Shown one piece after another: positions 1-64,000 of a stretch of 64,000 nt of DNA (its first letter is position 1; each line of letters starts with the position of its first letter). The position numbers and the translations under genes are program-made. This DNA is from Macrostomum hystrix (Eukaryota > Animalia > Platyhelminthes). Below the pieces are notes generated by a model that had not been told where the DNA came from, did not search any database, and worked only from the letters and a program-made list of their open reading frames with translations. Location: positions 28,830,001-28,894,000 of the forward strand of contig CATNEN010000038.1 of assembly GCA_950097015.1 (NCBI GenBank). Reading direction: 5' to 3'.

Positions 1-635
1 CAGATGTGCAGCCGACAGCACAGCCGCAGCTATTGCGCGGCGCATCTGAAGGCTGCGTACGGCTGTTCAGTCCATGGACTGGGGGACGCCACACCTACCT
101 TCAATTACCCCAGCTAATAAGGGGGTGATAGGCAGAGCGCTTTACATGTTCGCGTCTCGCACCAAGGTCCCTGAACTCGATTCCACGACGAGGCCACATT
201 TTTTGGGGCTCAGCCGCGGCGAGAAGGCTTGGGGGCTTGTCGTACAGTTTACACCCTTGAGGGCCCTCCATGGCACAGTGAGAGTGTACACAGCCTGACA
301 ATGAGAAAGTCAGGACATATGTACACATCTGTGTGAGCGTGTGCCTGCGTATGACATCCGTGGTTGTGCTCAGAAGTCAGCGAAACCGGCAGAATTGCCT
401 CGCTGCTCGTGGGTCTAGTGTCACCAATTGATATGCCGTTGCCCACTGCTCTCTTGCAATTATTAATTAATGAAAAAAAATTATGTCAGTGTTCTATATT
501 AATAAACTATTACCCCAGCTTAAGCTTCTTAAGCGTCTTGCTAAAGGACACAAATTATTCCAGTGGAGTCGGGAACCGAACCCCCGACCTTCCAGCCGTG
601 TGTCAGACGTTCTATCCACAAGGCTACAACCCTCT
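1..635 (-). mobile_element. SINE family 1 copy interrupted by a SINE family 2 copy
   Basis: Tail part 1-118 and head part ~520-635; attaccccagct duplicated at 104-115 and 509-520. Confidence 0.75.
121..470 (+). mobile_element. SINE family 2 copy
   Basis: Colinear with 19043-19378. Confidence 0.8.
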
Positions 636-781
636 TCGGTATTCTAAAGTAAGGGATATTTACTAAGGGAAATTTACTAAGGGATATAACGGGGTGAAAT
701 TCAGTGCGAAAATAACAGCTTTCAAATTAAATACACTACAAAGTGAATAGCGTACCAAACACCCAAGATAAAAACACGGAC

Positions 782-3700
782 CTTGACAAAGCCGTCGGTG
801 CCACCAGAGTAGAACCTGGACTCGCTCGGATCGTTGGCCAGGGCGGTGACTTCAGCTTCGCCGTGCGCTTTCGGTGTCAGGCGCAACCGTTGGCCAGTGT
901 CGATAAGCCAGAACGCCAGACTGCCACCCTGACAGGCCGTCAGGAGCTGGTTCAACTGCCAGCTGAAGATCACGGAGGTCACGGCGCGATCGTGTGATAG
1001 AACCCGATCCTTCACTTCCGCTTTCATTTCTATCAGGCTTAGCGAGTTGTTGAATGTTAGAAATAGTCGCCCGCGGTCCTCCTGCATGTACATTCGAGTC
1101 AGCACTGCGGGGCGAGGTTGGCGACTGTCTTCTGTATTTAGCTTCATTTTCACCTTTATTTTGATTTGTCTATTTGTCTACCTTTTTGTTTTCCATTCTA
1201 TCCTATGAAACAACTTCCGGTACTTAAAATACCCTCGTGGTCATTCTCGGGGGGGATAGCGTGGCCTTACAATTGATAATGTTTTCTCTACCTATCGATT
1301 AGTGACTTTCTAACTCTTCAACAATGTCATCTCTACCTGTTAGTCAACCAGTATTTTCCACGTGTCAGTCAACCAATCGTCACTACCGAAGCAATTGCTA
1401 TTCGGTATATACACTCGTATTTTAGATAGTTTATAGTCGTCAGTAAAATAATCCTAAAAATGCCATAGACTACAGTGGCCGATGCTGACTATACACTAGA
1501 TCATAATAAAATCTAGTTATAAAATGAACTTGGACCTCAAATTATATTTCCACGCACAGAAGAAACTCGCAAGACCTTAATAATACTAGCCATGAACACT
1601 ACAAATTATGCGGCACCTTATATAGTAGATAAGGACGAAAGTGAAAGATTTTACGAAAGAGTAAAAATAACAACTGTTTTTGTTATTATGCTGCTAATCG
1701 TTAACCTGCTTGAATTGGCCTACTTAGATGTGAGGTAAGTCGCAACGGCGGGAATAAAACTAATCTAGTTGTGGATAATAACGTTTAATTAGTTTTTTAA
1801 AATGCTGCATGTTTAATCTAACCCGTGTTTCTTGTGATCTAATACGAATTTCTTGGAATCTAAATAGAATTTCTCGGAATCTAACAAGCGATTCTTAATT
1901 GGAATCTTACCAGAGTTTCTCTGAATCTAACACGAATGTCTTGGAACCCCTAGCCAAAATTTCTCGGAATCTATCATAAAATACTCTAAATCAAACCAAA
2001 TTCTTAAAGTCTGTCTAAGCCGAATTTCTTGGAATCTAACCCGAATTTCTTAGAGTCTAAGCCGAATTTCTTGGAATCTAACCCGAATTTCTTGGAATCT
2101 AACCCGAATTTCTAGGAATCTAGCTCGAATTTCTAGGAATCTAGCTCGAATTTCTAGAAATCTAGCTCGAATTTCTAGGAACCTTGCTCGAATTTCTAGT
2201 CTTCTAGTTCGAATTTCTTGGAATCTAGCTCGAATTTCTAGGAATCTACCTCGAATTTCTAGGATTCTAGCTCGAATTTCTAGGAATCTAGCTCGAATTT
2301 CTAGGAACCTTGCTCGAATTTCTAGTCTTCTAGTTCGAATTTCTTGGAATCTAGCCTGAATTTCTAGGAATCTATCTCGAATTTCTAGGAATCTTGCTTG
2401 AATTTCTAAGAATCTACCTCGAATTTCTAGGAATCTAGCTCGAGTTTCTAGGAATCTAGCTCGAACTTCTAGGAACCTTGCTCGAATTTCTAGTCTTCTA
2501 GTTCGAATTTCTTGGAATCTAGCCTGAATTTCTAGGAATCTAGCTCGAATTTCTAGGAATCTAGCTCGAATTTCTTAGAATCTAGCTCGAATTTCTAGGA
2601 ATCTAGCTCGAATTTCTAGGAATCTAGCTCGAATTTCTAGGAACCTTGCTCGAATTTCTAGTCTTCTAGTTCGAATTTCTTGGAATCTAGCCTGAATTTC
2701 TAGGAATCTATCTCGAATTTCTAGGAATCTTGCTTGAATTTCTAGGAATCTACCTCGAATTTCTAGGAATCTAGCTCGAGTTTCTAGGAATCTAGCTCGA
2801 ACTTCTAGGAACCTTGCTCGAATTTCTAGTCTTCTAGTTCGAATTTCTTGGAATCTAGCCTGAATTTCTAGGAATCTATCTCGAATTTCTAGGAATCTTG
2901 CTTGAATGTCTAGGAATCTACCTCGAATTTCTAGGAATCTAGCTCGAGTTTCAAGGAATCTAGCTCGAACTTCTAGGAACCTTGCTCGAATTTCTAGTCT
3001 TCTAGTTCGAATTTCTTGGAATCTAGCCTGAATTTCTAGGAATCTAGCTCGAATTTCTAGGAATCTAGCTCGAATTTCTAGGAATCTAGCTCGAATTTCT
3101 AGTCTTCTAGTTCGAATTTCTTGGAATCTAGCCTGAATTTCTAGGAATCTATCTCGAATTTCTAGGAATCTAGCTCGAGTTTCTAGGAATCTAGCTCGAA
3201 CTTCTAGGAACCTTGCTCGAATTTCTAATCTTCTAGTTCGAATTTCTTGGAATCTAGCCTGAATTTCTAGGAATCTAGCTCGAATTTCTAGGAATCTAGC
3301 TCGAATTTCTAGGAATCTAGCTCGAATTTCTAGTCTTCTAGTTCGAATTTCTTGGAATCTAGCCTGAATTTCTAGGATTCTATCTCGAATTTCTAGGAAT
3401 CTAGCTCGAATTTCTAGTCTTCTAGTTCGAATTTCTTGGAATCTTGCTCGATTTTATTGGTATCTCACCCGAGTTTTTTAAAATCATACCTAATTAAGTT
3501 TTCTCGAATCGTTATTAAACTTTTTTGAGCATTACACTTTTTCTAAGATTTTTCGAAAAAGCAAAAAACTTTCGGATTTTTTATCGCAATGCAATACAAT
3601 TGAAACTTTCTACAATTTCCAAGAATTACGAGTAAACCACTTTTTATTGAAACCCTGCTCAAATTAATCATGGAATCATTGCTAAATTTCTGTCTCTTCA

Positions 3701-6700
3701 AAAACAAACTGTGTACAATTAAATTACCTAAGTACCCGAGCTAACTTAGCAAACTACAAAGTTTAATTTTTTTTCGAATTTAGCACGAAGCTCATTCGCT
3801 ATCGGTTGATGCCATACTGCCTGTACATGTCAGTTGCCATACACAGCTTTTTACGCCTCGACTTTAAGCACGTGGGCATTCTGATGCGAACTCCGAACAG
3901 AATACGGCTAGCTCGCAAACTGGCCTTGTCAAAGCAGCAGGCTAAACAGCTCAACAGAATCATCGCTTGGTCCAGACAGCGACTGCAATTAAGCAGGCCA
4001 ACTTAAGGAAGTGAAGCTAATAACATGCTTATCTTCAATATGCAGCAAACTACTGATCACAAGTAGTATGTTTAGGAACTTATTAACTGTTTTTTGCTAA
4101 TTTTGTTATGAAATTAGCAAACGAAGCCTGCTAATGCCTGTTAATTAAATTCGTATCTACAAACGCATCAATTCTGCCAAAGTGCATAGAGGTCAGGAGT
4201 TCGATTTCCAGTCAAGAAAATACAGTTTTCTCCGTGTCCTAGTGTGAAAAATTTTAATTCGCGATTGCTTCAGTTAAATAGATACCAACATGACAATATT
4301 TTAATTTTAAAAAAAATCTTAAAAAGTTTCTTAGAATATATTACCACTTTATTATCAACACCAGTTTTTTTAAAACAACACATTCTTACACATTTCTTAA
4401 AATCTAATGACTATTTCTTAGAAACTAATGACGATTTCTTAGAACCTAATGTCAACTTCTAAGAATCTAATGATAATTTCTTAGAAACCAATGTCGACTT
4501 CTTAGAATCTACTGACAATGTCCGAGAATCTTAGGATAATTTCTTAGAATAAAAAGTCAAATTCTTTTTCGAATTCAAAGACTTTTTCATAGAATCTTAC
4601 TAACGTTTCTTAGAATCAAATAACAATTTGTAGAATTTGCAGAAAATGCTCTGTTCTATTCACTCCGCACAAAGAACATTGAACTATTTTAATTAACTAC
4701 CAGTCTCTCACCTTCAGGCCCTTTCGGAAATATCCCTGCCAAACGCTGCAGGCAAACCTGGAGTTGAACGTCCCAGATTCTGAGGACCTTGTCCTTAGAG
4801 AATGAGTAGACTTGAGATCTAGTGCGATTAAATAGCACCTGGATTACAGGGGCCACGTGACCTGTCAGGACCTGAGATTAATTGAGAGAAATTATGCTTA
4901 TCCCGGAAATGGATATATTTAAGTTAGTTTTTTAATTAGCGGTAACTTACTCCGTTAGGCTTGGACATTACGTAGGGATTCCACAGGCAGACATGGTTGT
5001 TAGCCCCGGCTGTGGCTGCGAATTCGGCAATGAGAATCAGGAGTAGATTGAGAGATTCAGAGAGAAGTAGACAGCGAGATTGAGAGAGGTAGACAGGGAG
5101 ATTCAGAGAGAAGTAGACAGGGAGATTCAGAGAGAAGTAGACAGCGAGATTCAGAGAGAAGTAGACAGCGAGATTCAGAGAGAAGTAGACAGGGAGATTC
5201 AGAGAGAAATAGACAGGGAGATTCAGAGAGAAGTAGACAGGGAGAAGGATAGAGAAGTAGACAGGGAGATTCAGAGAGAAATAGACAGGGAGATTCAGAG
5301 AGAAGTAGACAGCGAGATTCAGATAGAAGTAGACAGGGAGATTCAGAGAGAAATAGACAGGGAGATTCAGAGAGAAGTAGACAGGGAGATTTAGAGAGAA
5401 GTAGACAGCGAGATTCAGAGAGAAGTAGACAGTGAGATTCAGAGAGAAGTAGACAGGGAGATTCAGAGAGAAGTAGACACCGAGATTCAGAGAGAAGTAG
5501 ACAGGGAGATTCAGAGAGAAGTAGACAGGGAGATTCAGAGAGAAGTAGACAGGGAGAATGATAGAGAAGTAGACAGGGAGATTCAGAGAGAAGTAGACAG
5601 GGAGAAGGATAGAGAAGTAGACAGGGAGATTCAGAGAGAAGTAGACAGCGAGATTCAGAGAGAAATAGACAGGGAGATTCAGAGAGAAGTAGACAGGGAG
5701 AATGATAGAGAAGTAGACAGGGAGATTCAGAGAGAAGTAGACAGGGAGAAGGATAGAGAAGTAGACAGGAAGATTAGGAGAGAAGTAGACAGGGAGAAGG
5801 ATAGAGAAGTAGACAGGAAGATTAGGAGAGAAGTAGATAGGGTGATGCAGAAGGAGAATAATTTAATCTGATTCGTGACTCAAACTCCTCACCTATGAGG
5901 TTTAGACTCTCGTGATAGTCAAACGCGTTGATGCCCTGATGCACTTGGAATGCGGATCTGGGTTTAACAAAAACAAATGTGGTTGGTTTCTAAAGTTTTC
6001 ATCATATTGTGACTATGCTGAGCTGTATTTTTGAATGGACTACGAAAGCGAATCTTCATGAAAGAAACTCGGAAGCAGTAATTTTTTATTACACCTGAAC
6101 CACTAGTGTCAGATGTGCAGCTGACAGAATCTGAAGGCTGTGTACGGCTGTTCAGTCCGCGGACCTGCGACAGATGCCACATCCACTCATTTAACAGCTG
6201 GGTGAACTGAAGCGATACATAGTTTAGCGCTAAATGACACAAATTGTTTCGACAGAGTCGGGAATCGAACCTCCGACCTTCAAGTCGTGAGTCTGGAACT
6301 CTAACCACTAGCCTGATGCTCCTTATCGCACCTGATGGACTGCTGAAGTGATCGGAAGGGAAGTGACCTGAAGCGGACCTAAAGGACTTTACAAGCTGAC
6401 CTGAAGGACTTTACAAGCTGACCTGAAGGACTTTACAAGCTTACCTGAAGGACTTTATAAGCTAGCCTGAAGGACTTTAGAAGCTGACCTGAAGGACTTA
6501 AGAAGCTGGCCTGAAGGACTTTAGAAGCTGACCTGAAGGACTTTAGAAACTGACCTGAAGGACTTTAGAAACTGACCTGAAGGACTTTAGAAGCTGACCT
6601 GAAGGACTTTAGAAGCTAGCCTGATGGACTTTAGAAGCTAGCCTGAAGGACTTTAGAAGCTGACCTGAAGGACTTTAGAAGCTAGCCTGATGGACTTTAG

Positions 6701-9700
6701 AAGCTAGCCTGAAGGACTTTAGAAGCTGGCCTGAAGGACTTTAGAAGCTAGCCTGAAGGACTTTAGAAGCTGGCCTGAAGGACTTTAGAAGCTAGCCTGA
6801 AGGACTTTAGAAGCTGGCCTGAAGCGAACCTGAAGATTCAGACCTGAAGAAATATGGCAGTGGATCTAATTTAGTTTGGGCTAAATCGATTTGGATGCAA
6901 AATTTCAAGCATTTTCATGTTAAGCATTTAAAAAACTAACCACTGCAAGTCATGTTAGTATTCGTAAAAAGCACTTTCGCAGTATGTTAAAAATCTACTC
7001 TTCACAGAGACCAATTATGCACTGTCAGTAGCGAAAATCGTCAAAGAAAGCTTGCATTTCCTGGCTTACATTCTTTGCACGTGTCGATTATCCGAATCGT
7101 CCAGCCTTAATTTTTAATTATTCGGATCTGAATTTAATTAGTAATTTTATCCCCAAGCGAAATTTTCATTTGAAAACAAAACGCCGACTTTAAAACAAAG
7201 TTAACGTACCTCTTAACGTTAACGACCTGCGATGAGACAGTTGTCCGTTTCTCAATCCAGCCAATCACTAAGGAATTGTCCCAGGTGGTGGCACAGCTGA
7301 TAAAACACTCCAGGCTGCTCACGTACTTTACTGAAAGGTCGTTGATAGACTTTGCGATTGATTAAGGTGCTTTGTTTAATAATAATTATTATTATTGATT
7401 ACACCTGCCCCAATTGGGTCAGATGTGCAGCCGACAGCACAGCCGCAGCTATTGCGCGGCGCATCTGAAGGCTGCGTACGGCTGTTCAGTCTATGGACTG
7501 GAGGGACGCTACACTCACCTTCAGTTATCCCAGCTAATGCTGGTACCCATTTAACAGCTGGGTGAACTGAAGCAATGCAGAGCTAAGTGTCTTGCTAAAG
7601 GACACAAATTGTTCCAGTGGAGTCGGGAATCGAACCCCCGACCTTCAAGTCGTGAGTCCGATGCCGTAACCACTAGGCTACAACCTCACACTAGGCTACA
7701 CCAAATTGAGGATTTGTTTAAATATCGCTTTAATCTACCTACAGTAGAATTTCAAAGTTACTTCAAAAGTTACTGAGCGGTCCGCGCCAAGGTCCCTTAG
7801 CTCGATTCTTTGGCGGGGCCACATTCAACTTGAAATTTACGCTTTGAGAGCAGATGTGCACAGCCTGAGTGAGCATGTACCTACGCAGTATCTGTGTGTG
7901 CGTGTTTTCTCATGAGTCAGCGAATTGGGCAGAATTGCCTCCTCGCTGGCTGCGGGTCCAGTGTTACTAAATCATGTGCCATTTACGTCTTGGTTAAGAG
8001 TCCCAGTTCGCCTCATTCCACCATGGTTTAAAAGAGTGTCTATGTTTATATTCAAAGCAATTTCGTGCTTCGTAAAATAGCACAACTCACCCTGCCTGGC
8101 CCAATCAGAGTGCGCCTCGTGGCTGATAAACTTGTTCGAGTTTTTAAACTTGCCTCGCTTGATGTCATTCAGCTTCACGAACAGAGTGGTCTCTGGTGGG
8201 TGTGCCGGGGATTTATTATTAGGATCTGTCAGATTGAGGATCTGTCAGATTGAGGATCTGTCAGATTGAGGATCTGTCAGATTGAGGATCTGTCAGATTG
8301 AGGATCTGTCAGATTGAGGATCTGTCAGATTGAGGATCTGTCAGATTGAGGATCTGTCAGATTGAGGATCTGTCAGATTGAGGATCTGTCAGATTGAGGA
8401 TCTGTCAGATTGAGGATCTGTCAGATTGAGGATCTGTCAGATTGAGGATCTGTCAGATTGAGGATCTGTCAGATTGAGGATCTGTCAGATTGAGGATCTG
8501 TCAGATTGAGGATCTGTCAGATTGAGGATCTGTCAGATTGAGGATCTGTCAGATTGAGGATCTGTCAGGTTGAGGAAGTGACCAGGTCGTCAGGTCCTAA
8601 GCTCGCTCACCTTGCTTGTCCTCAGCTGGTCCAGACTGTCTCTCAAACAAATTTATCGCGGCTGACAAGAAGAACAAAGCGTTGATGCGGCCCTTGATGT
8701 CGCCCCAGCAGAGCACAGACTCGTTGGCATTGTCGGGATTGTACCTGAAACAATCAAGGTGTGTCAAGGCGTGTAGCTTAATGAAATTTAATATATTTAA
8801 TTTGAATGTCACTACTAACCAGTAGTCTAGGCAGATTGGCGAAGCGTCCAAATCTTGAACTCGATATTGGCACGAGAAGTCACTCTTCGAGCTGATGTCG
8901 TAAAATGCTGTAATGTTTGTTTGTTATTTTGAAATTTATCCGGGCGAAATTTAGAATTATTTTATTATGTTTTTTTGCATTAGAGGATTACCAATATTTT
9001 TTCTATAATTAGCACACACACTAGAAATTCCCGTCTCGTGACACCCTCGCAGCCAATCAGATTTCAAGGCCACGTGGCATTGAAGCACGCATATGGCGCA
9101 TGCTTATTGATTTGTAAATTTAACAGTAGCCACTCACCGATCTCCTTGCTAGTGAAGCCGACAGCCACTTTGCTAACATTCTGTAGTAGCACGAAGTCAG
9201 TTACCCACAGGTCGCGTTGTTTGCACGCGTCGCTGCTAGCACGAAACGTGCGAGCAACCTCTAGATCAGTGTTCATGAGACAGATGGTGCCCTCCTTGGT
9301 AAGTTATAGTAGCGATTTTAAAAACTATATAATACTATATAAATATATTATATTAAGCATCAGACCACAATTGATTTACCCTGGAAACGCTGACATATTT
9401 GTGTGAGCCGCGCAGAAAGTCGACCCGTTGAATGATGTCCTTGTGCGGCGCTGGAATCATGCGAAGATCGCGCCACTGCGGCAGCTGGGTGCTTTTCACC
9501 TTATCGTCCCGTTCGTAGAACTGCAGCAGCATGTGCTGTGCGAGCTGGTCCCAGGAGACGCTGCCCTCCTTCGATATGTCGATCTTGTCGAATAACTCTT
9601 CGTACTTTAGAGACAGGAGTTTGGTGCCAGTTTTTTAGTTAAAAAATTGTCTACAAGAACTTTCTAAAAATGATCACGTGACCATTTTGTTATAATTTTA

Positions 9701-11308
9701 TTAATAAGAGGGATTGTGGCCTAGTGGTTAGAGCGTCGGACGCACGACCTAAAAGGTCGGGGGTTCGAATCCCGATTCAACCATAACAATTTGTGTCATT
9801 AAGCAAGGCGGAAGGTAAATGGATGATCAGCATGAGCTAGAGTAATTGAGGGAAGTGTGCTCCGTCCCCCAGTCCATGGACTGAACAGTCGCATGCAGCT
9901 TTCAGATGCACCACGCAATAGCTGCGGCTGTGCTGCAAGCCATTTTAAAGTCATAATTTAAATATTTTATTGAAAAGGCACATTCACAAACTCAATAGCG
10001 GTCAAATTAAGCTTATTTTTGAATGAGTTACAAGATCAATTTTATTTAAATCACTTTGGGCCTATAAACAGTTTAAGCGAAATTTATAGCAAAGTTTTAG
10101 AGTAACTACTCAGAAAACACACTCACCTCTTCATCAGTGCCTTTGTTGAGAATGATAGACAAAGCCTGTACAAACTGATCCTTATTTAGACACAGACGCT
10201 CATAGCTGTCACCTTTAAACTGAAATTTAAATAAACCATAAGTTTAAAAAAGTTATTTTGTTTTTATAGACAATTTAACTTACATTAAAAGCTTCCTGCA
10301 GTGCCTCAAGGTCCTTAGTAGTCAGTCTGGATTCTAATTTGCCATCAGGTAGGGCAGGCTTCCTATTTAATAAGTGTAATTTTTTATCACTTAAACTAGT
10401 TTTAAAACATGTTTTTATCCAGATCTACAATTTGCAATATGCAGTATCATTTATAAGAATTCATGCTTCAAAGCAATTTAACATTAAATGCTTCATGCAT
10501 TTTTTCATACATAATTCAAAAAATATAAGTCATATTTTTTCTTTCACACAGTATGTTACAAACAAAAGAATATTTTTCCACTAAATAGTCTCGAATCCTA
10601 ACAAACCTAACTTGTATTTAAATTTATGCATTTTATATGGTAATTTTTAAAGATGTATAACCCCTTTCTTTAAGTTCATATTGAATAAGGTTCATAAAAA
10701 GAAGGAAATAAATCAGAAAAACTGAATAATAAACAACTGATTGTCAGCCCAGCAGTCGATGGCATCTAAAATTGTTAAACGTTCAGTTATGGTTCCTTTT
10801 TACAAAGTAATAAAGCTTTTCTCTGATATTTTTATGTATATAGCTTCTCACACTAAATCATATAATGTTTGTATACTCACTGTACTTTGCATTCAAACAG
10901 ACAATGATTGATACAGTGCCAAAACTGTCCCAATTAAATAAATCATTCAAAATTGTATTTATCTTAATGCTCAAATGAATCATTAAAATGAATTATTAAA
11001 ATCCTCATTAAAAGTGGCAGACATGGTTCTCGAATTATTTTAATAAATGTTTAATTATATAAAAGTTTTGAATAATTTCACTAAAAAACACGACACTAAC
11101 ATTAGTATTAAAGTAAATATCTTGAATGATACTCAACAACCAAGCAAAAACCTAGTCCTAGGGCTAGCCCTAGAGATTAGAGATAGTGATATACTTACTT
11201 CAACTCCTTTCTCTTTAATTGATCAGCAGTTTCAAAAGCTACAGGGCCTATGTCCTGTGGATATGATTGCGCTTCTTCGGTTGATGCGTCTTCAGTTACA
11301 GTTGCCAT
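782..11308 (-). CDS. EF-hand + WD40-repeat protein, WDR49/WDR95/WDY-like (3'-partial, continues past left edge)
   Basis: Phase-consistent GT-AG exons: 11308-11199 (ccaccATGG start), 10362-10284, 10219-10127, 9604-9380 (EF-hand-like [19 protein letters not shown]), 9294-9138, 8907-8820, 8744-8611, 8192-8091, 7330-7210, probable 36-nt exon 7105-7070, 5957-5893, 5015-4951, 4871-4712 (LTGHVAPV...DKVLRIWD), 1104-782 (SHDRAVT...GGTDGFVK). GH...WD motifs are recognisable. Confidence 0.85.
1592..4006 (+). CDS. Putative 121-aa single-pass membrane protein nested antisense in a WDR49-like intron
   Basis: Exon 1592-1734 ([10 protein letters not shown]...[22 protein letters not shown], donor GTAAGT) joins in phase 2 to acceptor tttcgaatttag at 3783, in frame with ORF 3806-4006. 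ATTAAA at ~4144. Confidence 0.5.
1845..3470. repeat. 21-bp minisatellite (gaatttctaggaatctagctc) with higher-order structure
   Basis: Direct reading; variant aacct recurs every 168 bp from 2306 to 2978. Confidence 0.95.
4400..4625. repeat. Degenerate atttcttagaatctaatg-type tandem repeat
   Basis: Related to the 21-bp array upstream. Confidence 0.6.
5045..5842. repeat. 24-bp minisatellite (gagattcagagagaagtagacagg) filling an intron
   Basis: Direct reading; intron 5016-5892. Confidence 0.95.
6085..6320 (-). mobile_element. SINE family 1 copy, internally deleted
   Basis: Shared head, core and tail motifs. Confidence 0.75.
6365..6850. repeat. 22-bp minisatellite (acctgaaggactttagaagctg)
   Basis: Direct reading. 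Confidence 0.95.
7380..7690 (-). mobile_element. SINE family 1 copy
   Basis: Reverse complement of the 44528-44838 element. Confidence 0.85.
7775..7985 (+). mobile_element. SINE family 2 copy, deleted
   Basis: aaggtccc...ctcgatt...gcctcctcgctggctgcgggtc. Confidence 0.7.
8221..8576. repeat. Near-perfect 16-bp minisatellite (aggatctgtcagattg) filling an intron
   Basis: Direct reading; intron 8193-8610. Confidence 0.97.
9706..9945 (+). mobile_element. SINE family 1 copy
   Basis: tggcctagtgg...gggttcgaatccc...cagtccatggactg. Confidence 0.8.
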
Positions 11309-13396
11309 GGTGGTAGATTACTCCCATTACACAGTTAAAATGTTATGCATCACACGAGCATGTAGCACACAACAGCAAGTCGAGTTAAAAAACTGCCGAA
11401 ATTATGTTAAAATACGGTTGCATGGTAGTTATAGCACATGATTATTTCTTAATATTGCTCGTGTTAAAATCAAATATACCATTTTAAAAATATTTGTTGC
11501 AGATTTTAAATTATAAAACGACAGTTAGCCAATTTTTTACTAATTTTATTTGGTTATAATGGTACACGAAAACAAATTATCACTTTTCAAACTAAATAAT
11601 TATTACCACCGTTTTGAAATAACAAAGGTTTCACCACGTCGGAAAAAGACACTTACTTTATTCAATTATTTGATTTTGGGCAATTTTATTAAATTCAAAA
11701 TAGCGAAGTTGAAAATGAATTTATATTTAATGATCAGCTGAATAAAACAATTATGAATCACAGATAGAACTAATTAAACTAAATTACTGAAATTACGAAA
11801 CTGGACCTGGCCCTCTTTTATACGCTAAGTCAAACTTATAAAACATCTTAAAATCCAACATTGTCCGATTATTCGGCGACACGATATGCCCCTCATAATA
11901 ACCTGTCACAAGATCTGTTTAAAAATGATTTTCCAGCAATTTCTAACTTTATAACGATAACTGCATGACTTTGTCTTTGTTCCAGCCAAACAACTAAGTA
12001 ATGAATTTTCGAAAAATGCTAAAAACTAAATAAAAAAAATGCCAGCCGACAAAGACACCAAATTTTCATGCGTATTCATGGTATATATGTAACTTTTGCA
12101 ACAGCTATCGACATTAATCGGAAGCACGTCAGCTGGTTTGGGTGTGTGAAAAAATTATGCGAAATTCGAATGAATTTCCCGCCGCCTCTAACTAATTCGC
12201 AAATTGGCTTCGCATCATTGCGGCAATAAATAAATCGTCCAGCAAACAGTGCGCGAAACTTTTTTCGCTGCTTTCATCAGCCATCGGCAATTCATTAAAA
12301 TTTCTGCCGCACACAGTCTAAGCAAAGGCCTTATTTCCTCGCGAAAATAGCTTTATAGGGTTCGCGCGCTGCCGGGTTTATAACTAGCAGAGTCGGCAAT
12401 GGTCGCTAGTTGTGAGAGTGTCTAAAGTGAGGAATTGCTGATGCGGAGTGGGGTTGTTTTGTGGCAGCCACTGAGAGCAGGGGAGGAGGGCCGACGCTCG
12501 GCGGGAGAGAGTTAGTATAGGGACGGCATCTAGCAGGGATAGCAATAGGAAGCGATTAAGCATTCCGGGCCATGTCTTCTTCCTCCTCCTACCCAAATTT
12601 TTTTCTCCATTGCGCAGCGCGAAGCCCTGCCTAAGCAGCAAACTCCAAGCAGCCGGCAGTCACGTTTCTCTTTTTTTATCTTACTCTCTCGCCCTCTTCT
12701 TGCTTTAGTCTCTGGCTTCCTCGCCGTGCCTTCAGTTCGAGGGACCAACTGTTCTTTCGCAAGTGTCCCAGGGTTTGGGATGGTGCCCATAAGTGCCAGC
12801 GATGGTTATACAGTTATAAGTCTGTAATCCTACTGCCCTAGTCGGGGTGCATTACCATGCACAACTCGCGCGCACACACTTGATCAGACCAACGAGAGAA
12901 GCGGAAAGGGTCACCGAAACGTCGGCCAGAGAGACGCACAAAGATGGAGAGGGAGCTATTGCGGTAGAAGAAACATTTTCTAGGACAGCAGGATCTCCAT
13001 CTAGTGAAGCCATGCATATGCTCTTTCTATGTAGCACAGAGGGTGCCTGTCCTATACGCGCTGCATGATCCATAATTTGGCGACCATTGCGTCGAACTTA
13101 TCCCGACCAGATGCTCTGCCCTGTAAGGCCACATCCGCTCAGTTGAATCGGTATTGCCTCAATCTGTCACTGTCTCCAATGAAACTACAAGTAATACAGC
13201 AGTTAAATCTTTTGCCGTGTAGAAAATCAACGAAAAGAAATAGCTGATAAAAACGTGCATTAAACATGCTATACTAGGAGTAAAAACTTTCTTATTACGC
13301 AACGAATAACTTTAGTCAATAATATTTTTATGGCGTAATTTTTGTAGCTCAACAATACAAATCAACCCAAATTATTATCTTAATAATCTATTAAAA

Positions 13397-13655
13397 AGAG
13401 TGCCGGACTCACGACTTCAAGGTCAGAGGTTCGATTCCCTACTTTACGTAACAATTTGTACACTAGGCAAGACACTTTACAATGGGCTGCGTTTGCTCAT
13501 CCAGCTGATAAATGGGTGCCAGCATTTTCTGGGGTAATTATAGTTGGGTGTGGCGTCTTCACAACTCCAATTGAAAGACCTAAAGCGGGGCGCGCAATAG
13601 CTGGGACTGTACTGTCAGCTGCACATCTGGGCCTGTTAGGGCTGGTGCAATCAAC
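13397..13655 (+). mobile_element. SINE family 1 copy, diverged
   Basis: ggactcacgacttcaaggtc...ggttcgattccc...gctgcacatctgg. Confidence 0.7.
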
Positions 13656-15383
13656 ATAAAGATAGATATTACTACTTACTAAATCTTTGTTAAATATTAT
13701 TTTTTCCACCCGTTGTGTTTCCAGGAAAGAAATTTATTTTTTAACATTGCCTGAAAACTTTTTGCCAGTGACTGTTCAACGAAACTGGTCAATTGCTGGC
13801 GAGGCACTTCTGTTGCTTCGACTGATTAGAATCTTCGGTCTCTGCAGAAGCGTACTTATCCAGGGCTTGATTCGCAGTATGAATGTTTTTAGTCAACCAA
13901 TGATACACGTTGAGGGTCAAAGAGCTGAGCCTAATTGAAAATCGCGAGACACCGATTTTGATCGCTTGAAAAGCTTTCAATACCTCACGATCGGCGAGTG
14001 AAAAAGCTGGCTAGTTAAAATACGTTCCACAACAAGAGTAACCTCACAAAAATCAATTTTCCTTTTTTCCTAAAATCCGTGTTTTTACCCCGTGTCGTTT
14101 CGACCCCGAATAGTTACTAACCGGTTTTAGTATTGGCAAATCTATGTGGGGTTGGAACCTACAGCTAGGCTCGCTTAGTCTCACCCGGACTCAATATCCG
14201 CCCGCATCAGCCTGCTCCGATACCCTTTCGCTGCGTGGCGAGTTTAGTTAAATCAATTTCCTCTCTGAGCTGCAGCTACTTGGTTGGAGCAACAATTCGT
14301 GTGCCGTATTAATTCCTGTCTAGATTTTACTCTATTCTCTTCCGTCCGTCCATTTTTATAGTTTTTTAAGTTCTTTTGCATTCCAATAAAATCTTAAGCC
14401 TTTTATTTCGCGTCATATTGGGGAGACAAAGTTATTACGAATTTCGCAAAAACTAACTAACTTTAAAAGCCACTTTAAAAATCGCAGAACCTAAAGGGTC
14501 TTCAAAAAATTATTGATTGAACATTCAAAATTAAAGAACAAAATTTGCTGTGGGTCAAGGCATTTGTAAAAAATTGTCTTTTGTGACTTTTGTGACTACC
14601 GTAATTTCGTACTTTATTTTTTTGCGATCGACTAAAGTGCGTATGTCAGTTTGATTATTCGCTTTCAGTACGCTTAAACCAAACCAGTTAGAAGCAGCTA
14701 AACAAAAAATAAAAAAACTGAATGTGTCAGGTTTTAACTCTCATAAACAGCAAATGTACTTTAGGAATGCAATTTTAAATTAAACGATTTAATGTCATGC
14801 CGAAAACTGATTCGTTTTACTCGAACTAAATAAAGAAAGAAAAAAATTCCAAGGCATTAAAATTCAACAGACAATGCTCAAGATTAAGGAATCAGCATGG
14901 GCTAGAGCTTCAATGACTAGTGGCTCAGCGGAATGGACGAGACTGGCCCTACAAACGCTCAGTATGGCTGAGCGCTGGTAGACACAGCACGTAGGCCAAT
15001 AGCTGTTAGGGAATTGGGAGAGAAACCGAGACGGGACAGGGGGAGGGTCGTCTCGCCCCACCGACGCCTACGGGAGAAACCAGCGAAGAGGATTTGCGGT
15101 TGGCGGGGCCACAAGCTACTGGAGGTTAAGTACTGCCCGCTGTTTGTTGCGACTAACCCAAGGAAGGACGCTGTAAAATATCCTGAGGAAAAGTATAGAA
15201 ATAGTGGCAGACACCGGAGAATATTGCAGAGGCTAAATACAACAAAAAGCGAACTAACACACTAGAGAAGTATTCCAAAGCTCGGCAGGCATGGAGTAGT
15301 ACTTATAACTACATGCGTTTGTGGCCAACTTCTGTTTACAGCGGCTAGATATCACAGAGCTAACCTAGCTCAGCTCCAAAACA

Positions 15384-18300
15384 ATGGCCGATGCAGACAA
15401 CCGAGTGATTCTTAACGTAGGCGGCATCCGTCACGAGACGTACAAGGCAACTTTGAAGAAGATTCCAGCAACGCGATTATCCCGACTGACTGAAGCATTG
15501 GCCAACTATGATCCCATCCTGAATGAGTACTTCTTCGACAGACACCCGGGTGTGTTCGCCCAGATCCTCAATTATTATCGCACCGGTAAATTGCACTATC
15601 CAACAGACGTCTGCGGCCCACTGTTCGAAGAGGAGCTGGAGTTCTGGGGACTCGATAGCAACCAGGTGAGACTGAGATGCTTAAGTACAATGATTGGATG
15701 CTTGACAGAGCTAGATCATTTCCTCCGGTTTTTTATCGAATTAGTCTATGGCCTAATAATTGCGTCACGATTATTGCGAACCGCTTCAAAAATTGGCCAT
15801 AGACGAAGCCTTTGTGTTTGGCATAAGATCAGAAACTGTTTGAAAAAAAGATTAAAAAGGTAGTTTAAAAAACGAATTTCTGGGAAAAATCGGATAGTAA
15901 AAATATTTTTTCGAATGGATTGAAAGATATTTAAAAGCATCAGGTGGTTTTTTGGTTATGGTCTGTTAATTTCAGCAAATAAAGGAAAAATTAATTTGTT
16001 GACAGCTTTTGAAATCACTGAAATCACTTTTAATAAAAAAATTACTGTCTACTACCCATACCTGGATTGAAACGCGAACTGCTGTATAAGCAAATCAAAA
16101 AGCACTTCTGTTCTGCTTCTGAATAAAAAAACAAAATAATCACGAAAACCACACTAAAAGCTTGATTTTTTTTCTATTTTCGGTTCACAAGAGATAAATA
16201 CATAGGCTTACTAATTAATGAGCTGGGGAAACACTTAAACGACAGTCCCTGAGCTCGATTCGGGATTCAAGGCCAAACTAGTTTATGGCACAGGTACTCT
16301 GAGAAGACCTGGGATATTTCAGGCCCGAAACCAACGAGGCTCAGTGAGAGTGTACTCAGCATTACCTGTATAGCCTACTTGCTGGTTAATGGTTAACTAT
16401 CACAATTGATGCGTCAGTGTCAACAGGCGTCGGAACCAAAAAAGTATCTACTTTTTATTTAAACAAATGAAACATGCTGCTATAGACTGTTCTCTGGTTT
16501 GTGCAGTATTTAGTTTATTCACGGTGGGCATTGCTATAGAGCTTTCACTGCTGCGACCTTGCAGTTCGGCCTGAACCACCTCCATGCCAATATTGCCGCC
16601 AGAGCAGCTGTCTATTAGTCGGCTGTGCTCAGAGACCGATTCAGCTTTCAGACTAAATTGGGAAAGGAAATTCACTTGGAAGCGGTTTTGTCCCTGGCAG
16701 TGGCTGAGTAATGCTATGATGAATTTTGTCGGCTTTGTTCACTGCACAAAATGGCTACCCCAACCTACCAGCCAAGCTCACCAGTAACTAGCAGGCCGAC
16801 ATTTTTTGGTTGTAGTCGCAATGAAAATGGAGTCACGCAGAAATGAAAACCCAGCATTCAGCAGCAGCAGCAGCCGCCGCAGCAAAAGCAGAAGTCACAG
16901 AATTCCCCCAGTTTTTATTTTCTCTCTCACACCACCGCCCATAATGCACCCTGATGACTCCTGTGATATAAAAGAACTTTGTAGTTCGTAGTTCTATCGA
17001 ATTTCTATGTTTTGGTCTAAGACTTATTGTGATGAGGCTCCAACCCCTCCTTGACAATGTCGGTTATTTTAGTTCAGCGATAAGGCTCTCAGGTTTATCA
17101 GATAAGGCTCTCAGGTTTATCAGATGAGACCTTTAACAGATAAGGCTCTCAAGATTGTCAGATGAGGCTCTCAAGTTTAAAAGATGATACTCTCAATTTT
17201 AACAGATGAGGCTCTCAAGATTGTCTGATGAGGCTCTCAAATTCAAATGATGAGGCTCTTAAGTTAATCTGATGAGGCTCTCACGGTGATCAGATGAGGC
17301 TTTCAAGTTTACCAGATGAGGCTTTCAAGTTTATCGGATGAGGTTCTTAAGTTTACCAGATGAGGCTTTCAAGTTTATCGGATGAGGTTCTTAAGTTTAT
17401 CAGATGAGACGCTTTAGATTGTCAGATGAAGCCCTCAAGGTTGTAAGACTTTGTCAGACCTCAGATGAGGCTCTCAAGATTGTAAGGTGACGCTCCTAGG
17501 TGTATCAGATGTGGCGCTCAGGTTTGTCAAATGAGTCTCTAAGTTTTCAGGTGTCAGATGAGGCTCTCCCTAAATATTTTCACCTTAATTCGCGCTCACT
17601 TGATTCAAACGGCATTAAGCTAAATCATTTTTTGCCATAGCAGCATGTGTAGCTAAGACTCACATTTGTGAGCACAGGCCCTGCCCCTCAGAATCGGGTG
17701 AGAATGAGAAGAAATCAAAACTAGAAGAAGCTAATAAATTATTAGTCAGCGCCCAGTCGAACTGGGGGCTGGACGAAGGAAAAGTCGAAGCTGGGACTAG
17801 TAAAATGGAACGGGAATTTGGAAGCTTACCACGGGGAAGAAATATATAAAAATGTGATTTGAAGTGCACCACGAGAAATGTTTTGATATACGACGGGCAG
17901 GCAAAGTTTCTTGATGAATTTTTGAGAATGAATCGGCCAGCGCTTGGCCTCTCCAAGCCTTGTATCAACAGATGTTGCGGATGCATTGGCAAAGTGTAGA
18001 ATGGACAGTTATGCTGCATTATAAGCCCGCTAAGCTGTGGAGTTATACGTTAAATCAATTCTTCTATTAATCACCAGTTAATATTGAAATTTGGAAGAAA
18101 ATTATTAGATAAATATACTACATTAGCTAACAAATGTGTTTATTTTTTATTTAGAACTCTACTGTAATCAAATTCTCCATGACTTGCCGTACTTTCTTGA
18201 CTGTAACTACAGCATCTCTCTTCATGAGTGTCTGTAATTACAGCATCATTGTTAATCTCTCTTCATGAGTGTCTGTAATTACAGCATCATTGTTAATCTC

Positions 18301-21300
18301 TCTTCATGAGTGTCTGTAATTACAGCATCATTGTTAATCTCTCTTCATGAGTGTCTGTAATTACAGCATCATTGTTGTTATTTCTTCATGACAGTCTGTA
18401 ATTAGTGTCTGTAAAATTTTGTCAAATTGTAAAATTTTTAACATTTTTGTAAAATTTCTGTAAAGTTTTTTGCTAGTACCCAAAGCAGTTACTGTCACAC
18501 AGCCATGCTCAACCAGCTTTTCTAGCTGCCGTTAAGGTCCGCAAATATTGTAGTAGTTGAGCACATCCCATGCCGGAGGGTATTCTACTGTTCTCAAATT
18601 TCAGCAAATAATTATTTTTGTGTCTGCACAAGCTTCGCTGAGCTACGCCTGAAGGCATAGAAGTTATTTTTTAGTAGTTACTCGAAAAGTACTTTTCTAT
18701 TATATCAATTTTATGGAATCATTTTCTTATCTTTTGCAAATCAAGCAATTTTTCTTAATTATACAGATATTTAAATCTATTGTGTTGACTTTGTAATATA
18801 TAATTTTGGTATAGAGTATACTCAAATAGGAGTGTTTTGCAATTTTACAGTCATTGAGACTTAGATACTCAATTCCAGCTAGCATAATTAGTTTAATTGC
18901 TTTTTCAACCATTATTTGCTTAACTGATTGCCGCTGTTTCAATCAATTCCTAATTTGGACACTTCCATTGTCCCTTGGGGTATTAGGGCAGCTTAAGTTA
19001 AATCATTAGTGATTTAATAATCTTATACTAACAGAATCTCACGGGGGTCCGTGGCAGAGCGGTTATCGCGTTTGCCTCTCGCACCACGGTCCTTAAGTTC
19101 GATTCCACGGCGAGGCCACATTCATTTGGGGCGCAGCCGCGGAAAGAAGGCTTGAGGGCTTGTCGTCAAATTTACGCCCTTGAGGGCCAACCTCCAAGGC
19201 ACAGCGAAGTGTACACTGTCTGACAATGAGAAAGTCAGGGCAGATGTACACGCCTGTGTGAGCGTGTGCTCAGGAGTCAGCGAAATGGACAGAATTGCCT
19301 CCTCGCTGGCTGCGGGTCTAGTGTCACTAAATGATGTGCCATTGCCCGCAGCCCTCCTGCAATTATTATTTTTATATGAACAGAAGCTCACCTCCTGGCC
19401 TCGAGGAATTCCGTCCCAAAATTTCCCAAAAATCCCATTCTAAGAAGAAGCTCTCAGACAGAACACGGGCGCAAAAAAGTGAGCAGTCTATAGTTAAACA
19501 GCAACGCTAATCAAGCTAGCTTTCTGAGTCCATTGTCCTGAGCTGTCTTTACAGGATTTGGTGATGAGAATTTCACTTGTAGATAGACCAGAGTGTCCAC
19601 GCCTTCTCCAGCTACTATTGGACCTACTTTTAAGGCGTTCCTACACCTTAAGGCCTTCCTACACCTTAAGGCCTTCCTACACCTTAAGGCCTTCCAGATG
19701 TTAAATTATTACTGCAATAGCCGCTGGTCCCTCCTACCTGAGGTGCCTAAAAGTGTAGGTAGGAGGGAGCGGGGTTGATGCAGCATTGAGAGGCTGACCA
19801 ACAATAGGATGAGAACACTAGAGAGCTGTCTCGTGCCCATTGATTGTCTCCCACATTATTTTTTCGCTGTCTGCTAAGCAGCCCACCCATTCACGTTGAC
19901 CAATCGATATCAAACATCATTGATTAACAATGGCATTGTAGACTATGGAGGAATTGGTGGGATGTTTCTGCCATAGACAGTTGCGTTTTTTAACGCTCGT
20001 CTGATAAAAGAGCTCTAGAAGAAAATATGGTAGAGTAAATTCAATTTGCTTTTTCGAATTATTTTCGGATGAATTAAACGTTTTTTTGCCATGGACAACC
20101 CTATCAAATCCAATGTGCCATTGATGTCTTATATTGCAACTCTAGAAATGAATGTTACCACACTGCTGTTCTGTACTTACAAGTACATTTGACATTACAA
20201 TTCTGTTATCATATCAGAAGCATGGAATCTTAAATCCATTTAGGAAAATGTAATAATGATTCATAACTTTGGTATCTGCGTTGGACACCTGGAAAGATCG
20301 TTCATTTACATACATATAGAAAGGGGTTTGCTGTATGACATTTCCAAGTTTTGAACGCTGACATTTTGAAGTGCTTATTTTGGGAGCAATTATTTATAAA
20401 AAAAACAGATCGCTATAGAAAGTGTGGGTAAAAGGTAGTGCCTGCATGCGTTTGGGCTGATACAAAATGAAATCCCCAAAAAATTAATATTTCCAGCAGG
20501 GCAGTGACCACTGGCGCATCATTTGGTGACACTAGAACCGCAGCCAGCGAGGAGGCAATTCTGTCCATTCCTCTGATTCCCGAGCACACAGTACACACTC
20601 ACACAGGTGTGTACATCTACAGTGTACACTCTCACTGTGCCTTGGAGGTTGGCCCTCAATGGCGTAAATTGTACGACAGGCCCCCAAGCCTTCTCTCCGC
20701 GGCTGCGCCCCAAATAAATGTGGCCTCGCCGCGGAATCGAGCTCAGGGACCTTGGTGCGAGAGGCAAACGCGTTAACCGCTCTGGCACGAACCCCAAAGT
20801 TTAAAGTCAACATAACATATCTGATTGTACATCTATAAAATTTTTGTCCAATAATGTTAAAAGATAATGAAATGCTTGATAAGCTTTTATCATAGTTTCG
20901 TGACCGATTTTCTACCAGGGTAGCCAAGACTGTCAGATGCCTGTCATCTCAATTGTCATCATTAATTAATCGGTAAGCATTAACTATTTACCCATTGCTA
21001 AGTTGGGTGCCTGATTTACCTCCTGCCAGTTAACTTAACTTCTTTGAGTCACGCGCAGATGATGTTGGTTTCAGCAATGTCTATATCTCTGATATGTACA
21101 TTTATATCCTTACAACCCTCACTGACCTCCAAAGTACTGCTTCCTTGCGCTTACTAGCTAGACAGTGCGAAATACAGTTCGTACTGACCAACGAAATTTT
21201 CATGTTTAAAAAGGCCCAAGCTTCACTAAAAATTTCGGTTGAGCTGGTTCTGAAAGCCGGCGTAGATAAATAGCAGTAAAATGTAGGATTATGAATTGGG

Positions 21301-24300
21301 ACTGTAGCCTTCGTGGTTAGTGTGTCGGTCTGTTGACTTAAAGGTCATCGGTTCGATTCCTGACTCCACTGGAATAATTTGTATTATTTAGTTCAATCAG
21401 CTGTGAAGTGGGTACAAGCATTAGCTGGGGGGTAATTAGGGTTCGGTTTGTCGAAAGCCCAGTCCATGGACTGGACAGCCGTACGCAGCCGCTGACTCCT
21501 GAGCACACACGCACACAGATACCGTTCGCAAGCACACGCACACACAGGTGTGTACATCTGCCCTGACTTTCTCATTGTAAGGTAGTGTGCGCTTTCACTG
21601 TGCATTGCAGGTTGGCCCTCAAGGGCGAAACTTTCCCTACAAGCCCCAAGTCCAAAATGAATGCGGCATAGCAACGGAATCGAGCTCAGGGACCTTGATG
21701 CGAGGGGCAAATGCGTTAGACCGCTCAGCCACCCACCCCCTGGACATTCCATTATCTAATGGTATGGTATGGTTACGTTAATTAACTGAGTAACCTTGAC
21801 TCTCAAAACCCTGATTAATTCGTTTGCCTCTCTCAAGCTTCATCAACTAAACGAATGGCGAGAGAGCGATTGAGACAAGTATGAGTGGAGCAGACACTAA
21901 ATTGGCTCTTGTTACAGTTGGCCAAGTGCTGGCGATAATTTCATCGGCTTGATGTTTATGAAAAGGTCGCTTTAGATGCCAATTAGATGCCGTCTGATCA
22001 GGTAAGAGAGTGAGCCATGGTGATAGAGACGCAGACTACCGGATAAAAAGCTTCGCAGTTACCCCACCGGTATGAAATAATTGATTGAATGTCGCCAATC
22101 AATTAGCCTTACTGTTACCAAAGAGATTTGAACAAAAATAGTTCTGAAAAAAGCAATGTGAATTGCTTTTCCACGAACCTGCCAAAAATAGCTGCATAGA
22201 GACAGTTAAACAAATTCGCTTCATATACAACGTATGCAACTATTGTCACTCTTGTTCATTCTGCCAGCGATGCGTTCTGGAATATTCTGACCTTTCAGTA
22301 TTTTTTCTAGCTAAGTTTTGCGTTTCCAGTAGCCTGCCAGGGCACAGAAAGAATCGGCAGGTGCTTCTGGTACCTGGGCATTAAGTACAACAGTCTAACC
22401 TGCACCTTCTCTATACAAGCCTTGACCGGGATTAGGGGAGAAATGAATCCCTAGTCTTAATCTATCAAAACAATGCTTCGACGAAGCCAATGTTCGGGAC
22501 AGGGTTTTTCACCCTGCACAACCAGCAATGGCGGCAGGAGCCCACTTTTGGGACAGGGGTATATACCTTCAAAGCGGATCTTCGCCAATTGGCCTTTAAA
22601 ACATACGGACAGACAGTCAAAGCCAGATAAAAAACGAGTGAGGAAAAATCAGTTCAGAGATGAATTCCTAGAAATAAAAGCAACAAGTTAGTCAGGCTGT
22701 GCGAACACCCGATAAAAACGAGTGTCGCGATAGTCTACCCTTAGTTCATTCGTTCGTGTGTACTTCTAGGACCAATTAAATGAACCTTATAGTTTCTAGT
22801 TTATAGATAAAACGCAACCAATTTAACCAATTATGACTAAAAAAAGATAGCTAATTCGAGAAAAATAGCAACATTATCGAACCCCTGAATTAACATGCAA
22901 CCATGTTCAGCAAAAAAACGGACGGACTTAATTCTCAATATGAGAGTTTAAATGACACACTTTTGCTTCTTGTTCAATGGAGGCAAGCAGCTACATTTCG
23001 CTACTATATACGAGCCGTAGATTAAACTAAACTTGTACTCAAAAATAGATTTTTAGGCCAATTATGGTTCCCACAATTCTCAGATTTATCCTTATCTAGA
23101 GCACAAATCTTTTAAACAGGAAATACACTGGCTTTAGGACTGACTATGCTCAATTCAAATGAAATTAATGAATGAGTAGAAAAGCTTTGGGTGGGTTAGT
23201 GAGTGTATACATGGCCGTAAACTGCTCAGTCCCAGAACTGCTCATTGAACTGGCCTAGTCCTGGATCTGGGCTCTAATACTTCGCCATTACTGCCAGTAA
23301 ATTATTTAAACAGCTCAAGCCAGAGTTCAGGAATCCTGGTCTACTCTCTCCATTTCTCTCACTCTGCCTTTAATAAGGAGTGAGTAATTCTGCTACTCGA
23401 GATGCAAAAAGCAACGCTTATAGCGGCTTTGTTTATTCCACCGCCTCCAGCGAGACATGGCTGTTTTTCCCCCATCTTCAATATGCCTGTTTAATGAAAA
23501 AATAAACATACGAGTGTGTTTGCTACTTCGAAAATGTTATACCCCTCCCCCTATGCATTCGTGTTTCCGATATCTAGGTTAACAGTGCGAGCACCTACAG
23601 TCCACACAAATATTTGGCTGGAGGTAGGCTATGAGGCTATGATATTTGGGGATTACGAGATGCTAAAGGGTCGCAGGTAGCAACAACAGCGTTTTTAACT
23701 GCGAATTTGCTATTAGTGAAATGTATTAAAAATGTATGCTATTTACTATGGAGCAGATTAAGTGGTCACTAATGGTACACGATCGCAATCGAAAACACCG
23801 GCAAAGTACTGCCTTCGAGAGGAAAAACTTGCTTATTTCACTGCGTACGACATACTGTGTACTTACTGTTCTATGTGAAAAATTCAGTTGGTTTATCACA
23901 CTGTCACACGGTAAGCTAGCCTATTATGAATTACAGACTGACTGAGAAAACATTTCGATTTTGTCACGTCCGATCTGATATGGCTTGTCTCATATCGCTT
24001 CGCTATTGATATGACAACATTTAAAATAGTTCATGCTTGACGATAGCATTTGACAGCCAAGCAAACTGATCGTTCGTCCATCACATCTTTGTTGTTTTTC
24101 TGCCTAAGATTGCCACTCGAAACGACTTAATGGCATGTGGAACTCGAGGTCTCTGCCAGAGCAAATAATTTAAAATCCGCCTTTGCTTTTAACTGCTCTG
24201 TGCCCCACAAGTTGCGAACCCCCGAGAACTCTGTGAGAACTAAACCGTTGGGTGCTTGCATTGCTTCGACATCTCCGCTACCCGCCTCAACGCCATGTCG

Positions 24301-27300
24301 TCGTCTCGCTGTCTGGCAAGTTGGGGCTAAAATATTTTCAGTTCACTTCTGAGCCGAGACGCTGAAAATTTCAAGACTACTCCCGTGTCCTCACTCCGAC
24401 ATACCCGACTTTAAACGAGCAGAGTTGGAGAAATGAAAATGTCAATAGAAAAGAAAAGTGCCTGGTGGTGAGGCCAGAGCCTGCCCACACCCACTCCCCC
24501 TAATCGCCAGTGTATGGCTGGGGCAAAGTATGCGTTGACTCGACTTTGCATGTTGACGACTGGGGCCGCATCACGCCCTCCGGTGGGATTAGAATCGCCA
24601 CGTGTAGCTTGCTCACCCACACACACACAGGCGAACTCCTGTTAAGAGGAGAATGAGGTTCTCGAGGCCAAATTAGAACCGGAGCAGTTTGAAGCAGAAG
24701 AGTGAGAGATGGCAATGCGGAATTCTCGCGGCTATTTACGGGTCCGCCGTTTGGCCCCCTATTCCGGTGGCTCATTGCTCACTTGTTTTCTACAGCCTTC
24801 GCTCCGTCCTACTTCCTCTCCTCTCCGCGCCAGTCCCATCGAGTGATCGCTCCAGGCGGTGTTGGCCGCGATCCTGGCTGCCGCTGAGAGAAAATTGCTG
24901 TTCTATGCGACGCCCTAGGCCTCTCATATTGCCATTAATTCCTAATCCAAACGGCTCATACTCCCTCAGGCAGTTAATAGTGTCAAGTGACTCTTTTTTC
25001 AAGCCTTCCTAGCTAAAAAAATTATTAGCTTTTGTAAGCGGTGTGGATTCTAGCTGTCTCTCTTGAACAGCAAGATTAGCGAGAAAGGCAAATAATTTAA
25101 TAGGCACAATTTACAGCTCTTGAAAGAATTTAAAATTGTCTTCTTCTAGCACATGCTCTGTCGATTATACTATTTAGTCCGTTTATTATGAGTTAGGAAT
25201 GGGATCCAGATGGCTAATTAACTAATAGTCTTGAACGCTTGCTACTAGAATAATCTTTGTCTTTAGGCAGATCAATTTTGAGCAGAGCTCAATTCCGCGG
25301 CTCTCCCGGGTGGATTTTGACGGCGTAGAATTTTCTCTCGCTAGCTTCGGGCCGACGTCACAATACGTCATCACACAACGCCTCATCTTCCGCAGGTGGA
25401 GCCGTGTTGCTGGATGACTTACACCTCACATCGCGAGACTCAAGAGACTCTGACGATTCTCGACCAGCTGGATCTCGACACAGACAAGTTGGCACCCGAA
25501 GATTTGTACAAAAAGTTTGGCCTAGAGAACCAATATGAGAACAACGAGCTCAACCCGTGGCAGAAGGTGAAGCCGAAACTATGGGCACTCTTTGACGAAC
25601 CTTACTCATCAGCTGCTGCAAAGGTAAATTCCAAACTTGAATACGGGACAATTCCATCGGATCTGGGATCCATCGGATCTGGGATCCATCGGATCTGGGA
25701 TCCATCGGATCTGGGATCCATCGGATCTGGGATCCATCGGATCTGGGATCCATCGGATCTGGGATCCATCGGATCTGGGATCCATCGGATCTGGGATCCA
25801 TCGGATCTGGGATCCATCGGATCTGGGATCCATCGGATCTGGGATCCATCGGATCTGGGATCCATCGGATCTGGGATCCATCGGATCTGGGATCCATCGG
25901 ATCTGGGATCCATCGGATCTGGGATCCATCGGATCTGGGATCCATCGGATCTGGGATCCATCGGATCTGGGATCCATCGGATCTGGGATCCATCGGATCT
26001 GGGATCCATCGGATCTGGGATCCATCGGATCTGGGATCCATCGGATCTGGGATCCATCGGATCTGGGATCCATCGGATCTGGGATCCATCGGATCTGGGA
26101 TCCATCGGATCTGGGATCCATCGGATCTGGGATCCATCGGATCTGGGATCCATCGGATCTGGGATCCATCGGATCTGGGATCCATCGGATCCATCGAAAC
26201 AGCGTGATCATTTCGCCCGCAGATTGTGGCCGTAGTGTCAGTCTTCTTCATCGTAATCAGCATATTATCCTTCTGCCTAAAGACATTCCCTGGTCTCAGA
26301 GTTCCCATAATCACCAATGAAACAGTGCTGTTCAGTGATGGTACCAACAATACTTACGCTTTGTTTAAAAAGCGCTCGGAGCCTCACTCAGCATTTTTTT
26401 ACATCGAATGCGCCTGCAACTCCTGGTTCACATTTGAGATTGTGACCAGGTTTTCTGTCACACCAAATAAGTTCGAATTTCTCAAGTCGCCAGTTAACAT
26501 CATAGACTTCATTGCTACACTATCATTCTACATGGATCTAGTGTTGAACCAATCCATATCGGATGCTGAGGCCAATTATGAGGTGCTGGAGTTCTTCAGC
26601 ATCATTCGCATTATGCGACTTTTCAAGCTGACCAGGTAATTGGATTCGATAATTAATAACCGTCTGTGTTTGTATCGTTTAACAGTAAAAATACCACGCT
26701 ATTTTCCCCCCTGGGAAAAGTAAGTCTATAATGATGGTTTTTGCCGCGAGACACCCCGACGAGAATAGTCATTTTGTTTTAGATGTTATGTTATTCTGGA
26801 AGTTGTTTCATCGGATAGAGCTCATTTATCTAGATAATTGTAGCTTGTTCTCTAGATTTTCATAGAGATTGGTTGAACAGTTTAGGAGATGCAAAAAAAA
26901 TTGGGAATTTGAAATACTCCATGGTCTTTCTTCACTTAAACTAGCGAGTCTTAATCGCACCCTTGTTTCGGCTTGCAGGCACATCGCCGGACTAAAGATT
27001 CTCATTCACACATTCAAAGCCTCGGCGAAAGAGCTCCTGTTGCTAGTATTTTTCCTGATTGTGTTCATTGTGGTGTTCGCGGCGTTGATCTACTACGCCG
27101 AGAGGATTCAATACAATCCGGACAATTCATTCGATTCCATACCGATTGGTCTGTGGTGGGCCATCGTCACCATGACAACGGTTGGCTACGGCGACATGGC
27201 GCCTAAAACATATGCAGGTAAATTGTTTATTATTATTGATTAAACTTATTGAATACTGCCTTACGAATGAGGTGACGTCACACTCAGCCTCAATTAGCTC

Positions 27301-30300
27301 AGCTAATGCTGGTACCCATTTAACAGCTGAGTGAACTGAATCAATGAAGAGTTAAGAATCTTACTAACAGACGCAAATTGCAGGGGAGTCAGGAATCGAA
27401 CCCCGACCTTGAAGTCATGAGTCAGACGCTCTAACCATTAGGCTTCAACACGTCTTTATGAGCTTAATCTCTTATATACCCGGGATCTCTTAGTTTATAT
27501 AAACATTTAGTTTACGGTAAAAAGTATAGATTACCAGGTTTTCAGGTGGAGGTTAAGGTGCACAGTTGCAAAACTTTTCGCACATTGCAGGCATGTTCGT
27601 TGGCGCACTCTGTGCTCTTACCGGCGTACTAACCATCGCCCTGCCTGTACCAGTCATTGTCTCCAACTTCTCCATGTTCTATTCGCATACTCAAGCGCGC
27701 AGCAAACTGCCAAAGAAGCGTCGAAGAGTATTACCAGTTGAAGCCGTTCGGCCCAAGATGGCGGCTGCGGGTCCCGGCGGCCTCTTAAAGGGCGCCGGAG
27801 CTGCCAGCGGCAATGCGAGAAGATTCAACGCGATGAAGACGGGGCCAGGACTGTTAGACTCAAAGCTCAACAGGCTAGGTGAGTTGAACGAGCTGAAAGT
27901 TTTGAGTTTTGTGTGCACAGCAGCTTCCACGGGTTGAAATCTATGTTTTTTTGAAATTAATTTCTTAGATGGTCGAACTCTTTGACTTTGTTTGACTTTG
28001 TTTTCTTTCGTTATAATTTGGTACAGCGGCCAGTGAATATTTACATCCTGTCTCTCAGGTTGGTGAGATCTGTATGATTGGTAAAGTTCTTGTCTTATCT
28101 ATGACGTGGGTCAATGTGAGACTGAGCAAGCTGAGTTGCATTGCATATCGCATGTCTGAGCTAAGCTTCTGCCCCATCTGAACCACTAAAGCAATCTCTA
28201 GGGTTGATCTCTAGGACTAAAAAAAAAGTTGAGCTCGTCCAGCGCTTTGGGACACCCTCTGCTCGCACATTTTTGCCTGGCTCCCCGGTCAGACGGGGCC
28301 AATCAATGTGGTCTCTGCGCTGCCCCGGCTTGTTCAAGTGTTCGATTTTCTCAGACAGCTAGCAGCCTCCCTATCTATTTAGCAGGTCTCAAAGCGGTCC
28401 GGATTTTTTGCAATCTCATCCGGAGCGGAAGGGTCGGCGCCGATGTTTCTTAGAAATTGAGAGCAGGACAGAAGCGCCCCCGCGTGCACTTATAGGACCA
28501 ATTCCAGCTGGTGCCAGTGTTTCAAAGGGGAGAAGAGAGAATTGGAGCAGGAAATTGCTGAGCCCCTAAAAAACATTAGAACTTCAGTTGATACTCTAAA
28601 TTGTGTCTTGGCCGCTGGGGTGCCCAGCTTAACAGGCATCGAGGATGTCTTTCAAAGCCTTGATTATTATTCATATCTATTTACTTGAAAAAAGCTTTCA
28701 AAATAAAAAACGCACGTATTTTCCGCGCCGGATTTATTGTCTTCTATTAAAAGACAATTAAAATTTTAGAAATTTGATGGTTGCGCCCGTAAAAGCAAAG
28801 TCGAACAAAATGCATTGACACAATTAGTATTGACACAATTGACACAATTTTTGCTGTACTTGTAAACTACGAGTAATTTTTTTAAACATAGTTTATGTAT
28901 TATATCATACTTTTCTCTGTACAGTAGCCTCGTAATTGTCGTAAAGCGGTGATGTAAATGAGGATATTACGGGCTTTATTTGAGACTGAATCTCATTTCC
29001 AGGTGCAACAACACTGCAGTCAATGATGACGCCATTTAGTAAGTTCGTCTAGACGGATTTTTATTTTTGACCTAAACTTTGAATTGGTCACAACTAAAAC
29101 TAAAATGTTACCGCGGTTTACCTAATACTTTGATAAACAGCTAAATTAAACTAAATTCGCATAGTAAATTTTTCACTTGTTTATTGCGACACTAAAATTT
29201 ATATTGGCATTCAGATGGTGTGACTGATCAACTCGGTATAGACGACAACATTGAAAATTCTAGATTGAATTTAGTTGGAGCTGTACAGGGAATCTGAGAA
29301 ACAGCATACAAGTCGTATTTTAAATAACCATGGTACCCAAGGTGACAAAATGTCTAATTACTATGGTAACCAGGAAAGAACGTGTTTACCATGGTAAAAT
29401 TGTCTAACGGTCCGGTAAAAGATTGGGAAAGTATAACAAAATCCAAATGATTCAGTTTTTTGTTGTCTAGTTAAAACGAGAAAATTCATTAGCAGAGCTT
29501 ATCTTTAAACTTTGACTGGTAATTTTTTGGACTGAACATCATACTAACAAGTGCAAGTCGCTTTATTTGAGTTGGTCGAATGTTTCGCTCAGAAGAATGG
29601 ACAATTACGAGCGTAAAATTGCGACCTTATCTATTAGTTCTTTAAGAAACTACGCAGGTAAATTTTTTTCATTTTAATTTAACGACTGAAGTTTAGTCAA
29701 CATCATTAACTCACTAAATATAACTTCCTTTTTGCTTATTGGCATGCTAGAAATTTGTTTTTTTCGTCATTAACACGGTTAGTTGATTATGCCTTTTAAG
29801 TATTTTAATATGCGCTGACATTTATCAATCCCGCTGCAGGATTTTATCCCTCAAGTCTCAACTTTGTTTCCTTTCAAGAAGGTAAAATTGAATGCCTATC
29901 AGCTGTACCGATGAGATCTACATACCTGGCATGGCCAAGACGGTTGCTGTGCAAACATTATCTGAAATTTTGTTTAGTTATTTGAGATTTTTAACTGAGT
30001 CAAAAATATGCAAATGACGCTACTTAAAGTAGTTTTGCTTTGATAATTTAAAGAGAGTAGTGTAATAAAAACAATGCACTTTTATAGCCGATAGCTTGCC
30101 GATGCCCGCAATGAATTTTATCAGCCTCATGCGGGAATTAGGGCCTAAAACCTCACGCAGGAGGTGGGTCTTGCAGCTAATGCTTCTGAAACTACATTAG
30201 ATTGTAATTAAAATCAATTTGCATGCAAAAACACTCTACGCTTTTTTGAAGAGTGTCTGCAATTAAAAACTTTCAATACACTCGCTTTTTAGGGACATTG

Positions 30301-31828
30301 GTCCCTTGTACCAAGGTCTGTGAGCTCGATACCGCATGGAAAAGACTTGGCAGCTTGCGGTGCAATTAGTTACTACTCTTGCCTTACAATGAAAAAGTCA
30401 GAGCAGCCTCACAAACCAGTGTGAGCTAGTTCTTGCGACCGGTATCATAGTTTGTAATTAGGAACCAATCCTGTTACATGAAAGAATCAAGCATTGTGCT
30501 TTACTAGTCCGTTTGACCGTCGATTCGGCCAATTGCGCCACTTTCCAGATCCCCAAAATTATTTGCAACTGACGCAAATTCAATCGTCACCATCTGAGTT
30601 ACCGCAGCTGCCAACAACGCAGCCAAGTAAGTCTTGTCGTAAATTAACAATCAGTACATCTGACCAAGTTCAGCATGTCTTCCATGAAGAATTTAAGTTA
30701 CTTTCTTTTGCCCAGCAACAAAATGAAGACACCTATTACTAAAATGCATTTCTGGTATGAGAAATGTTTGTTTAATTTCTTGTTTTTTAATTCAAGCTAA
30801 CTGAAAAAGACAGGACAACGAAGTTGCTTGGCTTGAAGGAACATGCACTTAACTAAGCATTGTTGATTTGCTTCACTCGCTTTTTAACTGCTGAAGCATC
30901 CCAAAACAATATTTTCGATTTCGATTATTTTTCTGAGAATTTTTATAGCGAAAAGTTTCGATTTTTTCATATTTGCTTTTGCAATTCACGCAAACAGTAA
31001 AAATAATTTTTTTTTCGATACTAAACTAATTGTGTTTTCCACACTAATTTGACTCCTAGTCCTATATTAAGTCAGCATTCAAGCCTTTAAGGCATCTGCC
31101 ATGAAATTGTTTTGTTTCGTCTGTTTTTAAGCTAAGAAACAGATGGTGTAACGAAATAGTTATATTTTTGTTATGTAAACGATCCAGTTGAAATCAAAGT
31201 AAGGTTTTAATCATAAAAAATATTTATTTTTGTTTAAAAAACTTACAATGACGTGCGATGTGCTACTATACAGCACAGAATGGGGCGGTACTCGAGTTAT
31301 TGATTAAAGGTCAACAGACACCTGGGGTTACAATAGGTACACCTGTGTGTTATTCGGCATAACCAGGTAGCACAGCAATTAACCAAACTGCAAACGATTT
31401 ACCAATTCTCGAGCACAGGTCTCAAAGAAGAGCAGATTCCCATGCTGCTAGTGAACAGCGGGGCTGGTCAACTTGCTCAGCAGAGCACAGGTACACAGCA
31501 GCAGCCTTATCAGCTGCATGCCAGACGGGCTGCTGTCATACAGCTTGACGAGCCAATTCTTACCTCGGTCGAGCAGCCGAAAGTGCTCGTCGAGGCTGCA
31601 GCTTCTGAGCACGAAGAGCACGGGTTTGATCACCAAATCACCGACGATCCTTTCTCGGATCGCTGCTTGAACACATCTGGCACTGAACAGTCCACTTCTT
31701 CACTTCCTTTACCACAGCAGCAGCAGCAGCTAGGTGTGACCGGTATAAACAATTTTGCGCAAAACGTGTCCCCTGGTTGCTGTGAACCTGAATGTAGATT
31801 CTTCGTGCCAGTTGTATATAATATTTGA
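15384..31828 (+). CDS. Shaw: Voltage-gated potassium channel, Shaw/Kv3 subfamily
   Basis: T1 domain ([30 protein letters not shown]...EPCCW), S4 [12 protein letters not shown], pore [10 protein letters not shown]6 PVPVIV. Core exons 15384-15665, 25396-25623, 26223-26635, 26979-27217, 27591-27878. Candidate tail exons 29003-29038, 29840-29881, 30549-30626, 31419-31828 are less certain. Confidence 0.95.
17077..17568. repeat. Degenerate ~22-bp minisatellite (cagatgaggctctcaagtttat)
   Basis: Direct reading. Confidence 0.85.
18214..18403. repeat. 41-bp tandem repeat, about 4.5 copies
   Basis: atctctcttcatgagtgtctgtaattacagcatcattgtta. Confidence 0.9.
19043..19378 (+). mobile_element. tRNA-derived SINE family 2, full-length copy with 13-bp TSD
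   Basis: A box TGGCAGAGCGG, B box GTTCGATTCC, (ATT)n tail; flanked by aacagaatctcac (19030-19042) and aacagaagctcac (19379-19391). Confidence 0.88.
19629..19696. repeat. 18-bp tandem repeat (ttaaggccttcctacacc)
   Basis: Direct reading. Confidence 0.85.
20490..20797 (-). mobile_element. SINE family 2 copy
   Basis: Reverse complement of 19043-19378. Confidence 0.8.
21296..21492 (+). mobile_element. SINE family 1 copy, 3'-truncated
   Basis: Head and core present; abuts an inverted SINE2 copy. Confidence 0.7.
21493..21742 (-). mobile_element. SINE family 2 copy, 3'-truncated
   Basis: Head and middle motifs. Confidence 0.75.
25653..26196. repeat. Perfect 16-bp minisatellite (ccatcggatctgggat) filling Shaw intron 2
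   Basis: Direct reading; intron 25624-26222. Confidence 0.97.
27290..27450 (-). mobile_element. SINE family 1 copy, partial
   Basis: Head and core motifs in a Shaw intron. Confidence 0.7.
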
Positions 31829-32466
31829 ATTGCACTGCGAAAAACTAAAAGTCTTCGTGTTTATTACACTATTTTGTCTTATTACTGCATCATACCTGGT
31901 GAACGGCTGTGCTGTGTCATTGTCTTGTCTATCACAATTATCTTAGGATGTCAAACATACACAACGATCAACCTTTGTAGCTGATGTTTACAACAAATTT
32001 GAAGACACTAAATTGTCAATGTTTTGTTGCAGTGTCGGTCTGATATAACCTCACGAATAACAATTAGAATATGTATGCGTTATCGGACTAGCTTGCTTAA
32101 CTATTGAATTACTTTTTTGGCACCAAGTGGCGCATGAAATTAACTACTTTTGGCGTTTCTCTAACTACTATTGTTGACTTTACTGCCGCAAACAATCCCT
32201 GTAGTACTTGCAGGCTGGTTCGAGAACAATTTTTAGCGTTTAGCATTGTCGTTCAAGTTGGACGGTTTGACGACTGCTTCTGTATAGCTTAGCAAACGAC
32301 GCTTAAAGCAAAAAATGACAACTAACGCTTTGCCTTGCTATAAACAGTTTGTCGGATGCTTTTTTGATGGTACCGCATTTTATAGACAGACGAATGTACT
32401 CAAATCGTTTGAGACTCATTTGTAATGAATGAAACAATTTTTTTTCTCTATTTTTTTAATTCGAAG

Positions 32467-33265
32467 GAGGCGGCAATGCGGGAGATGGCAATCACTCAGG
32501 ATCTGCTGGCGAGCTGCTGACTCAGTCTGAGGACCTGCGGGCAATCATTCACAGTTCAACACTCCCAGGTGAGCGTCACTAGGGACCGCACCACCCGCCT
32601 CAATTGGAGACCCAATTTCCGGCAATGCTGCGATTTCTTGCTAATCTGGGAGAGGTGAAACAATACGAAGTTCGTATTGCACAAGAAAAGTACTCTTTAC
32701 TATGGGCTGAGATTTGAACTCTCGATCAATCTCTAACCTATGTGCCACCTGGGGGGTCAGTGGATGAGCGTTTAACGCATTTTTCTATTGCACAAACATC
32801 ATTGAGCTCGATTCCGAAGCGAGGCCACATAGTGAGGCCACAGTGGGGCGCAGCCGCGGTGAGAAGGTTTGGGACCTTGTCGTGCGATTTACGCCTTTGA
32901 GGGCCAACCTTCAAGGCAAAGTGAGAGTGTACACTGCCTGAAAATGCGAAAGTCAGGGCAGATGTACACACCTGTGTGAGCGCGTACCTGCGTACAGTAT
33001 CTGTGGGCGTATGTGCTCAGGAGTCAGCTGAATTGGCAGTTACATCGCGAGATATTTCAGTTCGCACAAATCCAAGCAAACGATATTCCTCCAACAACCT
33101 TTAGTACTTAAAATTACCCTGCATACAACTTAAACAACAACAATCCCTCCTAATTTTGTCGTGACCCATCCATTTCAAATAGGTGTCAACGGCGTTGACA
33201 GCCGGTCAGCCAGCCCAGTCGATGGTGCACCTGCGAAGGCAGTAGCTACTAGCAAAAATATTTGA
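32467..33265 (+). CDS. Candidate alternative C-terminal exons of Shaw (32467-32568 cassette; 33183-33265 terminal)
   Basis: Good acceptors, GTGAGC donor, 102-nt phase-1/phase-1 open exon (GGGNAGDGNHSGSAGELL...), then a phase-1 exon ending ATSKNI*. Confidence 0.5.
32751..33040 (+). mobile_element. SINE family 2 copy, 3'-truncated
   Basis: Colinear with the family. Confidence 0.78.
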
Positions 33266-33944
33266 CAAGCAATCATCAAATTGGAATCATCAGTGAAATC
33301 CTATGAAAGTCGGTCAAACCGGCAATGAATTTTCGAATACCAATGCACCACTGTTCCTTCCATTCGATAGAAGATAATTTGTGTAATAATAAGTTTACTA
33401 GTTACTTATTTCCATTGGCCATTATGAATTACTAGTATAATTACACAAAAGATAAACAAAGTACTTGATAAGCTTTATTATTATTATTCTTTCTGAATAA
33501 CAGACTAAACCACAATTACTTTCTTTGGAATCGTAATTAGGTTTGTGCCATTAACCTGCGTCAGTGTTTTACAATGCTCTTCATCACAAATGGTAAATGT
33601 ATGCGTTAATGAAAACAAAATGTAACTGTATTCAAAATCGTTGCATTCAAATAATTGTTATTAGCTCCAATCGTGATTATACAGAATAATGCTGCAATGT
33701 TGTCCTTTGTCCCTCTGATAATATTGTAACAGCGTTGCTTGAATTGATCGAAGCTTTGTTGAGGCGTTGATGTAATAATTATGTGAAAATTCGATCAACT
33801 ATCATTGTAAATTTTAATCGTAATAATTGTGTTCTCCACTATTGACATGGTTGTTATTGAAATGCTTTCAGGGTCAGTATTTTACTCTCAAAGGGCGCTG
33901 TCTAAATTGTCTAACAGAAAAAACTACCCACAGACACGTATAAA

Positions 33945-34451
33945 TCTTTCACCGCATTGTTTTCCGCATGGTTTTCCGCATGGTTTTCCGCATGGTTTTT
34001 TTCCCTGTATTTTTGCATCATGCTGACTTGAACAAAGCACTCATGTGCTGCAATAATCCTTGGTAACATTTTTAGCAAACATATGAAAGAGATTCTAACA
34101 ACTATATCATACAAGATTATATGATACTAGGTCATATCTTACCAGATCATGCCATATCATACCATAGCATGCCATATTATACCATATAATGCCAGATAAT
34201 ACAAAATCATGCCATATCATACCAGATTATGCCATATCATACCATATTAAATACCAGATCATGTCATATGCTAACATATAGACTACTTCATCATACAAGA
34301 TGAATACTATACCAGGTCATATCATACCATCCATTAAATTAAATTACAGTTTCACAGTAATTTTTACACCATACAAAATTTTTTTTTACACGGAAAAAAA
34401 CCGTGCGGAAAACCATGCGGAAAACCATGCGGAAAACAATGCGGTGAAAGA
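33945..34451. mobile_element. Foldback/MITE-like element with ~65-bp inverted arms built from 12-bp subrepeats
   Basis: 33945-34009 and 34387-34451 are near-perfect reverse complements; internal ~20-bp ataccagatcatgccatatc repeats. Confidence 0.7.
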
Positions 34452-34961
34452 CCCACTCATCCCACAGACATTGTTGCTAAATTTAGACGCAGAACTGCAA
34501 AACAAACGACTGCGTGTATAAACAATATATTTATCTGGGGTTGTGTCCTGATTAAAACACTGCATTGATGGCTATCGTATGATTGCACAGCAAATGTTGG
34601 GTTTAAAAATTCATGCATAAAAACTACAGAGTGATTGATGAGACAATGGTATTATGGGAAATTAAATTGACTTTGAAACAGTTACCAGATTGGGCAAGCT
34701 TATAAGCTTTAGTTTTACACACGCTCTGAGTCCATGCATTTTTCAAATAGCATAATAATTCCTGACATGGCGTTTCGTATGAAGTTGCCTTACTTATAGT
34801 CATCTTCTGACTTTAGTTAAAGTCATTGGCAGATAGAATGAAGAAGTTAGTCTAACCAGTTAGGCTGTTCAGTTAATAGGCTGGGCAGGACGCTACACCC
34901 TTTGAATAATTCTAGTGCCCTTTGAATAAAAAAGTTTGAAAAAAGAAGAAGAAAAAAATAG

Positions 34962-35250
34962 TAATTGCAGGAGGATGTGGGCAATAGCACATCATATTTG
35001 GTGACACTCGACTCGCAGCCAACGAGGAGGCAAATCTGCCCATTCTGCTGACTCCTGAGCACACACGCACACAGATACCGTACACAGGCACAGATGCGTA
35101 CATCTGCCCTGACTTTCTCATCGGCGTAAAATGCACGGCAAGACCACAAGCCCTCTCTCCGCGGCTGCGCCCTGATGAAGTGGCCTCGCCGCGGAATCGA
35201 GCTCAGAGACCTTGTTGCGTGAAGTCAACGCGTTAGACCGCTCTGCGACT
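34962..35250 (-). mobile_element. SINE family 2 copy
   Basis: Colinear with the family, internal deletion. Confidence 0.75.
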
Positions 35251-36422
35251 TAAGCCCGTGGACTGGAGGCCAACGAATTTCTTCTTCAGTTGATGCTGGC
35301 ACCCATTCAAAAGCTAGGCAAACTGAAGCACAAGGCAACTGTGTGTCTTGCTCAATGGCACGAATGTCTGACACGAGGTTTCTTGCGAAATTTCAGTCAG
35401 CAGTCGAAATCCCAAACCACTAAGGCTATACAGGCTCCACTTTTAGAAATGCACTTTTCGTCTCCTTACTAAACGGAAAATATTTAAGTGGTTTACTCGG
35501 AGCGTCAAGTATTGTTGATTGTCATCAACAAGGTAATCCTTTTTTAGTCTTATAATTGCTACATGAGCAAAATATTGGGCCGTGAAAGTTATGGATGGAT
35601 TTTCTTTGCTAGTTGCTACCAATTTTGGCATTTGTACACAGCATAGCATGGTATTGCCCGGGTTAGCAACAAGCACGACTGTTACACTGCTCATATGCTT
35701 GGCCTCGGAAATCGCCTTGTTTGTTGAGCAAGCACTGTGCAAAGGGCTTAGAGCAACACGCTGCTGCTAGTTCTTGCGCTTTCTGGAGCCAACGAAAGAG
35801 TTGGAAAAGTTTCAGCTTCACAATTTAATTTAGCTAAATTCTCTTGGCTCCTAATTTAGAAGGGCTAAATAAACTTTATGCATCACTAGCAATGCAGTTA
35901 GCCTTCTGTGTTAGCAAATCAAAGGCTATTATTACTAGTCCCGCCTAAGTGCTCTAATCGATAAGAAGTCATCTTAATTTCTCTAATCTAGACGAGATGG
36001 CGAGATTAGGTCGAGATTATTATACTCAAATTTCTCAATTGCCAAGGTCATCAATTAGCCTAATCATCGTTAATTAGTGATCGTTTGTGATACTCATCAA
36101 TTGAAAATGAGAACATGAGAAAATGAGAAGAATGGACCAGAATAGACTAGATCAGAAAAATATTCAGCATGTTATTCAATGATAGACGGAAGAATGCAGT
36201 TTGTGTGCTAGCTCTGGAGGACCTCACTGTAGACATTGTAAAACTGATTAAACAGTCGACTGTGATCGCTAAGCTTCACTGAGCAATCTGCCTTCCCAGC
36301 TAATCTGATTGGTTGCTAACAACAGCCGGGAATTTTCACACGTACGTAAATATCTATATATTTTACACGCAGTAAAGCAGCTCAACTAGGGACAACTACG
36401 AGCGTATATTCAAACGGTCGGC

Positions 36423-39400
36423 ATGGAGCTCAGTACACAATCGATCAGCGAGTTCATTGCTTCAACAACGGCTCATGGCTTCAGTAGGCTACATCCCGCA
36501 CAGTCACTGCCCATCAAGTGCATGTGGCTGGTGTTCCTAATGGCCAGCATTGGCGGCTTCAGCTATCACATCACGCTGTTAATCTCAAACTACCTCACAA
36601 CACCTGTCTCGGCCAACATCAGTCCCGGAGCAATACCGTTCAGTACGCCAGACATCACCATCTGCAACGTCAGCCCGATCTCGTCGACCAACTACTACGA
36701 GACGGTCACTAAGCACTACGATGTGTACATGCGACTGCTGTCTGAGGCCTACTCAACCCAGAGCGTGGTTGAGAGCCACGGCTTCGGCTACAATACAGAC
36801 ATCCTGATGCAAGTTTCGCGGGACATGTTTGACTCTTCGCTGCTGCTCAATTATCTCGGTCATCGTCGGGAGTACTTTATTGTGCGCTGCCGGTACAAAG
36901 GACTTGATTGCAACTACAGGCACTTTCAGAACTTTTGGGACAGCAAATTTGGCAATTGTTTTCGATTTCAACCCTCGGCTGATCTGCTGAATGCCACCAA
37001 GGATGTCACTGAGTTCCAACTGGAGCTGGTAATTTTAAATCGAATGATAAAATCTGTATTACTAGTTAAATTATGGATTAGCAAAATATTTGTTTTCTCA
37101 AGGAAACTAATTAAAATACCCGGCTGAGATTTTAACTCCCGACTGCCCGTTTAGAAGTAAAGGCTCGAATCAAAACACAATACTCGCTCCATAGTGACCT
37201 CCTAACTAGTTTTATTTTTCTTACTGGAATGAATAATAATTCCCCATAATAAATGGGCCAGATGTCCAGCCGACAGCACAGTCGCAGCTATTGCGCGGCG
37301 CATGCGAAGGCAGCGTACGACTGTTCAGTCCATGGACTGGTGGCTGGTACCCTTTGAACAGTTGGTTGAAATGAAGCAACGTAGTGTTGAGTGCCTAGCT
37401 AAAGGACCCGAATCTTATCAGTTAAATCGGTAATTGAACCCACGACCTTTAAGTCGTGAGTCCTACGCTCACTACTAGGCCGCAAGCACTTTGCTGCAAC
37501 TCTACCAACTTTGTAAGAATTTGGAATTTACTAAAATTCGCTGAAATGTGATAAACATTCGCAGGTATTGTTCACTGATACAAACCCGGTAGTTACTCAT
37601 CCGTACAGCATGGAAGTGTACCGCATGCTAACAGCAGGTGTCACCTTCGAGGGCGAATACGACGTGTCCAAATCCGGCGGAGCGATCCTGTTCTACGGCG
37701 ACAGGGACCACTACCCAAGGGACTACATTAACTTGTCACCAGGCGTTCATTCCTACGTCGACTTTCAGATGGTGGAGCACAGGTGAGCTGATTGTGATCA
37801 TTAGTTTATACCGACTTGTGGAACAAATTGTACAAAAAAAAGAAGTATTAAAATGGACTCAATTTCTAGAAAAGTTAAGGTTTTGGGCTACATTATATAT
37901 ATGCTCTACGTCTGAGTAGGACTATGAAATGATCAATAAAGACCTTGTAGACTTTTGGGAGCTAAATGCAAAAACTAAACGATCATTATTTGAATAAGAA
38001 GTCATCAAGTATCGCATCATGCATGTGTTTTAGCCAGCATAGCTTGAGGAGAACAAGTATCATTATCTATTCATAATGGTGTCATATTGTGAGTTTCTGA
38101 CGCCATTAAAGCGTCTTTAACAAACCCTCGTCACATCCGGGGTGAACGATTTAGACAGCAAATTTAAACGGAGAGACAAGTCTAGAGAGTAAAGTGTTGA
38201 GAAATGCTTAAAATGAAAACTGTGGGATTTCGTCATTACTGGGATCATTTAGGGATCAAGTTTCACACACGAGTTTAGATTTTTTGCCCTTTAGCAAACT
38301 GAATTGACTGGAACTGAGTTTGGGGCCTTAATTGATTCAAATTTCATGTCGCCTAACTAGTGGAGAAGTTTGGGAATTAAAATTTTGTCTTCATTTAATC
38401 GGCAAGACTAAAGTAATTTGAGTACGAGCAATAGATTGCTACAAGGCTACATAAATCTAGATTTAAGCGAGATTTAGATTTCACAAAGAATTGTTTGAAG
38501 TTTGGTAATTTTACTTGCTTTCCTGGTAGTTTTCATAAACGCATTAAAGACTTTTGTAATCGAATATCCGTAATCAAAATAACGGTCTCGTATTTTATTT
38601 CTGAAGAGTTATATAATCTAACTCTTTACTGCTCGACATTTTACAATTGTATCGTCACCTCTATTGTCAAAATGTTGCATTATTTGTTGCTATGGTTACT
38701 TTAAAAACAATTTTAACAAAGTAGGAGTAGTAACTTTGCGAAATGCTGAAAAAATGAAAATCCACAGAAATATAAAAATTATGCAGTAAGTAACAATTTC
38801 CATATTTGTTATAATTCATTCACGTGAGTTATACTCGTAGTTTAAAGTTCGACATTATTTTTAATCGATACGCAGATACGTCAGTCGCAACGCAAAGGCC
38901 TGCCTTGAAGCCGGTGGTATCGTGTACTACGAAGACTCGGACAGGACGCGCCTCCGATTTCGAAAGAATCGCATCGACTGCCAGTACAGAAAGCTGCTAG
39001 AGAAGATTATTTCCGACTGTCAGTGCTTCTCCACTAGAATCGCTCCGTCATACGTTAATCTCACGGAAACTTTCAAAGAAATGCGCTGCTCCCATCTGGT
39101 TGCCAGCACAGCCACTGCCGATTTTCTTAAGCGACGCAACTGCGAACGCGATGCCATCCTGAAAAAGAGCAGCTACTTCAACCAGATGACTGACTGCCTG
39201 CCGAACTGTGCCGAGCGCATCTACACGCCCATCATCTCGATGACGACGTGGCCTCTAAATAGCTTGGCCGTTAGCTGCAAGAATAGCATCATGAATCAGA
39301 CGATTTCTAATCTGCTGGCTCACAATATCACGCCGCCAGATACATTCTATTATTTTCTCAGAAACATCACAACACCTCCAGAGGTGCAAAGAGATTTCTC

Positions 39401-39920
39401 TACTAATTTTGCACAAGTGAGCCTGGGTGAGTACACCGACTTTAGCACCCTGATGCAGGAGGTGCCGTCCTACCTAATCTTCGACTTGTTCTCGAGTATC
39501 GGTGGCATTTTGGGTCTTTATCTGGGCATGTCGCTGCTAACAGTCTGCGAGCTATTCGAATTACTATTTGTACTGGCAGCAGAGTTTCGGGCCGCCGCTC
39601 ATGGCCACAAAACTCGCCGACAGTGGCGCCGGCATGAGCACAATGGATCGAATAGTAGCGAAGCTGGTAGCTCGGTGATAAGCGTGAGTCCGCAAATCAC
39701 TATAGTGAAGAGTCTCGATTTGGGCGACAAAAGCTCCGTGATTGAAAGCGGAGAGCGAAAACAGCAGCAGGAGTCGGAGAACAAAGCCAGCTTTCCACCT
39801 GGTCGTCCGGTACGCGTTACCCCAACCACGACAGCCACGGCGGGAACGAAGCGAACCACGGAAGCGAATAAGCCGACAAAAATCGCAGCATCAGCGCGTC
39901 GGATTGATCGAGTTTGGTGA
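36423..39920 (+). CDS. DEG/ENaC (amiloride-sensitive channel family) subunit, ~622 aa
   Basis: Exons 36423-37028, 37565-37782, 38876-39920. Pre-TM1 TTAHG, PDITICN, FGNCFRF, Cys-rich thumb (DCQC...CLPNCAE), TM2 SSIGGILGLYLGMSLLTVCE. Confidence 0.92.
37250..37485 (-). mobile_element. SINE family 1 copy
   Basis: Shared tail and head motifs, in DEG/ENaC intron 1. Confidence 0.75.
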
Positions 39921-40877
39921 TACAGACGACTATAACTTAAAACTTTTTTAGAAGCTGCAGATAAAACCTATCTTTGCGAGTCGAGATCGTTATTGACTAT
40001 CACATCACAATTGCACCTTATCATTGACTAAGATCCGTGCACCGATTGTCTTGAATTAATGATTAAGCAGAGGATCAAGAATGTGGATGCAAATCCTTTT
40101 TAAAGAGATAGTTTTGAAATGCTCTTTGTTAAAAGTGGGTTTACCTGGCGTTTAGAGGCATTTCCATAAGACCCAAGAACCAAAAAACATTTGCCTAAAA
40201 TAATGTAAAACCAATAATTGAACGGCAATCTACTTTAGAAACACAATGCACACCACTCGATGCACAGACGTCTATGATATATCCGTGCACACTCTATGCA
40301 TATTGTACTCTATGCATAAGCATTCATTGCGTATTTCAGTTCGAATGGCGACAACTAACTGAAAATTGCACAAACTTTCTACTACCTTCACAAATACATA
40401 TAAACTGACAACGAACGAAAATACATACATCATTTAAAACTATCTGCGTCATTAAAGAAACAATTCGTATAAGCAAAAGATATTACCTTTTTGCAGCAAA
40501 TAGTAAGAAAAAAGAATTCTTTTTAAACGAAAAAAATATTCACTTGAAAATTTTTTTAATTTAGGCGAAAAGTACGAGCCCGCGTATATTGGAAACATAA
40601 AGTAAATAGGAACTTGCGAAAATTGTAATAATTGGATTTATAATTATAAGTGCACAGTGGGATTAAAATAAAGTAAAAAAGTACAGAACTTAAATTTACT
40701 TTAAAGGACCACCCAAGTAAATTTACTTGTGACTTGACGAAGTAAGGTTTATCGAAGGTTAACAAAAATGTGGATATCTTAAACAATCGGATATATTGCA
40801 ATGAAATGAGTAATATATTTATTCAACACGTATCATTCGACCTCCAAACGAATTCAGTAGGCCTTTATAAGCTTAGG

Positions 40878-42691
40878 CTATCGGTAACTTCCACTGACCT
40901 CTACAGTTTGGCGACGCGGCTTGCGGCCCATCGCCATGTAGAAGCAGAACTCGGCGAACTCCAGCATGGACAGCATGCTGCCACCAACGAACAGGCTGAT
41001 GAAGCCGCCAAACTCCATTGTCAGGTCCAGCAGTCGGTAGGTCAAATCCTGGTTGATCTTGGTTGACAGCAGCTCTCCAGCTCGGATCTGCACTCGCAGC
41101 AGGTTCTCAGAAACGGCTCGAACCACGGCGGACTCGGCGCTAGCCGAGCCAGTGGCCGAGCTCTCGTTGAAGAGTCTCAGCAGCCAGTCTCGTCCGGGCG
41201 TGGAGAGGTTTCGACCGGACAGCTGGGCGGAGGTCGAGGTGAGCAGCCCAGCCAGCTCAGCACTGAGGCTCTGCCTCAGCGGAGAGCGAATCGAGGACAG
41301 CTTGGGGCTGTAAGAAACTTCCTCGCAAGTGCACTTGTACTTGCAGCGCTCTAGAAGTTCTCTAAAGAAGCTGTTTGTTTCCTCTGTCAAATTTCCTGAT
41401 GAAATTTGCTGCATAAAAATTACTTTCTTTAAAATCTCGGCGTCACGCGTGTCATTAGTAAAGTAGCTGAAGTTGTACACGTTTGGTATGTCCATTTGTG
41501 TATAGGGAGTAGGCAGAATTCCAGGAATCGTGGCTCCCATACTAGAAACCGAAATGCTAGCCAACTCCTTAGCGTAGCAACCTAAAAAAAGAAATAGCAA
41601 CTAAATATTTACTTGATGACATGCAGCTGAATACTTAATTGAATTGCTACTAAGCTAAAAAACATGCCCCAATAGAAGTCGCTCGTATTTTAAGATTTGC
41701 ATGGAAATAAAACAAGGCTTGTCCTTCAAAATGAGCTTGTACCTTGTTGGCTGTATTTGTAGCTCACGGGCTTTGAAGTTGCGAGGTCCACAAACTGGAT
41801 GTCTGGCTGGTCGATCAAGCACTGGCCCTTCTCCACCGACCAGCTCGTGACCTGCATGCTCAGCTTCACGTAGTGAGTAAAGCCGGGCGCTACAGTCACC
41901 GAAGGTGTCATATCATCCGGATAGCTGTCTCTGGGAGTGAAGTACACGCGGAACCCGGACTTCAACAACACATCATAGTTTGTGAACGACAGCCCGCGGC
42001 TCTCGATTCGACCATCGTACAGCTTCAGCGACTGGTTGTACGAAGCGTCGGCGTACAGCACAATGTCCACATAAGCCAGGATGTTTCCAAGCAGATTGCG
42101 TATTGCGGTGCTGTTTGGCCTGATTGTGAAACAGTTGAGGTGCTTGAAGTGCCCGAAGCTCACTATGTCGGTGCCAAGCTCGAGCTCCTTGTTCATCGGC
42201 ATGACTCTTGCCTTCACGATCGACTGTTCCATCCGCATGCCAAAGTGCTGGCTCAAGAAGCTGCTCGGAACGCTGTTCGCGAACGCGAGCGCAACCAAGT
42301 ACGTGTTCGACACATTCACCCTGGCCAGCAGCTCTGCGATCCTCGCCACCTGGCCATCCGTGAAGTTCCTGGCTTCGGCCGGCATCAGCGACGGGTAGCT
42401 GGCGGACACCATCGGGTACGAGCAGAAGTGCACATCCGGAAACACAAACGCGACAGAGTTCGGCTCGACGGAAGTCGCAACTGGCACGTCTCGCAGCTTC
42501 ATCACGGCCAGGACGAGTTGACGACATAAAAGTGCCATGAGAGCCAGGAATGCCAGCAGCCACAGCGCCTTCAGAGCCAGGTGTCTTTCTCCGACAGTGC
42601 GAGGCAAGCCGTGAAGCTTCGTGCCTTGAACGCTCTCCTGAATGATCTGACTGCGTTCGCTGCGTCCTTCTGCGCCTGCTGTCGACGCCAT
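40878..42691 (-). CDS. DEG/ENaC-family subunit, inverted paralog A (~550 aa)
   Basis: Exons 42691-41743 and 41581-40878. TKLHG, FPDVHFC, LNCFTI, CTCEEVSY, TM2 MEFGGFISLFVGGSMLSMLEF. Confidence 0.9.
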
Positions 42692-43289
42692 TCTACGAGC
42701 TAGTTTAAAATTTTTGTTCTGAACTCTGCAGTTGGAAACGAATCTGGTAGATTTTCTTTTGCTATTTACCTGTCAGCCTTTAAAGTTGCTTCTTATACCG
42801 GTATAATAAATGTGACTGAAGCCAGGGATATATATTGCTTATGGTCTCCATTGGTAACAGCAATGCGAGACAATGCCCATTTTTTGACTAAGCCCTGTGT
42901 TGGCTAGAAGGTACTTCTGGTAGGAATTAATTTCCGACTTCCGTCATTCCTCAGTTGAGTGGCTGTAATTCAATTACTTTGCTGTGATTTCTGCTTTGCA
43001 ACCAATAATAATATGCTTATAAAGGGGTCTAGCTGCCATAATATTCCATGCCAATGAGCTCTCTAGCGAACAGTTGATGATAGTTGACCGTACTCCATTT
43101 GAATAATTCGTCCTTTAGCAAGATACTCGTGCTAAAATGATACACATTGCTTCACTTTACTCAGCTGATAAATAGGTACCAGTATGATTTAGCACTGGCA
43201 CAATATGAAACATTATTGTTATGTAATAACAATACGCAATAATTTCAGCTTGCTTCGCCAAGTACTTCATTGACAAAACCCCAGCGCTA

Positions 43290-44205
43290 CCTAAACTACA
43301 AACTACTCGTAGCTTTAAACTAAACTACAAACTACTCGTAGCTTTAAACTAAACTGCAAACTACTCGTAGCTTTTAACTAAACTACAAACTACTCGTAGC
43401 TTTAAACTAAACTACAAACTACTCCTAGCTTTAAACTAAACTACAAACTACTCGTAGCTTTAAACTAAACTACAAACTACTCGTAGCTTTAAACTAAACT
43501 ACAAACTACTCGTAGCTTTTAACTAAACTGCAAACTACTCGTAGCTTTAAACTAAACTACAAACTACTCGTAGCTTTTAACTAAACTGCAAACTACTCGT
43601 AGCTTTAAACTAAACTACAAACTACTCCTAGCTTTAAACTAAACTGCAAACTACTCGTAGCTTTCAACTGAACTACAAACTACTCGTAGCTTTAAACTAA
43701 ACTACAAACTACTCGTAGCTTTAAACTAAACTGCAAACTACTCGTAGCTTTAAACTAAACTACAAACTACTCGTAGCTTTAAACTAAACTACAAACTACT
43801 CCTAGCTTTAAACTAAACTACAAACTACTCGTAGCTTTTAACTAAACTGCAAACTACTTGTAGCTTTAAACTAAACTACAAACTACTCCTAGCTTTAAAC
43901 TAAACTGCAAACTACTCCTAGCTTTAAACTAAACTACAAACTACTCCTAGCTTTAAACTAAACTGCAAACTACTCGTAGCTTTAAACTGAACTACAAACT
44001 ACTCGTAGCTTTAAACTAAACTACAATCTACTCGTCGCTTTAAACTAAACTACAATCTACTCGTAGCTTTAAACTAAACTACAATCTACTCGTAGCTTTA
44101 AACTGAACTGCAATCTACTCGTCGCTTTAAACTAAACTGCAATCTACTCGTCGCTTTAAACTAAACTGCAAACTACTCGTCGCTTTAAACTAAACTGCAT
44201 ACTAG
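43290..44205. repeat. 29-bp minisatellite (ctaaactacaaactactcgtagctttaaa)
   Basis: Direct reading; lies in the spacer between the inverted DEG/ENaC paralogs. Confidence 0.96.
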
Positions 44206-44527
44206 TTTCTTGCGGCGGCCTGATGACTTCATGGGTGCCACTGTGGTTGAGAGCGGTTGATGTAATAGGGTTGTAATCTACTGTCTTTTAAAGGTAATTC
44301 GATAGTTATTGATTTTTTATACAATTAAAGCTACAATGCGCTGAAATCTGACGATCAATAAAAAGTATACCTTTTAAGGTTGTGCGCTGCTAAATATAAT
44401 TTTTTATATTTCTAAAATTTCCCCTAAACACAACTCACAAGCAAAAACAGCTAGACGCACAAGCTTTAACTTAAGCTTAAAGATTCGAGAATTTATTCTG
44501 CTTCCAAATGAAACAATAGAGAACCTA

Positions 44528-44838
44528 GAGAAGGTTGTAGCCTAGTGGTTAGGGCGTCGGGCTCACGACTTGAAGTTCGGGGGTTCGATTCCCGACTCGA
44601 CTGGAACAATTTGTGTCCTTAAGCAAGACCCTTAACTTTGCATTACTTCAGTTTACTAAGCTGTTAAATGGTTACCAGCATTAGCTGGAACAATTGAGGG
44701 TGGGTGTGGCGTCCGCCCAGTCCATGGACTGATCAGCTGTACGCAGCCTTCAGATGCGCCGCGCAATAGCTGCGGCTGTGCTGTCGGCTGCACATCTGGC
44801 TTAATTGGGGCAGGTGAAATAAATTATTATCAATTATT
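44528..44838 (+). mobile_element. tRNA-derived SINE family 1 (CORE-like central domain), full-length copy
   Basis: A box TAGCCTAGTGG, B box GGTTCGATTCC, CORE-like tgtgtcctt.agcaagac.cttaac...cttcagtt...ctgttaaatgg, palindrome CAGTCCATGGACTG, AT-rich tail. Many copies in the window. Confidence 0.85.
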
Positions 44839-45224
44839 AATGAAACAAACATTTTTAAAAATGTTGCACGATACGGAACTTACGTGTTTTCTCCTAGTAG
44901 TGCATCCGAATTTCCTATGTGCCCAGTGTACTTTCAGGTCAGTCAGTAAGCCTGCACTGGTCAGGAGAATGGGGGGTTTGGCGTTACGAGTAAGCTGTCT
45001 CTCCAGTTTCTGGATTCAGAACTCTATGGCTCAGGAGTCAGCGAAATGGGCAGAAATGCCTCCTCACTGGCTGCGGGTCGATAGTGTCGCGAAATGATGT
45101 GTAATTTACCTATCATTGTCGGTCACTTTAAATGCAAAAAAACACAGTTTTATCGTGCCTACCGGAAGTCATGGGCGTTATCAGTAGGACTACCAAGCCA
45201 TTTTGCCGCCCGTTTTTATACCAA

Positions 45225-45772
45225 GGGGGGGGGAATTCCCCCCCTGACAATTTTTTTTGGCAGCGCCCGAATGCTAACAGCGTTGGGTGGTTACTGATTG
45301 GTTGACAGACTAGTAGACGATGGTGTCCTGTGGTTGAGCTGCGCCTAATATTTTGGCTTGAGCATTGAAATTTGAGAAATTCGCGTCAGGGTGTCCATAG
45401 TAGCTTAGTTCCACCTATTGTAGCCCTTGAAGGTCCAGCAGTCTGTTTAGATAAAGGTAGGTGACCACCGAAGACGGAGATGATGCAGGCACACTCGGGT
45501 GACATGCTGATAAATTTTGAAGGCCTGGCAAGGCCGCACTGAGGCGCAGTGCAAATTCGTGTATAGGGGGTGTATGAATAACACTAGCTCTTATGGGAAA
45601 AAATCGGACCTTCGGCCAGAAACATTGAATATCTCGACGGTCTGAAGAGCTGGCGACTTCTTTCTTGTTTCAGAAGATGCGCAACAAAAAGTTGGCCCGT
45701 GTTCTTGAGTTTCGTGTGCTTGCAAATTGTTCCGTTCGGGTGCAGCAAAAAATTGTCAGGGGTTTCCCCCCC
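45225..45772. mobile_element. MITE with G-run/C-run terminal inverted repeats
   Basis: Left ggggggggaattcccccc-ctgacaattttttttggcagcgcccgaa is inverted relative to right ttcgggtgcagcaaaaaattgtcaggggtttccccc; ccaa on both flanks. Confidence 0.7.
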
Positions 45773-46392
45773 CCAAGGGTAGTTGTACTCTTAAATAGAC
45801 AGTTTAAGCGCGTCACATACTGGACTAATCGTCTGCGCATTGCTGCACGCGCTCCAAATGTCTATGGCCCAAGGTTAATGGTAGTTTTGCGAGACAAACA
45901 CAGCAATATAGCCGTAGACCCCAAAATGCACTCATAGACCCCAATAGATTGCCCATATTGGTATTATATTTCTGCTTTATTTTTTCTGGTTACTAATTGA
46001 TAATCAGGTTAAACTAGTAGAATAGGAACTTAAAGTTGACTATAGCTGGCTAATTGTTTTGAACATTAGTCCAATCGGCTAATTATACGTAAAAATTAAC
46101 TTTAACCTTTATCTCTAAGTAGATATGATTAATTGATATAATATAATATGCAGATTATTTGCGGATTGGGTCCACTTAGGATTTTCGAGCAAATTATTTT
46201 TTTACGAGTACTAGACAACGAAAAAGGACTATCAGGAGACTTTAAATTTGCCGAGAATCTTAAAAACATTAATGATCAGTATATATTTGACTTTAAGTCA
46301 CGAATAAAAATCGATTGATGTTTTTATTAACGTTTACATGTTTACATGAATGCCTAATACCGACCTCCTTTTATAGGATTAAGCAAATAAAC

Positions 46393-47380
46393 CTATAAAG
46401 TGGTTCGTCTGGTCATTTGGCGTGTGGCTAGTTGTGGATTCAAGTAGCACTTCTTTACCAACCTGGAGTGCCTTTCCGGTACACAATAGTAGTCACCATT
46501 ATCGCTTTGGACTGGGGAGCTGGTGACTCGCCTGTTCACCTCCAGCATCATGTCCTCGAGATGCTCAGTCTGATAGTTCTGCTCAATCACATCGCACAGG
46601 ATCTGAACGAAGACACTTCCATCTTGAGGATGTCGATATGCTCGCGAACCATCTGACGTTGGAAAGCAAAGCAGGAAGTCGCTCTCATTGGGGCAGTATT
46701 GCTCTAATGGTAGAGCTTCTGGTCCATCGTGGTGCACTGGTGATCGGTCGATGTCCATCGCGTCCCCTCGACAAGCCTGAATGAAAAATATCTTTGGCTT
46801 CATTCGTAGCTTTGGACACCTGCCAGCTTGGAGCTGTGCGACAAGATCATTGACCTTTTCTGGGCTACCATCCTGACCAAATATACAGCCTCTGTTGCCG
46901 TGCGCCATGATGAAACAGACGAAGCAGCCGTGGCTATCTTTGACGTCCTTTTTAATATCGTTAATTAGAGATATAATTTCGTGTCCAGCAAGATCTCTAT
47001 GGATGCGTACATCGAATTTCAGCTTCTTAAACAATTTCTCGATGCGGGCAACGTCATTCTCAGACCCGAGTCTCTCCGGATGTCTGGTCGAGGCGTCATA
47101 TTTGTTTATATTAATTATCAAGCAAAGGCCCTGGGGACTTGTGACCTTGTACATTTCCATATCTAGAAATAGCCCCCTGAAATTGAAAAATCATTAGTAG
47201 AAGCTTAATTAGAACCTCTTGAAAACAGACAAAAAAGAAAATATTTCAGAAAATGTTAATGCTTTACCTGACCATTTCACCACTACTTCCTGCCGATATG
47301 GAATCGTCCACACGCCTTGTACTACTAGTCCCTGCTGCAGCTCCACCGTTCTCACTTGTCAATGCACTGGAGTCACACAT
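46393..47380 (-). CDS. Caspase (peptidase C14A), short prodomain, ~298 aa
   Basis: GLCLIIN, CFIMAHG (catalytic His), KPKIFFIQACRG (catalytic Cys), DGSVFVQILC. Exons 47380-47268 (ATG at 47380) and 47176-46393. A further in-frame exon at 47559-47505 may extend the N-terminus. Confidence 0.93.
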
Positions 47381-48318
47381 GTTCACTGCTCTGCAATAAG
47401 AATGGAGTTCGTAGAGTTGGTTTACTACGAATTCAACTACTATTGAATTGTCATACTCATAGAATGAATTATTCGTAAATAGCTGGATGTGAAGCGGTTT
47501 TTACCTTGCTTGGACTGCTGCCTCTACATTTTGAACCGTGCCAGGAGTTCTGCTAGAGCCTGATGAAAAGGAATCGCAGACAGACATTGCGGTAAAACGA
47601 ACTCAAGCCAAACGAACTTCACTCTTTCTGTTTTGCTAAAAGCTGCTTCTTATACTCAGAGCTTCGCTCAAAGAATTAACTGCATTAACAAACTTCCAAA
47701 ACTATTGTACGGTGGAAACGTACATAATTGTCTGCTGAATTGCAAACTGAGAAAATTTTTCGCGTTCTAAATTCCGGCTGTAAAATATAATAAAAAAGAA
47801 TGTACAGTTTTTTATCTATACTCGCTGAATGTTATATTAAGGCTTCGTTAAAGATACAAGTACTCTAATTCGAAGGGTTCTACAACCTACCTCTCTTCTT
47901 TTTTTCTGAAAATGATAAAGCAAAATCTGATTGCCTGTTATAGGTTATTGAGCAAAACCAAACGACAGGTAATGCTAAGCAAAAAAGCTCTGTTTGCCTA
48001 GCTGCTCTGTTAAGTCCCCATACAACCATGCTGGCAAGTTAAGAGCTGTGTAAACACAAAACAGCGTCTGTTGCCATGGGGGAGTGTTTGGATAAACTCT
48101 GAATCTATACATACTCCAGGCTCTGCTTTTTCAGATTTAATAAATTAATCAACGTTGGGAAGGCTAACATAAGGGATTCTAGTTTAGCTTGGGCCGGCAC
48201 AAGCACGTTAATAAAAGTCTGTCATTCGGTTGTTCACAGCCGATACTGGACTAAACAGCAAAGTGCCGAATCTACTAGCTCTACTGAGCAAACAGAGAAA
48301 TCAATACTAGCTCGTAGA

Positions 48319-50055
48319 ATGGCCTCGACAGCAGGCGCAGAAGGACGCAGCGAACGCAGTCAGATCATTCAGGAGAGCGTTCAAGGCACGAAGCTTCACG
48401 GCTTGCCTCGCACTGTCGGAGAAAGACAACTGGCTCTGAAGGCGCTGTGGCTGCTGGCATTCCTGGCTCTCATGGCACTTTTATGTCGTCAACTCGTCCT
48501 GGCCGTGATGAAGCTGCGAGACATGCCAGTTGCGACTTCCGTCGAGCCGAACTCTGTCGCGTTTGTGTTTCCGGATGTGCACTTCTGTTCGTACCCGATG
48601 GTGTCCGCCAGCTACCCGTCGCTGATGCCGGCCGAAGCCAGGAACTTCACGGATGGCCAGGTGGCGAGGATCGCAGAGCTGCTGGCCAGGGTGAATGTGT
48701 CGAACACGTACTTGGTTGCGCTCGCGTTCACGAACAGCGTTCCGAGCAGCTTCTTGAGCCAGCACTTCGGCATGCGGATGGAACAGTCGATCGTGAAGGC
48801 AAGAGTCATGCCGATGAACAAGGAGCTCGAGCTTGGCACCGACATAGTGAGCTTCGGGCACTTCAAGCACCTCAACTGTTTCACAATCAGGCCACAGAGC
48901 ACCGCAATACGCAATCTGCTTGGAAACATCCTGGCTTATGTGGATATTGTGCTGTACGCCGACGCTTCGTACAACCAGTCGCTGAAGCTGTACGATGGTC
49001 GAATCGAGAGCCGCGGTCTGTCGTTCACAAACTATGATGTGTTGTTGAAGTCCGGGTTCCGCGTGTACTTCACTCCCAGAGACAGCTATCCGGATGATAT
49101 GACACCTTCGGTGACTGTAGCGCCCGGCTTTACTCACTACGTGAAGCTGAGCATGCAGGTCACGGGCTGGTCGGTGGAGAAGGGCCAGTGCTTGATCGGC
49201 CAGCCAGACATCCAGTTTGTGGACCTCGCAACTTCAAAGCCCGTGAGCTACAAATACAGCTTGCGAGGTAAAGCGCTTGTTAACTATTTGAAGTTCACTA
49301 AGTGACAGTTCTTAGACATTTTATCCCCCAAAATTGCTATTTTACCTTCAACAGGCTGCTTTGCAAAGGAGTTGGCGGATATATTTGCACAAAATATTGA
49401 ATCTAACTTGCCCGGAATGCTGCCGACTCCTTATTCGCAAAAGGATCTCCCAAATTTTTACAACTTTAGCTACGTCAGAAACAATGCCTCCAATGTTGAA
49501 ATAATGAACAAAGTGCTTTTTATGATGAGGATGTCTGGCGGGAATTTGACACAAGAGACAATAAATTTTATAAGTCAAGTACAGGAGCGCTGCAAGTACA
49601 AGTGCACTTGCGAGGAAGTTTCTTACAGCCCCAAGCTGTCCTCGATTCGCTCTCCGCTGAGGCAGAGCCTCAGTGCTGAGCTGGCTGGGCTGCTCACCTC
49701 GACCTCCGCCCAGCTGTCCGGTCGAAACCTCTCCACGCCCGGACGAGACTGGCTGCTGAGACTCTTCAATGAGAGCTCGGCCACCGGCTCGGCGAGCGCC
49801 GATTCCGCCATGGTTCGAGCTGTTTCTGAGAACCTGCTGCGAGTGCAGATCCGAGCTGGAGAGCTGCTGTCAACCAAGATCAACCAGGATTTGACCTACC
49901 GACTGCTGGACCTGACAATGGAGTTTGGCGGCTTCATCAGCCTGTTCGTTGGTGGCAGCATGCTGTCCATGCTGGAGTTCGCCGAGTTCTGCTTCTACAT
50001 GGCGCTGGGCCGCAAGCCGCATTCTCGGAAGGTGGAAGATGAGAGTAGCGACTAG
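48319..50055 (+). CDS. DEG/ENaC-family subunit, inverted paralog B (~549 aa)
   Basis: Exons 48319-49267 and 49355-50055. Same motifs and same intron position as paralog A. Confidence 0.9.
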
Positions 50056-50418
50056 AAATCTCCTGAGATTGACCTTTTGTGGTTTAAAATTAGCTGCTCC
50101 ATCAGCCGTTTTTGTATATTTACTGGATTGGTGAATTTTACGAATATTAAAATAATCAGTTACGAGTATATATTTTCTGTGCTATGGGCCGCGACACGTT
50201 ATTTAGTGACAGTGGACCCGTAGCCAGCAACGAGGCAATCTCGCCCGTTTCTGTCTCATGAATGGGTGTACCATATGGCCTGACTTCAATATCTTCTGGC
50301 AGTCCTGCACACTCTAATAAAGCTCTTAAGTTGTCAATGACAAATATTTTAAGCTTATGGTTATTGAATAAAGTTAGGCAGACGATTAAATTTGTTTGAT
50401 TCCGTTTAAAACTGAGGC

Positions 50419-51198
50419 TTAAAATACGGACTGGCACTCGCAAATAAAGCGCCTATTAGCGTCGCAGCTATAGTCATCAACGCCAATTGTGTGAAGCGCG
50501 TTGACTTGCACGCAGCCCTTCTGCTCCTCGGCCTGTAGACCGCTCTGCGGTTTTCCTGGCTGCCAGACATCTGCGGTGATGCTGATGTTGCAGGAGCTCC
50601 AGAACCACCCGTCTGTTACCAACTCGGAAACGGGCGACTGTCGACCACCTAGCGAGTAGCTGCACGAGGTACCGCAGGTGGAGTTTTTTATTTCCATTAA
50701 ATGTGTAGCCTCGTCTGAGTCCAGGGCGTCGGCGAATTTTGTAAGGCCAGCCTCCTGACTGCAAATATAGTTCGAATCTGTCCAGACATCAGCCTTCAAA
50801 GAAATCTTATAGGCAGTCCCAAATCTCGTGAACTCGTACTCCGATGAACACAGACGCCCTGGAGGCACGCCTGGCTGCGATTTAACGTAAATTGTTGCGA
50901 GGTGAGTGCAGCTAGCTACAGACTGCACTCGGTGGCTGCACGCGTCAAACAGGAACAACTTGCAGAAGCATGCTCCGGTACCTGCTGGTATTGCGAAAGC
51001 TTGACACTTGGCCGTATTTGCGCACTGAAAACCGCACGAAATTGGATCGCAAAGGCCCCAGGTTAGACGCACGAATTCAGAGCTGACGCAGTCGGAGCCG
51101 ATGATTTGATGAAATGTAACTCTGTGCAGATCGTTGCAGATTGCGCCAGCAACCAAAGGTAGGCCAATTAGCAGCAGAAGTGTCGCTAAACCGACCAT
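50419..51198 (-). CDS. Secreted PAN/apple-like + C-type lectin-like domain protein
   Basis: Signal peptide MVGLATLLLLIGLPLVAG; CGFQCANTAKCQAF...CKL (PAN-like); WTDSNYIC...LGG...WFWS...WQPGKPQ...C...DDYSCDANRRFICE (CTLD). Single coding exon. Confidence 0.85.
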   Translation of the reverse strand: MVGLATLLLLIGLPLVAGAICNDLHRVTFHQIIGSDCVSSEFVRLTWGLCDPISCGFQCANTAKCQAFAIPAGTGACFCKLFLFDACSHRVQSVASCTHLATIYVKSQPGVPPGRLCSSEYEFTRFGTAYKISLKADVWTDSNYICSQEAGLTKFADALDSDEATHLMEIKNSTCGTSCSYSLGGRQSPVSELVTDGWFWSSCNISITADVWQPGKPQSGLQAEEQKGCVQVNALHTIGVDDYSCDANRRFICECQSVF

Positions 51199-51702
51199 AT
51201 ACCTGTGTTAACAATGAGAATACCAATTATTATTATTTTCCTCACATGTTTAGTACAAAGGGTAAAATTGGTCTCCCCGCCTTCCTATTTTATTTGAGTT
51301 ACTAAAGCGAGCGAAGACTCAAAGAATTGTGTATCGTCGCGCAGAAACTCGACCTTGACGGCCAATAGACCCAGCAGGAAGGCTAAAAATGATGAAATTT
51401 AAAGCTGAAAGTGCAGCGCTGATCTGTGTAGCAGATGGGAATGTATACTGAAGACACAAGCGCTTTTAGAGGACCCTCAGATACTACTGCGCTTTTTTTC
51501 GCCTTGGGGAAAGACCAAGGTGGCACAAGTTTTTCAAATATAGCCACTGCCTACTTCACGATAGCTCCCAAAACGAATGACCAATTTTCGTGAAAGTCCA
51601 CCGTTTCCGCCCTTTAAGATGAACTAAGTTTCAAAGTGGTCCGACGTCAGCATCATCAAGATATTCAGCGATTCTTGTCGATGAGTGCGTTATAAGAAAC
51701 TA

Positions 51703-52310
51703 TGGCGTAAGTTTACTTTCGTTCGCGAAATTATTTTCTTCTTTTAAAATGTTAAACGATGAAGCGGATAACGTCAACTGGTAACACAACTGGTGGGAAA
51801 CATTTTTAAACGGCACTGAGCATTGCTCAGTTCAGTTCAATGCAGTCCTGACTGTCTCAGATTCCTAAACTAATAATAATTAATGACAAATCCAGTACAG
51901 AATGCTGTCAAAAGCCTTGGCAGGCCCCGGGTGAAGGCGTTGCCATAGATACTCTTGGATGTGCGATTCAAAGAGGGCATCGCTAGTGCCATGCCACATA
52001 GTCTTGTCAGTACTTGCCGTCACTTCCATCAGATCCCTTGAATTCATATTTAGTTCCGTCAGAACTTCATTCGGTGGCACAATCCATGATGGTCTTGGGG
52101 GCTGCCCAGCCATTTGCAAATCAGAAGAGTCTCGAAGTCTCTAAAATCCAAACTATAGTGAGGGCTCAATAAAACTCAGCCGAATTTCTGTGCCCCAAAC
52201 AACTCTACGCGGCTACTATGGGCCATAGACAACTCCCATTCGTCATTCCGCGTCATTGGCACCATTTTAAAAGAGGAAAATAATTTCGCGAACGAAAGTA
52301 AATTTACGCC
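51703..52310 (-). mobile_element. Non-autonomous Merlin/IS1595-like DNA transposon
   Basis: ~48-bp TIRs (ggcgtaa.tttactttcgttcgcgaaattatttt...), 8-bp TSD gaaactat on both sides, internal transposase-like C-terminal remnant WHGTSDALFESHIQEYLWQR (51880-52119, -). Confidence 0.8.
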
Positions 52311-53454
52311 GAAACTATAATTAGATTTAGTCAATCGGAGGATACTTGAAGTAGTTCACGCAACCGAGATTATCGTCTCACAGGAAATCTGCACTCACCT
52401 CATGACGTATATTCGTGGCTTAGATCTATGCTGTTTTATATTTCAGATTGGTTCGCTGCTTGGTACTGGGCCTCTTAAAACGATGAAATACTTGCTTCCC
52501 TCTCCGCACTATTTCTAGCCTCTGGAAGTGCAGTGTTAAAAAATATTTCTTTTTAAAAAGGTTCTGAAAGCAGATGAGTGAAAAAATCATGGCAAAAACA
52601 TTGGCAATTCATACCATTTCCTGAATGCGTTCGCTGGTTTCCATTTTGTAGGCACGGAATTCAAGCTCTCGCTTGAACTTGAAAGCGAGCAAAAAGAAGA
52701 TGCTCGCTTTATTTGCTGCACGCAGCGGTGTCATTGTATATGGCAAGCGAATGAAGTCATTTTTTGTAGCTGGTTCAGCTGGGAAAGCTGAACGATGAAT
52801 AGGTACTGATTAATGAATTATTGGGCAATTGTCCCAATTGCGATCGGTTTAAAAAAACTGCGTTGCGACAGTAAAAAGTAGGCCGGTTCATGCAGCATTT
52901 TGTCTTAAAAGCGGGCCTAAGTGCATGGTTGCGTGATGTCGTGTCGTGCACTTTTCTTTGCGCACGCGGCGTTCTTGGAGCTGCTATCGATCCGTTTTTC
53001 TCTACCCTCAAACCCCAGCGCCCCAGCGCTTGTCTGCCGCACCTATGTGTACGTATGGCTTGTACATCTCGCCCGTGGGCCGGCGCTTGCGTAAGCCCAG
53101 GGTGAAGACTTGATAAATTAAATATATTGACTCTGAGAGGAGGCCCGAGCCGCAACCTTCCGCCACCCTGCATTGCTCCTTAATTGAAACAGCCTTCAAT
53201 TCAGTCCAATTTCAAACCTCGCTGGGCCAGTCGTCGGCCGTAAGTACCCTGAGTTCTTTTCTGCCATTCCTTGGGATCCGGGACGGGTGGCACCTGACTG
53301 GGACCTGGGGCTGTCGCAGCTTCCCCAAAGGCTGTAGGACCGTGAGACACAACACGTGATAGAGGTAAATTATTTTTGGATTTACATGCAGCTCGTATTT
53401 AAATACACGGCCCGAATAAATATTTCAGTATTACATATTATATAATGTGCTGCG

Positions 53455-53757
53455 TGCCAAAGTGGTTAACGCGTTTGTCTTTTGGTCCCTGAGCTCGATT
53501 CCGCGACGAGGCCACATTCATTTGGGGCGCCGCCGCTGAGAGAAGACTTGGGGTGTAAATTGAGGGCCACTCTACAAAGCAGTGATAGTGCACATTACCG
53601 GACACTGTATAAGTCGGGGCAGATGTACACACCTGTGTCTGTGTGAGTGTGTGCTCAGGAGTCAACGAAATGGGCGGAACTGCCTCCTCGCTGGCTGTGG
53701 GTCTAGTGTCGCCAATATGATTTGCAATTTTCCGCAAACGTCCTGCAATTATTATTA
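53455..53757 (+). mobile_element. SINE family 2 copy
   Basis: Colinear with the family. Confidence 0.78.
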
Positions 53758-54225
53758 TCTATGCTATGCTAATTGTCTTTCATCATCACCCAAACTAAAT
53801 CACAATTCATTACGTGTCCATGACAATTAATAGCGATAGCGATAAATTACTAGCTGATTATGTAATCGTAATCGCACCACCCCTTAGGTTAGTGTACATC
53901 GCCGAACCAATCAGGGCAGCAGGTCACGGCTGTGCATCGCGCAGGGTCAAGGCTACGTTTGCAAAGTTTGCCTTGCAGTCAAGGTCCACATTCGCGATTC
54001 ATAATAAAAACTACATAACAAAATACTTTTTTATCAAACGACAAAATCTTTGAACATTTACTATAATAATGATAAAACTAATAAAAACTGTGCTGTGAAA
54101 TCACACGGCTACTATCAGTGTGTATTTTTATGAAAATTACAAAATGATCAGCGATTCGTTTTAAAAATGCTCCAAGCAATCTACTTGAGTGAGTAGCGAT
54201 GAACAATGAGCAGGGCTTCAATGAA

Positions 54226-54543
54226 TCAACGCGTCTTGTCAGCGTGGCCGAACGGAGAGCTCCAGACGCGCATCTCGCCAGGTTGGTGATTTTTAGCATC
54301 GTAACCGCGACGATTCTCGCGCTGAACAGGCGCGTAGGCGTTGCTCGGATACACCAGATACACGAAGGCGCACACCCCGGCAACGGTTGCTAGGCAGCCG
54401 GCTAGCATGGCCGGGTTGATGCTGCCAGACCGGGCAATGCCTGCTGGGCTGGAGATGCCCCGCAGGTTTGGCCTCTCGGAGGAAGCGCCGGCGCCGGCAA
54501 CGCCTGCCTCAGCTTTGCTCAACAGGTAGCTAAACAGCCTCAT
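54226..54543 (-). CDS. Small single-pass membrane protein (105 aa), weak resemblance to NDUFA4/B12D layout
   Basis: ATG ORF preceded by acceptor atttcag at ~54575 and a possible 5' UTR exon ending at a GTGAGT donor near 55207. Hydrophobic segment MLAGCLATVAGVCAFVYLVY. Family assignment is a guess. Confidence 0.5.
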   Translation of the reverse strand: MRLFSYLLSKAEAGVAGAGASSERPNLRGISSPAGIARSGSINPAMLAGCLATVAGVCAFVYLVYPSNAYAPVQRENRRGYDAKNHQPGEMRVWSSPFGHADKTR

Positions 54544-54649
54544 TGAGTAGGATTTGGGGATGCAACTCTTGTAACTGAAATCAAATTTAGTAACTTATAT
54601 TATTGATTATGGGATAGACTCAAATTTCACTGTACAACACCACGGGTAT

Positions 54650-54985
54650 TTATTATTATTATTATTATTTGCAGGAGGGCTGCGGGCAATGGCACATCAT
54701 TTGGTGACACTTGACCAGCAGCCAGCGAGGAGGCAATTTTGCCCATTTCGCTGACACCTGAGCACAGACGCACAGATACACAGACGTACGCAGGCACACA
54801 CTCACAAAGGTGTGTACACTTCACTGTGCCTTGGAGGTTGGCCCTCAAGGGCGTAAATTGCACGACAAGCCCCCAAGCCTTCTCTTTGCAGCTGCGCCCC
54901 AAATAAAGTGGCCTCGTCGCGGAATCGAACTCAGGGACCTTGGTGGGAGAGGCAAACGCTTTAATCGCTCTGCCAGCGACCCCCG
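54650..54985 (-). mobile_element. SINE family 2 copy
   Basis: Colinear with the family; AAT/ATT-repeat tail. Confidence 0.8.
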
Positions 54986-56184
54986 TTGGGGGATATTTCA
55001 AATACCCACGTTCTACTTTTTAAATATCCCCTAAAATATAAAACCAATTGACATAATAATCAAAAACATAGGCTATAATTTCCCCCCCCTATCCGATCGA
55101 ACAGCTTCCAGAAGCACAAAAAATCGGCATCGTCGAGACATTCGACGATTCTCGTCCGGGTGTCTGTTGGAAAAAACCTTTAATGTCGGCTTAGCTTTTC
55201 TACTCACAAGATGTGACTATGTAACCATGTCGCTATTCTTTTAGATTATATTGTATTGATAATTGTTAATTTTTGTTGAACCAATATGGATTCGCCATAG
55301 AGGTTTACACAGAGCAACGTTGCTGTCCTTGTCACCTGGGTCTTTGACAACAATCGCTGAATATCTCGACGATGATGACGTCGGACGGCTGTGAAAGTTA
55401 GTTAATCGTGATTTTAATGAATACTGTTTTATTCATGTAGTGGACTTTCACGAAAATCGGTCATTCAGTTTGGGAGCTATCTTGAAGAAGGCAGTGGGTA
55501 TGGTATTTTTACTATCAATACAATTGGACCAGAGGTACAGCCAGTGCGACACCTTACATCTTACACAACGCAACTTTGCTGCGTACAGGCTGTTCAGTCC
55601 ATGGACTGTAGAGTTGTCCCGCATATATACAAATTTATTTTTTTAACTAACTAAACTACACGAAAAGCCCACTAAGCCGTCACTACGCGGCTGTATAAAA
55701 CAAAATTCAAATGGAAAATTACTGAAATTGGTATTGTACTGAACTTTTTATTCTAGACTTTTCTAGCCCAAAGCAAAAATAGAAATTCGTCATGCAATTG
55801 CTGAGGTCATTTGACTGGTCCCAACTCTAACTGACTTTCCTTATCTAGCGTAAATATTACATTAGAACTACTTATGCCTATAAAAAACACAAGGACTGAT
55901 TAAAAATGTCATGAAAATGAATGAAAACTGGAAAAAAAATTATTTTTGCAGCCCGAGCTGAATATTTTAATGATTTCGTGACACATTTATGAATTAAGAT
56001 TAAATTAGCGACTAGACTAAGTTCTGTATACTTTATGGTAGTGTTCATTTAAACACAATGGAAGCGAAAATATATGCATGAAGGCATCCATCACTATGTT
56101 AAAATATGGATAAAGTGGTGCCACATCGTATTAGTGAATAATATGACTGTATTATAATATATTTGGGTTGAAATATCGGCATCG

Positions 56185-56455
56185 GTATAAGGGTCTCGGT
56201 AAATGGGCAATGGCCACAGATTCTAAGGGGCTGGGTAATTGGGTAATGGCCATAGACTGTAAAAGACAATGACCATATATTCTATGGGGCCGAGTCGTTG
56301 GGTAACGACAATAAATTGTAAGAGACTAGGTAATTGGGTAGTGACCATAGATGGTAAGGGGCTGGGTAATTGGGTAATGGCCATAGATAGATTGCAAGTG
56401 ACTGGGTAAGTGGGTAATGATTTAATATCCTAAGGGCTATTTAATTGGGTAATAG
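56185..56455. repeat. Degenerate ~36-bp repeat (gggctgggtaattgggtaatggccataga...)
   Basis: Direct reading. Confidence 0.65.
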
Positions 56456-56566
56456 TAGAATATTAAAATGGTAGTAGGGAATGAAAATGACACAAAAGTA
56501 AAGCAACAATCAAAGATCCACTGTTTTATCTAAATTTCTGTCGCTATCTCATAAAGAAAGACAAAA

Positions 56567-58491
56567 TCAGTCATTATACCAATCCAGAAACCAAAGCGTT
56601 AGCGAAGTAACAATCAGATAAAACAGAAGCCAAAACCGCAGACTAGCATTGTTCTGCATAGCCTTGCGCAGCTGTTCATTGCCTTGGCGAACATTTTCAA
56701 CGCTAGACACAGTTTCAACGTGAATCCGATCAATTTGACCTTCCTGTTCTAGAACTCGTTCCCCGAACTGTCTCTGTAGGCTGGCAATTTCAGTTAACTG
56801 CGATTCAACCTGTTTGACATCGCCGCTCAAAGCGTTGAGCTCATTCAGCATCGATATGCTCTCCTGTTGTAGGGCAGCTTTTTCGTCCGCACTGAGCGAT
56901 TCAACAAGAGGATCGTCTGCCGGTGGCGGACTGTTCAGTTTCTTCGCCTGATCGACGGCCGCTGACGAGGAAGGAGCATTTCGACGCCGTTGAATCACCG
57001 AGGCAGGGACAAAATCGGCGTTTAGGCGAGCTCGGCGACGCCGCTGATGGCATGCAGCCCGGTGCGCGGCTGCGATGGCCTGCGAGATTAATATTGGTAT
57101 TGTGGATTAACGAATGCTGAGATGTATTAACGAATTTTGAGAAGGATTAACTAAAGTTGGTAAGGATTAACGAAAGTTGATAAGGATTAACGAAAGTTGA
57201 TAAGGGTTAACGAAAGTTGATAAGGATTAACGCAATTTTATCACGATTAACGCAATTTGATAAGGATTGACGAAAGTTGGTAAGCATTAACGAAAGTTGA
57301 TAAGGATTAACGAAAGTAGGTAAGGATTGACGAAAGTTGGTAAGGATTAACGAAAGTTGATAAGGATAAACGAAAGTTAGTAAGGATTGACGAAAGTTGA
57401 TAAGGATTAACGAAAGTTGATAGGGATTGACGAAAGTTGATAAGGATTAACGAAAGTTGATAGGGATTGACGAAAGTTGATAAGGATTAACGAAAGTTGG
57501 TAAGCATTAACGAAAGTTGATAAGAATTGACGAAAGTTGGTAAGGATTAACGAAAGTTGATAAGGATTAACGAAAGTTGGTAAGCATTAACGAAAGTTGA
57601 TAAGAATTGACGAAAGTTGGTAAGGATTAACGAAAGTTGATAAGGATAAACGAAAGTTAGTAAGGATTGACGAAAGTTGATAAGGATTAACGAAAGTTGA
57701 TAAGGATTGACGAAAGTTGATAAGGATTAACGAAAGTTGGTAAGCATTAACGAAAGTTGATAAGGATTAACGAAAGTTGGTAAGGATTAACGAAAGTTGG
57801 TAAGGATTAACGAAAGTTAGTAAGGATTGACGAAAGTTGATAAGGATTAACGAAAGTTGGTAAGGATTAACGAAAGTTGGTAAGGATTAACGAAAGTTGG
57901 TAAGGATAAACGGGTGTTTATGGGATTAACAAAGTTAAGGAAGATTTACGACAGTCAAGGAGGATTAACGAAAGTTCATGAGTGTCAAGATAAGTTGAGA
58001 ATGATTACAGAAAGTTGTAGAGGATTGACGAAAGTTGAGTACGATTAACAAAAGTTGCGAAGGATTAACGAAAATTGAGGACGGTTAGCTAAGGTCACCT
58101 GCAGTCGTTCGCGTAGAATCTGAGCGGCTTCGCGCCTGTGCGCCAGAACCTGCGGCCCGCCTCGAGAGGCAGCCGAAGCGGCGCCGGCCATAGACGACTC
58201 GCCCAACTGACCGGTTAAGCCAGCTAATCCGGCATCGCAGGCGGCCAGCATGCGGCTAATCTCATGCTCAACAGCCGGAGTCGTCTTGCCTGACTCAGAA
58301 TCAGATTGCGCTGATTGGACAATGCTGCGAGCTTGGCCAATCAGGGCGTGCAACTGGCGACTCTGCGTGGAGAAATTGCATACAGGCTTTGCTTGCTGCT
58401 GCTTCTGCTGCTGCTGCTTCTGAGATGACTTGATCCCTTTACGCAACTCAAGTGCGGTTACAACCGCACGAAAATTTTTTGTTATGTCAGC
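56567..58491 (-). CDS. STX18: Syntaxin-18 (ER Qa-SNARE); no genomic in-frame ATG found
   Basis: Exon 58491-58099 begins ADITKNFRAVV (STX18 N-terminal DIT..F motif) and contains VLAHRREAAQIL. Exon 57079-56567 has the SNARE heptads (VKQVESQLTEIASLQRQFGERVLEQ...ENVRQGNEQLRKA) and TM anchor ending FLDWYND. Confidence 0.9.
57100..58082. repeat. 20-bp minisatellite (taaggattaacgaaagttga) filling the STX18 intron
   Basis: Direct reading; intron 57080-58098. Confidence 0.96.
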
Positions 58492-58599
58492 CTGAAGTGT
58501 TAGAGATACTGGCAGGTTTTTAGCTAAGAAGTCAAATTCTCAAGGAACTCGTGGAGGGTTAGAGATCTCAGCTAATGGGAGGAAGGAAACTATTTTCCC

Positions 58600-59697
58600 A
58601 TAGATCTAGTGGCAATTGGATTTTTAGGTAGATCTATTGGTAATTGGATTTATAGTTAGATCTATTGGTTATTTGATTGATAGGTAGATCTATTGGTTAT
58701 TGGATTGATAGGCAGATCTATTGGTTATTGGATTGATAGGCAGATCTATTGGTTATTGGATTTATAGGTAGATCTATTGGTAATTGGATTTATAGGTAGA
58801 TCTATTGGTTATTGGATTGATAGGTAGATCTATTGGTAATTGGATTTATAGGTAGATCTATTGGTTATTGGATTGATAGGTAGATCTATTGGTAATTGGA
58901 TTTATAGTTAGATCTATTGGTAATTGCATTTATAGGTAGATCTATTGGTAATTGGATTTATAGTTAGATCTATTGGTAATTGCATTTATAGGTAGATCTA
59001 TTGGTTATTGGATTATAGGTAGATCTATTGGTACTTGGATTTATAGGTAGATCTATTGGTTATTTGATTGATAGGTAGATCTATTGGTTATTGGATTGAT
59101 AGGTAGATCTATTGGTTATTGGATTTATAGGTAGATCTATTGGTTATTGGATTTATAGGTAGATCTATTGGTTATTGGATTTATAGGTAGATCTATTGGT
59201 TATTATATTGATAGGTAGATCTATTGGTAATTGGATTTATAGTTAGATCTATTGGTAATTGCATTTATAGGTAGATCTATTGGTTATTGGATTATAGGTA
59301 GATCTATTGGTAATTGGATTTATAGGTAGATCTATTGGTTATTTGATTGATAGGTAGATCTATTGGTTATTGGATTTATAGTTAGATCTATTGGTAATTG
59401 CATTTATAGGTAGATCTATTGGTAATTGGATTTATAGTTAGATCTATTGGTAATTGCATTTATAGGTAGATCTATTGGTTATTGGATTATAGGTAGATCT
59501 ATTGGTAATTGGATTTATAGGTAGATCTATTGGTTATTTGATTTATAGGTAGATCTATTGGTAATTTGATTTATAGGTAGATCTATTGGTTATTGGATTG
59601 ATAGGTAGATCTATTGGTTATTGGATTTATAGGTAGATCTATTGGTTATTGGATTGATAGGTAGATCTATTGGTTATTGGATTTTTAGGTAGATCTA
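58600..59697. repeat. 28-bp minisatellite (gtagatctattggttattggatttatag) between SLC25A20 and STX18
   Basis: Direct reading. Confidence 0.96.
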
Positions 59698-60221
59698 CTA
59701 AATAAAAAATACGTTAGCAATATCCCTAAAAATATTTTTGTCGAATTAAAACATTCTAAATGAAAAAGTTATAGTTTTCTTGTCTTTGTTTTTTTGATGC
59801 CAAATTTAACTGAATAGATCAGCATAAACAGCAATGTTTTCTCAGGGGTGGCATTATCAAACAGATTTTATAATAAATCAAAATATAATTTGATGAAAAT
59901 AGTAGACAAAACAATACGACAACGAATTCAACAAAAAGAGCTTATAAAGATGGTATCTATTGGGCTTAGTTGCCTTATGTTTGAATTGCTGATGAAACTT
60001 GCACCACAGTATACTACTGTGATTTAATATTTTTGAATAATTAGCCTAAAAGGAATCAAGATAACTCATATTTAATCACTTTGCCATTGGCACAAAACGA
60101 CATTACACAATGGACATAAGCGGCAGTTATAATTATCAATCTTTTATTCTTATGAATTACAAAATTAGCGAGTTGGAAATTAGTTAATAGAATAATGTTT
60201 AGTTGCTAGGCCAATCAGGAT

Positions 60222-62833
60222 TCAGAACAGCATATCCAGTAGTTTAATAGAGACTTCGTAACCAAGAAAACAAGCGGCATTAGCGGGGAAAGCCCTCAGC
60301 AGTACAGGTGTGGCGCCTTTATATAGAGCCGCCGGGCCTTCAGTGGCCATCAGCTCGGCGAATACCGAACGAATGCCATTGGGATAACGACCTTCCGGCG
60401 CTGTCTGCAGGCGAGACTTCAGCACATCCTGGGGCAACGCCACCAGCCAGTTGAATATGCCAGCCATGCCGCCAGCGAGTAGAACTCGACCCGGTGACAA
60501 TTCGCTCTTCGAGTGACCAACTGGGGTCAGCAGCTCCTTAGTCCATTCGTAGCTCATAAAGTACATTCCACTGGCGGGCACGTCGCGTAGTAGGGTGGCC
60601 GCTGTGCCCTACGGTGGTTGAGATGGAGAAGTGGGATAACCGTCTGATAGAGGAGCGGGATAACCGTCTGATAGGGGAATGGGATAACCGTCTGATAGGG
60701 GAATGGGATAACCGTCTGATAGAGGAACGGGATAACCGTCTGATAGGGGAATGGGATAACCGTCTGATAGGGGAACGGGATAACCGTCTGATAGAGGAAT
60801 GGGATAAGTCCGTCTGATAGGGGAATGGGATAACCGTCTGATAAGGGAACGGGATAACCGTCTGATAGAGGAATGGGATAAGTCCGTCTGATAGGGGAAT
60901 GGGATAACCGTCTGATAGAGGAACGGGATAACCGTCTGATAGGGAAATGGGATAACCGTCTGATAGGGGAATGGGATAACCGTCTGATAGGGGAATGGGA
61001 TAACCGTCTGATAGGGGAATGTGATAACCGTCTGATAGAGGAACGGGATAACCGTCTGATAGAGGAATGGGATAAGTCCGTCTGATAGGGGAATGGGATA
61101 ACCGTCTGATAGGGGAATGGGATAACCGTCTGATAGAGGAACGGGATAACCGTCTGATAGAGGAATGGGATAACCGTCTGATAGGGGAATGGGATAACCG
61201 TCTGATAGGGGAATGGGATAACCGTCTGATAGGGGAACGGGATAACCGTCTGATAGGGGAATGGGATAACCGTCTGATAGGGGAACGGGATAACCGTCTG
61301 ATAGGGGAACGGGATAACCGTCTGATAGAGGAATGGGATAAGTCCGTCTGATAGGGGAATGGAATAACCGTCTGATAGGGGAATGGGATAACCGTCTGAT
61401 AGAGGAACGGGATAACCGTCTGATAGAGGAATGGGATAACCGTCTGATAGGGGAATGGGATAACCGTCTGATAGGGGAATGGGATAACCGTCTGATAGGG
61501 GAACGGGATAACCGTCTGATAGGGGAATGGGATAACCGTCTGATAGGGGAACGGGATAACCGTCTGATAGGGGAATGGGATAACCGTCTGATAGGGGAAC
61601 GGGATAACCGTCTGATAGGGGAACGGGATAACCGTCTGATAGAGGAATGGGATAAGTCCGTCTGATAGGGGAATGGAATAACCGTCTGATAGGGGAATGG
61701 GATAACCGTCTGATAGAGGAACGGGATAACCGTCTGATAGAGGAATGGGATAACCGTCTGATAGGGGAATGGGATAACCGTCTGATAGGGGAATGGGATA
61801 ACCGTCTGATAGGGGAACGGGATAACCGTCTGATAGGGGAATGGGATAACCGTCTGATAGGGGAACGGGATAACCGTCTGATAGGGGAACGGGATAACCG
61901 TCTGATAGGGGAATGGGATAACCGTCTGATAGGGGAATGGGATAACCGTCTGATAAGGGAACGGGATAACCGTCTGATAGGGGAACGGGATAACCGTCTG
62001 ATAGGGGAATGGGATAACCGTCTGATAGGGGAATGGGATAACCGTCTGATAGGGGAATGGGATAACCGTCTGATAGAGGAACGGGATAACCGTCTGATAG
62101 AGGAACGGGATAACCGTCTGATAGAGGAATGGGACAACCGTCTGATACAGGAAATGGGATAACCGTCTAAAAAGGAATATGAGAGACCCATCTAAAAATG
62201 GATATGGGATAACCATCTAAAAGGAGATACGGGATAACCATCTAAAAAGGAGATATGGAATAACCATCTAATACGGGAAATGGGATAACAGAATAAAACG
62301 GGAATTGGGATAACCGTCTTATTTGGGAAAAAGGGCAACTGTATGAAGTGTGGAGTGACGCAAGTGTAACCTATTGGACCAAGTCGTGGGCAAATGCGGA
62401 GGTCGTATGTAAATCAGACTATCACCTTGTAGATACTGCGAATGCCGCCCTCCTTATAAAGCTGCTTGGCGCAGTCGACTGGGCCTTTGTACTTCTGCGG
62501 GCCGTGACTGTCGGCCTGAATCTGCAGCAGGCATTTGATCCGCTCGCCTGGTACCATAATGCCAGTGGTGAACACACCGGATAGGCCGCCAGCTAGGAAT
62601 AGTTGAAATTTAGTCAGTGGAACATTCGGATCTTTGATCTGCAATCGTTTGCCAAGATCGTTGCCAAAGAAGCAGACGGCAAACATTGGTGTCACACCAG
62701 CTAGGGGAGCCAGCATGCCTTTGTAGAGGCCCCGAAAGCCTTCCTTGGTGACTGTTTTTTTGGCACAGTCCCATGTGCCTAGGTAGCGAGGCTGCTCACC
62801 GGGTGCTGGCTTTGGCTGAGTCTGCAGCCTCAC
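60222..62833 (-). CDS. SLC25A20: Mitochondrial carnitine/acylcarnitine carrier (5'-partial)
   Basis: Exons 62833-62426 (VRLQTQP...[21 protein letters not shown]...[12 protein letters not shown]) and 60608-60222 ([17 protein letters not shown]...[10 protein letters not shown]...[15 protein letters not shown]). AATAAA on minus at 60143-60148. First coding exon not found in the window. Confidence 0.93.
60630..62320. repeat. 24-bp minisatellite (gggataaccgtctgataggggaat) with 26-bp variants, filling an SLC25A20 intron
   Basis: Direct reading; intron 60609-62425. Confidence 0.97.
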
Positions 62834-64000
62834 CTAAGCAATCAATGGTCAAATTGGTGGATCACTTTTGGACAATATTTTAAATGATAGATAAAACAGC
62901 TGTATCACAAACAAAGAAAAAAATTAGTTTTATCAATATAACTGCTTAAAAATGTCTAAGCAGCTGAAAAACTTGGTATCATGGTAGCATATACTATCAG
63001 TTATGAATAAGATTATTTCATATGAATAACTATCAGCTATTTATAATGAGGCAGTGAATAATTAGGACACTTTTTCATTTTGAATTTCCGCCACTTTTTC
63101 TCACGCGCTAGCTATTTGTCGTAACCTCACGCGGTGCTCATTGTTTGTTGTTTGCGCACTCACGCGGAACATGCACCCACCCCAATTTTGGTATATATAT
63201 ACAGAGAAAAATATAATGCGATCTTCACCTCGATCCCCAACCACACCGTTAACACTGGTTAACTCTGTTTACCTCTGTTTGACCTGCTATACGTTTTCGA
63301 TGTTTTGCTCTACGAAATATAAGCGATTACACTTCCTAACTCTTTCCCTGTTTCACTATTAAATAGACTGAGTTCCTTAGTTATTTTCCTAATAAGAGGA
63401 AAACAGTTAAGATACCTTTGCCTTCCCAATCCTCTCCCATAGATCTCTTGTCGGCCTTCTTTACCAAAAATCCACCCTATTATATGACCCCTTTGAAATC
63501 CCAAAATACCGTCCTAAAATCCCGTCTAAAAATCCATCTGATGTCTATCTGAAGTCCACCTAAGGTTCCCTAAATACCCCCCTGAAGTCCCAAAACTAGC
63601 CTTTATCCCCCTAATGAAACTGTACTAATTCCGGACCCCATAGAGGAAAGTAAGTGAGATTGAAAAGGACGTTCACCAAGCAACTTCGATCCATCCTGAT
63701 ACGCCCCACGGACTGTGTGCCCCAGATCAGTGACCTAAGCCCTCTTGCCAGCAGCAGTCAATTCTTCTCCCAGTGTTAGTAGCTAGTGTCTTGCCACTCG
63801 GGCATTAGCTCTACCTTAGGTATAACACGAACAGCGTGAAAAATACCTATTCTCACCCTCATAACTTACGCTACCATTCCCCCCAAATACTCAGCTCACC
63901 AATCCCAAATCCAACAAATAGAGAGAGAGCTGAGAGGTCTGCTACAATAACTTTATTTTAACATTTTCTTTACAGTATTACTCAGGCTTCTATTGAATTG

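What the first reader, a model, noticed from the sequence alone, without database searches (positions are those of the whole stretch)
40878..50055. Inverted DEG/ENaC twin genes homogenised everywhere except one extracellular block
Seen: the two genes form the arms of a ~9-kb inverted duplication. Exon 1 differs at only 6 of the first 313 residues, and the stretch from ERCKYKC through TM2 differs at about 3 residues. The block between them (A 41749-41352, B 49261-49584) is different: the introns are unalignable (161 vs 87 nt) and the 76 residues at the start of exon 2 are only 38/76 identical, with no indels. Identity also stops ~15 nt upstream of the ATG and just after TM2. The homogenised parts look GC-rich and the divergent block AT-rich. 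Known: this block sits in the thumb region of DEG/ENaC ectodomains, which couples stimulus to gating. Inference: an old duplication is undergoing arm-to-arm (GC-biased) gene conversion, while selection protects a specificity module. The result would be two channels with an identical scaffold and pore but different sensing domains.
Basis: partly seen in the sequence, partly recalled or inferred. Interest (0 to 1): 0.85.

Follow-up and report, generated by a model that had tools for sequence, protein, structure and literature searches.

The report
Twin sodium-channel genes, mosaic gene conversion
Two head-to-head copies of a flatworm DEG/ENaC sodium-channel gene keep overwriting each other everywhere except the intron and the 76 codons for the outer "thumb"; it is a clean, expressed new example of a well-known process, not a new kind of thing.

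Summary
The genome matches Macrostomum hystrix by size and contig count. Genes A (42691..40878, minus) and B (48319..50055, plus) are two-exon DEG/ENaC genes.

- **Homogenised parts:** 98.7% identical over 955 nt (14 nt before the ATG to 7 nt before the exon-1 donor) and 98% over 436 nt (ERCKYKC through TM2).
- **Divergent part:** between them the introns (161 vs 87 nt) do not align. The first 76 codons of exon 2 are 38/76 identical, with saturated synonymous sites.
- **Age:** in that block A and B are no closer to each other than to the M. lignano orthologue. In exon 1, 101 of 104 sites where exactly one of the three differs group A with B.
- **No donor:** no third gene in the genome could have supplied either block.
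- **GC bias:** GC3 is 0.74-0.78 in the homogenised tracts and 0.45 in the block. Four unconverted paralogues are flat.
- **Expression:** RNA contigs show both genes expressed and spliced as modelled. Genomic contig depth fits two copies.

Best reading: an old duplicate pair under recurrent GC-biased interlocus gene conversion, with an island of divergence in the thumb. Whether selection or a simple homology barrier protects the island is unresolved. The scan noted similar mosaic inverted pairs elsewhere in this genome.

The parts
40878..42691 (-). Gene A, DEG/ENaC, 550 codons. Exon 1 is 41743-42691 (949 nt, phase 1), the intron 41582-41742 (161 nt), exon 2 40878-41581 including the stop.
   Evidence: Pfam ASC match on both exons. 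Frames and junctions. RNA contigs join 41579 to 41741 (skip of 161, GT..AG on the minus strand) in X2 and X3.
48319..50055 (+). Gene B, DEG/ENaC, 549 codons. Exon 1 is 48319-49267, the intron 49268-49354 (87 nt), exon 2 49355-50055 including the stop.
   Evidence: Pfam ASC. A 2973-nt RNA contig in X7 and contigs in X2 carry 237 letters between the two shared tracts, which equals the B block without its 87-nt intron. Their loose ends match B's 5' flank and C-terminal tail.
41750..42704 (-). Homogenised tract 1 of A. Its partner in B is 48306-49260. It runs from 14 nt before the ATG to 7 nt before the donor; 12 differences in 942 coding nt.
   Evidence: dS 0.023, GC3 0.74. Exactly two copies in the assembly. 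Genomic contig depth 146 against 71-82 for unique sequence.
48306..49260 (+). Homogenised tract 1 of B.
   Evidence: Same as for its partner. All 12 B letters sit on one RNA contig that is linked to B's 5' flank in X2.
41352..41749 (-). Divergent island of A: the last 7 nt of exon 1, the 161-nt intron, and the first 76 full codons of exon 2 (41352-41579).
   Evidence: 38/76 aa, pS 0.86, dN 0.33, GC3 0.447. Best other match in the genome is B at 53%, then 36%. Unique-depth genomic contig 41322-41779 with no difference.
49261..49584 (+). Divergent island of B: the last 7 nt of exon 1, the 87-nt intron, and the first 76 full codons of exon 2 (49357-49584).
   Evidence: Single copy in the assembly. 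59% identical to the M. lignano orthologue against 50% to A.
40916..41351 (-). Homogenised tract 2 of A (ERCKYKC through TM2 to GRKP). Its partner in B is 49585-50020.
   Evidence: dS 0.036, GC3 0.78. Two copies in the assembly.
49585..50020 (+). Homogenised tract 2 of B.
41115..41166 (-). 52-nt patch inside tract 2 that holds 6 of the tract's 9 differences. Its partner in B is 49770-49821. It is a third divergence class, which suggests conversion events of different age or extent.
   Evidence: 577 of 100000 random placements reach 6 in 52 nt. Both versions are present at equal depth, 110/110, in genomic contigs.
42705..48305 (.). Unique 5.6-kb spacer between the two start codons. It holds both diverged 5' UTRs/promoters, a 29-nt minisatellite (43291-44204) and a single-exon caspase gene (46393-47160, minus).
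   Evidence: Transcribed 5' flanks of A (42779-43084) and of B (134-458 nt upstream) are.

Best explanation
A and B are two expressed DEG/ENaC subunit genes that descend from an old duplication. By the block's protein distances, the duplication is about as old as the split between the M. hystrix and M. lignano lineages. They lie head to head, 5.6 kb apart.

Recurrent non-reciprocal exchange between them (interlocus gene conversion between inverted repeats) keeps two tracts at 98-99% identity: exon 1, and the part of exon 2 from the post-thumb Cys motif through TM2. The exchange is GC-biased and has pushed GC3 in those tracts to about 0.75.

The intron and the adjoining 76 codons, which encode the thumb helices, have escaped. 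They are now too different (39% at the DNA level, with an intron length difference) for heteroduplex to cross, so tracts stop at the same two cliffs each time.

The animal therefore makes two subunits with the same TM1, finger/palm scaffold and pore, but different thumbs and different cytoplasmic tails and UTRs.

- Shown: the mosaic, its age contrast, two copies, no third donor, the GC3 step, and expression and splicing of both genes.
- Inferred: that conversion is recurrent rather than one or two events. Also that the island began because a changed thumb in copy A (the longer branch) was favoured, and persists through lack of homology plus purifying selection on each thumb.
For: - **Mosaic:** 93 of 114 coding differences fall in 237 nt (chi-square 439, 0 of 300 shuffles).
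- **Age contrast:**
  - Exon 1: A=B differing from M. lignano at 101 sites, against 1 and 2 for the other groupings. (A,B) clade support 100/99.
  - Block: 7 (A=B) against 14 (B=Mlig) and 7 (A=Mlig). The tree is a trichotomy, with A-B path 0.82 against B-Mlig 0.60.
- **Saturation:** block pS 0.86 and unalignable introns and flanks, against dS 0.023 and 0.036 in the tracts.
- **No donor:** the next best match to either block anywhere in the 220-Mb assembly is 33-36% aa. Each shared tract has exactly two copies.
- **Tract edges:** they lie inside the CDS (-14 from the ATG; about 10 codons before the stop), which is awkward for a duplication but expected for conversion.
- **GC3:**
  - Twins: 0.74 / 0.45 / 0.75-0.78.
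  - Four paralogues with the same intron position, flat: 0.63/0.61/0.62, 0.68/0.67/0.67, 0.51/0.56/0.50, 0.51/0.59/0.61.
  - Neighbouring genes: 0.53-0.60.
- **Three divergence classes** (about 0.3%, 11% in a 52-nt patch, 39%) argue for more than one event.
- **Second pair:** another inverted DEG/ENaC pair (C14) has 1 difference in 1080 nt followed by 60-75% identity. Its GC3 is 0.78 in the homogenised part against 0.57-0.60 in the rest.
- **Independent data:**
  - Genomic contigs have 2x depth on exon 1 and 1x on the block.
  - RNA contigs from two studies carry the A and B junctions.
  - A contig from a different genotype (X7; neighbour gene 6/833 differences) is linked to the B block. It has A letters at 7-8 of the 12 exon-1 sites, B letters at 4, and 4 private changes.
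Against: - Only one M. lignano orthologue (B-like in the block) was found, so there is no second species with both copies. The block topology is unresolved (AU p 0.31 and 0.22).
- The X7 mosaic can also be explained by ancestral polymorphism, if the last homogenisation is about as old as allelic coalescence.
- Logan contigs pop bubbles, so letters on one contig are not strictly phased.
- The reference was polished with short reads (pilon; PMC10468722). This could have moved single letters between the twins, though not created 98% from about 65%.
- Nothing here demonstrates selection on the thumb. The neutral intron is just as diverged, and the island has cliff edges, not a peak. The relative-rate excess of A is not significant (14 vs 7, p 0.13-0.19).
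Confidence: 0.72

Rival explanations
1. Neutral homology barrier only. The pair is an old duplicate under conversion, but nothing about the thumb is favoured. The fastest-evolving segment of the protein happens to lie next to an intron that acquired indels. It drifted past the identity needed for heteroduplex and has been locked out since. The two thumbs need not differ in function.
For: - The block is the least conserved segment in the whole subfamily (17-32% against 41-48% in exon 1 among paralogues).
- The intron is as diverged as the coding part and differs in length.
- The island has cliff edges and a flat 39% plateau.
- The C14 pair is diverged over its whole 3' third including the TM2 region, so partial homogenisation occurs in this genome without a 'specificity module'.
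Against: - For exon 1 to have stayed convertible, conversion must have acted from early on. The 228-nt block, open to tracts coming from the 3' side, should then have been homogenised too unless such events were removed.
- B's block is kept at 59% identity to M. lignano, about as well as the rest of the protein.
- A's block keeps its length, frame, the PG.LPTPY..D.PN.YNFSY core and N-glycosylation motifs. Both are therefore constrained.
- A's branch is 2.3 times B's, which is the asymmetry expected of one copy changing function, though it is not significant.
Confidence: 0.35
2. Recent duplication plus patch replacement. One gene was duplicated in inverted orientation very recently (dS 0.02-0.04). 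In one copy the intron and thumb block were then replaced by conversion from a third, diverged paralogue.
For: - The low divergence of the tracts is of the same order as allelic divergence seen in X7.
- The family is very large (about 100 loci), so donors are plentiful in principle.
Against: - No locus in the assembly matches either block better than the twin does (53% against 36% or less).
- Flanks, UTRs, the C-terminal tail and the spacer share nothing, so the duplicated unit would have to start 14 nt before the ATG and stop 10 codons before the stop codon.
- Both blocks, not just one, have low GC3 (0.447 each) against 0.75 around them. A native block in a recently copied gene should match its surroundings, as it does in the paralogues.
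- The 52-nt patch of intermediate divergence needs yet another event.
Confidence: 0.07
3. Assembly or polishing artefact. The near-identity of the arms, or the second copy itself, was produced by collapse, false duplication or short-read polishing.
For: - The assembly was made from PacBio CLR reads with canu, haplotigs were purged, and it was polished with Arrow and pilon (PMC10468722).
- Genomic contig depth on the 3' tract is about 2.8x rather than 2x. One DNA-run contig is also listed in a row labelled with the intron-less B spacing. Both are unexplained.
Against: - Independent de Bruijn contigs of the genomic run give 1x on both unique blocks and flanks and 2x on exon 1, with both variants of the 52-nt patch at equal depth.
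- RNA contigs from two studies and from another genotype contain each block joined to the shared tracts.
- The wild B mRNA contig is 99.2% and 98.6% identical to reference A over the two tracts, independently of any polishing.
- The arms differ at 21 sites and are separated by 5.6 kb of unique DNA, which long reads span easily.
Confidence: 0.03

Closest known systems
Primate L/M (red/green) opsin genes: conversion-homogenised duplicates with a peak of divergence at the spectral-tuning sites in exon 5 (Teshima and Innan 2008, as reviewed in PMC3924837)
   Same: An old duplication looks young over most of its length because of interlocus conversion. A short segment that carries the functional difference stays diverged.
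   Different: The opsins are in tandem, and their flanking introns are homogenised, which is what points to selection. Here the pair is inverted, and the adjacent intron is as diverged as the block. The island is also a 39% plateau with cliff edges, so selection cannot be read from the pattern alone.
GOT1 paralogues of the copepod Tigriopus californicus (PMC3728101), and Drosophila duplicates surveyed by Osada and Innan (PMC2588116)
   Same: Islands of divergence persist in the face of conversion in invertebrate paralogues. Mosaic identity is used as a pointer to regions under selection.
   Different: Different gene family and taxon. Here there is in addition a 0.3 step in GC3 at the tract edges, and direct RNA evidence for both copies.
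Arm-to-arm conversion in inverted repeats and palindromes (for example human Y-chromosome palindromes and the Drosophila Hsp70 inverted pair; own knowledge, not checked here)
   Same: Inverted orientation allows intrachromosomal conversion to continue. Crossovers only invert the spacer and do not delete it.
   Different: Those arms are identical over their whole length including non-coding DNA. Here identity is confined to two coding tracts, and the spacer, UTRs and intron are unique.
Other inverted pairs in this same genome: a Cys-loop receptor pair with a divergent loop-C exon (scan note s1-850710), an Otx pair (s1-316735), and the DEG/ENaC pair at C14:608500-618499
   Same: Inverted paralogue pairs with part of the gene at 97-100% identity and part old. 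In the C14 pair I measured the same GC3 excess in the homogenised part.
   Different: In the C14 pair the diverged part is the whole 3' third and is not bracketed by a second identical tract. I did not test the two scan notes.
DEG/ENaC channels with solved structures: FaNaC (8on9, 7yvb), ASIC1a, ENaC
   Same: The AlphaFold model of the M. lignano orthologue matches these folds (Foldseek E 1.7e-12 to 1e-6). The Pfam ASC domain, the HG motif before TM1 and the GxS-type motif in TM2 are present.
   Different: Only 12-16% identical. The thumb of A, B and the M. lignano orthologue lacks the disulphide ladder of the ASIC thumb (own knowledge), and also the Cys pair that the four nearest paralogues keep in the block. 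Ligand or stimulus unknown.

Membership tests
DEG/ENaC (Pfam ASC, PF00858) | Match to the ASC profile above the curated cut-off | tested here: met
   Exon 1 of A and B scores 68.4 and 66.0 bits, exon 2 scores 45.3 and 47.1 bits (cut-off 23.6). Together they cover profile positions 3-286 and 353-455.
DEG/ENaC (Pfam ASC, PF00858) | Two transmembrane helices around a large ectodomain, an HG motif before TM1, and a G/S-x-S selectivity motif in TM2 | tested here: met
   Read directly from the translations: KLHGLPR, then ALWLLAFLALMALLCRQLVLAV (TM1), and GGFISLFVGGSMLSMLEFAEF (TM2, with GGS). The motif definitions are from my own knowledge of the family.
DEG/ENaC (Pfam ASC, PF00858) | Ectodomain fold of solved family members | tested here: met
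   Tested by proxy. The AF2 model of M. lignano orthologue P0002 (65% identical in exon 1; pLDDT 77, pTM 0.72) hits FaNaC, ASIC and ENaC chains.
DEG/ENaC (Pfam ASC, PF00858) | Forms an amiloride-sensitive cation channel | not testable with these tools
   Needs heterologous expression and electrophysiology.
Concerted evolution by interlocus gene conversion | Paralogues are closer to each other than to the orthologue in the homogenised segments | tested here: met
   Exon 1: 97% A-B against 65% to M. lignano. 3' tract: 97% against 56%. (A,B) clade support 100/99, and alternative topologies are rejected at p 0.002.
Concerted evolution by interlocus gene conversion | Another segment of the same genes keeps the old divergence | tested here: met
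   Block: 50% A-B against 59% B-Mlig. Site patterns 7/14/7. pS saturated. Introns unalignable.
Concerted evolution by interlocus gene conversion | Both copies present in a second species, with converted segments clustering by species and the island by paralogue | tested here: inconclusive
Concerted evolution by interlocus gene conversion | Exchange still going on, shown by paralogue-distinguishing sites shared or shuffled between genotypes | tested here: inconclusive
   The X7 B-linked contig carries A letters at 7-8 of 12 sites. This is compatible with ongoing exchange, but also with ancestral polymorphism, and contigs are not phased reads.
GC-biased gene conversion | GC3 raised in converted tracts relative to unconverted parts and to unconverted relatives | tested here: met
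   Twins 0.74-0.78 against 0.45 (Fisher p 2e-7 and 5e-7). Paralogues are flat at 0.50-0.68. The second pair gives 0.78 against 0.57-0.60. An excess of W-to-S substitutions was not polarised, because no outgroup DNA was available.
Selection-maintained island of divergence (Teshima-Innan type) | Divergence peak centred on functional sites, with flanking neutral sites homogenised or dN/dS above 1 | tested here: not met
   The adjacent intron is fully diverged, the island is a plateau with sharp edges, and dS is saturated so dN/dS only shows constraint (pN 0.27, pS 0.86). This does not exclude selection. It means the pattern does not demonstrate it.

The most novel reading that the evidence does not exclude
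In this self-fertilising flatworm, inverted pairs of ligand-gated or stimulus-gated channel genes (this DEG/ENaC pair, the C14 pair, and the Cys-loop pair noted by the scan) may be a regular way of making receptor diversity. GC-biased conversion between the arms would hold scaffold and pore constant for tens of millions of years, while selection keeps one sensor module different. If so, A and B are natural thumb-swap chimeras that can co-assemble, and the thumb alone sets their different stimulus sensitivity.
Probability: 0.2. Interest if true: 0.65.

Novelty: new member of a known kind. Interest (0 to 1): 0.45.

Why it matters
For evolutionary genetics this is an unusually clean case of mosaic interlocus conversion. 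It combines three things:
- tract edges resolved to a few bases;
- a 0.3 step in GC3 that ties conversion to GC bias inside single genes, in a selfer where allelic biased conversion should be weak;
- wild-worm RNA-seq already in the archives that could time the exchange.

For DEG/ENaC biology it offers a natural experiment. The two expressed subunits differ almost only in the thumb, 38 of 76 residues, against 9 differences in about 460 residues elsewhere, plus the C-terminal tail. Comparing A, B and their chimeras would test directly what the thumb contributes to gating or ligand choice in an orphan flatworm channel.

It also warns annotators that the age of such pairs is underestimated about 20-fold if it is judged from exon 1.

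Tried and rejected
- **Third-gene donor:** six-frame and DNA searches of the whole assembly with each block and each tract found no closer relative than the twin, and exactly two copies of the shared tracts. Rejected for the present genome.
- **Processed (intron-less) copy of B:** one genomic-run contig was listed with the spliced spacing, but the assembly holds one copy of the B block, with its intron. Left unexplained; probably a shared row label.
- **SL trans-splice acceptor at ACTAG|CTCGTAGAATG as the reason identity starts at -14:** RNA contigs run 134-458 nt (B) and about 390 nt (A) further upstream into unique sequence. An acceptor there is not needed, though not excluded.
- **Orthologues in other species:**
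  - Two word-index protein searches and one exhaustive HMMER search gave only M. lignano A0A1I8ICX5/A0A1I8HGB0.
- **Sequence match of the thumb to solved structures:** phmmer aligns only the TM1 region. The thumb assignment rests on the AF2 secondary-structure order, and the domain names come from my own knowledge.
- **Relative-rate test A vs B in the block:** not significant.
- **Block topology:** unresolved.
- **tRNA in the spacer:** the Rfam hit is at threshold and ARAGORN finds none.
- **Joined spliced proteins of A or B:** Exons were searched by reference. The concatenation was only a local count of difference positions.

Full report
**What is there**

The window is C38:28830001-28894000 of a 220,453,370-base assembly in 42 contigs. 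Two things point to the organism. The size and contig number equal those published for the Macrostomum hystrix SR1 assembly (PMC10468722). The only close public protein is from M. lignano. I therefore take the organism to be M. hystrix.

Two ORF pairs carry the Pfam ASC (DEG/ENaC) domain.
- Gene A is on the minus strand: exon 1 41743-42691, intron 41582-41742, exon 2 40878-41581.
- Gene B is on the plus strand: exon 1 48319-49267, intron 49268-49354, exon 2 49355-50055.

Exon 1 is 949 nt, phase 1, in both. The four nearest paralogues in the genome have the intron at the same codon. The genes are head to head, with 5.6 kb between the start codons.

**Check of the observation**

The arms found by the repeat finder and my base-by-base alignment give the following.
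- Identity begins 14 nt before the ATG.
- There are 12 differences in the first 942 coding nt, 6 of 314 residues.
- Identity ends 7 nt before the donor.
- The introns (161 vs 87 nt) are unalignable.
- The first 76 full codons of exon 2 are 38/76 identical without indel.
- From GAGCGCTGCAAG (ERCK) onward, 436-439 nt carry 9 differences.
- Everything after GRKP is unalignable: the last 10 or so codons, the UTRs and the flanks.

Nei-Gojobori estimates:

| Segment | dS | dN |
|---|---|---|
| Exon 1 | 0.023 | 0.010 |
| 3' tract | 0.036 | 0.012 |
| Block | pS 0.86 (saturated) | 0.33 |

Of 114 coding differences, 93 lie in 237 nt (maximum chi-square 439, none of 300 shuffles reaches it). The two corrections are the exact splice sites, and the fact that only about 1.4 kb per gene is repeated, not 9 kb.

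**Is it real DNA, and are both genes used?**

Logan contigs of four public runs were laid on 38700-43250.

X1 behaves as genomic DNA, since it covers the intron and intergenic DNA.
- The unique flank and the A block have depth 71-82, and shared exon 1 has 146.
- The two versions of a variable 52-nt patch have 110 each.
- This is what two real copies give.

X2, X3 and X7 behave as RNA. They have no intron or intergenic cover, and there is a poly(A) end at 40421 for the neighbouring plus-strand gene.
- Contigs in X2 and X3 join 41579 to 41741, removing exactly the 161-nt intron with GT..AG on the minus strand, and they carry the A block.
- A 2973-nt contig in X7, and contigs in X2, carry 237 letters between the two shared tracts. 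That is the B island (324 nt) minus its 87-nt intron.
- Their loose ends match B's 5' flank and B's tail.

Both genes are therefore transcribed and spliced as modelled. The assembly holds exactly two copies of each shared tract and one of the B block.

Two oddities remain. The 3' tract has about 2.8x rather than 2x depth in X1. X1 is also listed in the row whose label gives the spliced spacing.

**How old is the pair?**

The M. lignano orthologue (P0002, 461 aa) gives a yardstick.

| Segment | A-B identity | A or B to M. lignano |
|---|---|---|
| Exon 1 | 97% | 65% |
| 3' tract | 97% | 56% |
| Block | 50% | B 59%, A 50% |

Site patterns make the same point. In exon 1, 101 sites have A=B differing from M. 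lignano, against 1 and 2 for the other two groupings. In the block the counts are 7 (A=B), 14 (B=Mlig) and 7 (A=Mlig), with 17 sites where all three differ.

Trees agree.
- Exon 1: (A,B) has support 100/99, with an A-B path of 0.026 against 0.53 to M. lignano.
- Block: a trichotomy with an A-B path of 0.82 against 0.60 for B-Mlig. A's branch is 0.49 and B's is 0.21.

The block therefore says that the duplication is about as old as the hystrix-lignano split, while exon 1 looks 20 times younger. A control pair of unconverted paralogues (C25 vs C38b) shows 73/65/80% identity across the same three segments, so the block is not intrinsically that much faster.

**No third donor**

Six-frame searches of the whole assembly with either block return the twin (53%) and then 33-36%. 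The family has about 100 loci, but none could have supplied either block.

**GC bias**

| Genes | Exon 1 | Block | 3' part |
|---|---|---|---|
| Twins | 0.74 | 0.45 | 0.75-0.78 |
| C39 paralogue | 0.63 | 0.61 | 0.62 |
| C12 paralogue | 0.68 | 0.67 | 0.67 |
| C25 paralogue | 0.51 | 0.56 | 0.50 |
| C38b paralogue | 0.51 | 0.59 | 0.61 |

The twin contrast holds in both genes (Fisher p 2e-7 and 5e-7). Five other ORFs in the window have GC3 of 0.53-0.60. GC at codon positions 1 and 2 is lower in the block in all members, so only the GC3 step is informative.

A second inverted DEG/ENaC pair (C14:608500-618499) shows 1 difference in 1080 nt and then 60-75% identity. Its GC3 is 0.78 in the homogenised part and 0.57-0.60 in the rest.

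A step of this size cannot come from one event. It argues for many GC-biased exchanges over a long time.

**More than one event**

Inside the 3' tract, 6 of the 9 differences fall in 52 nt (A 41115-41166). That is 4 synonymous and 2 replacement changes, with p about 0.006. This gives three divergence classes: about 0.3%, about 11% and 39%.

X7 comes from another genotype; the neighbouring gene differs at 6 of 833 sites. The paper says wild worms were sequenced. The X7 contig linked to the B block has B letters at only 4 of the 12 exon-1 sites, A letters at 7-8, and 4 private changes. A's block is not covered in that run, so a chimeric contig is unlikely.

This fits ongoing exchange. It could also be ancestral polymorphism if the last homogenisation is as recent as allelic coalescence. 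I count it as suggestive only.

**Where the block sits in the protein**

The AF2 model of the M. lignano orthologue was built with an alignment of exon-wise references (pLDDT 77, pTM 0.72).
- It places the block as helix 306-322, a loop, then helices 354-368 and 373-386.
- These lie between strands 298-302 and 394-406.
- Foldseek matches FaNaC, ASIC1a, ASIC5 and ENaC.

A helix-loop-helix between those palm strands is the thumb (domain naming from my knowledge of the ASIC1 structure).

The twins and the M. lignano protein lack the Cys pair that the four paralogues keep in this block. Both blocks keep length, frame, the PG.LPTPY..D.PN.YNFSY core and N-glycosylation motifs, so both are constrained.

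**Mechanism and what stays open**

The best reading is recurrent, GC-biased interlocus conversion between old inverted paralogues, with tracts that stop at the two edges of an island now too diverged to pair. Inverted orientation means that crossovers would only flip the spacer.

What started the island is not settled.
- *For selection:* conversion must have acted early for exon 1 to remain convertible. Yet a 228-nt block open to tracts from the 3' side diverged. B stays ancestral-like while A is on the longer branch.
- *For a plain homology barrier:* the block is the least conserved part of the subfamily. It abuts an intron with a length difference, and the intron is as diverged as the block. 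The edges are cliffs, not a peak. The C14 pair is diverged over a whole third including TM2.

I lean slightly to selection at the origin plus a barrier now, but the data here do not show it.

**Comparison with what is known**

Islands of divergence under conversion are textbook. Examples are the L/M opsins and the Teshima-Innan model (PMC3924837), GOT1 in Tigriopus (PMC3728101) and Drosophila duplicates (PMC2588116). I found no paper linking gene conversion with DEG/ENaC genes, or GC-biased conversion with Macrostomum.

The scan itself has noted a Cys-loop receptor pair and an Otx pair with the same architecture in this genome (not tested by me). So this is a new member of a known kind, and possibly one instance of a genome-wide habit.

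**Limits**

- No orthologous DNA was available.
- Read evidence is from contigs, not raw reads.

Noticed in passing
window 36423-40421 (+): A third, distantly related DEG/ENaC gene (24% identical to A) lies tail to tail with gene A. ASC-domain ORFs are at 36423-37127 and 38922-39920. RNA contigs run from 38873 to a poly(A) end at 40421 and are spliced from an upstream exon. X7 differs from the reference at 6 of 833 sites here.
   Followed up: partly
window 43291-44204: A 29-nt minisatellite of 31.5 copies, 94% matching, with strong C-over-G skew, sits in the spacer just upstream of gene A. The C14 inverted pair also has a 21/42-nt tandem array in its spacer (L040:5550-6547).
   Followed up: no
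window 46393-47160 (-): A single-exon caspase gene (Peptidase_C14, E 4e-49, QACRG active-site motif) lies inside the spacer between the twins. It would be inverted by any crossover between the arms.
   Followed up: no
L040 (G000:C14:608500-618499), arms 1729-3088 and 7874-9233: A second inverted DEG/ENaC pair. It has 1 difference in 1080 nt, and then 60-75% identity over the 3' third. GC3 is 0.78 in the homogenised part against 0.57-0.60 in the rest. A third similar copy lies at C14:1246008-1246994.
   Followed up: partly
L041 (G000:C1:5805000-5814999); also C1:14399568 (-) and C1:14412910 (+): More very recent DEG/ENaC duplicates. One is a tandem repeat with a 6229-nt period at 98-100% identity. 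The other is an inverted pair 13 kb apart with equal search scores. The family has about 100 loci in 220 Mb.
   Followed up: no
window 40916-41351 and 41351/41750, run X1: Genomic contig depth on the 3' shared tract is 204-206 (about 2.8x) while exon 1 is 146 (2x). The DNA run is also listed in the joint row labelled '237 letters between', which is the intron-less B spacing, although the assembly has only the intron-containing B block.
   Followed up: partly
window 41352-41579 / 49357-49584, and L035-L038: A, B and the M. lignano orthologue have lost a Cys pair in the thumb block (positions aligned with LNC...SC/NC) that the four nearest paralogues keep. This lineage's thumb has one disulphide fewer.
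   Followed up: no
window 44534-44601 (+): An Rfam tRNA hit just at the gathering score (29.8 against 29 bits), but ARAGORN calls nothing. It may be a tRNA-derived element within the GC-richer 44450-45950 stretch of unknown content.
   Followed up: partly
window 50419-51198 (-): A 259-aa Cys-rich ORF with a signal-peptide-like start lies just downstream of gene B. It matches no Pfam family.
   Followed up: no
run labels X2 vs X7: X2 is labelled as a different organism, yet it is identical to the window over 1549 nt of the neighbouring gene. X7 carries the window's organism label but differs at 0.7%. The labels therefore do not track genotype here.
   Followed up: no
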